Sequence record: SRR31156797_2251
Reading direction: 5' to 3' (one strand)
DNA: 39,041 nucleotides
Every line of letters starts with the position of its first letter. Within the stretch, counting starts at the first letter, position 1. The position numbers were made by a program, and so were the translations under genes. The notes beneath the pieces were generated by a model. The model did no database searches. It was given only the letters and a program-made list of their open reading frames with translations, and was not told where the DNA came from. This document shows, piece after piece, positions 1 through 39,041 of this stretch.

Positions 1-940
1 CATAGTTGATCACATGGGAAACCCGGGTGACATCAATGCCTCTTGCGGCGATATCGGTGGCCACCAGGATCTGAAAAGTACCGTTCCGAAAACCATCCAA
101 TGCCGCCTGGCGACGTCCCTGGGAAAGATTTCCCTGCAGAGACGCACAGCGGTATCCGGCTTTCTCAAGCTTTTGCCCCAGGCTTTTGGCACGGTACTTG
201 GTCCGGGTAAATACCAGCACCGACTTGGCGGCGGTATTTCCCAGCAGCTTCAGAAGCAGCGCCGTTTTCAGATGATGTGCCACCGGATAGAGCGCATGAC
301 GGACCGTATCCGCGGGCGCCACGGTCCCCACCTGGACGGTGCTCGGATTCCGCAGGATATCTTTTGCCAGCCGGCGTATTTCGGCCGGCATGGTGGCCGA
401 GAAAAGCAACGTCTGACGTTTTTTGGGCAGACGCGCCAGAATGCGCCGGATATCGGGTAAAAAACCCATGTCGAACATCCGGTCCGCCTCATCAATGACC
501 AGCACTTCCAACGGGGAAAAATGGACGGTCCGGCGATTCATATGATCCAGTAGCCTTCCCGGACATGCCACCACAATATCGGCACGCTTCAGTTTCTCAA
601 TCTGAGGGTGAATCCCCACACCACCGTAAACCGTGACGCTTTTCAGATGGGTTTTACGACCCAGTGTTTCAATGGCCTGATGAATTTGTTCGGCCAGCTC
701 ACGGGTGGGCGCCATGATCAGCGCACGAACACCGGCCGTCTTTTTTCCCATGAGCCGGTTCAGTATGGGCAGGACAAAGGCAGCGGTTTTACCGGTACCG
801 GTCTGAGCCACTCCCATCATATCGCGATTCTCGAGAACTTTGGGAATTGCACGGGCCTGGATCGGGGTGGGGTTGACATAGCCCGCTGCCGCGACACCTG
901 CCGCCACAGTGGGGTGAAAATTAAAAGTCTTAAAATTCAA
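1..940 (-). CDS. DEAD-box ATP-dependent RNA helicase (RhlE-like), 3' end runs off the window
   Basis: Manual translation (absent from the ORF track): TTG start at 940, MNFKTFNFHP...PTPIQ (Q motif), AQTGTGKT (Walker A), PTRELA, VIDEAD, SAT, ATDIAARGID, SHVINY at the window edge. Purine-rich RBS GAAAGAAGGTG upstream. Confidence 0.95.
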   Translation of the reverse strand, partial: MNFKTFNFHPTVAAGVAAAGYVNPTPIQARAIPKVLENRDMMGVAQTGTGKTAAFVLPILNRLMGKKTAGVRALIMAPTRELAEQIHQAIETLGRKTHLKSVTVYGGVGIHPQIEKLKRADIVVACPGRLLDHMNRRTVHFSPLEVLVIDEADRMFDMGFLPDIRRILARLPKKRQTLLFSATMPAEIRRLAKDILRNPSTVQVGTVAPADTVRHALYPVAHHLKTALLLKLLGNTAAKSVLVFTRTKYRAKSLGQKLEKAGYRCASLQGNLSQGRRQAALDGFRNGTFQILVATDIAARGIDVTRVSHVINY

Positions 941-968
941 AAAAAACACCTTCTTTCCATGTTCCAAT

Positions 969-998
969 AAAAAAAGCCCCGGAATTATTCCAGGGCTT
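969..998 (-). terminator. Intrinsic terminator-like hairpin inside the 5' leader of the helicase gene
   Basis: Minus strand AAGCCCTGGAAT-A-ATTCCGGGGCTT followed by a T-run. The one irregular pair is U-G on this strand but C-A on the other. Confidence 0.7.
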
Positions 999-1042
999 AC
1001 GTGATTTTTAGTTACAACCAGGAACATCAATTATTGCCCTGT

Positions 1043-1071
1043 ATTTTAGACACCTTTAAAGCCAAAGTCAA
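1043..1071 (-). promoter_or_regulatory. Sigma70-like promoter for the helicase
   Basis: TTGACT-17 bp-TAAAAT on the minus strand. Confidence 0.65.
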
Positions 1072-1133
1072 GTGTATTTATCTGTATTTAACGCCTGGAA
1101 CTATTTCCCGGGATTCCCATGGCCATTTCCATA

Positions 1134-1162
1134 TTGACCCGCAAACAATATTCTTCTATTCT
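1134..1162 (+). promoter_or_regulatory. Sigma70-like promoter for the antiporter pair (divergent from the helicase promoter)
   Basis: TTGACC-17 bp-TATTCT. Confidence 0.5.
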
Positions 1163-1302
1163 CGAAACAGAAAATTTTTAGCAGCTTGCTTTGAGAAGGG
1201 AACCCGGCCATACGGATATTTTGAAGCGTCCCCCCCCATAATCAGTGTTTTAGGCAGTGGTTTAGGATGCATTGATGTTTTTGTGGAGGATTGTTTTGAA
1301 AA

Positions 1303-2355
1303 ATGAAACATTCACTTTGTGAATGGGTTGCTAACGAAGCGCTTTTAAACCATCTGATAGCCGGCTTTCCAGCTTGGGGCCTTCTGCTGATGATGGTGAT
1401 GTGCATTTATGTCCTCTCCAAAGGGGCGGACTACATGATAGACGGAGCTGCATCTCTGGCCATGCGTACCGGCATGCCTCGCATTGTCATCGGCGCCACC
1501 ATCATTTCACTGGGCACCACCATGCCGGAAATGTTCGTCAGTGTGCTGGCGGCATGGACCGGAAACCCGGGGCTTGCCCTGGGGAACGGTGTGGGCTCCA
1601 TCATCTGCGACACCGGTCTCATATTCGGTTTGATGTGCATTATCAGCAGGCTTCCGGTAAAACGGTACATCCTCAACCGCACGGGCTGGGTGCAGGTGGG
1701 CGCCGCCACCCTGTTGGTCCTCATATCTGTTCTGGCCCATGTAACCGGCAACGGTCGGCCGGTTCTGGGTCGCGGGGTAGGGTTGACTTTTCTGGCCCTG
1801 CTGGCCTGGTATCTTTTCATGGCTTATCTTTGGGCCCGTCAGGGAGGCGAAGAGAAAGAAGAAGAGGAAGAGGAGAAACCCGATTGGGGCATACTCAATT
1901 CGTTATGGTTGACCCTTGTGGGTCTGCTGGGGGTGATTGTGAGTTGTCGGCTGGTGGTACCGGCTGCCGCTGAAGGGGCCGGACGTATGGGTGTGCCCCA
2001 GGACATCATCGCAGCCACCCTGGTGGCTTTCGGGACATCTCTTCCCGAATTGATGACCGCCATCACCTCGGTGCGCAAGGGGCACCCCCAGATCATGGTG
2101 GGTAACGTGGTGGGTGCCGATGTCCTGAACTGTTTGTTTGTGATCGGCGCGGCAGCCACGGCCCATCCCCTGGAGGTTCCCCCCAACTTTTTCACTTTTC
2201 ATTTCCCGGCCATGCTGATAATTCTCTACTCGTTCCGGGTCTTCATCTTCATGAACAAGGACGGCTGGTTCAAACGCTGGCAGGGCATCTGGATTTTAGG
2301 CGTTTATGCATCGTACCTTATTTTGCAGTACACATTCAATCTGGGCGCCACATAA
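1303..2355 (+). CDS. Calcium/sodium (CaCA, YrbG family) antiporter, copy 1
   Basis: Two alpha-repeats, GTTMPE...GNGVGS and GTSLPE...GNVVGA; about 10 hydrophobic segments; acidic central loop. Confidence 0.92.
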   Translation: MKHSLCEWVANEALLNHLIAGFPAWGLLLMMVMCIYVLSKGADYMIDGAASLAMRTGMPRIVIGATIISLGTTMPEMFVSVLAAWTGNPGLALGNGVGSIICDTGLIFGLMCIISRLPVKRYILNRTGWVQVGAATLLVLISVLAHVTGNGRPVLGRGVGLTFLALLAWYLFMAYLWARQGGEEKEEEEEEKPDWGILNSLWLTLVGLLGVIVSCRLVVPAAAEGAGRMGVPQDIIAATLVAFGTSLPELMTAITSVRKGHPQIMVGNVVGADVLNCLFVIGAAATAHPLEVPPNFFTFHFPAMLIILYSFRVFIFMNKDGWFKRWQGIWILGVYASYLILQYTFNLGAT

Positions 2356-2460
2356 TCATGGGACATGGGGACAAAAAAATCAAGAACGTCATCTCGGTTG
2401 TAAAGGATCGTCTTGAAAATGAAACGTTCGTAAAAATACTATTTCTATTGAAAGGAAAAT

Positions 2461-3432
2461 ATGACACTCAATGTATTGTTTTGCGTATTTGGTTTTGCCA
2501 TGCTGTATTACGGGGCGGGATGGCTGGTGAAGGGTTCGTCCAGTCTGGCCAGAAGCCTGGGCGTAACACCGGTGGTGATCGGTCTCACGGTGGTGGCCTT
2601 CGGTACTTCCGCGCCCGAACTGGTGGTCAGCATGGTTTCCTCCATTCAGGGCAAGAGCATGATTGCCGTGGGAAATGCGGTGGGAAGCAATATCTGCAAT
2701 ATCGCGCTCATTCTGGGAATGTCGGCGGTTTTTCAGCCCATCACCTGCCACCCATCGGTGGTGAAACGGGACATCCCCATCATGATCGGCATTTCCTTTT
2801 ATCTGCTGGTACTTTCCTTCAATTCCACCATCGGGCGCTTTGAGGGGGCAACCCTCTTTGGCGGACTTATCCTGTATACGTTTTTCAACTATTACAATAC
2901 TCGGAAGGTATCCGCAAGCGGTGCCCATATCATACCCAAACTGAGCACTGAAGAAGCCGGTTTCATAGCATCGAGGGGTAAACAGCTCCTGTTCATCAGC
3001 GTCGGCATATGCGGCGTGGTGTTGGGGGCTCAACTGGTGGTGGATTCCGCCGTAAAGATTATGACGGTGATGGGGGTTTCCGAAAAATTCATAGGGCTGA
3101 CCATCGTGGCCTTCGGCACGTCGCTTCCCGAACTGGCAACCTCTGTTGTGGCGGCCATAAAAAAGGAGATGGATATCAGTGTGGGCAACCTGGTGGGAAG
3201 CAACGTGTTCAACATTCTCGGCGTGGTGGGGGTGGCTTCCCTGATCCGGCCCATCCCCATACCGGGTGGCTTTTTTCACAGCGGCCTGCTCATCGATTAC
3301 CTGGTAATGATATTCATCAGCGCGCTACCCTGGTTCATGATGCGAAAATCCCATACCCTAACCCGTAAAGGCGGACTCATCCTTCTGTTCTGCTATGTGG
3401 GGTACCTGATCTATCTGATTGGTAAAGCATAA
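2461..3432 (+). CDS. Calcium/sodium (CaCA, YrbG family) antiporter, copy 2
   Basis: Canonical alpha-repeats GTSAPE...GNAVGSN and GTSLPE...GNLVGSN. Confidence 0.94.
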   Translation: MTLNVLFCVFGFAMLYYGAGWLVKGSSSLARSLGVTPVVIGLTVVAFGTSAPELVVSMVSSIQGKSMIAVGNAVGSNICNIALILGMSAVFQPITCHPSVVKRDIPIMIGISFYLLVLSFNSTIGRFEGATLFGGLILYTFFNYYNTRKVSASGAHIIPKLSTEEAGFIASRGKQLLFISVGICGVVLGAQLVVDSAVKIMTVMGVSEKFIGLTIVAFGTSLPELATSVVAAIKKEMDISVGNLVGSNVFNILGVVGVASLIRPIPIPGGFFHSGLLIDYLVMIFISALPWFMMRKSHTLTRKGGLILLFCYVGYLIYLIGKA

Positions 3433-3491
3433 GAAAAAACCGAACAATGCATGGCGCCCCGGCAATAAATACCGGTTCAAGGAAAAAATCA

Positions 3492-3519
3492 TTGACAAAC
3501 ACCCCATTCATTTTATAGA
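3492..3519 (+). promoter_or_regulatory. Probable sigma70 promoter upstream of the attenuator
   Basis: TTGACA at 3492 followed by TATAGA after 16 bp. Confidence 0.45.
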
Positions 3520-3554
3520 AGTGTTTAAGAGTATCCGACAATGAGATTATACGC

Positions 3555-3623
3555 ATGATGTATCAAAAATTCACGGGCTTTTTTTATTTTATGTTCTGGG
3601 GAATACCTGTGCCCGTGGATTGA
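3555..3623 (+). CDS. Aromatic-amino-acid-rich leader peptide MMYQKFTGFFYFMFWGIPVPVD (22 aa)
   Basis: 5 Phe, 2 Tyr and 1 Trp in 22 codons, overlapping attenuator segments 1 and 2. Confidence 0.8.
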   Translation: MMYQKFTGFFYFMFWGIPVPVD

Positions 3624-3680
3624 TGGCGTTTTTGACAATTTTAAAGCCGTGGGCATTCAAAAGCCCACGGCTTTTTTTTT
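3568..3680 (+). promoter_or_regulatory. Ribosome-mediated transcription attenuator (1:2 pause stem, 2:3 antiterminator, 3:4 terminator)
   Basis: AATTCACGGGC (3568-78) pairs with GCCCGTGGATT (3611-21). GTGCCCGTGG (3609-18) pairs with CCGTGGGCAT (3647-56). AAAGCCGTGGGC/GCCCACGGCTTT plus T9 forms the terminator (3643-3680). Confidence 0.85.
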
Positions 3681-3747
3681 GCTTCTTTTCCAGCGACGGG
3701 GATTCGGAACCCATAGATTTAAAACATTATGATTGAAGGAAGAAAAA

Positions 3748-6318
3748 ATGAGACAGACGATCTTAAAACCCATTGCCATTACACCCAATTTCTATCGACT
3801 GGGCACGGCTGCTTTTCCTGCTTTTCTGTCCATGGGAAAGGTCGGCATGATCATTGAGGGCGGCACGGGGCCCACGTTTGAGATGATCGTCGAACAGGTC
3901 GGAACCCTGGGTGTTGAGATGAAGCAGATAGAATACATCCTCCTCACCCATACCCATGCGGACCATATCGGCGCCTTGCCCCATTTGAAACACAGGTGGC
4001 CGCATCTCAAACTCGTTGCCAGTGGACCCGGCGCAAGGATACTGAATACCCGGGAGCTGTACAACGAATTCCTTCTGGTGGATCTGGGCATCGCACAGCT
4101 CATGCGCGCCAAATCCGAAATCAACACCATACCGCCCATACCTGAAAATTACCGTTTTGAAGTTGACCTGGTGGTCAAAGGTAATGATACCATCGACCTG
4201 GGAAAAGGCGTGACATGGGAAATCATTGATACCCCGGGTCATTCACCGTGCCATATTTCAGCCTACGAAAAAAGGGATGGCACATTGGTGGTAGGGGATG
4301 CCACGGGTTTCTACGTACCGGAAAAGGACCTTTTCTGGCCCAATTATTTCCTGTCTTTAAAGAGCTATATGGAAAGTATCCAAAAACTCGCCACATTTCC
4401 CGCCAAACGTGCCGTGCTCAGTCACAATGCGGTAGTGGAAGGGGACATTCACCGCTATTTCCAAAGCGCCATGGGGGCAACCCGGAAATATCATGAAAAT
4501 CTTCTGACCCAGCTTGAACGTGGAAATTCAGCCGAAAGTATTGCCCTGGAAGGGGCCCAGTTCGTCAACACCCTCACGGACATCCAGCCCTTCAAGGTCA
4601 TGTACGACCTTTGTAAACTCATGATTAACCGTTCCCGTGAAAATGGTAACTCGCTACATTTCAACCTGTCGAAAGAAGAAACACCTGTCTTCCGTGAAAC
4701 GCCTGAAGCCGAAGTTACGGTGGAATCTTTTTCCGACCCGGATATTTTAACGCTTCCTGAAACCGAAAAAAACCTGAACCTGAGCGAACGATTGAGCCTG
4801 GTGGCATTGATCGATGAAGGCATGCGCCGGGGATTGGCGGAAGCGCCGGTTTCGGCGGACCTGTTTGACAATCTGTGGGAACTGGTGGGCGCCACCGCAA
4901 AGGGCGGCCGTATCAACAGGTTGCCCTTTCCCAAAACAGGCACCGATTCCGAAAATGGGTTTCAGATGTTCGAAATAAAGGCGGAGACCGGCGAAAACCT
5001 CGCCCGCCTCAACATGATCTACCTGAAAAAACCCATACCCTGCTATTACCTGGTGTACGTGGAAGTGGCGGCACCCTTCAGACGAAAAGGTCTGGGGCAC
5101 CAGATTTTGAAATCATTTGCGGATTTTCTCACCCATAAATCAGCCGTGGGCATTCTCGACAACATCATCCCCCAGGAGGATCCCACCAACGATGTTTATT
5201 TGAAACAGTCCTGGATTCCCGTGGAAAAAATCATCGGGAATCTGATGTTTTATAAAGATAACAACTACATGATTTTCATCCCCCCCTCACTGGAAAACAG
5301 GGATCTGAAACAACCGGTCCTGAAACTCATCTATCACTTGAAGCGGAAACGGGCGGTCATTGATATTCGGGAAAACGAAACCATGGTCAAGAAAACGCTC
5401 AATGAATTCAGGGAGCTTTATCAGGCGCTCATGACCTATTTTCATTCGGAACTGGAGAGCTCTCGATCTTCGGTATTCATGCGTTTTCTATTCACCCGCT
5501 TTGTGACCAAATTCATCGCTTTCAGGCGCCGGATCGGCGACCTGGTGGGATATACCGGCGGTGAATCCACCGAACAGGTTGTTCTGGACCCTAGCATCAA
5601 GAGATTACAGGTGAAGTCATATGCCCCGAGAGAATTTGTAAAAGAGGACGCGGTTGTGATGGGGGCACTGGGACTGTTGTCGAAGCTTCCGGAAGATTTA
5701 AAAGAGAAACCGGCCCAGGTCATTGAGTCGCTGCCCAATTATCGAAGGCCCAACTTTATGTTGTGGCTTAAAGAGAACGGGAAAACCTATGAAGACACGC
5801 TGACCTTGGAAGACCTCATGGATCTGGGATTTGATCCCACCCGGTTGAAAGAAATCGAGATCGACCACCAGAACTACATCTTTGAGCGGGTCCAGGCGAG
5901 ACAGATCGACGCCCTTCAAAAAAAGGGGGAATTGCTGTCCAGAATTTCGGCCGAAATGCCCAATACAAAAATCAAAAGCGCCCAGTTGAAAGCGAACCCC
6001 ATTTTGCTGATCATTCGCGACCGTGGAAACGGCTATGTTCTGTGGCGAAAAATAGATGCCATCCACTGGGAAGAAGCCATTGAACAGCTCCAAAGCAATC
6101 CCAGCTTGAAATCGGTTAATGACGCGGTGAAATTGGATAGAATCATTCTTGAAACGGTCAAAACCACAGCCACCACCATCAGCAATGAGTTGCATATGGA
6201 AAGAGAGACGATTATTGACCAGCTAACCCCTTTTGTCTCCTGGGATTTGGCAAATAATCGACCAAAAATGGTGATTGATTTTGCATTCTCTTACCTGGAG
6301 TCCATCTGGATGGCCTAG
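3748..6318 (+). CDS. MBL-fold metallohydrolase fused to a GNAT-like domain and an uncharacterised C-terminal region
   Basis: N-terminal THTHADH...TPGHS...GD...SH metal ligands; central VEVAAPFRRKGLGHQIL acetyl-CoA-binding motif A. ATG 3748 preferred over TTG 3733 (purine-rich RBS in between). Confidence 0.8.
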   Translation: MRQTILKPIAITPNFYRLGTAAFPAFLSMGKVGMIIEGGTGPTFEMIVEQVGTLGVEMKQIEYILLTHTHADHIGALPHLKHRWPHLKLVASGPGARILNTRELYNEFLLVDLGIAQLMRAKSEINTIPPIPENYRFEVDLVVKGNDTIDLGKGVTWEIIDTPGHSPCHISAYEKRDGTLVVGDATGFYVPEKDLFWPNYFLSLKSYMESIQKLATFPAKRAVLSHNAVVEGDIHRYFQSAMGATRKYHENLLTQLERGNSAESIALEGAQFVNTLTDIQPFKVMYDLCKLMINRSRENGNSLHFNLSKEETPVFRETPEAEVTVESFSDPDILTLPETEKNLNLSERLSLVALIDEGMRRGLAEAPVSADLFDNLWELVGATAKGGRINRLPFPKTGTDSENGFQMFEIKAETGENLARLNMIYLKKPIPCYYLVYVEVAAPFRRKGLGHQILKSFADFLTHKSAVGILDNIIPQEDPTNDVYLKQSWIPVEKIIGNLMFYKDNNYMIFIPPSLENRDLKQPVLKLIYHLKRKRAVIDIRENETMVKKTLNEFRELYQALMTYFHSELESSRSSVFMRFLFTRFVTKFIAFRRRIGDLVGYTGGESTEQVVLDPSIKRLQVKSYAPREFVKEDAVVMGALGLLSKLPEDLKEKPAQVIESLPNYRRPNFMLWLKENGKTYEDTLTLEDLMDLGFDPTRLKEIEIDHQNYIFERVQARQIDALQKKGELLSRISAEMPNTKIKSAQLKANPILLIIRDRGNGYVLWRKIDAIHWEEAIEQLQSNPSLKSVNDAVKLDRIILETVKTTATTISNELHMERETIIDQLTPFVSWDLANNRPKMVIDFAFSYLESIWMA

Positions 6319-6322
6319 AATG

Positions 6323-7567
6323 CTAGTAAATCATCCCCACCAGCGCGCCGGTCATGCAGGTGGCAATGGTCCCCGCTAGGATGGATTTGAGCCCCAAACC
6401 CACGATTTCATCGCGTCTTTCAGGCGCCATGGCGCCCAGGCCACCGATCATGATGCCCAGGGAACCGAAATTGGCAAACCCGCACATGGCATAAATCATG
6501 ATCAGGCGACTCCTATCGGACAAGGCTCCTTGGGGTAATGCTGCGAGGTTGAGATAGGCCAGCAATTCATTCAACACGGTTTTGATTCCCATCAACCCTC
6601 CCGCCGTCACGACCTCCGGTCCCGGGATCCCCATGAGCCATGCAACGGGCGCCATCAAATAGCCCACAAGCCGTTCAAAAGTGACCGGTTTACCTGAAAT
6701 TTCAGGCAGGAACGCCAGAACGAGATTCATCAAATGGACCAGGGCCACAAAAACAACCAGCATGGCGATAATATTGATCAGGAGCTTGATGCCGCCCAGA
6801 ACACCATTGGTGATGGCATCCATGGCGCTTTTTGCGCCCCTCGGTACGGCAAGGGCTTCCCCGGAAGAATGGGATGTCTCCGGAACCATGAGTTTGGAGA
6901 TGGTAATGGCGGCGGGGGCACTGACAATGGATGCCACCAGCAGATGCCCCATGATGCCGGGGACCACCGGCTGAAGTATGGACGCGTACAGAACCATCAC
7001 CGTACCGGCAATGGTGGCCATGCCACACACCATAATGGTAAAGAGTTCACTCCTGGAAATCTTTGAAAGGTAAGGCCTGACAAACAGCGGCGCCTCCACC
7101 ATGCCGATAAAGACATTGGCTGCGGCGGCGAGGCCTTCCACGCCACCGATTCCCATGACACGCCTCAGTATCCACGCAAAACCATTGACCACCAGAGGGA
7201 TGATACGCCAATAAAAAAAGAGGGACGTCAAAGCGCTGATCACCAGTACCAGGGGCAACCCCCGAAAGGCGAGCACATAGCTGAAAGCGGGATTTTTCGC
7301 GTCAAAAGGGAGGGGACCGCCTCCCAGATAACCGAACACAAAACCGGTTCCCGCCTGGGTGGACATCTCAATGGCCCGCACGGCTTTGTTCAACCAGCCA
7401 AAAACCTCCTGGCTTCCCGGAAATTTCAGCAGCAACAATGCCAGGCATACCTGCAGTAACAACCCGGCGATCAACGTTCCGGAATTAATATTCTTTCGAC
7501 CCTCTGAAAAGAGCCATGCCAGAAAGGGAAGCACGAGAAAACCTAAGAAACTTTGTAAGTGATTCAA
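6323..7567 (-). CDS. Concentrative nucleoside transporter (CNT/NupC family)
   Basis: Motifs FVFG, ANVFIGMVEAPL, GMATIAG, NELLAY, MCGFANFGSLGI. Start moved from 7756 to TTG 7567, where the hydrophobic N-terminus begins. Confidence 0.93.
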   Translation of the reverse strand: MNHLQSFLGFLVLPFLAWLFSEGRKNINSGTLIAGLLLQVCLALLLLKFPGSQEVFGWLNKAVRAIEMSTQAGTGFVFGYLGGGPLPFDAKNPAFSYVLAFRGLPLVLVISALTSLFFYWRIIPLVVNGFAWILRRVMGIGGVEGLAAAANVFIGMVEAPLFVRPYLSKISRSELFTIMVCGMATIAGTVMVLYASILQPVVPGIMGHLLVASIVSAPAAITISKLMVPETSHSSGEALAVPRGAKSAMDAITNGVLGGIKLLINIIAMLVVFVALVHLMNLVLAFLPEISGKPVTFERLVGYLMAPVAWLMGIPGPEVVTAGGLMGIKTVLNELLAYLNLAALPQGALSDRSRLIMIYAMCGFANFGSLGIMIGGLGAMAPERRDEIVGLGLKSILAGTIATCMTGALVGMIY

Positions 7568-8004
7568 TTTTTCTCTCACAAAAGAAATGGAATAGGCAAG
7601 GCGTTTTGCCGATGAACCGGGCCGATAGTAGCAAAATCCAAGGTTTGGGGTCAATGAAATTGATCGCGCCAACATTTCCCCTCGAACCTGCACCCGCGGC
7701 CGCGCAATATGCCCCACTGTGGGCCCGACTGAAACCCAATCCAGATATCCTGCCACAAAAGTATTGACATATTCATAGAATTTTTAGATGCTATCAACAG
7801 TGACCTATTATAAAGTAAGCATGTTGAAGATGTGACACTGCATGCTGGAAAAAATTCTACTTTAGATGTATACGTTTCAATAAATACATTTTTTCACTTT
7901 GACGGCTCTATTGAACATCATACGTGAAATCATTTCAGATCTTAATATTTTTTGCGGCATTATTTATAACACATTTCATCATTTCTTAAAAGGAGGACGA
8001 ACTA

Positions 8005-8439
8005 ATGGCAAAAACCCTTACGGAAATGGCGGTGGAATTGGCAACCGCTCAGGCATCCCACTCAACCATGTCAGCCGAAGAGGTGGAAATTTTCCTGACA
8101 AAAACGTTCCAGACATTAAACACCCTCAAAAAGCTGGAAGAAGGGGATACCGTGGACATGGAGGAATCCCCCGAACCCGCGCCGGATCCCAAAAAGTCAA
8201 TCCTGAAAAACAAGGTAATATGTCTCGAATGCGGACGGGAATTCAAGATTTTAACCAGCAAACACCTGCAAAAAGAACATGGCATGGATTCAAAGGAATA
8301 CCGAAAGAAATACGGCTTCTCAGCCCGGCAATCCCTGGCCGCCAAGTCGCTCTCGGCAGAACGAAGCGCCACCGCCAAAAAGCATAAACTCGGAGAAAAA
8401 CTTCAGGCGAATAAAAAGAAAAGGGGAAAGAAAGCCTAA
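8005..8439 (+). CDS. MucR/Ros family zinc-finger transcriptional regulator
   Basis: KKSI...ICLECGREFKIL..KHL...HGM...EYRKKYG...L; AGGAGG RBS; AT-rich upstream region; basic C-terminal tail. Confidence 0.92.
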   Translation: MAKTLTEMAVELATAQASHSTMSAEEVEIFLTKTFQTLNTLKKLEEGDTVDMEESPEPAPDPKKSILKNKVICLECGREFKILTSKHLQKEHGMDSKEYRKKYGFSARQSLAAKSLSAERSATAKKHKLGEKLQANKKKRGKKA

Positions 8440-8440
8440 A

Positions 8441-10270
8441 TTAATGAACGGAAAATTTCCGGGCCAGAGTTTCTATTTCCCGGGCGTACCGTTCATATTC
8501 GGGCGATGTTCCGGGACTGTAGTTCAGATTTTTGTATAGACCCGTGATCTGTGTAAACATCCGGCGAGCGCTCTCCTTATCCTGGAACCGGTAGGTTTGC
8601 CGAATCAGTCTCTTGACCAGTTGAAAGCTTTCAAGCTGCCGATCCAGCGGCATGGAAGCGTCCACGTCGTCAAAGGCATCCTGTTGGAGGAAAACCATAT
8701 CCACCAGGGTGGCTTTCTGCCACGTGACAAAGTCCTCAATGCTGATGCCTTCCTCGCCCGTGACCTGCATCATCTGATAGATGCCATCCCCCTGCACCAA
8801 CAGGTCATGCATGGATTTCACGTCTTCGACCCACGATTCATACAGATTGTCGCGAAACCAGTCCGTGAGCTGGTCCAGATAACGGGACCATGAAATCAGG
8901 GGATCAATGGCGGGATAGAAGCGCTTGTAGGCCCGATCGTAGGAGAGGCCCAGGAAGGTCTTCACGGTGGCCAGGGTGGCCTGGGTCACCGGTTCCTCAA
9001 AGTTCCCTCCGGCGGGGGAAACCGTACCGATCATGGTCAGGGTGCCCACGGCCTGATCGGAACATTTTAAAACACCCGCCCGTTCGTAAACACTCTTGAT
9101 GGCAGAATCCAGGTAAGCGGGATACCCCTCTTCCCCGGGAATCTCTTCCATTCGCCCGGAGGTTTCGCGCATGGCCTGGGCCCATCGGGAGGTGGAATCG
9201 GCGATCACCAGCACATGATATCCCATCTGTCGGTAATATTCCCCCAGGGTAACCCCCGTATAAATGGAGGACTCCCGGGCCGCCACCGGCATGGAAGAGG
9301 TATTGCAGACAATAATGGTGCGGTCCATGAGGGAGCCGCCCGTGCGGGGATCCCGGGTCTCCGGAAATTCCTTGATGGTTTCCACCACTTCACCTGCCCG
9401 CTCGCCGCAGGCGGTCACAATTACGATGTCCACGGTGGAATACCGGGAGATAAGGCTCTGCAATACGGTTTTTCCGGCGCCGAAGGGGCCGGGGATGCAC
9501 GCGGTCCCCCCCAGTGCGATGGGAAAAAAGGTATCGATGATCCGGGTGGTGGTGGTCATGGGCTCACGGGGGTAAAGCCGCTCCACCCGGCGTTTTCGGA
9601 GCATCACCTCGGGAATGGGACGACGGACCGGCCATTTCTGGGTAAGGGTCAACGCCTGCTCGGCGCCGTCATGGCTTCGAATTCGCGCCACCGGCGTATC
9701 CACGGTAAAACTGCCCTGCTGAATCCAGGCGACTTCCACCACCCCGGGCTCATCAAAAGGAACCATAATCTTGTGGCTCAACAGGCCTTCCTGGACGGTG
9801 CCGATGGACTGCCCCGCGAAAAGCCGGTCTCCCCTTGCAACGGTGGGGGTAAAGGCCCACTTTTTTCTGAGGTCCAGGGGAAACAGTTCCAGGCCCCTTG
9901 GAAGAAAAAAACCATGGTCCCGGGCCAATACGGCCAGGGGATTCTCCAACCCGTCAAACACCTGCCCCAACAGACCCGGACCCAGGACCACCGAAAGCAT
10001 TTCACCGCTCATCTCCACCCGGTCGCCCACACGAACGCCCCGGGTGTCTTCAAATACCTGCATATCAGCGGTATTTCCCTGAACCCTGAGCACTTCGGCC
10101 ATGAGCCGTTCCCGGCCCACAAGAATAAAGCCCACTTCATTTTTTCGAATGGCTTTTCCTCCCGTGTGGATGGTCACGAGACTTTCGCGAACCGCCAGAA
10201 TCCTGACGTCGCCCGAACCGTCAAAGGATAACTTTCTCCTGGGTTCAATGGAAAAGCTTGGTTTGTCCAT
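8441..10270 (-). CDS. atpA: V/A-type ATP synthase subunit A (catalytic)
   Basis: GPFGAGKT Walker A, ACGERAGE, NTSSMPVAARE, ADSTSRWAQA, EEGYPAYL. Confidence 0.97.
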   Translation of the reverse strand: MDKPSFSIEPRRKLSFDGSGDVRILAVRESLVTIHTGGKAIRKNEVGFILVGRERLMAEVLRVQGNTADMQVFEDTRGVRVGDRVEMSGEMLSVVLGPGLLGQVFDGLENPLAVLARDHGFFLPRGLELFPLDLRKKWAFTPTVARGDRLFAGQSIGTVQEGLLSHKIMVPFDEPGVVEVAWIQQGSFTVDTPVARIRSHDGAEQALTLTQKWPVRRPIPEVMLRKRRVERLYPREPMTTTTRIIDTFFPIALGGTACIPGPFGAGKTVLQSLISRYSTVDIVIVTACGERAGEVVETIKEFPETRDPRTGGSLMDRTIIVCNTSSMPVAARESSIYTGVTLGEYYRQMGYHVLVIADSTSRWAQAMRETSGRMEEIPGEEGYPAYLDSAIKSVYERAGVLKCSDQAVGTLTMIGTVSPAGGNFEEPVTQATLATVKTFLGLSYDRAYKRFYPAIDPLISWSRYLDQLTDWFRDNLYESWVEDVKSMHDLLVQGDGIYQMMQVTGEEGISIEDFVTWQKATLVDMVFLQQDAFDDVDASMPLDRQLESFQLVKRLIRQTYRFQDKESARRMFTQITGLYKNLNYSPGTSPEYERYAREIETLARKFSVH

Positions 10271-10919
10271 GGTTTATCTCCTTTACCAGTTCTTCAAACC
10301 TCGCGCGGGCCTTTTTGGCATCATGGGCCAACCATTGCTCCAGCATGTCCCATTTCATCCGGTAGCATATGACCGCCGGGAACCCGAAATCATAGGGGGG
10401 GACGGTTCGATCCAGATGCTCCCAGAGCACCTTTTTGAGAAGCCGGTCCAGGGCCGGGACTTCTCCGGCCTCAAGATGGCCCTGGGCCTCCGGAATCCAG
10501 GGGTATACGGCGGCGAGTTTAAAATGGGGGTTCTCCCAGTTGCGCTCAATATGCATGACATACCGGCCCAACCCCCACGGTTCCGGGGGGATGGCCAGGC
10601 CTCGATGACGACGTCTGAGGGCGGCCATGATGGTCCGCTGGTCAACGGGAAATTCAAAAAGGGTTTTTAAAACGGAATTGGAAACGGCCTCCTCCAGTTT
10701 CTTGAGCCGGCCGGCCATTTCCCGGACCGTAAGATTTTGGGCATCCTTCCGCCAGGTCAAAAACGGGGCGGATCGCGCCAGCAACCGGCCATCATCCGGG
10801 GCCAGCATTTTCAAGCGTTGCTGCAACCGTTCCCGGCTGATGGGCAACCGTTGGGCCCTTTCAAAGGGCGGCAGAGGCGGCAGACCGGCGAGCAGGGTAT
10901 AGTAGGGTTGACGTATCAT
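10245..10919 (-). CDS. V/A-type ATPase subunit C-like protein (DUF2764-type)
   Basis: N-terminal YYTLLAGLPPL signature and position between subunits E and A. Confidence 0.75.
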   Translation of the reverse strand: MIRQPYYTLLAGLPPLPPFERAQRLPISRERLQQRLKMLAPDDGRLLARSAPFLTWRKDAQNLTVREMAGRLKKLEEAVSNSVLKTLFEFPVDQRTIMAALRRRHRGLAIPPEPWGLGRYVMHIERNWENPHFKLAAVYPWIPEAQGHLEAGEVPALDRLLKKVLWEHLDRTVPPYDFGFPAVICYRMKWDMLEQWLAHDAKKARARFEELVKEINHGQTKLFH

Positions 10920-10949
10920 TTCTTAAGGCATCCCCATTTCGCAATGGAT

Positions 10950-11627
10950 CTATTCTTCCCCTCGCACAATGGCCTGGTAGCGGGGGAGCAGATTCTGAAG
11001 AAGCAGTTCACTGAGCGCCTGGTCGGACAGATCGATTTCCAGATCTTCGCCCACCAATCGAATCCGGATGCCCCGGTTGAGGGTATCCGAAGGCTTCAGC
11101 TCAACCCCTTCCCGCAGCATATCGGCGGAAATACCCAATACCAGGTGGTGCATTTGCTCTTTGCCTTCAGGTGTCAGGCGTGACCCCGATTCATCGGTTT
11201 CAAAGAGGTCTTTTGGAAGCAGCACTTCAACGGGCTGCCCCTGGCAGACCATATGCCCGGTGGCCATGCCGGAAACCGCCAGAATACACTGCCGGATAAA
11301 TTCCTTGTCGCCCATTTCAATGGATACCAGTCGCCTCACATGGGCGGCGAAGTCCGCCTTCAGCGCGGCTTCCATTTTCAGCTCCGTATCCCGGATGGCC
11401 ATGCGGAGGGAACCCATGCAGGCCTCCTGCTCCCTTTCAATCCGCACCTTGGCACGATTCAGGATTTCTTCCGCTTCGGCTTCCGCTTCCGATACAATGC
11501 GAGCGGCCTCCTCCCGTGCCTCCCGGAGAACCTGGTCGGCTTTTTTGCGGCCCGCCTTTACCCCGTCATCCCTCAGGCGTGCAATCAGTTCCTTTACCCC
11601 TGAGGAAACCTGCCCTTGTTCTTCCAT
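10950..11627 (-). CDS. atpE: V/A-type ATP synthase subunit E
   Basis: N-terminal coiled coil (ELIARLRDDGV...A..I...A..EA), C-terminal GIRI...DLSD..L motif; operon context. Confidence 0.88.
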   Translation of the reverse strand: MEEQGQVSSGVKELIARLRDDGVKAGRKKADQVLREAREEAARIVSEAEAEAEEILNRAKVRIEREQEACMGSLRMAIRDTELKMEAALKADFAAHVRRLVSIEMGDKEFIRQCILAVSGMATGHMVCQGQPVEVLLPKDLFETDESGSRLTPEGKEQMHHLVLGISADMLREGVELKPSDTLNRGIRIRLVGEDLEIDLSDQALSELLLQNLLPRYQAIVRGEE

Positions 11628-11641
11628 TGTTCACCCCCTCC

Positions 11642-12091
11642 TCAACCCCCGGTCACCGTTCCCAACAGCACCAGCGCAAATACAAAGGCAAACACCGCAA
11701 ACCCTTCCACCACCGCTGCCGGGGCAAGGGATACCCCGAAAACCTCGGGTTTGTTCTTTGAGACGCTGATGGATGATGCGCAGGCGTACCCCTGGTAAAC
11801 GGCACTCACCATGAGGGCCACACCCGCGGGAAGACCGATACCGAAAATCCCCGGGGCCGTGGTCCCGTTCATGGCGCCCCCGAAGGTAAGGGTCACCACC
11901 ACCCCGTAAATCACCTGGGAACTGGGCATGGCCGAGACACCGATAAAACGACCGTAGCCGCTTTCAATCTCGAGCATGGCGCCGATGGCCGCCTGCCCGG
12001 CCCTGGCGCAACCGATCATGCTCCCCACGGCGCCCAGGGCCAGGGGTGCAAAAACCCCCAACCACCCCAAGGCTAAAGTCAGGTTTTCCAC
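11642..12091 (-). CDS. atpK: V/A-type ATP synthase subunit K (four-helix proteolipid)
   Basis: GTG start after GGAGAGG; four hydrophobic helices; PSSQVIYG, YQG and VVEGFA motifs. Confidence 0.92.
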   Translation of the reverse strand: MENLTLALGWLGVFAPLALGAVGSMIGCARAGQAAIGAMLEIESGYGRFIGVSAMPSSQVIYGVVVTLTFGGAMNGTTAPGIFGIGLPAGVALMVSAVYQGYACASSISVSKNKPEVFGVSLAPAAVVEGFAVFAFVFALVLLGTVTGG

Positions 12092-13869
12092 GATTTCCTC
12101 TCCTTTCCGGCAAAAACCATGAAGGGACGTCCTTCCTCGGTAATGCTCCACCTGAAAAATTCAATAAAATTCAGCCGCAACCCATGAATAAACCCGCCGG
12201 CCACGGCCAGAACAAAATTCAGGGTGTGCCCCAGAAGGGCAATCAAAAGGGCGAACAGAATACCAATCCCCGGCAGGGCCTCCTTGACTTGCCCCGCCAT
12301 GGCATTAAAGGTTCCGGCCAATGAAGCGCTGGCCAGCCCCAGTGCAAAGAGCCGCAAATAACTCAAGGCATCGCTGAAGGCGCTGGATATGCCGGTCAAT
12401 CCGGTAAGCCCTTTCAGCAAACGCTTAAAGAGGGACCCTTCCGTACCGGTGAACAGCAACACCCCCGCCAAACCTGAAACGAGACCCACGGCGCCGGGCA
12501 TTTTTAAAAAGCCCAAAGATCCCCCATGGCTGATCCCCTGCCAGAAAAGCGCACCGCCTGCAAAAACAATGGCCCAGGAAAGGGGTTTGAGCGCCTTTTT
12601 GGACCCTTTGAAATGCCAGGCGGTCACCCCGTTGGCCGCCACCAGGTGCAATACGCCCAGTAGGATGGAGATTCGCATCATGAGGTCAAAATTCATCAGG
12701 TCAATGATTTTGAACCGGGCCGAAAAAGTCCCCTCTCCCGGCGACACTCCGAAGTAACTTCCCACCATGACACCGTAAATGATGCCTGCGCCTACCATGG
12801 TCGCCAGCAGAATACGGAACCGACCCCCTGTTTTCGACCGACCCATTTTCTTCCAGAACACGGCCGTCAACAGACCCATGATCACCGAATATCCCGCATC
12901 CGCAAAAATCATGGCGTAGAACAGCGCAAAGGAGAAAAACACAATGGCGGAAGGGTCCCATAACCAGTACTGGGGCGTGGTATAAAAAGAGACCAGGTCC
13001 TGTCCGAATGCTACGCCCGAAGGATTTTCCATGAGAGTGGGCGGTGTTTCCAGGGGTTGGGGGGGGCTGTTTTGAAAGACCAGTCTCCGGTCACGGGCAT
13101 ATTGTTTCAATTGCGGCACATTGCGCTTCGGGGCCCATGCCTGAAGGGCAAACACCGCATCCTCGGCATAGGTTTTTTCCACCGCATCCACCACTGCGGC
13201 CTGATCTTCAAGGCGTTCGATATTCCTGGCAAAGAGCTCTCCCCAGCGGGTCAGCCCGGCCCTCTCGGCGAAAAGGTCTTCCAGTTCCAGTTCAACCTCT
13301 TCCAGCCGACCCTCCAACTGGAAAAGGGTCCGGTTTCCCGTCCGCACCCTTTCAACGGGCATCCCTTCCGGCTGGTCTTCGGAAATCACCACCACATGGG
13401 AAAACCGATTGTCGGCAAAAACCCTCTGCCAGATCAGGTCCGTTTCCCGAACCTTCCCCATGTCCTTGTGGGGAACCACATAAAACCACAACCTCAGGTT
13501 GTTCAATTCATGGGGACTGGGGAAATCAAAGGCGCCCCAGGGGGAGAGGTTTAGAATGCGATCCAGCAGAAAATCCCGTTCCTGTTCCAGTTCCTGCAAC
13601 CGATCCTTTATTGTAAGGACCTGGGCCTCAATGGCGGCCGCATCAAACTGCTCCATTCGGGTGACCTGCCGCCGCCGGTTGGGACAGCTTTGAAGAAATC
13701 GTAAGGCCTCCCGGGCCCTTGAAGAGGGTACCGCCGGGGGCAGGGAGTCTTTTTCAGGGGTCAGGTCAATGAGGTGCAGACACCCTTGCCCCTGAAGGTC
13801 GGTCAGAACCCGGAGACGATCTTCCACATGGCCGTAGAAGGTTACTTTTTCCAGGGAAACGATGCCCAC
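12079..13869 (-). CDS. atpI: V/A-type ATP synthase subunit I (a)
   Basis: Soluble N-terminal half, membrane C-terminal half with FADAGY, DALSYLRLFALGL, HGLRLNFIEFF. Confidence 0.96.
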   Translation of the reverse strand: MGIVSLEKVTFYGHVEDRLRVLTDLQGQGCLHLIDLTPEKDSLPPAVPSSRAREALRFLQSCPNRRRQVTRMEQFDAAAIEAQVLTIKDRLQELEQERDFLLDRILNLSPWGAFDFPSPHELNNLRLWFYVVPHKDMGKVRETDLIWQRVFADNRFSHVVVISEDQPEGMPVERVRTGNRTLFQLEGRLEEVELELEDLFAERAGLTRWGELFARNIERLEDQAAVVDAVEKTYAEDAVFALQAWAPKRNVPQLKQYARDRRLVFQNSPPQPLETPPTLMENPSGVAFGQDLVSFYTTPQYWLWDPSAIVFFSFALFYAMIFADAGYSVIMGLLTAVFWKKMGRSKTGGRFRILLATMVGAGIIYGVMVGSYFGVSPGEGTFSARFKIIDLMNFDLMMRISILLGVLHLVAANGVTAWHFKGSKKALKPLSWAIVFAGGALFWQGISHGGSLGFLKMPGAVGLVSGLAGVLLFTGTEGSLFKRLLKGLTGLTGISSAFSDALSYLRLFALGLASASLAGTFNAMAGQVKEALPGIGILFALLIALLGHTLNFVLAVAGGFIHGLRLNFIEFFRWSITEEGRPFMVFAGKERKSWKT

Positions 13870-14489
13870 GGCGTTTCTCCCAAAAGGGCTTTTGCCTGTT
13901 TGCGGCGGATGCGTTTGGTAATTTTGGACCGCACCACGGCCGCCCGATCCGCATCGGCCAGATAAATCCGTATTTTCCGAATATTACCCTTGGCCTCCGG
14001 AATGAGTACTTTTTCAAACAGGTTGGTGCGTTGGGTCACTTTGCGCACCGCCTGCGCCAGCAACCGCACCCGGTCGGCCGTCACCCGAACCAGGGCTTTT
14101 TGGGTGACCATCCGCTCCAGTTGCTCCGCCAGCATGTCCACCCAGTGGGGCCGGGTCAGCATGGAATAATCCCTGATCCCGCATCGAACCGCCACGAGCC
14201 TGGGGAGCCTGACACCCACCACGTTTTCTTCCTGAATATCAATGGCTTCCACATGAACCAGCCCTGCAAGATCCATTTCACCACCGGCCAACATGGGCAA
14301 CTGCTCCGAGACTTCCGAAAGGCGCTTTTCCGTTTCGGCCTGAACCTTCACCAAAACCTCTCGGGCACGCTTCAGTTCCGCGGTCAGCTGCATCCGTTTG
14401 AGCTCCAGGGAAGGGAGCACCCGCTCATAGAGGCGCATGTTTTCACGCTGCTTTTGAAGCCCCGATTTGCTTAAAACCAGTTTGGCCAT
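13842..14489 (-). CDS. atpD: V/A-type ATP synthase subunit D
   Basis: LPSLELKR..L, ENVVGVRLP, TQRTNLFEKVLIP. Confidence 0.95.
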   Translation of the reverse strand: MAKLVLSKSGLQKQRENMRLYERVLPSLELKRMQLTAELKRAREVLVKVQAETEKRLSEVSEQLPMLAGGEMDLAGLVHVEAIDIQEENVVGVRLPRLVAVRCGIRDYSMLTRPHWVDMLAEQLERMVTQKALVRVTADRVRLLAQAVRKVTQRTNLFEKVLIPEAKGNIRKIRIYLADADRAAVVRSKITKRIRRKQAKALLGETPWASFPWKK

Positions 14490-14492
14490 TTG

Positions 14493-15815
14493 TTAACGGT
14501 TTCCCTCGGGAAAATATTTATCAACGAGATCCTGTTTCATCAAAAGCTCTCCCGGTTCAAAACATTCGGAGAGGGTTTCCCAGCAGCGATCCAGGGCCTG
14601 GATCACGGGCATGGAGACCTTGATATCCATGAACCGTTCACGAAAGAGCCCGCCGAATTGAATGAGTTTTTCATCAAAGGGAGAGAGTTCAAAGGCCATG
14701 ATCTGTTTCTTTTCAGCCTCCATGGCCTCCGCATACAAACGGATCATGGTGTTCATCATCTGTCCGTGATCCTCGCGGGTGGCTTTTCCGATCACTTTCT
14801 GTTTCAACCGGGAAAGGGAACCGAAGGGGTCGATATAGCCGTCATGCAGGTAAAACTGTCCTTCGGTAATGTAGCCGGTGTTATCGGGCACCGGATGGGT
14901 CACGTCGTTTCCGGGCATGGTGGTAACCGTAAGAATGGTAACGGAGCCCGCGCCCTTGAAGTCGCAGGCTTTCTCATAGCGCATGGCCAGTTGGGTATAG
15001 AGATCCCCCATGTAACCCCGTGCCGCCGGAATCCGCTCCAGGGAAATGCCGATTTCTTTCATGGCATCGGCGTAAGCCGTCATGTCGGTCATCAATACCA
15101 AAACCCGCTTCCCTTCATCCACGGCAAATTTTTCCGCCACCGCCAGGGCCATATCGGGGATAGAGAGCCGTTCAACGATGGGGTCGGAAGCCAGGTTCAC
15201 ATACATGACGGTCCGGTGAAAGACCCCATGCGCTTCAAAAGCAGTCCTGAAAAAATGGTAATCATCAAAGATCAGGCCCAACCCCCCGAACACCAGGATA
15301 TCCGCATCCGCCTGAAAGCCGATGCGCGCCAGCAATTCGTTGTAGGGCTCGCCGGCCACGGAGAAAATGGGGATTTTCTGGCTTTCCACCAGACAGTTAA
15401 ACAGGTCGATCATGGGGACTTCCGTCTGGATCATTTTGTCGGGGACCACCCGCATCATGGGGTTCACGGTGGGGCCGGCCACTTCAATTTTGGAATCGGA
15501 TGATAAATCCGGACCGTCATCAAAAGGTTCTCCGGATCCCCTGAAAATGCGCCCCAGAATATTGTCGGAGTAGGTCACATTGGGCGGATAACCCAAAAAC
15601 CGCACCACGGCGTCCGTGCTTAATCCTTTACCCCCCGCAAAGACCTGCAGGCTCACCATATCACGATCCAGTGCCACCACCTTGGCCTGGCTGGCTTCCC
15701 CATCCACATTTTCAACAATGGCCAGATCGCCGAAGGCGGCGCCGTCCGATTTTACACGGATGGTATCGCCCACAATCTCCAGCACTCGGGTATGGCGGGT
15801 GAGTTCGGGAAACAT
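14493..15815 (-). CDS. atpB: V/A-type ATP synthase subunit B
   Basis: SQKIPIFS, LVLMTDMT.YADA, THPVPDNTGYITEGQ, SLSRL. Confidence 0.97.
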   Translation of the reverse strand: MFPELTRHTRVLEIVGDTIRVKSDGAAFGDLAIVENVDGEASQAKVVALDRDMVSLQVFAGGKGLSTDAVVRFLGYPPNVTYSDNILGRIFRGSGEPFDDGPDLSSDSKIEVAGPTVNPMMRVVPDKMIQTEVPMIDLFNCLVESQKIPIFSVAGEPYNELLARIGFQADADILVFGGLGLIFDDYHFFRTAFEAHGVFHRTVMYVNLASDPIVERLSIPDMALAVAEKFAVDEGKRVLVLMTDMTAYADAMKEIGISLERIPAARGYMGDLYTQLAMRYEKACDFKGAGSVTILTVTTMPGNDVTHPVPDNTGYITEGQFYLHDGYIDPFGSLSRLKQKVIGKATREDHGQMMNTMIRLYAEAMEAEKKQIMAFELSPFDEKLIQFGGLFRERFMDIKVSMPVIQALDRCWETLSECFEPGELLMKQDLVDKYFPEGNR

Positions 15816-16115
15816 GGTTTGATCCCTCCACTTCGTCCGGTTTAACGAATTTCGGATATCACACGGGTGTTTATCAGATATTTCACAGTTTCACGCTCCT
15901 GGGAAGTTTTTTTTCGTGTAACTTCAAGCGCATTATCCGATTGGGGCGACTGGGAAGAAAATCCTTAAAACCGAATTCATCTGAAACCGGTGTTTTGAAT
16001 GCCCCCTTTTTTCATTTTATATGCAACACCCGTTCGCCGGCGCCCAGCATTTCAGCGGCCCGGTGATGCCGAATTTCTTCGGGAAGATCTTTGGGACCGA
16101 TGGCCTCTCCCCTTC

Positions 16116-16448
16116 TCAGTAAAACGGACTGTAGTCAAGATACATGAAAAGGATCAAAAACGTCGTGAGAAGGGAAACGATGCCGGTTCCAATGGCGCTG
16201 CCGCGCCGACCTTCGTCGTTATGAAACAGCGTCGCCATGCCGCCGGTGATGGCCATGGCAAAGGCCACCATGCAGGCGATCCGCAGCATCAGCAAATCCT
16301 CTCGGTGCACATTTACAAAGAAAGAAATCAGGAATGCACCGGCCACAATGGCGCCCATGGTCTGTTTGTCCCGCTCTTTTAAAAACATGGCGGCCAGTCC
16401 ACCCACCACGGCCATGACAAAAGAAACCGCTGCAATCAATTCCTGCAT
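16116..16448 (-). CDS. Hypothetical small membrane protein (110 aa, about 4 TM helices)
   Basis: GAGGAG RBS before ATG 16448 (MQELIAAVSFVMAVV...); four hydrophobic stretches. Confidence 0.65.
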   Translation of the reverse strand: MQELIAAVSFVMAVVGGLAAMFLKERDKQTMGAIVAGAFLISFFVNVHREDLLMLRIACMVAFAMAITGGMATLFHNDEGRRGSAIGTGIVSLLTTFLILFMYLDYSPFY

Positions 16449-16473
16449 TTTTTTCGCTCCTCTTCCCGGTATC

Positions 16474-16575
16474 CGGTTTCCCTCGACGCAAAAGGATAAG
16501 CGTCTCACCATGCTCAACCTCGGCTATAAAGCCTGAAGCCTTTTTCCGAAAATCCGTAAAAGATATGGTTTTCAT
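16474..16575 (-). pseudogene. 5' fragment of a Phd/YefM family antitoxin
   Basis: MKTISFTDFRKKASGFIAEVEHGETLILLRRGKP matches the Phd N-terminal DNA-binding pattern, then similarity stops. No cognate toxin follows. Confidence 0.75.
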
Positions 16576-16593
16576 GGGGTTCCTCATTTTAGC

Positions 16594-16621
16594 TTATATG
16601 TATGCTTAAATGTACATATAA
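16594..16621. promoter_or_regulatory. Inverted-repeat operator upstream of the Phd fragment
   Basis: TTATATGTA-N10-TACATATAA. Confidence 0.55.
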
Positions 16622-16683
16622 AAGAGCATTTTTGAAAATATTTTCCTTAAAGACCAACCCCAAAATACGAACGCGTTCGGTTA

Positions 16684-17160
16684 CTACCGGCCGCAGCATT
16701 TTTTATATTTTTTACCACTGCCACATGGGCAACGTGCATTTCGACCTACTTTATTCTTTATGGCGGGCGGGGATTCTTGCATATCTCCATCAACATAAAA
16801 CCATTGATTGTTTTCTCTTACGAAGCGGCTGACTTCATGGAGGGTCCGGATTTCCTTCCGGCTAACAGCGTTTGCCTTGAATTCAACCACTCCATGATGA
16901 TCCCTTTCATCCCCTGCTTCAGTACGAACAATATGTAGGCCGCACCATTCAGGGATTGCCGCTGAAACAATAGTCGCGGGTCTTGTGGATGAATGCCAGG
17001 TTCCAAGCAGATAATTCACATCTTTTACAACATATGCCGTATACCGTGATCGCATTAACGCTTCGGCGGTAACGGCACATTTATTTCCGGCAATTAATGG
17101 TTCGCAACAAGCGGAATAAGACATCCCGGAATTACACGGGCAAGGGTTGTCAACGGTCAT
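16684..17160 (-). CDS. ychJ: YchJ family (UPF0225) protein with SEC-C motifs
   Basis: N-terminal [33 protein letters not shown]....WFYVDG, C-terminal [18 protein letters not shown]. Confidence 0.93.
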
Positions 17161-17409
17161 GGTATTTTCCCAATTTCAATAAAGATAAGGTTAATTATTT
17201 TTACTTGTTACCGAATATTAAAATTTTTCTCAAATATTGACTTCTGATGATATGTAACGCTTGAATTCACTATTTTTCAAATAAACAGTTACAAAAAGTT
17301 TCGTTTAAATTTAATGAGAGGCAAAAACACCTTACGAACAGTTTATTCTCATGATACATAAAATACCCCAGATTTTTAAATTCCGAGTTAATTTGCTTGT
17401 TTGCTATTC

Positions 17410-17877
17410 TCACACATTAATATCCATTCCTGGTTTGGCACATTTCACACATGAAATCGTACTTTTAAATTCTTCCTTTAGATGTGTACCGTAATACTGC
17501 GTTTCTCTTCCGGTGAGAGGAATAGCATATTGCCTCAAATCATTAATAGATAGATGGATGGGTACGGGATCATCGTCTTTGCCGTTTAGATCTATCAGTA
17601 CAATTTTTGGTATTTGACTTAACACAGTATGAACTGATTCACACCAACGAGTATCTGCGATATAGGCAAAATCTACAAAATCATCTCCATGAGTAAGGGA
17701 AAAACCATATGTATCTATTAAATGGTCCAGCTTGAAAATAGATGTTTTATATCCATTAACCAAATCCGGTCTTGATGTCTCATCGATTTCCAAAAAAATA
17801 CAAAACTCTCTCATCCATTTAAAGCAAGGATGGTTTGAGGAGAAAGCACTGACGAGTAAAACCGCATGTTGGTGCAT
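17410..17877 (-). CDS. Hypothetical protein (155 aa), AT-rich, probably horizontally acquired
   Basis: Open frame with GGAGG RBS; much lower GC than flanking operons; no recognised motif. Confidence 0.55.
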   Translation of the reverse strand: MHQHAVLLVSAFSSNHPCFKWMREFCIFLEIDETSRPDLVNGYKTSIFKLDHLIDTYGFSLTHGDDFVDFAYIADTRWCESVHTVLSQIPKIVLIDLNGKDDDPVPIHLSINDLRQYAIPLTGRETQYYGTHLKEEFKSTISCVKCAKPGMDINV

Positions 17878-17913
17878 GCCTCCGAAATCATATCAGCTCT
17901 TGACACCACTTGA

Positions 17914-17997
17914 ATGAAAAAGCAAGAAAGGATTAAAAACCTACGTGGAAAACTCAGATGGGACGGCGACCTTGATTCAATGAGGCTGGATCAGTGA
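17914..17997 (+). pseudogene. 3' fragment of a VapB antitoxin (DUF2191-like)
   Basis: MKKQERIKNLRGKLRWDGDLDSMRLDQ* resembles the C-terminus of VapB proteins. Its stop overlaps the VapC start (GTGA). The in-frame codon immediately upstream is TGA. Confidence 0.75.
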
Positions 17998-18392
17998 TTC
18001 TGGTCGATTCATCCGTATGGATCAATTATTTCAACGGAATTCCCACGTGGCAGACAGACTTGCTTGACCATTGCCTTTCAACTACCCCCGTCGTCATGGG
18101 GGATTTAATTCTCGCGGAGCTTCTTCAGGGTTTCAAATCCGATAAAGATTATGAAACCGCCAAGGACTTGCTCAGCGCCCTGCCCTTTCGTCAAATGGGT
18201 GGATACGATGTTGCGGTTCAAAGCGCCCAAAACTACCGAATCCTTCTAAAATCCGGCGTTACGGTCCGGAAAACCATCGATGTAATGATCGCAACCTTTT
18301 GTATCCTGGAAGGGTTACCCCTCCTCCATGATGATCGTGACTTTGAACCGATGGTATCCCATTTCTCCCTGAGGACACCTTCACCACGGTAG
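17994..18392 (+). CDS. vapC: VapC/PIN-domain ribonuclease toxin
   Basis: MILVDSSVWI...ELLQG...KTIDVMIA...LLHDDRDF; all PIN acidic residues present. Confidence 0.93.
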   Translation: MILVDSSVWINYFNGIPTWQTDLLDHCLSTTPVVMGDLILAELLQGFKSDKDYETAKDLLSALPFRQMGGYDVAVQSAQNYRILLKSGVTVRKTIDVMIATFCILEGLPLLHDDRDFEPMVSHFSLRTPSPR

Positions 18393-18843
18393 CTTCGGTG
18401 TATCCCCTTTAATCCTAACACTGTCCATATTTTTGAAAATTCGAATTTACACAGGTTTCCGACCGGGCCGCAAGGAACTGAGCCGGACGGCCCGAATGAT
18501 TTGACGGTCAAACCTCTCCACGTTAATCAGATGAATGGAGGCATCGCGATTCGGCCCAAACGTCCAAAAAATATTTAAGGAGGAATCCTACGATCGGACC
18601 GGGAATCGAAGCTTCATCAACTTGCCCAATCCTCAACCTTTATGACTTTATCTCCAATTTTGATAATTTTAACCTGATTACCATTAAAACGAAATGCTTT
18701 TGTCAACCGAACGGCCTGAGATCTGCCATTTTGAAATAATTTTGCTGTCGCTTCCATGGTATGCCCCTGTTCACAGGAAAATATCTATCAGTATAGACCA
18801 TGAATCAGGAAAGCCAATCAACTTTTTTCGCACCGAATCCCGC

Positions 18844-18900
18844 AAAGATCTATTTTAAAGATCTTGACAAAGAGCTCATTAGAGAGCTATTAAATGATCA
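18844..18900 (+). promoter_or_regulatory. Promoter/operator of the phd-relE module: five spaced palindromic boxes overlapping TTGACA
   Basis: AAAGATCT (18844), AAAGATCT (18857), AAAGAGCT (18869), AGAGAGCT (18881), AATGATCA (18893); period 12-13 bp; TTGACA at 18864. Confidence 0.65.
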
Positions 18901-18936
18901 TATTCGCAATTGAAAATATATTGGGAGAATAGGATA

Positions 18937-19191
18937 ATGTTAGAATCCATTCATGCGGGCAAAACCGCCAGCATCACTGAATTCAAGAAAAATCCCCAGG
19001 CCCTCATCGATGCTGCGGAAGGAGAAGCCATTGCTCTGTTGAATCGAAACAAAACAGCAGCGTACATCGTGCCGCCGGAGGTCTACGAAAGGCTGTTGGA
19101 AATGGCCGAAGACATTGAGTTGGGCAGGATCTATGAAGAACGCAAACATGAGAAAGCCGACGCTGTTGAGGTTTCCATAGATGACCTATAA
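18937..19191 (+). CDS. Phd/YefM (StbD-like) antitoxin
   Basis: ASITEFKKNP...EAIALLNRNKTAAYIVP...YE.L...EVSIDDL; overlaps the toxin start. Confidence 0.92.
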   Translation: MLESIHAGKTASITEFKKNPQALIDAAEGEAIALLNRNKTAAYIVPPEVYERLLEMAEDIELGRIYEERKHEKADAVEVSIDDL

Positions 19192-19480
19192 GCTATTTTT
19201 TTTTAGAAGTGCCCTTAAAGAGTGGCAAAAGCTCGACCCGCACATCCAAAAACAGTTTAAGGCGCACCTGAAAAAAAGGCTTCAAAATCCCCGCGTCAAA
19301 TCAGCAAAACTCAAAGGCTATCCAAATCTCTACAAAATAACACTGAAATCGATGGGTTACAGACTGGCCTACCTTGTGGAAGACAAAAGAATCAGCATAT
19401 ACGTCATCTGCGTCGGCCGCCGGGATAAAATCTATGAAATCCTACCCCGAAGATTGCCGAATGGGGTTGGAAAAAGCTAA
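19181..19480 (+). CDS. relE: RelE/StbE family toxin
   Basis: MTYKLFF...ALKEWQKLD...LYKI.L...GYRLAY.V.D....V..VGRR. Confidence 0.92.
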   Translation: MTYKLFFFRSALKEWQKLDPHIQKQFKAHLKKRLQNPRVKSAKLKGYPNLYKITLKSMGYRLAYLVEDKRISIYVICVGRRDKIYEILPRRLPNGVGKS

Positions 19481-19517
19481 CGCATTACTGAATTTCCGTG
19501 GAAAATGCCGATTCATT

Positions 19518-20648
19518 TCAGAATGCAAACCAGTTTTCGGCGATGGCCCGGTAAAAGTCCACGGACCGGCCGATCTTTTCCACTTGGCAGTATTCATTGG
19601 TCTGGTGGGCCTGGGACGGTTCGCCCGGGCCGAGGATGAGTGTGGGAGGGTTTTTCATGGCGTATGTCAGGACGGAGGCATCGGTGAAGAAATTGACATA
19701 TCCCGGTTCAGGTTTGTTTCCCTGTATGCCCGCCATGATGTCAAACACCTGTGTGATCCAGGGATCGTCTTGGGGCGTCAAAATGCCGGGGAGGTCGAGC
19801 AGGGTTTCCATGGCGATATCCGGCCCCAGATGGGAGGAGATCTCTTCCAGAAGATGGGCGTGTTCCACGCCCGGAACGCTACGCAGATCCACCCGGAAGC
19901 GGGCGGAATCGGGAACCATGTTGATCTTGCTGCCACCCGTAAAGGTCCCCACGTTCACGGTGGGTTTGCCCAGTTGGGGATGACTTCCGGCCGAGGAAAA
20001 GAAATCCTCCAGGCTGGCGGCGGCCCGGGCCGCCTTGTAGATGGCGTTTTCCCCCAGATGCGGCATGGATCCGTGGGCCGATTTTCCTTTTGCCGTGCAC
20101 TCCAGCCAGAAGGCCCCCTTATGGCCCAGAAGGGGGATGTTGCTGGTGGGTTCCGCCACCACAAGGGCGCCGGCTTCATCAGGCAGGACACCGCTCTCTT
20201 TCATCTGAAAGGCGCCCTCGCTCCCCGTTTCCTCCCCCGCGGTGAATACAAAAACAGCCCCGCCCTTCCCTTTGGGTTCCCGGGCCAGGTGAAGGGCCGT
20301 CACGGCCATGGCCGCGACGCCGCTCTTCATATCGCTGGAACCCCGACCCATAAGACGTCCATCCTTGATTTCCGCGCCGTGGGGAGGGTTCTCCCACGGG
20401 GCGTCGCCCACGGGAACCGTGTCCAGATGCCCGGTGAACACCAGTGGCAGCCGAGACGTGTCCCCGGGAACAACGGCAATGAGCCCCGTGCTGTTTTCAC
20501 CGAGCCGGGGGTAGGAGACCTGGAGTCCGGCTTCGGCCAGAAGCGCGCCCAGATATCTGGCCGCGGGCTCCTCGTTGCCGGGAGGGTTGATGGTGTCCAT
20601 CCGGATAAGGTCTCGGGTCAGTTCAACGGGATCGGGAATATCTGTCAT
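19518..20648 (-). CDS. M20 family metallohydrolase (ArgE/DapE-like)
   Basis: GHLDTVP, GRGSSDMKSG, GEE, EP, GKSAHGS.P..G.NAI, AHQTNE; GAGGTG RBS before ATG 20648. Confidence 0.93.
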   Translation of the reverse strand: MTDIPDPVELTRDLIRMDTINPPGNEEPAARYLGALLAEAGLQVSYPRLGENSTGLIAVVPGDTSRLPLVFTGHLDTVPVGDAPWENPPHGAEIKDGRLMGRGSSDMKSGVAAMAVTALHLAREPKGKGGAVFVFTAGEETGSEGAFQMKESGVLPDEAGALVVAEPTSNIPLLGHKGAFWLECTAKGKSAHGSMPHLGENAIYKAARAAASLEDFFSSAGSHPQLGKPTVNVGTFTGGSKINMVPDSARFRVDLRSVPGVEHAHLLEEISSHLGPDIAMETLLDLPGILTPQDDPWITQVFDIMAGIQGNKPEPGYVNFFTDASVLTYAMKNPPTLILGPGEPSQAHQTNEYCQVEKIGRSVDFYRAIAENWFAF

Positions 20649-20671
20649 GTTTTTCACCTCTTGTGGATGTT

Positions 20672-21391
20672 CTATCCGAAATAGGCCTCCTGGACCTCTT
20701 TGTTGTCGCGCAGGTATTGGGCGTCCCCTTCAGCCACTACCCCTCCCTTGGAGAGCACGTAGCCGTAATCCGAAATGGCGAGGGTCTGCCGCACGTTCTG
20801 TTCCACCAGAAAAACCGTGATGTTCTGTTGCCGGATGTCCTGAATGATGCGGAAGTTCTCCTTCACCAGCAGGGGCGACAGTCCCAGGGAGGGCTCATCG
20901 ATAATCAATAATTTGGGCGCCCCCATCAAACCCCGGCCGATGGAGACCATGGCCTGTTCACCGCCGCTCATGGTACCGGCCAGTTGGGAGACACGCTCCT
21001 TCAGACGGGGGAAAATCCGGTAGACTTTTTCCATGCGTGATAGCAGAACCTGCTTATCATCTTCCTGATACCCCCCCAGTAATAGGTTTTCTTCCACGGT
21101 AAGACCGGGAAAGACCTTGCGCCCTTCCGGGATGGAAGCGAGCCCCCGACGGATAATCTTGTGGGTGGGGAGGTGTGTGATATCGGCGCCCGCAAAAACA
21201 ATACGCCCGGTTCTGGGAGGGGTCAACCCCAGGATGGAACGGATGACGGTGGTCTTTCCCGAACCATTGTTCCCAAGGAGACAGGTAATGGTGCCTGTCA
21301 CCACTTCCAGGGAAAGGTTCTCCAGCACATCGGCCCGGTCATAGGCGGTGTAGATGCCCTGAACACTCAATGATGAAACCTTGTTTTCCAT
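20672..21391 (-). CDS. livF: Branched-chain amino acid-type ABC transporter ATPase
   Basis: GNNGSGKT, MSGGEQ, IIDEPSLGLSP, LVEQN. Confidence 0.93.
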   Translation of the reverse strand: MENKVSSLSVQGIYTAYDRADVLENLSLEVVTGTITCLLGNNGSGKTTVIRSILGLTPPRTGRIVFAGADITHLPTHKIIRRGLASIPEGRKVFPGLTVEENLLLGGYQEDDKQVLLSRMEKVYRIFPRLKERVSQLAGTMSGGEQAMVSIGRGLMGAPKLLIIDEPSLGLSPLLVKENFRIIQDIRQQNITVFLVEQNVRQTLAISDYGYVLSKGGVVAEGDAQYLRDNKEVQEAYFG

Positions 21392-22167
21392 CAGTCCACC
21401 CCCAGATAGGCCTGTTGGACCTCCCTGTCGGAGGCAATCTCCCGGTAGGTTCCCTCGCAGATTTTCTTGCCGAAATTGAGCACCGCACAGTAATCGGTAA
21501 TGCGCTCCATAACGGACATTTCGTGTTCAATGATGATGATGGTCAAATCCTCGATTTTTTCCTTGATGTGAAGGATATCATCAATGAGACGGAAGGTTTC
21601 CTCATGGGTCATGCCCGCTGACGGCTCATCCAGGAGCAGAAGTTTCGGATTGGAGATCAGTGCCCTGCAGATCTCGATGCGACGTCGGGAAATCATGGGG
21701 AGGTTGACCACGGGCTCGAAGAGTCTGTCCGCCAGATCAGGGTCGAAGATGGTAATGAGGTCCCGGCTTTTGTCCCGGATCTCCCGGTACTGGGCCGCCA
21801 GGGCCCCCCTTCTGAAAAGGTTGAAAAAGAGGCCGTTATTGAGCCTGCTGTGGTCCCCAAGGGTGATGTTGTCCATGATGCTCAGCGGCAGAAGAAGACG
21901 GGATCGTTGAAAGGTGCGTGCAACACCCGCCCGGTAAACTTTCTGGGGAGAAAAGTCGGTGATGTCCCCTCCCTCGAATGCCACCTTCCCGGATGTGGTG
22001 GGATAGATGCCGGTGACCACATTAAAAAAAGTGGTTTTGCCGCTACCGTTGGGCCCGATGAGGCCGAGAATCCGATTTCGCGCCACATCCAGGTCCAGAT
22101 CCGACAAAGCCGTTACGCCGCCAAATTTTTTTCCGAGTTTTGAGATACCGAGCAATACCTTCTGCAA
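21391..22167 (-). CDS. livG: Branched-chain amino acid-type ABC transporter ATPase
   Basis: GPNGSGKT, ARTFQ, LLLDEPSAG, IEHEM, VQQAYLG. Confidence 0.93.
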   Translation of the reverse strand: MQKVLLGISKLGKKFGGVTALSDLDLDVARNRILGLIGPNGSGKTTFFNVVTGIYPTTSGKVAFEGGDITDFSPQKVYRAGVARTFQRSRLLLPLSIMDNITLGDHSRLNNGLFFNLFRRGALAAQYREIRDKSRDLITIFDPDLADRLFEPVVNLPMISRRRIEICRALISNPKLLLLDEPSAGMTHEETFRLIDDILHIKEKIEDLTIIIIEHEMSVMERITDYCAVLNFGKKICEGTYREIASDREVQQAYLGVD

Positions 22168-22183
22168 TGTGAATCCTTACTTT

Positions 22184-23353
22184 TTAACGATTTTGAGATG
22201 ATTTCAACGTAATATAACTGCGCAGGGGACGCGGCAGCAGACCCTGGGGCCGGAACAGCAGGATGGCGATCACCAAGGCGGAAAACAACAGAAAGCGATA
22301 CTCCTGCAGGACCTGGAATTTTTCAGGAATCAGGATGACAATGACCGTTGCCACCACGGTCCCCCACATGGAACCCAAGCCCCCCAGAATCACAATGGAC
22401 AAAAGGATCAGTGAGTCTCCGAAAGTGAAGTTGGTCGGCGCAATGTACCCGAGCATCATGGCGTAAAAAGCACCCGCCACCCCGCAATAGAAATTTCCGA
22501 TGGTAAAGGCCGTAATCTTCCACCTTGGGATGGATTGTCCGAAACAGGCGCTCACCGTTTCATCCAGACGTACCGCGTCCATGTTGAGGCCTACCCAGGA
22601 ATCCTCCATGCGACGCGCCATAATAAAACCTGAAATGAGCAGCACCAGGATAACGGCGATATATCCCAGATAGAAGCACCCCTCAAGGGAACCGATCACA
22701 ATATCCCGGTTGAAATCCCAGCCGAACAGGTTTAATCCGGCGCTCTTCAACCCCTGGGGCCCGCCCAGGGTGTCGTTCACCTCCAGAAAGGTCTTGAACA
22801 GGAGGGCAAAGGCGATGGTCACCAGGGCCGCGTAGTGCCCCCGGGTCTTAAGCACCGGAATCAAAATAAGAAAGCCCAAAAGCGACGCCATCAAGCCGCC
22901 CAGAAAGAGGACCGCCAGATGCGGCACCATTGTATTTTTGGTGAGGACGGCCGCCGTGTAACACCCGACCCCGAAAAAAGCGGCGCCCGCGAAGTTCAAA
23001 ACGCCCACGAAACCGAATTGGATATTCAAACCCAGACAGGTGAGCACATAGACCAGGACCGTACCCACGAGAAAAAGCACAAAGGGATCATCGTAAAAAT
23101 ATAGGCTCACGGCCAAAACCCCGGCAACCACGGCCATGGCAAAAGCGCGCTGGTTATCCTTTGCGCTCTCCCCCACGGCATCCAGGACCCGCAAATATTT
23201 GAACGCGGTCACGACGAGTCCGGCCCCTAAAAGGAGCCCGAAAATCACCATCTGCGACTCGCCCGCCAGGAAAAATACCATGTAGACGACACCCGCCAAC
23301 ACCGCAAGGAGAGAAGGTAAAAAGGAAGTTCGTTTCCTTGATGACTCAGACAT
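22184..23353 (-). CDS. livM: Branched-chain amino acid-type ABC transporter permease
   Basis: GLNIQFG..G, RGHYAALVT.AF, VILGGLGS, RPQGL. Confidence 0.92.
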   Translation of the reverse strand: MSESSRKRTSFLPSLLAVLAGVVYMVFFLAGESQMVIFGLLLGAGLVVTAFKYLRVLDAVGESAKDNQRAFAMAVVAGVLAVSLYFYDDPFVLFLVGTVLVYVLTCLGLNIQFGFVGVLNFAGAAFFGVGCYTAAVLTKNTMVPHLAVLFLGGLMASLLGFLILIPVLKTRGHYAALVTIAFALLFKTFLEVNDTLGGPQGLKSAGLNLFGWDFNRDIVIGSLEGCFYLGYIAVILVLLISGFIMARRMEDSWVGLNMDAVRLDETVSACFGQSIPRWKITAFTIGNFYCGVAGAFYAMMLGYIAPTNFTFGDSLILLSIVILGGLGSMWGTVVATVIVILIPEKFQVLQEYRFLLFSALVIAILLFRPQGLLPRPLRSYITLKSSQNR

Positions 23354-23357
23354 TCGT

Positions 23358-24278
23358 TTAGACTCTTTCCGTTTCTTTTTCGCCCAGAAGGCCGGTGGGT
23401 TTGATGGCGATCAGGATGATGACCATGCCGAATGCAAAAACATCCTTGTATGCACTGGCGAAAGGCAATGCCGCGGCGCCGATGGTCTGTAGCAGGGCGA
23501 ACAGGAACCCCCCTACGATGGCGCCGTAAATGTTTCCAAAACCGCCGACGGCGGCGGCGGAAAAGCCGATGGCACCCAGGAGCAATCCCATATTAAAGCT
23601 TAATTCATTATAGTACAGGCCGTAGATCACGCCGGCAAAAGCCGCAAGGCCGCTCCCGATGGCAAAGGTGACATACACCACCATGTTGAAATTGATCCCC
23701 ATGATCCGGGCGGTTTCTTCGTCCTGACTCACGGCGCGGATGGCCATCCCCAACTTGCTGCGTTTGATGATGATCTGCACCAGCATGATCATTAAAATGC
23801 CGGCAATGAACATGGCGGCATTGTCAAACCGCAAGGTGAAATGTCCCCAGGAATGACTCCAGTCGGGCAGGAGCGCCGGGAAATGTTTGGGATTGGCGCC
23901 GTCGGGGTAGAACAGGCGGATGGACTCCCTGAGCACGGTCCCCAACATGAGGGTAATCAACAGGGTGTTGAGGGGCGGGGCCCCTTTTAAGGGTATGATC
24001 AAGACTTTGGCAATGACCGCTCCCAAAAAACCGATGGCCGCCATGGAAATCACGGCCACGATCACGAGAATGAACCAGGGGGAGGAAAAGCCAACAAGGG
24101 CAAGGCCTAGATAGGCTGAAAATGCCGTGAAAACGCCCCAGGTCAGCATATCGCCGTGGGAAAATTTGATGACGTCCAGCACACCGAAAAAGAGGGTGAA
24201 CCCCACCGCCACCAAAGAGTATATCAACCCCAGCATGAGTCCGTTTACAATATGCTGGGCTATGAGTCCAATGTCCAT
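23358..24278 (-). CDS. livH: Branched-chain amino acid-type ABC transporter permease
   Basis: NGL.LG.IY.LVAVGFTL.FG....FSHG, G.AIRAV.QD...A..MGIN, KPTGLLG. Confidence 0.93.
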   Translation of the reverse strand: MDIGLIAQHIVNGLMLGLIYSLVAVGFTLFFGVLDVIKFSHGDMLTWGVFTAFSAYLGLALVGFSSPWFILVIVAVISMAAIGFLGAVIAKVLIIPLKGAPPLNTLLITLMLGTVLRESIRLFYPDGANPKHFPALLPDWSHSWGHFTLRFDNAAMFIAGILMIMLVQIIIKRSKLGMAIRAVSQDEETARIMGINFNMVVYVTFAIGSGLAAFAGVIYGLYYNELSFNMGLLLGAIGFSAAAVGGFGNIYGAIVGGFLFALLQTIGAAALPFASAYKDVFAFGMVIILIAIKPTGLLGEKETERV

Positions 24279-24316
24279 GAGGGATTTGTCCGTATGTCAG
24301 GTGGAAAAACCGGCTA

Positions 24317-24345
24317 GGTGGAGCGGGTTGTTTTCCCGCTCCACC
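24317..24345. other. Intercistronic 11-bp hairpin after the binding-protein gene
   Basis: GGTGGAGCGGG-TTGTTTT-CCCGCTCCACC; typical position for an mRNA-stabilising or partial-termination stem. Confidence 0.65.
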
Positions 24346-24357
24346 CATGCGTTGGGG

Positions 24358-25518
24358 TTAGCGTCTTTTGAGCTTGCGCTTGCCGGTAGCATATTCGGAA
24401 TTCTGCCACGGCACCCATTTTCCGTCCTGGACCACATACTTGGTAATGGCCGGGGAAATGTTCTGACCGTGTTCGTCAAAGGTTACGGAACCCACGATGG
24501 CTTCATACCCCTGAATGTTTTCCATGCGCTTCACCACGGCTTTTCGGCTGGGGCCCACCTCTTCAATCACATCCAGAATCAGGTTCATGGCGGCAAAGGC
24601 GAAGGGGCCGAAGGCATCCGGCGCTTCCTTATAGCCTACCTTGTCGTATTCTTCCAGGAACCATTTCCCCCCCGGAAGATTTTCCACGGGCTCCCCTTCC
24701 CTGAAGGCGATGGTCCCTTCGGCAAGGTCACCCGTCCCCGTGATAAAGGCATCGGAAATGATACCCGAGCAACTCTGGAACTGACTGGTGAGGCCCAGTT
24801 TCTCCATCTGCAGCCGGATACGCACGCCCAGGGGCGTAAGCCCTCCGAACCAGATCACGTCGGGATTGAGTTTCTTGGCCTGGGTGAGTTCCGCGGTAAA
24901 ATCCTGCTGATCGGAGGTGACACCGAAACTGCCCAGTATTTTGCCGCCGTTCTGGGTGAGATATTTGGAGAAGTATTCGTTCATCCCCTTGCCGTAGTCG
25001 GTGGTGTCATAGAGATTCACCCAGGTCTTGTATCCCAGGCCCGTGATGAATTTCGCGGCGATATCGTTCTGATTGATCATGGTGCCGTTAATCCGGTGGA
25101 TCTCTTTGTATTTGTTTCCGTAGGTAATCCCCGGATGGACCGCGCCCCAGACCACAATGGGCAGGCCGAATTTGTGGTAAACATCCACGGAGGCCAGCGC
25201 CACCACGGAGCAATAATGTGCCGCGGCGGCGATGATCTTTTTGTTTGCGGCCGCCTTGGTGGCCACCTGCACACCCGAGTTGGGCTTACACTCATCATCG
25301 AGCACCACCAGTTCGTAATGGTATTTGGCCTTGGGGTCCGCGTTTCTCAGCTTCACCGCAAGATCCGCCGAGTTCCTTCCCCCGACGCCGATGGCGGAAA
25401 CACCCCCGGTAAGAGGCCCGATGAAGGCCACTTCAACGGTCTTCTTTGCCAGAACCGGGCCGGCTGTCATCACCAGAAGCAAACCGATCACAATACTTAT
25501 TAAGCTCCTCAATTTCAT
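24358..25518 (-). CDS. livK: Branched-chain amino acid-type ABC transporter substrate-binding protein
   Basis: Signal peptide, GPLTG...G, LDDECKP, HYCS, DYGKG, G.VTFDEHG; strong RBS. Confidence 0.92.
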   Translation of the reverse strand: MKLRSLISIVIGLLLVMTAGPVLAKKTVEVAFIGPLTGGVSAIGVGGRNSADLAVKLRNADPKAKYHYELVVLDDECKPNSGVQVATKAAANKKIIAAAAHYCSVVALASVDVYHKFGLPIVVWGAVHPGITYGNKYKEIHRINGTMINQNDIAAKFITGLGYKTWVNLYDTTDYGKGMNEYFSKYLTQNGGKILGSFGVTSDQQDFTAELTQAKKLNPDVIWFGGLTPLGVRIRLQMEKLGLTSQFQSCSGIISDAFITGTGDLAEGTIAFREGEPVENLPGGKWFLEEYDKVGYKEAPDAFGPFAFAAMNLILDVIEEVGPSRKAVVKRMENIQGYEAIVGSVTFDEHGQNISPAITKYVVQDGKWVPWQNSEYATGKRKLKRR

Positions 25519-25634
25519 CGCAATTTCCTCCTCCTTTTTAGTGGATACTTTGGTTCCTTAACCCGACAAGCCGTTTCCGCAACCAAAAAAATCGGCCTTC
25601 AGTTATCAGCTGAACGGGAGAGTTGAAGGGGACA

Positions 25635-25663
25635 GGTTTATCGATTTAGGGATCTGATGTCAA
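25635..25663 (-). promoter_or_regulatory. Sigma70-like promoter of the liv operon
   Basis: TTGACA-17 bp-TAAACC. Confidence 0.5.
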
Positions 25664-25765
25664 GAAAAAGAGCGGAAACGGAGGAATTCCCATCCGCTTG
25701 TCCCATGGGGCTCACTGTAATCACATCATTTTCATATGAGCGAATCACATCCATCCACTGGGGAA

Positions 25766-26791
25766 CTATTCTAGGGGGGGACATCCGGGCACCCAGTAGG
25801 GTTTTTTGACCTTCCGGTTGAGGCATTTTACAAGGAGTTTTTCATAAGCGGCCGCGGAGTCCAACACAATTTTCCGGGCTTCCTTTGCCCCCAGCCAGAC
25901 CGGATCGGCATGGACCTTTTTGACGGATTCGGGATCGTAAAAGAAATTCTCATTCAGGCCTCTCGCCGTTTTGTAAAATCGCCAGAAAATCCCCCATCGG
26001 TTCTTGATTTCTTGGGGTACATCCGAGATATCTTTTATTTTTTCAGCCCTTGGATCTTTTATATTGATCACATAGATTTTCCAGTCGGTCTCAAGATCGG
26101 TACCGTCAATCATCCCCAGGGCACCGATCACTTTCACCTCATACACCAGTCCCAGAGGGGATGGCGCAGCCCCCACATCAATGACATCGATGGGATCCGT
26201 ATCCCCGGGGAATCCGGTGATGGGATCCTCCTCGAGTTCATTTTCCCAGGTTCGCGGCAAAGCACCATAATTGCCAGGCGCCGGGGACCAGGCATAGTAC
26301 CGGGGACGTTTGAAATTCTGGTTCTTCACCTTTTTGCGGTCCTGCCACATGGGGTTGTGGGGCTCCCATTTGTTCAGTTCAACTTTGGCCTGTGTCCCTC
26401 TGCTAACTTCAAAAAAGGCGTTCACCACAAAACCCTTTTCATCGTCGGAAATGATCAGGGGCACATCGTGCCACAATGAAACCGGCTTTCCATCCTCGGC
26501 CTTCACGGTCCGGGCCCGAAACCCCAGGGTCCCGAAGGAACCCGAAAGCACCCGCCGCAAACCCGGAATCCCTTTAAAGGCCTTACACTGTCCAAAATCG
26601 GCATCGGCGCAGGAATCCAGCTCCCGGCAGGTGCCGTTTGAACTGCAAGGGGGGGCAAAGGCGGTGGCGGTGTTTCCAGGTGAGGATGGCGCATCGGAAA
26701 AAGCGACCCCCGAAAAAGGTAAAATCAGGAAAATTGCCGAGAGAAACATTGCCGGCAAATGAGATGCGGGTGAGCATTTTTTTTCATTCAT
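25766..26791 (-). CDS. ppa: Family I inorganic pyrophosphatase, eukaryote-like long form, with N-terminal signal peptide
   Basis: WHDVPL, FEVSRGTQAKVE, NYGALPRTWE, GDTDPIDV, ETDWKI, WRFYK; hydrophobic N-terminus ending VAFS-D. Confidence 0.88.
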   Translation of the reverse strand: MNEKKCSPASHLPAMFLSAIFLILPFSGVAFSDAPSSPGNTATAFAPPCSSNGTCRELDSCADADFGQCKAFKGIPGLRRVLSGSFGTLGFRARTVKAEDGKPVSLWHDVPLIISDDEKGFVVNAFFEVSRGTQAKVELNKWEPHNPMWQDRKKVKNQNFKRPRYYAWSPAPGNYGALPRTWENELEEDPITGFPGDTDPIDVIDVGAAPSPLGLVYEVKVIGALGMIDGTDLETDWKIYVINIKDPRAEKIKDISDVPQEIKNRWGIFWRFYKTARGLNENFFYDPESVKKVHADPVWLGAKEARKIVLDSAAAYEKLLVKCLNRKVKKPYWVPGCPPLE

Positions 26792-26821
26792 GTCCTTGTA
26801 CCTTCTTTAAATCCTCAAGCA

Positions 26822-27286
26822 TCAAAGATTGCTCCGATGCTCACGACGAATGGATTGAATCACATCATCGAGCCTTTGCAGAAAAATTGACTTGTCACGC
26901 TTTTTAAGCGGTGGTGGTCCACCCGTGACCTCTCCCACGGAACGAAGATCCGACAACAGGTCCCGGATCGCGACGGCCTCACCGATATTGTCTTCCGTAA
27001 AATTCTTCCCGGTTGGACCCATGACACGTGCGCCCGCCTTCACGCAACGGCTCGCAAGGGGAATGTCGGCAGTGACCACGATATCCCGGGGTTGCACATG
27101 TTCAACAATCCAATCATCGGCCGCGTCTAATGCGTCCGCGACCACTTCAAGGGCAATCCATGGTTCATCTGGAACCCGCATCCGGGAGTTGGCCACCAAT
27201 GTAACATGAAGGCCATATCGGCCAGCGACGCGATAGACCTCATGTTTGACCGGGCACGCATCGGCATCTATAAAGATGTGTAACAA
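26822..27286 (-). CDS. yaiI: YaiI/YqxD family protein (UPF0178)
   Basis: IFIDADACPVK, DAADDWI, DIVVTADIPLA, GGPPP. Confidence 0.95.
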   Translation of the reverse strand: MLHIFIDADACPVKHEVYRVAGRYGLHVTLVANSRMRVPDEPWIALEVVADALDAADDWIVEHVQPRDIVVTADIPLASRCVKAGARVMGPTGKNFTEDNIGEAVAIRDLLSDLRSVGEVTGGPPPLKKRDKSIFLQRLDDVIQSIRREHRSNL

Positions 27287-27385
27287 ATAATGATCCTCGC
27301 AAAATGGTTTGGGTGGACCCGAATTACATTTTTAACGACAGAGTCCTTTCCGGTCTGTGGAATGCACCGGTTCGGCGCGCATGGG

Positions 27386-28375
27386 TCAACAAGTCTTCCC
27401 CCTCACCTTCAAGCCCAGCTCCTTTAACAGTTCCAGGTCCTTCTGAAGGGTACGGCCATGGGTGGTGAGATAGTTACCGGTCATCATGCCATTGGCACCC
27501 GCCTGAAAAATGCGATCATGACGATCTCCCAAGCCGGCTTCCCTTCCGCCGCAAACCAGGATATTGGTATCCGGAAGGACATACCGGAAAAGCGAGATAA
27601 TTTTGAGGCACCGCAAGGGAGAGACCTTTGGGTAATGGGCCATGGGGGTCCCTTCAATGGGCACCAGGAAATTGATGGGAACGGCATCCACCTTCAAATC
27701 CTTCAGGGCCAACGCCAGTTCAAGCACCTGTTCATCGGTCTCCCCGATGCCGAAAATACCGCCCGAACACACACTCAACCCCGCCCGTTTCGCGTTCAAA
27801 ACGCAGTTCACCCGTTCCTCATAGGTGTGTGTACCGCACATATTTTGAAAATGACTCTTGGCGGTTTCCAGGTTGTGATGGTAGCGGCTCACCCCCGCTT
27901 TTTTCAGTACTTGAAAATCATCGGGAGCCAAAATACCCAGGGAGGCGCAGGTCTTGACCTTGTCCGGATCCAACGCACCGAGGGCTTGTGCAACGGCAGT
28001 CACTTCATGGGGCGGCAGACGCCGGCCGCTGGTGACCACGGCATATCGGTTAATGGGGGTTTGGGATGCATATTCGCCGCCCGCCATGAGCTTTTCTTTG
28101 TTCAGAAGGGGATAAACCCTGGCATTTGTCTTTGAAGATGCCGACTGGGAACAAAAAACGCAATCTTCGCTGCACTTCCCCGATTTCCCGTTACAAATGG
28201 TACACAGGTGAATCTCGGATGCGAAACGCGCTTTGCGGATCCGGTCCGCGCCCGCCATGAGCAAATGAACATCTTGCGCCGGCGTATCCACGATGATCCT
28301 GTAGGCCTCTGCCCCGAAAGGTTTCCCGCTAAGAATATTCTCCGTTAAAGTATTCAGTTCTTTTTTTCTATCCAT
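27386..28375 (-). CDS. bioB: Biotin synthase
   Basis: Radical SAM CSEDCVFCSQ, YHHNLET, CSGGIFG.GE, VPINFL, GNYLTT; ATG 28375 follows the bioD stop. Confidence 0.97.
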   Translation of the reverse strand: MDRKKELNTLTENILSGKPFGAEAYRIIVDTPAQDVHLLMAGADRIRKARFASEIHLCTICNGKSGKCSEDCVFCSQSASSKTNARVYPLLNKEKLMAGGEYASQTPINRYAVVTSGRRLPPHEVTAVAQALGALDPDKVKTCASLGILAPDDFQVLKKAGVSRYHHNLETAKSHFQNMCGTHTYEERVNCVLNAKRAGLSVCSGGIFGIGETDEQVLELALALKDLKVDAVPINFLVPIEGTPMAHYPKVSPLRCLKIISLFRYVLPDTNILVCGGREAGLGDRHDRIFQAGANGMMTGNYLTTHGRTLQKDLELLKELGLKVRGKTC

Positions 28376-28380
28376 GATTC

Positions 28381-29013
28381 TTATGACCCGAAACATCGGC
28401 GAAAAATGTTCCTTAAGGTCACCTTGTCGATGCGCTCCAATGGTTCGATTTCGGCACAGACCGCGGTGTTTCCATAACGTTCAATGGCCTTGCGGTTATC
28501 CGGGTTTCGAGGGCCGTTCATTACCACCCCCAAAACCTGCAGGGAATGGTTTTTCAGCAGATCCAATGACAGCAGGGTGTGGTTGATGGTACCGAGACCG
28601 CTTTCCGCAACCAGCAAGATCGGCAGTTGAAGTTTTTTCATGAGATCCAGCATCAGGTGATGATCGTTTAAGGGAACCATAATACCCCCCGCACCCTCCA
28701 CGATAAGATGCCCCCCGGAGGTTTGGGGAAGGTCCATTGATTGGAGATCGATGGAAATCCCGTCTTTTGCCGCCGCCACATGGGGCGACAGGGGAAACCG
28801 AAACCGGTAGCTTTCAGGATAAAAATGGCTCGGGGGCAGGCCGGTCATCTCCTGCACACACGCCGTATCGGTTTTTTCATGGAGACCGCTCTGAATGGGC
28901 TTCCAGTATCGGGCCGAAAGGCCGGCCACCAGAATGGCGCTCACAAAGGTTTTGCCCACGCCGGTGCCCGTGCCGGTGACAAATATCCCGGAAGGCAGGT
29001 CAACGGTTCCCAT
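28381..29013 (-). CDS. bioD: Dethiobiotin synthase
   Basis: FVTGTGTGVGKT, YWKPIQSG, VEGAGG, LGTINHTLLS. Confidence 0.97.
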   Translation of the reverse strand: MGTVDLPSGIFVTGTGTGVGKTFVSAILVAGLSARYWKPIQSGLHEKTDTACVQEMTGLPPSHFYPESYRFRFPLSPHVAAAKDGISIDLQSMDLPQTSGGHLIVEGAGGIMVPLNDHHLMLDLMKKLQLPILLVAESGLGTINHTLLSLDLLKNHSLQVLGVVMNGPRNPDNRKAIERYGNTAVCAEIEPLERIDKVTLRNIFRRCFGS

Positions 29014-30166
29014 GGGAATGCCCCTCCTTGAATAGTTGAATCAGGTATTCCAATTGTGCCATGGTATGCGGTACCGAAAGGGCCAGCCGGATTCTGGACT
29101 CCCCCTCGGGCACCGTGGGAGGGCGTATTGCAGTGGCCATAACCCCCCTGTTTTCAAGATGCCGGGAAAGGGCCAGGGCTTCCGTCTCCCCGCCCACCAA
29201 CACCGGAACAATCTGCGTATCGGAACTCCCGGTTCTCCACCCCAGTTTCCGCAGGTGCGCCCTCAAAAAATCAGCCTTGGCATGGAGTTCTTTGCGTTCT
29301 TTCTCCATGGCGGGGATGAGGTCGAGGGCCGCATCAATGGAACCGATGACCGACGGGGGCATGGCCGTTGTGTAAATAAATCCCGAACAGCAGTTCACGA
29401 GATAATCACGAAGCTTATGGGAGCACGCCGCATAGGCCCCGAAAGAGCCGCATGCCTTTCCGAAGGTGCCGATGGTTAAATCCACGCCCTTTCCGCAGCA
29501 AAGCCCCATGCCCCTTGTCCCCAGAACACCGGTGGCATGGGCCTCATCCACCACCAGCAACGCGTCAAAGGAACGGGCAAGCTCAACCAGGGATGCGATA
29601 TCGCTCCGGTCGCCATCCACACTGAACACCGATTCGGTCACAATGATACGCCGTGAAAACCGTTTGTTGGTATTTTCCCTGAGAAGCTCCTCCAGGTGGC
29701 CCACATCATTATGCCTGAACCGAAGCACATGGCAGCGGGAAAGCAATGCACCCTGAACGATGCTGCTGTGATTCAATCGGTCCGACAGGATCAGGGTCTG
29801 CCGGTCGGCCAATGCCGGCAGGATGGACACATTTGCCTGAAATCCCGAATTGAGAATCAGCGCGGCTTCCGTCCCTTTCAGCTCCGCCAGTTTTTCCTCC
29901 ACAGCCTCAAAACAGTCATAGGTGCCGCAAATCAATCGCGATGCCGTAGAGCCCGCTCCATAACGCTTGGTAAATTCAACGGCTCTTTGGATGAGCAGCG
30001 GATGTTTTGAAAGCCCCAGGTAATCATTGGAACAGAAATTCATGGCCTTTCGACCCCTGATGCGAACATCCACCCCTGTAAGGGGCGTGACCGACTGCAA
30101 CCGCCTCAGGTGCGATTGCCGCCTGCGACGGTCCAGTTCTTCCTCCATGAATCGATATTTGTTCAT
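29000..30166 (-). CDS. bioF: 8-amino-7-oxononanoate synthase
   Basis: [39 protein letters not shown]. Confidence 0.96.
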
Positions 30167-31488
30167 ATGGATGATTTCTTTTCCGGGTCTTCCAGTTGAA
30201 TCACCTCCACCATGGCCCGGGTGACGCGTGCCAGCTGGGATGAATCAATGATATAGGGCGGCATGGTATAGACCAGCTTTCCAAAGGGCCTGATCCAGAC
30301 CCCTTTTTCCACAAACCGTTTTTGCATGCGGGCCATATCCACCACATGTTTCAGCTCAACCACGCCGATGGCGCCTAAAGCGCGCACATGGGCAACCCAG
30401 GGCAATTTTTTAAGGGGCGTCAACGCGGCCCTAAGCTGGGCCTCGATCCGCATCACCCGCTCTTTCCAGGGAGAAGCCAGAAGGAGCCTGACGCTGGCCG
30501 CCGCCACGGCGCAGGCAAGGGGGTTGGCCATGAAGGTGGGGCCGTGCATGAACATGCCGGGCTCACCTTTCGAAATGCCGTCGCTCATGTCACGGGTGGT
30601 CAGAGTAGCCGCCAGGCTCATGTATCCCCCGGTGAGCGCCTTTCCCACACACATGATATCCGGTGAAATGCCCGCCTTTTCACAGGCGAACATGTGGCCT
30701 GTGCGCCCGAAGCCGGTTGCGATTTCATCCAGGATAAGGAGCACGTCAAACTCACGGGAAAGCTCCCGAACCCGCCGCAGGTAATGGGGAGAATAGAACC
30801 GCATCCCCCCGGCCCCTTGAACCACCGGTTCCAGGATAATGGCCGCGATTTCTCCGTGGTGCCGTTCAAGAATGGTTTTGAAGCTCTCCATATCCCTTTC
30901 ATCCCACGGTTCGTCATAGCCGCACCCGGGGGCGTCTGCAAAATAATGTTTTGCAAGAATGCCTTCAAAAATCGTGTGCATGCCGGTCACCGGATCACAC
31001 ACGGCCATGGCACCGAAGGTATCGCCATGGTACCCCGACCGTACGGTCAAAAGCCGGTGTTTGTCAGGCCGGCCTCTTGCCTGCCAGTATTGAACCGCCA
31101 TTTTAATGGCCACTTCAACGGAAACGGAACCGGAATCGCTGAAGAAGACATTTTGGAGCGGTTCAGGGGTCAGGTCCACCAAAAGGGTAGCCAACCGAAC
31201 GGCGGGCGCATGGGTCAACCCCCCGAACATGACATGGGCCATTTTTTCCAACTGAGTACGTGCCGCCTCGTTGAGTACCGGGTGATTATACCCATGGATG
31301 GCGGCCCACCAGGAGCTCATACCGTCAATGAGTCGCCTGCCGTCTTCCAAAATGAGATGCACGCCCTTGGCCGCGGCAACCGGATACACGGGAAGCGGGT
31401 CCCTCATGGAGGTGTAGGGATGCCAGATGTGAGTCCGATCAAATGCGGATAAATCATGATTCCCGGAGTTTTCCATAATTCTCTTCAT
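30163..31488 (-). CDS. bioA: Adenosylmethionine-8-amino-7-oxononanoate transaminase
   Basis: [59 protein letters not shown]. Confidence 0.97.
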
Positions 31489-31826
31489 GAAGGGTTCAGG
31501 AATTTAAATCCCCCCTCGCCTAAAAAAGGGCACTCCTAACACGCCGGACGTTCATTGTCAAACGGGTTTAATACTGATTTCTGAAACAGACAAATATATG
31601 GAAAAATAAAGTTTTTTTTATAAATTTTACAAACACGGCGGCAAATCCTTTTTTCAATTCAGAAAGAATGGATTCGGAGGATTTATCCTTTACGGAAAAA
31701 GTATTGCTGATCGAAGGCAAAAGCAACTATAATATTTCAATAACTTGGGTGAAACGAAAAACCCAATCCGTATCATTGTCGGTTCTGTCGGCGTAAAGGG
31801 GAACCGACCAAAAGGTTTTTTGAACT

Positions 31827-32912
31827 ATGGAACTACTGGACGCTTGCCATGATTCTCCACTTTTCCTGAAAAATCTGATGGCTTGTTTTCAAGAGGCCAT
31901 TCTCGTCACGGATGGGGAAGGGAACATCTTTATGGCCAATGAAGCCGTTGAGACAGTCCTCGGTTATACCCCCCGTGAGCTTACCAATAAAAATCTTTCA
32001 ATTTTCTTTACCCCTGAAGATCTGGTCTACTTCTACCCCAATTTGCTACGACTGAGCCAAAGAGGCGAACCGTTTCAGGGGGAAGTCTTATTGGTAACAA
32101 AAAGCAACGCCCGGCTTTTTGCTTTCGCTATTGTTAGATCATTTAATGATACCACCCTGAATAAATTATTCAATTTTATTTGTATCAGAAACATTCACAC
32201 CCAAAAACAGCTTGAAAAAGCCTCGGCCGAAACCAATTATGAAGACTTGGTAAAAGTGGCCAACGGGGTGGCCCATGAACTCAGAAATCCATTGGTGGGC
32301 ATAGGCGGTTTTGTTAATAGGCTATATGAAAAATGCAACGCCGTCCATGAACACGCGGAGTATTATGATCGTATCATTAGTAATATCAAAAAGATAGAAG
32401 TCATCATCAAAAAAGTTGAATTTATGGCGAAACTGCCCAAGCCCTCTTTCACCATGGAGAATATGAGAGCCGTAATCGAAAACGCCATTCAGCCATATCT
32501 TCCAATTCTGGAAAAACGAAAAATCGACTTAACGCTTCAAATAGACCGGACCGTTCTGAAGCTCGACAGGGAACTTATCATCAGGGTTTTTTCTATTTTA
32601 ATTGAAAACGCCATGGACGCACTCCCTGATGGTGGAAACATCAGTGTCCGGAACCTACCGCATGAAAATCAATGTGAAATTGAATTTTCCGACACGGGAC
32701 CGGGCATTTCAACCGAGGATCTGCCCTTTATTTTCAACCCATTTTTCAGCACCAAAGCAGATGGCGCGGGAATAGACCTTGCGGTTGTCAAACGGATCAT
32801 GGAAAGTCACGGAGGCGGTATCAACGCCCGTTCGGAAGAGGGTCGGGGTGCCAGTTTTACCTTGGGGTTTCCACTTGAACGCCGCCGCGCCATACGGATT
32901 TCCCCCATTTAA
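31827..32912 (+). CDS. Cytoplasmic PAS-domain sensor histidine kinase
   Basis: PAS (AN.A...LGY...EL), H-box VAHELRNPL, ENAMDA, DTGPGI, FNPFFSTK. Confidence 0.93.
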   Translation: MELLDACHDSPLFLKNLMACFQEAILVTDGEGNIFMANEAVETVLGYTPRELTNKNLSIFFTPEDLVYFYPNLLRLSQRGEPFQGEVLLVTKSNARLFAFAIVRSFNDTTLNKLFNFICIRNIHTQKQLEKASAETNYEDLVKVANGVAHELRNPLVGIGGFVNRLYEKCNAVHEHAEYYDRIISNIKKIEVIIKKVEFMAKLPKPSFTMENMRAVIENAIQPYLPILEKRKIDLTLQIDRTVLKLDRELIIRVFSILIENAMDALPDGGNISVRNLPHENQCEIEFSDTGPGISTEDLPFIFNPFFSTKADGAGIDLAVVKRIMESHGGGINARSEEGRGASFTLGFPLERRRAIRISPI

Positions 32913-34015
32913 AAATAAAGCGTATCGCCATGATTGATATCCAGCAACCTGTCCGTCATGTTTGCCTTCCGAAGTTCGCGCCTTACATCTTCGGGCGGCA
33001 CATGCACCGGTTCGTCTCCCAGCCGGAAGGTCCCCCAGTGAACGATAAACATTTTTTCCGCATGCAGATCTTTCATGGCCCGGACCGCTTCGGCCGGGTT
33101 CATGTGGCTTTGCTTCATGAACCAGCGCGGTTCATAGGCCCCCACGCTTAGAATGGCCAGGTCGATGTCGTATTGTTCACCGATCTCCCTGAACCCTTGA
33201 AAATAGGCGGTATCGCCGCTGAGAAAGATGGTGGGGCCTGATGCGGTACGGATCAGATAGCTTCCCCACAGGTTGCGATTGGGACCAATGATGGGATTGC
33301 GCATGGTCCAGTGGTTACAGGGCAGCAGTATACTCTGACGCTTTCCGTCGTCAAAAACATCAAACCAGTCCAGCTGGGTACGGTTTTTCATACCGATGGA
33401 TGAAAAGACCGAATCATAGCCCAAAGGTGTCACCACATGGGTGTTCGGATCAAAAACAGAGAGGGTATCCTTATCCAGATGGTCATAATGGCCGTGGGTG
33501 ATCAACACATGGTCCGGCTTCGGCATGGTATCGATATCAAACTCAAGGGGCGTGAAATTGGTGAACGTGGGAAACAGACCGAAAAACACCGGGTCCACCA
33601 GAATCGACACCCCCGCGTCCCGGATCAGCACCGATGCATGGTTGATGAAGGTGACGGAAAGGCCGTCATAACTGATGATGGGCGCCCAATCTATCTTTAC
33701 GGGGTTCAGGGGTTCATCCGCATACCGCTCCCTGAAATGGTTTTCCGAAAAGAGTTTCCATTTTAAAAAATCCGAAAAGTCTTTTTTACCCGAAGGAGCG
33801 AAAGGATTGATGAAACGGTCCTTTCCGTGGTGCCGTTTTTGCCGGGCTATTTGTCTCAGAGTCATCTTCTTGTTTGTGGGCACAGGATCCTCCTGCGGCG
33901 CTTCTGCGTGGGAACAGCCCACAAAGGGTACCATACTCAAAAAGGCCAGGTCCAGGCCCCATCTCGTTGCCGCAATCATGAACTCCCTTCTCGTTTTCGG
34001 TTTCAATGGGGTCAT
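32909..34015 (-). CDS. Exported MBL-fold hydrolase (NAPE-PLD/RomA-like) with Tat motif and possible lipobox
   Basis: KTRREFM twin-arginine, FVGC lipobox, THGHYDHLD, HW..R, GDTAY, GAYEPRWFM...HMNP, HWGTF. Confidence 0.9.
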   Translation of the reverse strand: MTPLKPKTRREFMIAATRWGLDLAFLSMVPFVGCSHAEAPQEDPVPTNKKMTLRQIARQKRHHGKDRFINPFAPSGKKDFSDFLKWKLFSENHFRERYADEPLNPVKIDWAPIISYDGLSVTFINHASVLIRDAGVSILVDPVFFGLFPTFTNFTPLEFDIDTMPKPDHVLITHGHYDHLDKDTLSVFDPNTHVVTPLGYDSVFSSIGMKNRTQLDWFDVFDDGKRQSILLPCNHWTMRNPIIGPNRNLWGSYLIRTASGPTIFLSGDTAYFQGFREIGEQYDIDLAILSVGAYEPRWFMKQSHMNPAEAVRAMKDLHAEKMFIVHWGTFRLGDEPVHVPPEDVRRELRKANMTDRLLDINHGDTLYF

Positions 34016-34060
34016 CAGGTTGAAAAACCTTTCCCTTCCTTCCCGCACCCTGGGAATCGT

Positions 34061-34171
34061 GGGACGTCCATAAAATTATAATTTTCCCATGCTAAACAAA
34101 AAGCGGAAGGCTCATAAACTTGATAAATGTTAAAGGGAAAGTTTTTAATTTTATGATTCTATGGACGTCCC
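34061..34171. mobile_element. 111-bp miniature element with imperfect terminal inverted repeats (MITE/REP-like)
   Basis: Left GGGACGTCCATAAAATTATAA; right end reverse complement GGGACGTCCATAGAATCATAA; AT-rich non-coding interior. Confidence 0.65.
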
Positions 34172-34198
34172 TCTCTCCCCCCCGTCCCTCTCTCCCCC
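34166..34198 (+). repeat. Tandem duplication of CGTCCCTCTCTCCCCC spanning the element's right end
   Basis: Copies at 34166-34181 and 34183-34198. Confidence 0.8.
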
Positions 34199-34223
34199 AC
34201 GTGCTGAAAGTACGGAATGTGAG

Positions 34224-34718
34224 TTAGGGGTTGTGTGACTTATTTTCAAGAATGATTTTTAAATTCTCACCTTCTTCACGCATATGTTTTTTTACACTCG
34301 ACAAAGCCTTTTCAATTGATCTTTTAAATAAGATCTTACCAATTTTCCCGATACGATAAGTACCTTTCGCAATGAACTGGCAAGAGTCGCCTTTCGGCTC
34401 AATTATAAATTCATTCTTTGGGAAAAATTTTCTTATAAAACGAGAGGTTGGTGCATATTCAATCCTTTGATTTCTTTCAACCTCTGTAATTTTAAATTTT
34501 AATTTATGCAGCTTTCCGTGAATATATTCTTCTGCATATAGAATCGACTCTTTTTCCCACGGATTTCCTTTGAGCCATCGAAAACTAACGTGATCATCCT
34601 TATGCCACGCTCTATAGCTATTATCGTCAACAATACCAGTCAGGAAATTGAAAATATCCTCAGGTCGTGCTTTTATTTCAATAGAGTCTTGAAGCACTGC
34701 TTCTTCAAAAAAGGTCAT
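34224..34718 (-). CDS. SRPBCC/START-like protein carried on an integron-like gene cassette
   Basis: DSIEIKARPEDIFNFL..Y..WH N-terminus and amphipathic C-terminal helix; AT-rich; flanked by complementary core sites. Confidence 0.65.
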   Translation of the reverse strand: MTFFEEAVLQDSIEIKARPEDIFNFLTGIVDDNSYRAWHKDDHVSFRWLKGNPWEKESILYAEEYIHGKLHKLKFKITEVERNQRIEYAPTSRFIRKFFPKNEFIIEPKGDSCQFIAKGTYRIGKIGKILFKRSIEKALSSVKKHMREEGENLKIILENKSHNP

Positions 34719-34726
34719 TTTCTCCC

Positions 34727-34756
34727 TCACACAACGGTGGAATTCAGGGGCCGCCG
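34727..34756 (-). mobile_element. Right arm of an attC-like recombination site
   Basis: Minus strand CGGCGGCCCCTGAATTCCACC-GTTGTGTGA directly before the RBS and ATG. The complementary TCACACAAC lies at the 3' end of the same gene (34230-34238). Confidence 0.6.
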
Positions 34757-34806
34757 ACCGCAGAAGGTAGAAAGGGGACGTTATTAAATTGTAAAATAAC
34801 TTTATT

Positions 34807-37269
34807 TCAATTTGTAGATATTTGATTATTTAAGGATGTCCCCATGTCCTCCCTGCTAGTTGTGCTGTTTTTGGATATTCCATCGATGGTGGATCTTACA
34901 GCCTGAGCGATCGCTTCCAAAGAGTATGGTTTTCTGAGATACACCCCGGCGCCCAAATCCAGAGCTGCTTTCACTCGACTTGTCTCGGAAAAACCACTGG
35001 CGATGGTGGTTTTCTGCCCCGGCCGGATTTCAAGAGCCTTTTGGTAGGTTTCCAGGCCGTCCATTCCGGCAGGCATGACCATGTCCAACAACAGCACATC
35101 CACCTTCCGCTCTCGCAATACCGCCAGGGCTTGTTCGCCACTGGCCGCGGATTCCACAAGGTAGCCGAGTCGTTTCAGCATGTCAGTGGCGATCTCGCGC
35201 TGTTCGAGTATGTCATCCACCACCAGTACGGACTCTCCTCTCCCTCCGATGGATTCGATGTCCACTCTGGGGCTCACCATTGCCGCCGAATCCCTGCACA
35301 GAGGAAAGTAGAGCTGGAAGGTCGTGCCTTTCCCTTCGCTGCTTTCAACATCGATGTAGCCATGGTGATCTTTGACGGTTCCCCAAACCACCGCCATACC
35401 CAGCCCAGTACCACTTCTGCCCATTTGTTTCCGGGTAAAGAAAGGCTCGAAAATCCTTTCCAGAACTTCGGGTGACATCCCGACGCCGTTGTCGGACACC
35501 GTCAATCTCGCATATTCCCCCTCGTTCACATCGTCATAACCGCGCAGAGGGGTGTCTATATAGATATCCTCAGACGTAACGATGATTTTTCCATTGCCCG
35601 AAATAGCTTCTGCCGCATTGATAATCAAATTCATAAACGTCTTCGACAAATGAACAGATGATCCCTTGATGACACCGAAACGGCTGTTCAATTGCGCGTC
35701 CACCTCCAAGCCCGCATGGTCCTCGCTGATTCTTGCGAATTCCGGGCTGTCGAGAAACTCGGTCACCACGTCGTTCAAACGCACAATCTGGAAGTCCATA
35801 ACATTCCGTCTGGCTAAGGTAAGGAGATCCTGCACAATGGCCGCCGCTTTTTCCCCGGATGTCTTTATGGTGGTGATTGCCTTACGGAGCGGATCGTCTT
35901 GAGCCAGATCCATCAGGATCAGATCCGGATAGGTCACGATCCCAGACAGGATGTTGTTCAGATCGTGGGCGACACCGCCGGCAAGCGTTCCGATGGCCTC
36001 CATTTTTTCGGCTCTGTTCAGTTTGGCTTCAAGATCTCCACGCGCTCTCTCGGATTCGGTGTGATCCTCGATTTCCTTACGCAATTGACGGTTGATTTCG
36101 ATCAGTTCCGAAGTCTTTTCCCGAACCTTTATTTCAAGATACTCACGGGCCTCATCCAACTCTCGAAATTGATTGTCTATTGTTGTTGCCATCGTATTTA
36201 AGGCATTTTGAACGATCTGAAATTCACTTGAAACGTCAGGTCGGACATCTATTCGGTAGGACAAATCCTCCTGGATCCGTTTCGTTTCTTCCACGGTTTC
36301 CAGGATCTGCCGGATGATGGATCGGCCGCAGTAAAGGACGAAGCCGGCCAACAACAGGCTGGCCAGAAAAATCAACAATTGCAGCCGCTCGCTGTCGGTT
36401 ATGATTTCCCTGTTGGATGCGACGATGGTCTCACTGGCCTTCCGAAAGGCTTGAGCCATCCGGGATCGATTATCGGTTAACCGATTCATGGATTGTCTTT
36501 TCCTGTCTTGGAATTCCAGCAGTCTTGCGAAAGATTCCTCAAGGGTTCTCCCCGTCATCAACAATTCTTCGACGAGCAGGCCGTCTTGGGCATCCAGAGA
36601 ATAATCTTCGAAATTATTCACCGAATCGTAGAATTTCTTCACATTTCGCATAAAAGCGGCCTTCTGGGCCTTCCCTTCCCGGTTTTGCTGCAACACATAG
36701 AAGTGGGTCAAAAGATCCAGCAAACTCGTTTGGATGGCGGTGGCGGCGCTGACAATATCCAGTTCCGACGCCGATTTGACGGGGCTTCGCTGAAAATTCT
36801 TGCCGGTATCATAATCTTGAATTGCAGCGCTCCGAGCCATCAGGTTTTTCAAGTAGGCGATATGGTGTTCATGAATGTAGCGAACACTCGCAGCCAGTTG
36901 TGGAAGTACCTTGTAGGCGTTGCGATGCAACATCAGGCATTCATTCTCGGCGGCAAGCAATTGCTCGAAAATCCGTCTTCTCTCCATCTGCAGATCTTCG
37001 TCGATGACCGAGTTCAGTGTGGTGCTCAATTGGGCCAACTGATCATATTTCTTTTGAAGCCGAGGATATTGGGATGGGTCGGCCACAGTTGTATCTTCCA
37101 GATGTACCAACTCGGACAGGAAGTTTTGCAGCATCAGGATGGAATGGTAGCGGGTATCAGCGCGGTCGGCAATCCTTCCGAGATAGGCGTTCACACCCAG
37201 GAGCATGGCCAAAGCAACGATGAACAGAGTGGTCAACCTGATTTTGGCTTTTATAGATTTGGGAAGCAT
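34807..37269 (-). CDS. Membrane-bound hybrid sensor histidine kinase/response regulator
   Basis: TM1, about 270-aa extracytoplasmic domain, TM2, HAMP-like linker, AHDLNN H-box, INAAEA, DNGVG, GTGLG, C-terminal receiver (VVDD, LLD, KP). Confidence 0.95.
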   Translation of the reverse strand: MLPKSIKAKIRLTTLFIVALAMLLGVNAYLGRIADRADTRYHSILMLQNFLSELVHLEDTTVADPSQYPRLQKKYDQLAQLSTTLNSVIDEDLQMERRRIFEQLLAAENECLMLHRNAYKVLPQLAASVRYIHEHHIAYLKNLMARSAAIQDYDTGKNFQRSPVKSASELDIVSAATAIQTSLLDLLTHFYVLQQNREGKAQKAAFMRNVKKFYDSVNNFEDYSLDAQDGLLVEELLMTGRTLEESFARLLEFQDRKRQSMNRLTDNRSRMAQAFRKASETIVASNREIITDSERLQLLIFLASLLLAGFVLYCGRSIIRQILETVEETKRIQEDLSYRIDVRPDVSSEFQIVQNALNTMATTIDNQFRELDEAREYLEIKVREKTSELIEINRQLRKEIEDHTESERARGDLEAKLNRAEKMEAIGTLAGGVAHDLNNILSGIVTYPDLILMDLAQDDPLRKAITTIKTSGEKAAAIVQDLLTLARRNVMDFQIVRLNDVVTEFLDSPEFARISEDHAGLEVDAQLNSRFGVIKGSSVHLSKTFMNLIINAAEAISGNGKIIVTSEDIYIDTPLRGYDDVNEGEYARLTVSDNGVGMSPEVLERIFEPFFTRKQMGRSGTGLGMAVVWGTVKDHHGYIDVESSEGKGTTFQLYFPLCRDSAAMVSPRVDIESIGGRGESVLVVDDILEQREIATDMLKRLGYLVESAASGEQALAVLRERKVDVLLLDMVMPAGMDGLETYQKALEIRPGQKTTIASGFSETSRVKAALDLGAGVYLRKPYSLEAIAQAVRSTIDGISKNSTTSREDMGTSLNNQISTN

Positions 37270-37282
37270 GATCCCGGGATCT

Positions 37283-38092
37283 CTAGTTTCCGGGCTCCAA
37301 AGGATAACCCAGTTTGATCCAGCGTCGCATCCCGAAGCGAAGACCCTTTACGTTGGTGTAATGGTGGAGATGCAAGTATCTCATGACCAACGCGTCCCGA
37401 TTCCCGGTCTCAGTGACAGTGATAACCTGTCCCGTTCTTGGAATGGCTTGCCTCACCTCCGGTTTGCGTAGATCATCAAACAGAATCCGCAAGGTTGGGC
37501 AGCTGGTTTTAATCGATGGTACGGCCTTATCTGTTGAAAGAAAATACTCAGTTCGCAGGTCCAGAATGGTTAAAAAACAATTTCCTTTGTCATCCCGGCA
37601 CTCCATTTCTTCCGTTTCTTTGATTGCTTGAAGCAGTTCTTCGGATGAAATGAACGGGGTCTCGCATTCAGGAAGATTTTCAATTACATCCAGTGCATGT
37701 CCGGCTTTTTTCCAATCCTTGATGCCGCCATTGTAGATTTTGATATTCCGAAAACCAAGATATTTTACGGCAACTGCCGCTTTGTAGGCGAAAACTCACC
37801 TGTACCCCATTCAGTAAGTGACGATCAATCTGTCCTTGTCTTGGCCCAGCCGGCCCTGCAACTCCTTGATCCTGCTCCAGGGAACATTAACGGATCCGGG
37901 GATAGAAGCATTACGGTAGATCATTTCATCGAGGCTGTTCAGCAGCAGAAAATCGATTTTTCCCGCATCTCTGTCTTCCAGCATCTGAACCAGTTGTTGA
38001 GTGGTGACAATATCGAATCGTTCCAAAGCGTAGGCAGGAAAGGACCACGCCAGCACGATGAACAACCCAATTCGGATCAATTTCCTCATCAT
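37283..38092 (-). CDS. Secreted tandem-rhodanese protein with two in-frame UGA codons (predicted double selenoprotein, about 269 aa)
   Basis: AGGAGGT RBS; signal peptide ending AYA; IPGSVNVPW...LIVTY-TGA-MGYR-TGA-VFAYKAA...LGFRNIKIYNGGIKDW. The frame runs on without stops into the 37606-37283 ORF (second rhodanese fold, GLRFGMRRW..LGYP). Confidence 0.85.
37767..37801 (-). promoter_or_regulatory. Two adjacent SECIS-like hairpins
   Basis: AGGTGA-GTTT-TCGCCT (loop begins 15 nt after the first TGA) and GCGGC-AGTT-GCCGT (loop begins 20 nt after the second TGA); both loops contain G. Confidence 0.55.
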
Positions 38093-38142
38093 GACCTCCT
38101 GATTTCTAAAAGAATACCCTATCAACTCAGTATAGTTCATGT

Positions 38143-38170
38143 ACAATAGAGTTTTTTTTGAGATTGTCAA
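38143..38170 (-). promoter_or_regulatory. Possible sigma70 promoter for the rhodanese-kinase unit
   Basis: TTGACA-16 bp-TATTGT. Confidence 0.4.
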
Positions 38171-38351
38171 ACACATAAATATCCATGACCGTCATCATAA
38201 TGTAATGGGGGACCTTATTGGATTATAAGATCTATTTCCGTTGGGCGCGTTCTCGAGGTCTCGGGCGGTTATCACTCTCAATATGTGAAAAAATCGAATA
38301 ATCCAATGGTCGGCCCTTTCCCCACACAATGGGCATCTTCCGTCAAAAGGC

Positions 38352-39041
38352 TCACAAGAGATTTTCAAAAAAATCGTTACCCTTGTCATCTACCAGGATA
38401 AATGCGGGGAAATCCTTGACCGTGATCTCATAGACGGCTTCCATGCCCAGTTCCGGATATTCAAGCACTTTCACCTGGGTGATGCACTCTTTCCCGAGAC
38501 GCGCCGCGGGACCGCCGATGGATCCCAGATAGAATCCGCCATAGGCTTTGCATGCATCGGTCACCTGCCGGGAACGGTTCCCTTTGGCCAGCATCACCAT
38601 GGATCCGCCCCGTTTCTGGAAAACGGGAACATAGGGATCCATGCGGGCGGCCGTTGTGGGGCCGAAAGAGCCGGACGCATATCCTTCGGGCGTTTTGGCC
38701 GGCCCCGCATAGTAAATGATGTGGTCTTTCATATACCGCGGTAAATCTTCACCGGCATCCAGGCGCTCCTTGAGCTTGGCATGGGCCATATCCCGGCCCA
38801 CCACAATTTTTCCGGTGAGCAACAGGGGCGTGGCCACGGGGTATTTTGTCAGGATTGCCCGAATCTCATCCATGGGCCGGTTCAGATCAATCCGCACGGC
38901 ATCTTCAAAGGCGCTGTCAAGGGAGGGCAGATATTTGGCGGGCTCGGCTTCAAGCTGCTCCAGGAAAATCCCATCCCGGTTGATTTTCCCTTTGACATTG
39001 CGGTCCGCACTGCAACTGACGCCCATTCCGATGGGGCAGGA
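38352..39041 (-). CDS. Class I (Fe-S) fumarate hydratase, 3' part; start lies beyond the window
   Basis: [69 protein letters not shown]. Confidence 0.95.

Follow-up and report, generated by a model that had tools for sequence, protein, structure and literature searches.

Architecture of the leader region

The window we analyzed is a 39,041-nt stretch of DNA from sequence record SRR31156797_2251. The locus described here comprises a promoter-like site, a short ORF rich in aromatic codons, a set of alternative RNA helices with an intrinsic terminator, and a gene encoding an 856-amino acid protein (Table 1). The original prediction, made from the sequence alone, described the small ORF as 22 codons long with eight aromatic codons, and this was borne out: 22 codons followed by TGA encode the peptide MMYQKFTGFFYFMFWGIPVPVD, which has five Phe, two Tyr, and one Trp codons.

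Table 1. Features of the leader region and of the gene that follows it, in window coordinates
Feature	Position	Strand	Basis
Promoter-like site: TTGACA 3492–3497, 16-nt spacer, TATAGA 3514–3519	3492–3519	+	sequence; putative promoter
Weak Shine-Dalgarno-like TGAGAT, 8 nt 5' of the leader ATG	3542–3547	+	sequence
Leader ORF, 22 codons + TGA	3555–3623	+	kept as an ORF in 27 of 30 judgeable homologous loci
Segment 1, 5' arm of 1:2 helix	3569–3578	+	fold
Regulatory codon run TTT TTT TAT TTT (F9 F10 Y11 F12)	3579–3590	+	[FY]FYF core common to both leader groups
F14 and W15 codons, 3' of the run	3594–3599	+	sequence
Segment 2, pairs with segment 1 (via 3611–3620) or segment 3 (via 3609–3618); ends at stop codon	3609–3620	+	fold and pair conservation
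Segment 3, terminator 5' arm (3643–3654) and antiterminator partner (3647–3656)	3643–3656	+	fold; AAGCCGTGGG invariant in 13 group A leaders
Segment 4, terminator 3' arm (3663–3674) and T9 (3672–3680)	3663–3680	+	fold
Regulated gene, 856 aa	3748–6318	+	profile and fold comparison
MBL domain, aa 34–226	about 3847–4425	+	Lactamase_B profile
GNAT fold, aa ~388–538	about 4909–5361	+	fold comparison
Kinase-like C-terminal domain, aa ~635–856	about 5650–6315	+	weak fold matches

A consensus promoter scan, which accepts a −10 hexamer only with T as its sixth base, did not call the promoter-like site; in an upstream comparison, the TTGACA...TATAGAAG block was kept in loci L001–L005 and others. Shine-Dalgarno-like purine-rich sequences lie 5 to 12 nt upstream of the leader start in most relatives, mostly of the AAGG, AGGAG, or GAGG type within 16 nt before the start, and are less clear in L007, L019, and L024.

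The predicted 12-bp terminator with its T9 tract is present, with 12 pairs (eight of them G-C) closing an 8-nt loop, as is the predicted 10-bp 2:3 antiterminator, whose 10 pairs (3609–3618 with 3647–3656) include three G-U. The 1:2 stem, predicted at 11 bp, is also there with a different count: 10 contiguous pairs (3569–3578 with 3611–3620), to which the minimum-free-energy fold adds nine further pairs beyond a 3-nt bulge. The F and Y codons of the run sit in the 1:2 loop. In silico, the three helices are mutually exclusive, and by their placement a ribosome stalled on the aromatic run would free segment 2 and one at the stop codon would mask it. The region from 3540 to 3690 folded at −47.1 kcal/mol, compared with −31.5 ± 3.3 kcal/mol for 200 dinucleotide shuffles, none of which matched it (z = −4.78). 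The window's 2:3 helix scored −13.7 kcal/mol (vs −23.3 kcal/mol for the terminator), and when the intervening segment was shuffled 200 times, 74 of the shuffles equalled it; on energy alone, the helix is weak and not beyond chance, and what argues for it is its conservation in relatives, not the window copy. When we searched 3300–3900 with cmscan at E ≤ 10, all 18 matches fell below the gathering score, the best full-length Rfam match being the trpB motif (23.7 bits; threshold 59), and no Rfam leader family was among them.

The leader is conserved upstream of homologous genes

A homologue search gave 33 loci encoding relatives of the 856-amino acid protein, which with the window made 34 copies, 30 of them with readable upstream DNA. 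The original prediction had proposed looking for leaders upstream of homologues, and we found an F/Y-run ORF followed by a hairpin and a T-run in 27 of these 30; the cultured strain NaphS2 (L007) is among the carriers. This number is made up of 25 leaders returned by a blind leader-finding script plus two (L013 and L031) added by position. Run over 523,768 nt on both strands, the script returned only two further matches, one inside an exchanger gene (L005 4–46) and one at L023 4244–4307; both were judged false.

In the 25 tabulated leaders, the aromatic run consisted of three to seven consecutive F and Y codons, with a single W (L001), in orders such as FFYF, YFYF, FYFYFY, FYYYFF, and YYYFYF. 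Phe and Tyr were both present in every one, whereas Trp, which had been named along with them as a regulatory residue, occurred in only three of the 25; of the three, the regulatory residues that are conserved are Phe and Tyr. The ORF was 22 codons long in 18 of the 25, with start codons picked for the length nearest 22. The Phe codons of the runs were TTT in 67 of 68 cases, compared with 76 of 128 Phe codons across five genes of the window, and this near-exclusive usage points to some constraint at the level of the RNA or of decoding speed, beyond the encoded amino acid.

All 25 tabulated leaders have a terminator, and the unconstrained fold included it in 24. We modeled a stalled ribosome by masking the RNA through the 13th nucleotide after the last aromatic codon and truncating it before the terminator 3' arm; under these conditions, the terminator 5' arm or loop paired back to the 3' end of the ORF in 23 of 25 leaders, and in 15 of the 25 this pairing was equalled by no more than 10 of 200 shuffles. 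With the mask applied to full-length RNA, the antiterminator was the minimum-free-energy form in seven leaders and the terminator remained so in the other 18, meaning that the switch would have to be kinetic.

Two leader groups share a peptide core and differ in their stems

The leaders fell into two groups: 13 upstream of MBL-fused genes (group A) and 12 upstream of stand-alone GNAT-kinase genes (group B). Their stem sequences are unrelated, with terminator arms GCCGTGGGC/GCCCACGGC in group A and GCGGAG/CTCCGC in group B, and the terminator 5' arm is invariant inside each group. The peptides end in PVD, PMD, or PVG in group A (except in the frame-shifted L005) and in RLR, RFR, or RGR in group B. 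Common to both is an [FY]FYF-type run at codons 8 to 15, in which synonymous TAT/TAC changes distinguish L029 from L030 and FYFYFY is encoded in L019 by different nucleotides. With the peptide core and the architecture kept and the stems wholly replaced, these leaders give a clear natural case of attenuator change over evolutionary time.

Across the 13 group A leaders, 86.9% of cells were paired for the 1:2 helix, 95.4% for 2:3, and 94.2% for 3:4, compared with 24 to 49% in controls slid by one to three columns. Individual pairs varied on both sides, such as the 1:2 pair at columns 45/86 (C-G in nine leaders, U-A in three) and the 2:3 pair at columns 80/129 (G-C in six, A-U in three, G-U in one). 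Such changes affected only two pairs per tested structure, counts that 280 and 229 of 500 shuffles also reached; covariation in group A is thin, and the sequences are closely related. For group B, RNAalifold recovered the terminator alone, and its subgroups have 1:2 and 2:3 helices that do not match up by column.

Related genomes carry similar leaders on aromatic biosynthesis genes

We searched related genomes with a gapped leader pattern; the TWYTTYTAYTTY pattern alone was uninformative, giving 73 to 133 matches per genome, at or below its reversed-pattern control. In three genomes (G001–G003), the cluster aroK-aroC-aroD-aroE-aroA was preceded by a leader containing ..RSWQGFYFY.., and three genes for DAHP synthase each had a leader of their own. 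One was Trp-rich (..FFWWWRW..), one was Tyr-rich (..YYWFYAY..) with tyrA 2 to 3 kb downstream on the same strand, and one was Phe-rich (..FFTFGCFFFGF..) and followed by a chorismate mutase/prephenate dehydratase gene, pheA. These similarly designed leaders on the aromatic pathway make the charging of tRNA-Phe and tRNA-Tyr the most likely signal for the element in the window. From these sequences, an anaerobic Thermodesulfobacteriota lineage appears to run its whole aromatic amino acid regulon by leader-peptide attenuation, and a literature search found no report of such an attenuation-run aromatic regulon in Thermodesulfobacteriota.

The regulated protein appears to have three domains

The gene downstream of the terminator had been described as an uncharacterised MBL-GNAT fusion. 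The MBL domain was confirmed by the Pfam Lactamase_B profile (84.2 bits, cut-off 22.7), and its nearest solved relative is PqsE (phmmer E = 4.4e-18, 68.7 bits, target residues 14–235); no subclass B3 beta-lactamase model reached its cut-off. The window fragment matched Pfam Acetyltransf_1 at E = 0.0051 (17.5 bits, below the 20.7-bit cut-off), 35 of 40 family members matched it at E ≤ 1 (best 4.8e-6), and a model of the region resembled 3ey5_A (Z 10.1, rmsd 3.4 Å over 120 residues). A GNAT fold is supported by the model comparison, at a sequence score that does not reach the curated threshold.

The description as a two-domain fusion left out a third, weakly kinase-like domain at the C terminus. 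Its best fold match was WaaP (6dfl_A; Z 7.5, rmsd 4.7 Å, 156 residues), and the 50 matches listed were mostly kinases and phosphotransferases, all with Z < 8; the siderophore synthetases AsbB, IucA, AcsD, and SbnC were among the first twelve. The conserved DRGNGY, VLRRK, HWEEAIEQ, SWDLxNNRP, and IDF may be read as kinase-like motifs. Foldseek with two models against the PDB gave no match at E ≤ 0.001 (C-terminal best 3.6e-3), the family profile had no match below E = 0.05 among PDB sequences, and the ESM Atlas returned for aa 330–856 only GNAT-type clusters, whose scores of 0.80 to 0.81 are below that tool's evidence level.

The family is sizeable, with 698 proteins at E ≤ 1e-3 among 7999 candidates scored, and their source names in two listings are generic fold labels, except for one similarity-based "2-aminobenzoylacetyl-CoA thioesterase." The leader tracks the GNAT-kinase module, which is found also without the MBL domain. 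At L031, the family member shares its operon with a family III CoA-transferase. Elsewhere, Desulfomonile-type loci have a divergent PmbA/TldD peptidase and TPR proteins as neighbors, L003 and L005 have an amidase, a universal stress protein, and a Na/Ca exchanger, and L013 has a solute-binding protein; no consistent functional link emerged among the neighboring genes examined.

We also considered whether the protein replaces a missing step of aromatic amino acid synthesis, an idea that is unsupported since the pathway enzymes are present elsewhere in the genomes. All five genomes G001–G005 have chorismate mutase and prephenate dehydrogenase, and the three searched for prephenate dehydratase (G001–G003) have that enzyme as well. 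With all three enzymes in G001–G003, there is no evident pathway gap for the protein to fill.

Proposed mechanism and alternatives

We are fairly confident, from sequence and predicted folds, that the element is a ribosome-mediated (leader-peptide) transcription attenuator sensing the charging of tRNA-Phe and tRNA-Tyr. The trpL/pheL-type mechanism that had been predicted is supported by the ORF, run, and exclusive helices kept upstream of homologues and by the similar leaders on aromatic operons; leader translation, stalling, and the direction of the response are what we infer as follows. Transcription would begin near the promoter-like site, and the 22-codon leader would be translated. A shortage of Phe-tRNA or Tyr-tRNA should stall the ribosome at the FFYF run, where it would mask segment 1 and leave segment 2 free to pair with segment 3 before segment 4 is transcribed; the terminator would then be blocked, and RNA polymerase would continue into the 856-amino acid gene. 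When both tRNAs are charged, the ribosome would reach the TGA (3621–3623) and mask segment 2, allowing segments 3 and 4 to form the terminator, and transcription would end at T9. Without translation, the 1:2 and 3:4 helices are both predicted to form, likewise ending transcription. The F and Y codons are interleaved, and we would therefore expect a shortage of either amino acid to suffice.

The same anatomy might instead reflect nascent-peptide arrest of the TnaC or SpeFL type, in which YFYF inside the exit tunnel would make the ribosome stall in response to a small molecule, such as free Phe or Tyr or a different aromatic compound, independently of tRNA charging. The constant placement of the run at codons 8 to 15, the recurrent 22-codon length (18 of 25 leaders, starts having been chosen nearest 22), the near-exclusive use of TTT, and an alternation of Y-F-Y-F that is regular and not a random mixture would all suit such a peptide. 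The run nevertheless varies in length (three to seven) and in order, which suits a codon counter better than it suits an arrest peptide of defined shape, and the residues 3' of it are wholly different between the groups, following the RNA stems. By the geometry of the helices, a stall at the stop codon would mask segment 2 and favor termination, leaving no switch. Similarly designed leaders with runs of W, Y, or F only sit on the matching biosynthetic operons. Weighing these points, we regard arrest as unlikely.

The domain composition of the protein raises a different idea, that translation inhibitors stall the ribosome on the leader and so induce a modifying or resistance enzyme, as with ermC or cat. 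A GNAT domain joined to an APH-like kinase recalls the bifunctional AAC-APH enzymes, and the protein carries an MBL domain besides. Fold matches of the GNAT domain include AAC(2') (Z 8.1–8.6), the weak C-terminal matches include aminoglycoside and macrolide phosphotransferases (Z 5.4–6.5), and the RLR, RFR, and RGR ends of group B resemble the +x+ macrolide arrest motif. Against this idea, the kinase matches reflect a general fold at Z < 8, a range that the tool calls common, the MBL domain is closest among solved structures to the CoA thioesterase PqsE and not to a beta-lactamase, and group A lacks the RLR ending, which lies in RNA segment 2. The F/Y run is the sole peptide feature common to both groups, and the same lineage puts leaders of this design on shikimate-pathway operons. 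A drug-responsive leader is, on this evidence, very improbable.

That the small ORF is untranslated, the RNA being a protein- or ligand-binding switch or the terminator of the upstream gene with a promoter-proximal hairpin, seems to us hardly credible: the weak Shine-Dalgarno sequence of the window, the U-rich tract kept at the nucleotide level, and the terminator 5' arm invariant in each group would allow it, but a start, an open frame, a stop at segment 2, and in most cases a purine-rich Shine-Dalgarno-like sequence are kept in 25 leaders despite unrelated flanks, the run carries synonymous TAT/TAC changes, the promoter-like block sits between the upstream gene and the leader, and no Rfam family was matched at threshold.

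Discussion

The closest known systems are the E. coli pheL-pheA and pheM-pheST leaders, in which a short leader ORF with a Phe run and U-rich TTT runs is combined with 1:2, 2:3, and 3:4 helices and an intrinsic terminator; the pheM leader includes one Tyr codon. The element described here shares the leader ORF with its Phe run, the alternative helices, the intrinsic terminator, and the U-rich TTT runs. It differs in interleaving Phe and Tyr codons, both of which are always present; in its host, a Desulfatiglandales-like bacterium of the Thermodesulfobacteriota and not a gammaproteobacterium; and in its target, an uncharacterised enzyme in place of pheA or pheST. There is also no sequence-family relationship, no Rfam leader family having been matched at E ≤ 10. 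The mechanism is textbook; the novelty lies in the lineage, the target, and the mixing of Phe and Tyr in one run.

In E. coli, the DAHP synthase genes aroF (with tyrA), aroG, and aroH are under isoenzyme-specific control by TyrR and TrpR. The three genomes with leaders on aromatic genes likewise tie three DAHP synthase genes to one aromatic amino acid each, but the predicted control is attenuation through W-, Y-, or F-rich leaders and not repressors.

The pheL leader is also described in PMC3082878. For other lineages, PMC1262725 reports classical attenuators ahead of trpS and leuS in Streptomyces, and generally in proteobacteria; for Actinobacteria, it reports that phenylalanine and tyrosine operons have no conserved RNA elements. 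The trpS and leuS cases resemble ours in being leader-peptide attenuation outside enterobacterial biosynthetic operons, and ours differs in phylum and in preceding an uncharacterised gene.

With PqsE, the Pseudomonas aeruginosa 2-aminobenzoylacetyl-CoA thioesterase, the window protein has in common the MBL fold, at moderate sequence similarity, and it carries two further domains that PqsE lacks.

The target had been called non-biosynthetic. This is not established, and the co-regulation points toward aromatic amino acid metabolism; we infer that the protein belongs to the lineage's aromatic amino acid regulon. The conserved attenuator suggests that a three-domain enzyme is tied to the supply of phenylalanine and tyrosine. 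A broader proposal, to which we give somewhat less than an even chance, is that the GNAT and kinase-like family is an unrecognised component of Phe/Tyr metabolism in anaerobic Thermodesulfobacteriota, induced when the charging of tRNA-Phe or tRNA-Tyr falls. In one possible version, the family acts on an aryl-acyl-CoA or amino acid derivative, sparing or salvaging Phe and Tyr; in another, its role is to inactivate Phe/Tyr antimetabolites or inhibitors of both synthetases, compounds whose effect the attenuator would read as apparent starvation.

These findings would extend attenuation to a new lineage, in which three DAHP synthase isoenzymes each have a codon-specific leader. For an unnamed protein family, the conserved leader provides a functional lead, namely that the protein would be wanted when Phe or Tyr is short and would be controlled like the shikimate pathway; this lead is a concrete, testable hypothesis.

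Structure of the leader in the window

The original prediction placed a 22-codon ORF rich in aromatic codons in front of the 856-aa gene, with three alternative pairings between four RNA segments: a 1:2 stem, a 10-bp 2:3 antiterminator with G-U pairs and a 12-bp 3:4 terminator followed by T9. We recovered the ORF, with its eight aromatic codons (five Phe, two Tyr and one Trp), the antiterminator and the terminator at the positions tabulated below. The 1:2 stem forms the core of a long 5′ hairpin in the minimum free energy (MFE) fold, whose other element is the terminator; this fold reaches −47.1 kcal/mol, versus −31.5 ± 3.3 for 200 shuffles (z = −4.78; 0/200 shuffles as good). The promoter-like block, which is also kept in relatives, was not called by a consensus scan because its −10 hexamer ends in A. 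With a nucleoside transporter gene converging on it, the 856-aa gene forms the window's regulated unit by itself.

Positions of features in the window and of leaders and related regions in loci of relatives (L numbers)
Feature	Position	Strand	Description
Na+/Ca2+ exchanger paralogues	1303–2355, 2461–3432		Two in tandem, upstream of leader
Promoter-like block	3492–3519		TTGACA, 16 nt, TATAGA; between upstream gene and leader
Leader ORF	3555–3623	+	22 codons, MMYQKFTGFFYFMFWGIPVPVD, then TGA
1:2 helix, core	3569–3578 with 3611–3620		In MFE fold of 3540–3690
F/Y run	3579–3590		FFYF
Alternative 2:3 helix	3609–3618 with 3647–3656		10 pairs, 3 G-U
Terminator-like hairpin (3:4)	3643–3654 with 3663–3674		3′ of leader ORF; 12 pairs, 8 G-C, 8-nt loop
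T9 tract	3672–3680		3′ of terminator hairpin
Regulated gene	3748–6318	+	856 aa, downstream of leader
Nucleoside transporter gene	6323–7756	−	Converges on regulated gene
V/A-type ATPase catalytic subunit gene	8441–10270	−	Farther downstream
L010, second NaphS2 paralogue	2850–3001		Segment-4-like remnant and T-run (AAAGCCCGCGGCTTTTTTT)
L013	2575–2983		About 400 nt between leader terminator and gene
L031	1439–4161		Leader with ..SFFFYCF.. and terminator; family III CoA-transferase gene (1701–2909); GNAT-kinase homologue directly after
Aromatic-pathway leaders (aroK-aroC-aroD-aroE-aroA; Trp-, Tyr- and Phe-rich DAHP synthase leaders), genomes G001–G003	L108:9960–10100; L109, L111; L119, L121; L122–L124; L116, L117, L125, L126	− (L108)	

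Segment 1 occupies codons 5–8, the FFYF run codons 9–12 and segment 2 codons 19–22, ending at the stop codon. Given the footprint of a ribosome and the helix positions computed here, a ribosome whose A site is on the FFYF run would hide segment 1 and leave segment 2 exposed, and segment 2 would be hidden once the ribosome had reached the stop codon. In 25/25 leaders, 53–64 nt separate the stop codon from the end of the T-run. The ORF is 22 codons long in 18 of these 25, a constancy that is partly built in because the script picked the start codons giving a length nearest 22.

Conservation upstream of homologues

We looked upstream of homologues for Phe-rich small ORFs followed by a terminator, as the original prediction had proposed. 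A scan of one genome per species yielded 33 loci encoding relatives of the target, in Desulfatiglandales, NaphS2, Desulfomonile and similar organisms; four (L006, L021, L022 and L028) lacked usable upstream DNA and were left out. Among the remaining 29 loci and the window, 27/30 have a short ORF containing an F/Y run, then a hairpin and a T-run, and a blind script detected 25 of these 27 within 400 nt of the gene. At L013 the element lies ∼470 nt upstream; repeated words resembling CCTGACACC occur in the intervening DNA, which may have been inserted. At L031 the leader stands upstream of a family III CoA-transferase gene, and the homologue comes after that gene; the frame of the homologue closes early at 4161, although similarity runs on to 4538. 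Elsewhere, the leader-finding script gave only two further matches in 523,768 nt, both strands scanned. Because several leaders are identical or nearly so (e.g., L017, L018 and L020; 25 distinct peptides among 27), the 27 are not independent. By this comparison of upstream regions, the predicted element is conserved.

The leader was absent at L010, L014 and L015 among the 30 judged. The L010 copy sits behind a Na+/Ca2+ exchanger gene, like the window copy, and lacks the promoter, the leader ORF and segments 1–3; it resembles a natural deletion, through which the gene would escape attenuation.

The leaders include two groups. In group A (the window and 13 loci), every gene is MBL-fused, and members have in common AAGCCGTGGG as terminator arm and peptides of the type ..FTGFFYFRF..PVD. 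In group B (12 loci), the homologue is a stand-alone protein of ∼530 aa, equivalent to residues ∼306–856 of the window protein, and the stems are unrelated in sequence to those of group A (terminator GCGGAG/CTCCGC), with different flanking residues. Despite this, group B keeps YFYF, YFYFYF, YYYFYF or FYYYFF at codons 8–15. Between L029 and L030 the run shows synonymous TAT/TAC changes, and L019, in group A, writes FYFYFY with a different nucleotide string. Thus, what is conserved is the architecture together with the aromatic run, as peptide or as codons, rather than a nucleotide motif, and the predicted leader goes with the GNAT-kinase module, not the MBL domain.

Helix conservation and folding

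Across 13 aligned group-A leaders, 86.9% (1:2), 94.2% (3:4) and 95.4% (2:3) of cells were paired, versus 24–49% in controls slid by 1–3 columns. Compensatory changes are present but few. At columns 45/86 (1:2 helix), nine leaders have C-G and three have U-A; at columns 80/129 (2:3 helix), six have G-C, three A-U and one G-U. Shuffle controls gave only marginal support: the covariation score was reached by 9/500 and 35/500 shuffles, and the count of pairs changed on both sides by 280/500 and 229/500. RNAalifold on group B recovered the terminator only.

When leaders were folded singly, the terminator appeared in the unconstrained fold of 24/25 (exception, L025), and masking to 13 nt past the stop codon left the terminator alone. 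To represent a stall, we let the mask end 13 nt beyond the final aromatic codon and truncated the RNA ahead of the terminator 3′ arm; the terminator 5′ arm or loop then paired back onto the ORF 3′ end in 23/25, with at least seven arm nucleotides paired in 17 of the 23. The exceptions were L024, with no clean pairing, and L025, which the script parsed wrongly. The stall-test energy was matched by at most 10/200 shuffles in 15/25 leaders and by 74/200 for the window itself. In full-length RNA under the stall mask, the antiterminator was the MFE form in 7/25, and the terminator stayed more stable in 18/25, the window included, so kinetics would have to decide between the two forms.

Codon use in the aromatic run

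Within the F/Y runs of 25 loci, 67/68 Phe codons are TTT, compared with 76/128 in five window genes (Fisher p = 6.6e-11, only indicative because the leaders are mutually related and come from other genomes). Tyr codons in the runs are TAT (38) or TAC (12). The use of TTT might be explained by slower decoding through wobble, by the requirement for a U-rich loop, or by a proneness of the runs to slippage like that discussed for pheL (PMC3082878).

The target protein

The original prediction described the target as an MBL-GNAT fusion. The MBL domain stands, the GNAT domain is supported at the level of its predicted fold, and a further, kinase-like domain may lie C-terminal to them. Residues 34–226 match Pfam Lactamase_B (84.2 bits); their closest relative of solved structure is the aryl-acyl-CoA thioesterase PqsE (E = 4.4e-18), and no beta-lactamase model matched the target at its cut-off. 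In an AlphaFold model of residues 330–856 (mean pLDDT 78.2), residues ∼388–538 adopt a GNAT fold (3ey5_A, Z 10.1, rmsd 3.4 Å over 120 residues), and Pfam Acetyltransf_1 matches 35/40 family members at E ≤ 1, the window protein at only 0.0051. A separate model of residues 627–856 (pLDDT 85.5) matched mostly kinases and small-molecule phosphotransferases among the 50 matches listed, along with the siderophore synthetases AsbB, IucA, AcsD and SbnC. The best was WaaP (Z 7.5). Since all listed matches have Z < 8, a range common for the method, and the best Foldseek E value was 3.6e-3, we treat the kinase-like domain as no more than a lead.

The protein belongs to a large family (698 matches among 7999 candidates scored), whose listed members carry generic fold labels except for one similarity-based thioesterase label. 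The leader shared with a family III CoA-transferase at L031, together with the PqsE-like domain, hints at acyl-CoA chemistry. We also considered whether the target fills a gap in the aromatic pathway, which is not obvious because chorismate mutase and prephenate dehydrogenase were found in 5/5 relatives' genomes (G001–G005) and prephenate dehydratase in the three searched for it (G001–G003).

Aromatic-pathway leaders in relatives

Attenuators in proteobacteria were reportedly surveyed by Vitreschak and colleagues in 2004. We found no description of Phe/Tyr leader attenuators of this lineage in the full-text literature searched, whose coverage excludes most subscription journals. For Actinobacteria, PMC1262725 gives classical attenuators for Streptomyces trpS and leuS and reports none for Phe or Tyr operons.

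Searching five relatives' genomes with the pattern TTTTATTTT-N(66–92)-CTTTTTT recovered the known leader in each and one more real leader, in NaphS2 (G003). The latter encodes MFLKRSWQGFYFYCSGGPSML, has a terminator related to that of group A, and precedes genes for shikimate kinase, chorismate synthase, dehydroquinase, shikimate dehydrogenase and EPSP synthase; the same leader arrangement lies upstream of aroK in G001 and G002. NaphS2 also carries a near-identical 76-nt stretch, starting TTTTATTTTTGCCAACCCCCACC and ending in a T-run, on at least 13 contigs (e.g., L072, L075 and L079), often near contig ends, which looks like a multicopy repeat or mobile-element end.

Three further leader types came from scans of the surroundings of DAHP synthase and prephenate dehydratase genes in G001–G003: ..FRFFWWWRW.. 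before one DAHP synthase; ..YYWFYAY.. before a second, with tyrA 2–3 kb downstream on the same strand; and ..FFTFGCFFFGF.. before a third, followed by a chorismate mutase/prephenate dehydratase gene. With Trp-, Tyr- and Phe-rich leaders on matching genes, leader attenuation appears to control the aromatic pathway of this lineage in a codon-specific way, and the window element is the mixed Phe/Tyr member of this set. Mainly because of these codon-specific leaders, we prefer sensing of tRNA charging over rival explanations, and the window element is best explained as a classical attenuator sensing Phe and Tyr. Its value lies in the uncharacterised enzyme under its control and in the lineage-wide regulon that it reveals.

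Follow-up and report, generated by a model that had tools for sequence, protein, structure and literature searches.

In the minus strand of the window, by which we mean the whole 39,041-nucleotide stretch of DNA analysed here (sequence record SRR31156797_2251), two genes lie almost end to end. The first encodes a tandem rhodanese with a predicted signal peptide and two in-frame TGA codons, the second a hybrid sensor histidine kinase. Their features are collected in Table 1. Around the pair are genes for biotin synthesis, a Liv-type ABC transporter, fumarase, an MBL-fold hydrolase and an SRPBCC protein.

Table 1. Features of the rhodanese–sensor locus, in window coordinates
Feature	Position	Strand	Details
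Promoter-like TTGACA-16-TATTGT, upstream of rhodanese gene	38143..38170	-	10/12 consensus positions; consensus match only
Ribosome-binding site AGGAGG, rhodanese gene	38095..38100	-	read from sequence
Secreted tandem-rhodanese selenoprotein gene (predicted export)	37283..38092	-	269 residues plus TAG stop; one continuous frame with two TGA
Predicted signal peptide, residues 1-22, cleavage after AYA	38027..38092	-	sequence reading
TGA codon 1 (U94), canonical rhodanese catalytic Cys position	37811..37813	-	alignment of 39 distinct segments
TGA codon 2 (U99), final residue of six-residue active-site loop	37796..37798	-	alignment of 39 distinct segments
Hairpin 1, AGGUGA-GUUU-UCGCCU	37786..37801	-	begins 9 bases past TGA1; TGA2 inside stem
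Hairpin 2, candidate SECIS element	37766..37781	-	6-pair stem, loop AGUU
T-E-T-G-N-R-D loop, second rhodanese half; catalytic position without Cys	37394..37414	-	alignment
Spacer, rhodanese stop to kinase start	37270..37282	-	13 bases
Hybrid sensor histidine kinase gene	34807..37269	-	820 residues
Periplasmic all-helical sensor domain, residues 31-296	36382..37179	-	flanked by two membrane helices; TorS-like fold (model)
Sensor motif 1, SVRYIHEHHIAYLKNL, residues 128-143	36841..36888	-	conservation in aligned homologues
Sensor motif 2, FEDYSLDAQDGLLVEELL, residues 220-237	36559..36612	-	conservation in aligned homologues
HAMP-like linker, residues 316-364	36178..36324	-	21.2 bits, under cut-off 25
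HisKA phospho-acceptor domain, residues 427-488	35806..35991	-	33.9 bits, above cut-off
HATPase_c catalytic domain, residues 538-657	35299..35658	-	77.5 bits, above cut-off
Receiver (REC) domain, C-terminal, residues 681-792	34894..35229	-	73 bits, above cut-off

The gene pair and its products

The rhodanese gene ends in a TAG at 37285-37283 and the kinase ATG follows at 37269-37267, which bears out the initial annotation's reading of 13 bp between the two on the same strand. That annotation had also seen neither a terminator nor a promoter between the genes, and a consensus scan of 34000-38500 agrees: terminator-like sites were absent (mean of 4.7 in shuffled sequences), and none of the promoter-like sites falls between the two genes. 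The one strong promoter-like site of the scan lies upstream of the rhodanese gene, in a region where four promoter-like sites were observed and 5.9 would be expected by chance. The two genes are probably co-transcribed. The AGGAGG ahead of the rhodanese lies 2 bases from a first ATG (38092) and 5 bases from a second (38089).

The N terminus of the rhodanese, MMRKLIRIGLFIVLAWSFPAYA/LERF, resembles a signal peptide, and its homologues have equivalent hydrophobic leaders before a conserved ALERF, so the signal peptide first proposed for this protein still looks right as a prediction. The rhodanese is probably exported to the periplasm, and both products, the rhodanese and the sensor domain of the kinase, are predicted to be extracytoplasmic. 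Residues 31-130 match the Pfam Rhodanese model (PF00581) with 57.9 bits (gathering cut-off 22.2). In the AF2 model (pLDDT 88) there are two halves, each with a rhodanese fold, and the top Foldseek matches are the tandem rhodaneses 6mxv, 1yt8 and 1rhd; the second half is recognised by its fold alone and not by Pfam. The first half has an active-site loop of six residues, a length that marks sulfurtransferases, and its catalytic Cys position is occupied in the window by a TGA. We take the protein to be a putative sulfur-transfer enzyme. In the Cys-less loop of the second half, E, T, G and R are shared by 30 of 30 aligned sequences, and the N and D of the loop are nearly invariant. The NCBIfam model rhodanese_LYCAU (NF041203) scored 34.8 bits, below its cut-off of 115. 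Fusions of the rhodanese to a sensor or to DsbD were absent at E <= 1e-3 among 1429 longer-protein candidates, which is weak evidence.

The second protein is a hybrid histidine kinase, with HisKA, HATPase_c and receiver domains each above cut-off; the phospho-acceptor H435, in AHDLNN, hardly varies among the aligned sequences. Hydrophobic segments at about residues 12-30 and 297-319 enclose a domain of some 265 residues, in which there was no Pfam match at E <= 0.01, TorS_sensor_domain (PF21689) included. Its AF2 model is all-helical (pLDDT 86), and the top six Foldseek matches in the PDB are TorS sensor structures (3o1h, 3o1i, 3o1j, 3i9y, 3i9w; E 5e-4 to 5e-3), modest matches (E 5e-4 and weaker, TM 0.42-0.62) of the kind usual for long helical bundles. 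McpS and PilJ are also among the matches. The top feature match in the ESM Atlas is a TorS_sensor_domain cluster (0.96), and two NCBIfam TorS models score below their cut-offs (135.5 against 676.5 and 67.2 against 982), the weak alignment covering residues 63-806. As modelled, then, the sensor domain is TorS-like in fold. It is also rare: a collection of 1.84 billion proteins yields 81 representatives at E <= 1e-3.

Two motifs stand out in the sensor domain. Y131, H136 and N142 are invariant in the first, where I132, H133 and H135 are at least 90% conserved; L225, D226, Q228, D229, G230 and E234 are invariant in the second. With invariant His, Asp and Glu residues of its own, the sensor may have a site for a ligand or metal that works without a partner. 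The domain has a single Cys, C111 in ENECL, to which the initial annotation had drawn attention. It is there in the window's kinase, as stated, and it is not conserved: none of 21 aligned homologues has Cys in that column, nor do they share a conserved Cys anywhere in the domain. We therefore rejected this Cys as a family-wide relay site, and consider a relay onto the sensor by thiol or selenol unlikely.

The TGA codons and the hairpins beyond them

The active-site loop reads Y-U-MGYR-U, each U being an in-frame TGA. Among 39 distinct homologous segments the first position is TGA in 25 and TGC or TGT in 14; the second is TGA in all 39, with alignment columns 16-18 invariant. The first position aligns with a Cys of the Bacillus rhodanese BH2092, and the second with a Cys in BH2092 and a Ser in one database homologue, P0005. 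TGA serves as a stop elsewhere, in the window's own fumarase gene and in the rhodanese genes of loci L001, L002, L003 and L010. Reading TGA as Trp or Gly was rejected, given that it ends these other genes and that the first position alternates with Cys codons only.

Behind the codons lie two hairpins of rather different character. Hairpin 1 has 82.9% of its cells paired in the alignment and no pair with a compensatory change. All six of its pairs are intact in 19 of the 25 sequences with TGA at the first position, against 2 of the 14 with Cys (Mann-Whitney p = 4e-5, uncorrected for relatedness). Hairpin 2 has 95.3% of cells paired and changes on both sides in four of its six pairs; its covariation score was reached by none of 500 shuffles, and slid controls were all lower. 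Its loop, AGUU or GGUC, starts 20 bases past TGA2 and 35 past TGA1. Published SECIS criteria, as given in part of PMC13188914, are a stem of 4-16 pairs, a loop of 3-9 bases with G within its first two positions, and 16-37 bases from UGA to loop. Hairpin 2 lies within these quoted limits on stem, loop and distance, and the loop of hairpin 1, 15 bases past UGA1, is one base below the quoted range (PMC13188914). A search of 34000-39041 against Rfam gave no match at E <= 1, and the fold of 101 bases around the TGAs was not unusually stable (z = -0.13). The hairpins stand out in the comparative analysis only, not in the fold of a single sequence.

SelB scored above cut-off in all five genomes tested that carry homologous cassettes; these are relatives, and not the window's own genome. 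With the alternation with Cys codons, the compensatory changes in hairpin 2, SelB in the carriers and TGA stops elsewhere, the comparative sequence evidence indicates that the TGA codons are genuine coding positions. Database entries of the family are either C-terminal fragments of 152-189 residues or full-length proteins in which W stands where the gene has TGA. The family has thus been invisible to annotation, because gene calls split the gene or put W where the TGAs are.

Conservation of the pairing and a model for the input

We looked for the pair from both sides. In reference genomes a rhodanese-side scan gave 22 loci, one of which, L022, was excluded as a non-member (35% identity over 74 residues, loop motif absent, no sensor match); in all 21 family loci that remained, a homologue of the sensor domain is the next gene downstream on the same strand, at spacings from a 4-base overlap up to 46 bases. 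In metagenome contigs a sensor-side scan gave 25 loci, two of them cut by contig ends, and the rhodanese is the next gene upstream in 22 of the 23 that could be assessed. The exception, L042, has no rhodanese within 3 kb upstream of its sensor and has gltX-like and xseA-like ORFs there instead. Both scans were based on conserved peptide patterns and reach no further than fairly close relatives; the counts therefore apply to a narrow family. Among 401 sampled genomes of one phylum the sensor domain occurs in five: three have the rhodanese upstream (one being L001's own genome), one lies on a contig that begins 162 bases ahead of the sensor, and one has a sensor-like gene that lacks both its central part and a rhodanese. 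By their record titles, Desulfosarcina alkanivorans PL12 and Fundidesulfovibrio agrisoli SG106 are cultured carriers of the pair.

The rhodanese and the sensor are a conserved cassette. Linkage in other genomes was the test the initial annotation had set for its own idea, and the idea came through it. Its description of a three-part system went too far, since just two genes are conserved together: leaving out the pair itself and an antisense shadow ORF, we found no third conserved gene, be it target, regulator or Hpt, and even the most widespread neighbour family is present at 4 of 22 loci. That the adjacency is fortuitous, that the rhodanese is a pseudogene with stops or that its TGAs mean Trp or Gly might be thought from the way gene callers split or mistranslate the gene. 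Such readings are scarcely credible, and already contradicted, when 39 distinct sequences retain the two codon positions, flanked on either side by conserved protein, the first swaps with Cys codons only, compensatory changes maintain a hairpin after the TGAs, TGA terminates other genes in the window and its relatives, and the pair holds in both scans.

What the sensor is attached to varies. Of 22 sensor proteins, 18 have HisKA and HATPase, 17 REC, two Hpt, two PAS, and two GGDEF and EAL; they comprise hybrid kinases, kinases with Hpt or PAS, plain kinases and GGDEF-EAL proteins. A quick tree built for the sensor domain requires at least five switches of output class, two of them forced by well-supported branches. 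Because the output end varies, it is the periplasmic sensor domain, and not the output, that linkage to the rhodanese tracks.

This bears on the possibility that the sensor itself binds a small molecule or metal, the rhodanese being a periplasmic enzyme, expressed alongside the sensor, that would produce, use up or detoxify that compound (for example through conversion of polysulfide, thiosulfate, cyanide or a selenium species) with no contact between the two proteins. SVRYIHEHH and EDYSLDAQDG in the sensor, invariant or nearly so, look more like a binding site than generic scaffold; the helical-bundle relatives McpS and PilJ bind small ligands directly, according to the title of PMC6381276; and conserved operon structure alone fits this reading as readily as one in which the rhodanese docks on the sensor. 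A pathway enzyme, however, would be expected alongside regulated genes or an output regulator, whereas the rhodanese stays with the sensor domain although the output has been swapped at least twice and probably more often, with no conserved pathway gene nearby, and TorS, the nearest structural relative, relies on a partner protein, as described in part of PMC8050422. We think this arrangement rather unlikely.

An improbable third account makes the rhodanese a maintenance or maturation factor for the sensor, delivering or removing sulfur or selenium or shielding it from oxidation, or else the main autoregulated product of the locus. Rhodaneses often serve as sulfur carriers to other proteins, and a rhodanese gene that comes first with a strong AGGAGG would yield more rhodanese than kinase. 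Yet the sensor lacks a conserved Cys to receive sulfur or selenium, and autoregulation leaves the pairing with GGDEF-EAL unexplained, as those outputs do not directly regulate transcription.

The evidence suggests that the selenoprotein rhodanese acts as an outside receptor for the sensor. Such an accessory receptor, which the initial annotation had proposed, fits the two-sided linkage, the persistence through output changes and the TorS-like sensor fold; a family-wide relay through the ENECL Cys has no part in it. More specifically, we would give about even chances to the two genes forming one periplasmic input module, in which the rhodanese loop is a chemically reactive receptor that docks on the sensor. 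The loop would present a reactive chalcogen pair: the catalytic position is Sec or Cys, and five residues on comes a Sec that is invariant. It may take up sulfane sulfur from polysulfide or thiosulfate, or alternatively toggle between a reduced and a selenenylsulfide or diselenide state; the signal may be polysulfide, thiosulfate, a selenium species or redox state. Loaded or oxidised, the rhodanese would then dock on the TorS-like helical bundle, or alter its grip on it, in what would be direct physical contact, and the change would pass across the membrane and through the HAMP region to set kinase activity in the window's protein, or c-di-GMP turnover in the GGDEF-EAL variants. A complex prediction for sensor residues 31-296 with the non-cognate P0002 (W at the second TGA position) gave an ipSAE of 0.00 in both runs and was uninformative.

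A Sec-dependent form of this input, to which we lean a little less than halfway, would have the selenenylsulfide or diselenide loop act as a fast, reversible chalcogen switch that responds to polysulfide, sulfane sulfur or redox potential and docks on the TorS-like sensor, which would in turn set a phosphorelay or c-di-GMP turnover in motion. In that case a pathway by which sulfur-cycling anaerobes sense their environment would be gated by the supply of selenium. A covalently reactive selenoprotein as co-sensor would represent another kind of sensing chemistry, would open a way to study how polysulfide or periplasmic redox state is perceived in sulfate reducers, sulfur disproportionators and sulfur or iron reducers, and would add a regulatory role to a mostly catalytic list of bacterial selenoproteins. 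We found no literature linking a rhodanese selenoprotein to a sensor kinase in a search that left most subscription journals and the supplementary tables of selenoproteome surveys outside its reach. Those tables could list the rhodanese family.

Comparison with known systems

The closest solved structure to the rhodanese by sequence (E 2e-9) is that of BH2092 from Bacillus halodurans (PDB 3o3w, 3nhv), a functionally uncharacterised single-domain rhodanese. It superposes on the first half of the window's protein with an rmsd of 1.9 A over 111 columns, and its loop C-W-G-P-A-C aligns with U-M-G-Y-R-U; unlike the window's rhodanese it has Cys at both positions and one domain. A further point of comparison is Sud of Wolinella succinogenes, an anaerobic sulfur respirer. 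Sud is a periplasmic polysulfide-sulfur transferase of rhodanese type that binds polysulfide sulfur; it differs from the window's rhodanese in using Cys and in feeding a respiratory reductase, and we know of no link between Sud and a sensor.

The best NCBIfam match of the rhodanese is TsoB (NF045694), a rhodanese/DsbD fusion-like selenoprotein whose rhodanese domain has two selenocysteines in a UxxxxU motif, as described in part of PMC13188914, and this motif is common to both proteins. The match scores 48.3 bits against a cut-off of 805 and covers positions 43-159 of 572. The window's protein differs in lacking the DsbD-like part, in having a second, Cys-less rhodanese half and a partner sensor, and in that no neighbouring Tso selenoprotein genes were seen. 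We do not identify it as TsoB: the score is far under the cut-off, the DsbD-like part is missing and the loop motif is all that they share.

In LuxP-LuxQ, ChvE-VirA and NspS-MbaA the membrane protein, be it a kinase or a GGDEF-EAL protein, answers to an accessory protein in the periplasm, and these accessory partners are non-covalent ligand binders with solute-binding-protein folds; in the passages of the review concerned, every periplasmic partner of a co-sensor kinase is a solute-binding protein (PMC8050422). The same review of solute-binding-protein co-sensors uses 'rhodanese' 0 times and 'selenocysteine' 0 times (PMC8050422). The kinase and GGDEF-EAL outputs of the rhodanese-linked sensors mirror those of the solute-binding-protein co-sensors. 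Nearest of all, both by structure and by ESM match, is the TMAO-sensing TorT-TorS pair of E. coli and Vibrio parahaemolyticus (PDB 3o1h, 3o1i, 3i9w), in which TorS signals via its periplasmic partner TorT, according to part of PMC8050422. Identity to TorS is 11-15% in structural alignments, and the Pfam TorS_sensor_domain model is unmatched. Like TorS, the window's protein is a hybrid kinase with a long helical-bundle periplasmic domain. TorS receives its signal from a separate periplasmic protein, the role we propose here for the rhodanese; the difference is that the partner in the window is not a solute-binding protein but a tandem rhodanese selenoprotein.

A rhodanese frame with two TGA codons

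The minus strand between 38092 and 34807 reads as two genes, a rhodanese followed by a hybrid sensor histidine kinase (see table). Gene callers split the first into two ORFs (38176-37811 and 37606-37283). Its frame is nonetheless uninterrupted through two TGA codons, TGA1 and TGA2, and with TGA read as selenocysteine (Sec, U) the active-site loop is V-T-Y-U-M-G-Y-R-U-V-F-A-Y-K. Translation could also begin at a second ATG (38089), which is better spaced from the AGGAGG. Residues 31-130 match the Pfam rhodanese domain with 57.9 bits against a cut-off of 22.2, and the AlphaFold2 model (pLDDT 88) divides into two rhodanese-like halves; the structures closest to it are tandem rhodaneses, among them 6mxv, 1yt8 and bovine rhodanese. 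The N-terminus resembles a cleavable signal peptide, a leader of the same type preceding a conserved ALERF in homologues; from its sequence, the protein is probably exported.

The second half has T-E-T-G-N-R-D, without Cys, at the catalytic-loop position. This loop may serve for binding, and two cysteines of the same half, C165 and C198, may form a disulfide. Both cysteines are nearly invariant, missing only from the divergent locus L021, and conservation of this 'inactive' half exceeds what a purely structural domain needs.

Features of the rhodanese-kinase pair and its neighbourhood
Feature	Position	Strand	Description
Promoter-like site	38170-38143	-	one good consensus match, ahead of rhodanese
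AGGAGG site	38100-38095	-	upstream of rhodanese ATGs
Rhodanese gene	ATG 38092 to TAG 37285-37283	-	269 residues when both TGA are read through
TGA1	37813-37811	-	first in-frame TGA
Hairpin 1	37801-37786	-	stem holds TGA2
TGA2	37798-37796	-	second in-frame TGA
Hairpin 2	37781-37766	-	6-pair stem, loop AGUU or GGUC
T/S-E-T-G-N-R-D loop	37394-37414	-	second rhodanese half; nearly invariant across 30 aligned sequences
Kinase gene	ATG 37269 to 34807	-	820 residues; begins 13 bases past rhodanese stop
MBL-fold hydrolase gene	32909-34048	-	convergent with PAS kinase gene, 4-base end overlap
Soluble PAS histidine kinase gene	31827-32912	+	convergent with hydrolase gene
Biotin synthesis cluster	27386-31488	-	class-III aminotransferase (bioA-like), class-I/II aminotransferase (bioF-like), AAA_26 (bioD-like), radical-SAM/BATS (bioB-like)
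Liv-type ABC transporter	20672-25518		beyond biotin cluster

The reading of TGA as Sec rests on an alignment of the 60 bases starting at TGA1, taken from reference-genome and metagenome loci and comprising 39 distinct sequences, the window's included. TGA2 is invariant (39/39); at the first position 25 sequences have TGA and 14 a Cys codon, TGC or TGT. Such Sec/Cys alternation is, as read from the codons, the classic pattern. A quick sensor-domain tree requires at least four switches at the first position; L002 (Cys) and L017 (Sec), two homologous loci, are very close sister rows there, and their difference indicates a recent exchange. SelB scored above its curated cut-off in all five tested genomes carrying homologous cassettes. 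An alternative genetic code is excluded because TGA terminates the fumarase gene in the window and several homologous rhodanese genes. Public gene calls for the family (database homologues P0002-P0059, P0008 from Desulfosarcina alkanivorans among them) come in two forms, C-terminal fragments of 152-189 residues starting just past TGA2 and full-length proteins in which one or both TGA are rendered as W (P0002, P0003, P0004, P0006), so the family is mis-annotated in the databases. Ordinary rhodaneses have Ser or Thr at the position of the second Sec, and the homologue P0005 has Ser there.

Hairpins beyond the Sec codons

Two tandem mini-hairpins, one following each Sec codon, lie at 37766-37813 (-) and in the same stretch of the homologous loci (L001-L053). 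The loop of hairpin 2 is 20 bases past TGA2 and 35 past TGA1, both within the 16-37 bases quoted for bacterial SECIS elements in PMC13188914. In the alignment 95% of its cells are paired and four of the six pairs change on both sides; none of 500 shuffles reached its covariation score, and all slid controls scored lower. These compensatory changes alter the protein (KT-AVA-V to KM-AVA-I). Judged by such comparison, the predicted RNA structure is a constraint on the rhodanese protein sequence. Pairing is kept through coupled residue swaps, Thr(ACG)...Val(GUx) against Met(AUG)...Ile(AUC). Hairpin 1 shows no compensatory changes among the 39 distinct sequences; it is intact in 19 of the 25 with TGA at the first position versus two of the 14 with Cys (p = 4e-5, kinship ignored).

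A conserved pair with a TorS-like sensor

The initial annotation had the two genes on one strand, 13 bases apart and with no visible terminator or promoter between them, and this was correct: our consensus scan (34000-38500) found no terminator-like site, and no promoter-like site between the genes. The genes around the pair in the window are housekeeping. In the annotated part of the window, neither this kinase gene nor that of the soluble PAS kinase was seen to adjoin a gene for a response regulator or Hpt. From its N-terminus the kinase has a positively charged segment, a membrane helix, some 265 residues that match nothing in Pfam, a second membrane helix, a weak HAMP, HisKA, HATPase_c and a receiver.

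The pairing holds well beyond the window. Searching from the rhodanese gave 22 loci, one of which (L022) was dropped, having 35% identity over 74 residues, no loop motif and no sensor match. In all 21 others the periplasmic domain of the kinase has a homologue downstream on the same strand, the distance from rhodanese stop to sensor start running from a 4-base overlap to 46 bases. By their record titles they belong to Desulfosarcina, Desulfobacteraceae, Desulfobulbia, Desulfocapsaceae, Geopsychrobacteraceae, Fundidesulfovibrio and one Acidobacteriota bin. Two cultured, non-pathogenic carriers are Desulfosarcina alkanivorans PL12 and Fundidesulfovibrio agrisoli SG106. At one of the 21 loci, L017, the kinase appears broken into two ORFs (1330-2310 and 2360-3760), pointing to a frameshift or faulty assembly. 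Searching metagenomes from the sensor side gave 25 loci, with a rhodanese directly upstream in 22 (L051 and L052 agree in every figure and may be duplicates of a single sequence), a contig end intervening in two, and one (L042, 1-5658) where a full sensor follows gltX-like and xseA-like ORFs with no rhodanese within 3 kb. The sensor domain occurs in five of 401 sampled genomes of the phylum of locus L001. A rhodanese lies upstream in three, among them the genome of L001 itself; the other two may also overlap the rhodanese-side set. In the fourth, the contig begins 162 bases before the sensor gene. The fifth, G379 (L027/L028), has a sensor-like gene with no rhodanese in the 1.5 kb upstream; this gene matches the sensor domain only at 1-123 and 233-330, the central part and the first conserved motif being missing. 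With linkage of this kind, the case for functional coupling of rhodanese and sensor is strong, and we regard a fortuitous neighbourhood, a pseudogene and a variant genetic code as effectively excluded explanations.

When neighbouring ORFs were all compared with one another, no further family was common to more than four of 22 loci, an antisense shadow ORF aside; the conserved unit is therefore two genes, and the "three-part" system first envisaged overstates it. What follows the sensor domain varies: a hybrid kinase as in the window, the same with Hpt (L005, L018) or PAS (L008), a kinase without receiver (L019), or GGDEF-EAL (L011, L015). Compared with the window's protein, the kinase core is 22% to 60% identical and the sensor domain 25-45%. 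Output class changes at least five times on the sensor-domain tree, two changes being forced by well-supported branches. As pairing is retained through these swaps, it is the periplasmic domain that the rhodanese accompanies, regardless of output.

That domain is rare (81 representatives among 1.84 billion proteins). Its model is all-helical (pLDDT 86). In a Foldseek search of the PDB, structures of the TorS sensor domain take the first six places, three of them with TorT bound, ahead of PilJ and McpS; the matches are modest (E 5e-4 to 5e-3, TM 0.42-0.62). A feature search of the ESM Atlas independently ranked the TorS_sensor_domain cluster first. Pfam's own TorS_sensor_domain model does not match the window's domain, and so we call it TorS-like by fold, not a family member. 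It has two very conserved motifs, SVRYIHEHHIAYLKNL and FEDYSLDAQDGLLVEELL. The main rival to a receptor role for the rhodanese starts from the sensor's invariant His, Asp and Glu, which would bind ligand or metal directly while the rhodanese merely makes or removes the ligand; we think this rather unlikely. The sensor has no conserved Cys, so the importance once given to the lone kinase Cys (ENECL) does not extend to the family. This also weakens the idea of the rhodanese as a maintenance or maturation factor of the sensor, which we consider improbable.

A proposed receptor and its known relatives

The signal of TorS comes through another protein of the periplasm, TorT, and related accessory-protein arrangements control both kinases and GGDEF-EAL proteins (PMC8050422). 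Our proposed mechanism derives from this analogy and from the domain-level linkage. The secreted rhodanese would be the reactive receptor, with a loop whose catalytic residue is Sec or Cys and whose second such position is always Sec. Loop geometry should permit a selenenylsulfide or diselenide, or a sulfur atom caught between two chalcogens, and a rhodanese so loaded or oxidised would engage the sensor bundle differently and set the output. For docking of the rhodanese as receptor on the TorS-like sensor, a reading by analogy, we hold the chances to be evenly balanced. As the signal we would roughly rank sulfane sulfur, polysulfide or thiosulfate first, then oxidants or redox potential in the periplasm, with selenium or other metalloid species less likely.

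Catalogues have included selenoprotein rhodaneses since the 2000s. The window's rhodanese passes no NCBIfam model (TsoB, 48 bits against 805; rhodanese_LYCAU, 35 against 115), and our literature search, which covered main texts, largely from non-subscription journals, found no paper connecting a selenoprotein of the rhodanese type with a sensor kinase. A 2026 review lists five selenoprotein rhodanese forms, none with the architecture of the window's protein, and has no occurrence of 'histidine kinase' (PMC13188914). The pair would represent an accessory-protein-dependent sensor whose candidate accessory protein is a two-selenocysteine rhodanese. By sequence, BH2092 is the closest relative of this rhodanese with a solved structure, and Cys occupies both of its loop positions (C-W-G-P-A-C); TsoB, in the table of that review the only catalogued selenoprotein sharing the UxxxxU loop, is joined to a DsbD-like membrane part (PMC13188914). 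By analogy, both loops fit a redox-active pair in the rhodanese.

Follow-up and report, generated by a model that had tools for sequence, protein, structure and literature searches.

Rhodanese domains are mostly enzymes. Several bacterial forms carry selenocysteine (Sec, U), and the one most like the protein described here is TsoB, a rhodanese/DsbD fusion-like selenoprotein with a U-x-G-x-x-U loop (NCBIfam NF045694; Haft & Tolstoy 2025, as listed in a review table, PMC13188914). The same review lists rhodanese-like selenoprotein forms 1–4 (UxxS, UxxG, CxU/NF041203 and UxxG, respectively), and a UxU form with two Sec residues is given for an Olavius symbiont (PMC13188914, PMC1976440). As summarized in these sources, forms 1–4 have one Sec each and UxU has two; like the present protein they place Sec in or beside the active-site loop and come mainly from Deltaproteobacteria/Desulfobacterota, but their motifs differ, and the descriptions, on which our comparison is based, mention neither a tandem dead domain nor a link to a kinase. 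A periplasmic Sec polysulfide reductase is also described for Geobacter (PMC13510729). On the signalling side, the nearest arrangement is the TorT-TorS pair of trimethylamine N-oxide (TMAO) sensing in E. coli and Vibrio (3O1H, 3O1I, 3I9W), in which, as at our locus, a hybrid kinase with a helical sensor stands beside a signal-carrying periplasmic protein. TorT, however, is a periplasmic binding protein, and the partner found here is a rhodanese, not of the TorT type.

We analysed a rhodanese-like gene and its surroundings in a 39,041-nt stretch of DNA (the window; Table 1). The account that we consider probable as a whole is that the gene encodes a periplasmic selenoprotein with two Sec residues and one hairpin for each UGA, co-transcribed with a sensor kinase for which it is a possible co-sensor.

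Table 1 Coordinates of the rhodanese-like gene, its parts and the adjoining kinase gene in the window
Feature	Position	Strand	Remarks
Whole rhodanese-like gene	37283..38092	minus	269 codons + TAG stop 37285-37283
Shine-Dalgarno-like AGGAGG	38095..38100	minus	read from sequence; 2 nt 5' of ATG 38092, 5 nt 5' of ATG 38089
Signal-peptide-like segment, residues 1-22	38027..38092	minus	basic start, hydrophobic core, A-Y-A then L23-E-R-F
N-terminal active-type rhodanese domain, ~residues 25-135	37688..38020	minus	Pfam PF00581, AlphaFold2 model, PDB matches
UGA 1, predicted Sec94, catalytic-Cys position	37811..37813	minus	TGA in 24, TGC/TGT in 14 of 38; facultative
UGA 2, predicted Sec99, last of six-residue loop	37796..37798	minus	TGA 38/38; distant homologues C-x4-C
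Hairpin 1, 6 bp, loop GUUU	37786..37801	minus	5' arm holds UGA 2; candidate SECIS for UGA 1
Hairpin 2, 5 bp, loop AGUU	37767..37780	minus	3' of UGA 2; candidate SECIS for UGA 2
C-terminal degenerate rhodanese domain, ~residues 148-264	37301..37651	minus	second Pfam stretch, alignment A2, model
Loop E228-T-G-N-R-D233	37394..37411	minus	invariant in family (alignment A2)
Hybrid sensor histidine kinase, 820 aa	34807..37269	minus	co-oriented, 13 nt downstream of rhodanese-like gene

The first-pass annotation of this DNA had proposed that two open reading frames of 121 and 107 aa belong to one frame broken only by two TGA codons, and reading of the frame bears this out. From ATG 38092 to the TAG stop the frame is interrupted just twice, each time by TGA, at residues 94 and 99, and the local translation is ..IVTY-U-MGYR-U-VFAYKAA... 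Both shorter frames are pieces of the 269-codon frame, the 121-aa one beginning farther upstream (38176) and the 107-aa one at an internal Met (37606). Given the AGGAGG at 38100-38095, the start is either ATG 38092 or ATG 38089, the latter with the better spacing. Full-length relatives, 41–58% identical, were found at 19 genome loci. A public run, possibly that of the source sample, was re-assembled independently; the result covers the entire gene at a depth of 37.5 with 0 differences, and shows none of the assembly errors that the first-pass annotation had named as a refuting condition. A diverged contig from a marsh metagenome (depth 2) has 18 differences over 37730-37879, none of them at either TGA. 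Among the listed sequencing runs, no RNA run carrying the gene was found.

We then counted the codons at both sites in 38 non-identical relatives with intact frames. In all 38, both positions are TGA or TGY, and because this holds at the same positions throughout, the two TGA codons exceed what chance would give. Site 2 is always TGA; site 1 alternates with Cys, never with Trp or Gly, and has switched at least 4–6 times on the tree, with TGA kept across several lineages and the 175 codons downstream of UGA 1 fully conserved. Farther afield, we read 31 distant homologues that are secreted, uninterrupted and built of two domains; 24 of them have C-x4-C in the matching loop. The homologue comparison that the first-pass annotation had asked for, Cys or TGA at both sites, therefore agrees with its proposal of one gene with two Sec codons. 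In-frame UGA codons conserved among orthologues and followed by an intact frame, with Cys in homologues at the UGA positions, are marks of bacterial selenoproteins, and this family displays them. From these comparisons we judge it very likely that both in-frame TGA codons are selenocysteine codons of an exported rhodanese-like protein, a true two-Sec protein that public annotation has missed.

A further possibility is that only UGA 2 is read efficiently and that UGA 1 serves chiefly as a stop or an attenuator, yielding little or no two-Sec protein. Efficient insertion at two near-adjacent UGA codons is demanding, and site 1 is dispensable since 14 of the 38 genes have Cys there. Such a stop is nevertheless hard to reconcile with a TGA retained at the catalytic position in 24 genes of several lineages, through the repeated switches and ahead of the conserved downstream frame noted above, or with TsoB, in which both TGA codons are kept in all 24 matches over the cut-off (from 20 of 301 genomes). 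We regard this explanation as very improbable.

The family is poorly visible in public databases, where its gene is split into fragments; Desulfosarcina alkanivorans, for example, has a 173-aa 'hypothetical protein' and Fundidesulfovibrio soli a 161-aa 'rhodanese-like domain-containing protein'. The database proteins are C-terminal fragments starting just past site 2, N-terminal fragments ending at profile position 92/97, or proteins bearing W at the sites. No NCBIfam model captures the family. Because the gene is split and such a model is lacking, a family of periplasmic proteins with one or two Sec residues, from Desulfobacterota that cycle sulfate and sulfur, has been invisible. The word 'rhodanese' is absent from the main text of the BSepDB and deep-Sep papers; the family may already figure in their supplementary selenoprotein lists, or in those of the review PMC13188914 or of Haft & Tolstoy 2025.

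The W residues in some database proteins could be taken as a sign that TGA now encodes Trp (or Gly), and two internal stops could also mark a pseudogene or an assembly error. Where we looked at the underlying DNA, however, W stands for TGA (L036 and L044), and the residue that exchanges with TGA at site 1 is Cys. TGA is moreover an ordinary stop here: the kinase gene and the biotin genes of the window, all supported by Pfam, end in it, as does the rhodanese-like gene itself in four relatives (L001, L002, L003 and L010). Together with the same codons in intact frames in 38 of 38 relatives and the agreement of the re-assembly, these observations refute a pseudogene, an assembly error or reassignment, for which we see practically no room. 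Decoding as Sec would require SelB and tRNA-Sec to read both UGA codons, and in the five genomes holding relatives both were over the cut-off every time (selB 5/5, tRNA-Sec 5/5). Within the window, ARAGORN found 0 tRNA genes.

The predicted protein begins with a signal-peptide-like segment whose layout, read from the sequence, is common to all 20 rows of alignment A2, in line with the earlier proposal of export; the mature protein would be of ~247 residues and reside in the periplasm. Pfam PF00581 matches two stretches (the better at 31-130) with 57.9 bits, over its cut-off of 22.2, and the AlphaFold2 model (pLDDT 90.8) has the alpha/beta fold of a rhodanese, with the catalytic residue opening the active-site loop. 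Foldseek matches of the model include 6MXV, 1YT8 and 3NHV. Residue 94 matches the active-site Cys in alignments with the solved rhodaneses 6MXV and 3NHV, and residue 99 closes the loop at the place where the distant homologues have the second Cys of C-x4-C, so that the catalytic and loop-closing positions previously assigned to the two TGA codons both hold. Sec94 and Sec99 would form a redox pair, cycling between selenol/selenol and Se-Se (Se-S in the Cys-Sec forms) and corresponding to the C-x4-C of Cys homologues and to the U-x-G-x-x-U of TsoB; a diselenide or selenosulfide between residues 94 and 99 is plausible.

In the C-terminal domain, Cys165 and Cys198 are nearly invariant (alignment A2). 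Its E-T-G-N-R-D loop aligns with U-M-G-Y-R-U of the first domain, with Glu and Asp in the places of the two Sec residues. This matches the earlier description of a second rhodanese domain with a Cys-less loop, and the domain is probably catalytically dead.

Of the proteins with solved structures, the closest single-domain match in sequence is BH2092 of Bacillus halodurans (3NHV, 3O3W; E 4.6e-11). Position by position, Y-U-M-G-Y-R-U lines up with the BH2092 loop Y-C-W-G-P-A-C, and the Foldseek TM-score on the target is 0.69–0.76; it differs in having Cys at both sites and a single domain, and the crystallized construct lacks a signal peptide. The BH2092 structures are a structural-genomics entry without known function.

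Comparison with TsoB places the family more precisely. In both, a membrane or signal segment at the N-terminus precedes a rhodanese domain that carries the loop [FT]Y-U-x-G-x-x-U-V, and the two sequences align at both Sec residues, with 37% identity over 98 aa (E 2e-12). The two also have in common the phylum and hairpins over and after the second UGA. Within this pattern the loop reads U-A-G-L-[TA]-U in all six TsoB loci read and U-M-G-Y-R-U here. TsoB, 572 positions in length, includes a DsbD-like membrane domain, and its gene lies in an operon that encodes three selenoproteins; the present protein, of 269 residues, lacks a membrane domain, ends in a dead second rhodanese domain and is paired with a sensor kinase. 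With NF045694 it scores 48.3 bits (cut-off 805), the match being confined to positions 43-159 of the 572 in the profile. Unlike the TsoB matches over the cut-off, all of which have two TGA codons, it has a facultative first Sec. With the rhodanese_LYCAU model NF041203 it likewise remains below the cut-off (34.8 bits; cut-off 115). Since TsoB already has a U-x-G-x-x-U rhodanese loop, the present family is a new variant and not a new kind. The first-pass annotation named single-Sec rhodanese-like proteins as already described; that background was incomplete, as two-Sec loops were already in print in TsoB (UxxxxU) and the Olavius symbiont (UxU). The UxxS form may carry the same second-site Sec as here, as C-x4-U-x-x-S sequences are found in the superfamily.

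A SECIS-type hairpin follows shortly after each UGA, as in other bacterial selenoproteins, although the spacing of hairpin 1 is short and the statistics behind it are limited. Rfam gave 0 matches over the whole window at gathering scores, and a permissive scan of 37700-37860 returned three chance-level matches (E 3–5), none to a SECIS family. The 101-nt region folded alone is no more stable than its shuffles (z -0.13), so the support for the hairpins comes from comparison across genes and not from energy.

The clear covariation belongs to hairpin 2. There, 96.8% of cells are paired and three of the five pairs have changed on both sides (C-G against U-A in 22 and 10 rows, G-C against A-U in 33 and 4); the covariation score, 0.218, exceeds 500 of 500 shuffles and all slid controls. 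The loop G and U, which stand at +25/+26 counted from the first base of UGA 2, are invariant in 37 rows. Hairpin 1, whose loop GU falls at +19/+20 on the corresponding count from UGA 1, tracks the first codon. It averages -5.0 kcal/mol in the 24 TGA-TGA genes against -0.5 in the 14 Cys-TGA genes, and reaches -3.0 kcal/mol or better in 21 of the former and one of the latter, a contrast that recurs in the close pair L017 (TGA) and L002 (Cys). It is weak in three TGA-TGA genes (L041, L045 and L046). In L045 and L046 it is kept by a double change that turns G-C into A-U, and in L032 by a shifted helix. As a count of independent events the link is limited to 4–6 contrasts, for which a sign test is not significant (p 0.125–0.5); in four of these, hairpin 1 changes with the codon three or four times and never in the opposite direction.

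These data bear on whether hairpin 2 is the single SECIS for both UGA codons, with hairpin 1 a by-product of codon choice or a helper. Besides the covariation, two points speak for a single element. The bSECISearch model accepts loops 16–37 nt after the UGA, a range that includes hairpin 2, whose loop lies 35 nt past UGA 1. Hairpin 1 is weak in the three genes named above and unusually near UGA 1, its loop being just 15 nt past it; the FdhA SECIS of two relatives has its loop at +27 to +29, and in E. coli fdhF too the SECIS loop is farther from its UGA. The difference in hairpin 1 between TGA-TGA and Cys-TGA genes, its consistent direction in the contrasts and its preservation by the double change and the shifted helix all argue the other way, as does the hairpin that TsoB genes likewise fold over their second UGA, and we consider a single SECIS unlikely. 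With one hairpin per UGA, hairpin 2 would serve the always-present UGA 2, and hairpin 1, with UGA 2 in its stem, would serve the facultative UGA 1 and have to melt once the ribosome has advanced 15 nt. The catalytic residue, Cys or Sec in close relatives with a hairpin that comes and goes with the codon, amounts to a natural experiment, and this co-variation allows a direct test of how a SECIS arises together with a new Sec codon. Carriers of both forms are in culture, Desulfosarcina alkanivorans PL12 with the Cys-Sec form and Fundidesulfovibrio agrisoli SG106 with the Sec-Sec form.

Downstream of the rhodanese-like gene lies the hybrid sensor histidine kinase, composed of a transmembrane segment (12-31), a periplasmic helical domain (~33-294), a second transmembrane segment (296-316), HAMP, HisKA and HATPase_c domains and a receiver. 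The kinase gene occupies this place at 21 of 21 genome loci and at 13 of 19 further loci, with a gap of -4 to 46 nt at every locus examined, and the two genes would be co-transcribed. Our search for a third conserved neighbour found none; the kinase is the sole conserved one, with no redox partner, reductase or transporter. Within 1.5-kb flanks in the wider C-x4-C/U rhodanese superfamily, the kinase is present at two of 30 loci, both of the present family, and absent from the other 28. The link is specific to this family, because superfamily loci outside it lack the kinase. The kinase partner and the paired hairpins are both features that the first reading of the sequence had missed.

A model of the kinase sensor domain resembles TorS, though not TorS alone. 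In Foldseek, TorS sensor entries fill the five top rows (E 2.9e-4 to 2.3e-3), and in VIA TorS aligns with Z 14.7 over 238 residues at 3.1 Å; sequence identity to TorS is 10–16%. In VIA, where an unrelated TTYH3 chain ranks first, McpS, McpZ and PilJ are tied with TorS (Z 15.2–13.6). These three have the TorS-type fold and work without a partner. Because the sensor fold is common to these direct binders of small ligands, the kinase may need no protein partner.

The protein could be an enzyme acting freely in the periplasm, as a transferase of sulfane sulfur or selenium or as a reductase (of polysulfide, for example), with the kinase merely co-transcribed or regulating the enzyme's pathway. Rhodanese domains are usually enzymes, and the sequence matches include two periplasmic rhodaneses, Sud (1QXN) and PspE (2JTQ). 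The direct ligand binders McpS and PilJ have the sensor fold of this kinase too, and in TsoB the homologous domain is joined to a DsbD-like electron conduit, an arrangement that looks like that of an enzyme. The Geobacter reductase (PMC13510729) offers a precedent for a periplasmic Sec enzyme of this kind. The tight and family-specific pairing, with no other conserved neighbour, tells against this alternative, which we rate as possible but somewhat doubtful.

By analogy with TorT and TorS, the protein may instead act in the periplasm as a co-sensor and signal redox state, or sulfane sulfur or selenium (polysulfide-type species), to the kinase and its TorS/McpS-type helical bundle, a role that we put a little short of even. 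The strict kinase pairing suggests that selenium chemistry here serves sensing, beyond catalysis. More tentatively, the protein could be the first selenoprotein to act as a signalling component, an Se-Se/Se-S switch that senses polysulfide-type sulfur, selenium or redox for a TorS-like kinase by means of two nested SECIS hairpins, its catalytic residue switching between Cys and Sec by gain or loss of one of them. Among the papers found on periplasmic rhodaneses, sensor histidine kinases and polysulfide, none dealt with such a pair, judged by title and abstract.

A minus-strand frame running from ATG at 38092 to TAG at 37285-37283 encodes 269 residues by translation; its only internal stops are two TGA codons, at residues 94 (UGA 1, site 1) and 99 (UGA 2, site 2), within the local sequence ..IVTY-U-MGYR-U-VFAYKAA... 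The 121-aa and 107-aa ORFs, which the first-pass annotation had taken for one TGA-split frame, are indeed both pieces of it. AGGAGG lies upstream of two ATG codons (38092 and 38089), with better spacing for 38089. To the concern that the TGA codons might be assembly errors, re-assembly of a public run (which may be the source sample) gave 0 differences across the gene, and a diverged marsh-metagenome contig keeps both. We consider it very probable that this rhodanese gene truly encodes a selenoprotein carrying two Sec residues.

Features of the rhodanese locus and of the remainder of the window
Feature	Position	Strand	Remarks
UGA 1	37813-37811	-	residue 94
UGA 2	37798-37796	-	residue 99
AGGAGG	38100-38095	-	
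Hairpin 1	37801-37786	-	UGA 2 within 5' arm
Hairpin 2	37780-37767	-	5-bp stem, loop AGUU or GGUC
Cys165	37598-37600	-	second rhodanese domain
Cys198	37499-37501	-	second rhodanese domain
Kinase	34807-37269	-	820 aa; TM 12-31, 260-residue periplasmic domain, TM 296-316, HAMP, HisKA, HATPase_c, receiver
Y-I-H-x-H-H	36862-36879	-	kinase residues 131-136
D-A-Q-D-G	36580-36594	-	kinase residues 226-230
861-aa protein	3733-6318	+	N-terminal metallo-beta-lactamase/ODP domain
V/A-type ATPase operon	8441-15815	-	
Branched-chain amino-acid ABC transporter and M20 peptidase	19518-25518	-	
Biotin synthesis genes	27386-31488	-	
Fumarase C-terminal subunit	38352-39026	-	

A protein search returned 61 homologues, 5 of them full length and about 55 being pieces of 150-190 aa; all ten pieces that were aligned start 1-8 residues past the second TGA. 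Scanning one genome per species gave 21 close loci, almost all of them from Desulfobacterota (carriers include Desulfosarcina alkanivorans, Fundidesulfovibrio agrisoli, Desulfocapsa and Geopsychrobacteraceae), whose DNA reads TGA at site 2 throughout (21/21) and TGC/TGT (10) or TGA (11) at site 1. Whole-genome searches added 3 loci and metagenomes 16. Removal of duplicates (L043 = L013, L048 = L003, L029 = L001), of L047, which lacks the region, and of L022, which is not a family member, left 38 non-identical genes, with TGA at site 2 in all 38 and TGA (24) or Cys (14) at site 1. The 'W' that some database proteins carry at these sites is TGA at the DNA level (L036, L044).

Profile searching of 1.84 billion representatives recovered N-terminal fragments that end at profile position 92 or 97, which is one or other TGA, and more distant, uninterrupted two-domain proteins of 235-270 aa with a signal peptide, in which the loop reads C-x4-C in 24 of the 31 read and C-x4-S in others. 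Pairing of a UGA position with Cys in homologues is the classical signature of Sec. Given Cys at site 1 in relatives and C-x4-C in distant homologues, both TGA positions pair with Cys, and the proposal that the second TGA closes a six-residue loop holds. TGA is not reassigned: within the window it serves as stop codon of the kinase gene, of bioB and of two aminotransferase genes, and in L001, L002, L003 and L010 the rhodanese gene, too, ends with it. We found no tRNA or Sec machinery genes in the window; selB and tRNA-Sec both score above curated cut-offs in each of five genomes carrying relatives.

Residues 1-22 have a basic start, a hydrophobic core and A-Y-A ahead of L-E-R-F, a layout common to all 20 aligned sequences, and look like a Sec-type signal peptide. 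Pfam identifies two rhodanese stretches, and an AlphaFold2 model built with the family alignment has two alpha/beta domains (pLDDT 90.8, pTM 0.81). In alignments with solved rhodaneses, the active-site Cys falls opposite residue 94, as had been claimed for the first TGA; in the closest single-domain structure, BH2092 (3NHV/3O3W), Y-C-W-G-P-A-C aligns with Y-U-M-G-Y-R-U. The predicted Cys-less loop of the second domain is an invariant E-T-G-N-R-D at the equivalent position, placing Glu and Asp where domain 1 has its two Sec. Cys165 and Cys198 of this dead domain are nearly invariant and could possibly form a structural disulfide in the periplasm.

Two RNA hairpins accompany the UGA codons, neither matching any Rfam family. 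In hairpin 2, 96.8% of cells are paired, the loop G and U (+25/+26 from the U of UGA 2) are invariant across 37 rows, and three of five pairs show changes on both sides (C-G 22 versus U-A 10; G-C 33 versus A-U 4; A-U 24, G-U 9, G-C 3). Taken together, the two helices score 0.218 for covariation, above 500/500 shuffles and every slid control. These pair exchanges shift the amino acids in step (T/A..V versus M/V..I), so that the RNA constrains the protein. Hairpin 2 may be one SECIS serving both UGA codons; the loop of hairpin 1 lies only 15 nt past UGA 1, closer than the FdhA SECIS in two relatives. Among the 24 TGA-TGA genes (TGA at both sites) hairpin 1 averages -5.0 kcal/mol, versus -0.5 among the 14 Cys-TGA genes, and a threshold of -3.0 splits them 21/3 versus 1/13. 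Site 1 changed state at least six times on the tree (at least four on well-supported branches); across four independent contrasts hairpin 1 tracks the codon in 3-4 and never the opposite, too few for significance (p 0.125-0.5). In the divergent member L032 (G205:C98), the loop reads U-M-G-Y-T-U, hairpin 1 is shifted, the second-domain loop differs and the kinase is absent within 1.5 kb downstream.

The best NCBIfam models were TsoB, a rhodanese/DsbD fusion-like selenoprotein (48.3 bits, cut-off 805), and rhodanese_LYCAU (34.8, cut-off 115), and membership in either was rejected on these scores. An alignment with TsoB places the two Sec of each protein opposite one another (37% identity across 98 aa, E 2e-12); all six TsoB genes fetched read F-Y-U-A-G-L-[TA]-U-V, with a hairpin folding over the second UGA. 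A 2026 review (PMC13188914) describes five rhodanese selenoprotein forms, the fifth being TsoB with two Sec in a UxxxxU motif, credited to Haft & Tolstoy 2025; a UxU form appears in an older paper (PMC1976440). As both motifs are already in print, a two-Sec rhodanese loop is not new, and the window gene is a variant of known rhodanese selenoproteins, unannotated in public records. In the papers and passages covered, literature searches turned up neither the free, secreted, tandem-domain architecture, nor a first Sec that is facultative and has a hairpin to itself, nor the kinase link.

Within the phylum samples, TsoB exceeds its cut-off in 20/301 genomes, always with 2 TGA; the secreted family of the window's gene is rarer (4/401), and a wider C-x4-C tandem family occurs in 55/401. 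Among the 72 matches listed for the latter, 27 carry TGA, several as C-x4-U (L049, L050, L063, L075 and others, and L076 in both domains); these TGA-bearing genes probably encode further under-annotated selenoproteins. Two short stand-alone TsoB-rhodanese matches without a DsbD domain (G056:C23:38466-38939 and G165:C12:105050-105412; 2 and 3 in-frame TGA) are possibly further free multi-Sec rhodaneses.

The hybrid sensor histidine kinase gene starts 13 nt beyond the rhodanese stop codon. It lies directly downstream in 21/21 genome loci; of 19 additional loci, 13 have it and six do not, namely L032 and five whose downstream sequence extends for 409 nt or less. The spacing between the two genes is -4 to 46 nt, and no other conserved neighbours were found around the pair. 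The likeliest function, put forward tentatively, would be a periplasmic redox or sulfane-sulfur/selenium-reactive module working with this kinase. The main rival, a free periplasmic enzyme acting on its own account, we hold to be somewhat more doubtful; in the wider C-x4-C/U superfamily the kinase accompanies 2 of 30 loci, both members of the window gene's own family.

The 260-residue periplasmic domain has no Pfam match. Its model is all-helical (pLDDT 85.8), and the five best Foldseek rows are TorS sensor-domain entries (E 2.9e-4 to 2.3e-3), three of them TorS-TorT complexes. In an independent structure search, TorS (Z 14.7, 238 residues, 3.1 A) was tied with McpS (15.2), McpZ (14.7) and PilJ (13.6), an unrelated helical membrane protein ranking first; this spread of matches marks the fold as the helical periplasmic sensor built of two modules. 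That the two proteins might work together in the manner of TorT and TorS is an attractive inference. Two motifs invariant in 18 orthologues, Y-I-H-x-H-H and L-D-A-Q-D-G, could mark a site that contacts a metal, a ligand or a partner. In five orthologous kinases (L005, L013, L016, L019, L020) the periplasmic sensor contains a CxxCH haem-c motif, encoded some 250-300 nt from the start of the gene, a hint that the sensor family may handle redox signals; the window's kinase lacks this motif.

In the 861-aa protein, the remaining ~600 residues gave no Pfam match at E 1e-5; the ATPase, transporter, biotin and fumarase genes of the table form an ordinary neighbourhood. The run containing the window's sequence holds a second, diverged family copy on a 3.9-kb contig (aligning to 37308-37336 and 37689-37751), whose loose end resembles the Cys-Sec type in its hairpin-2 region and which may represent a paralogue or a second organism.
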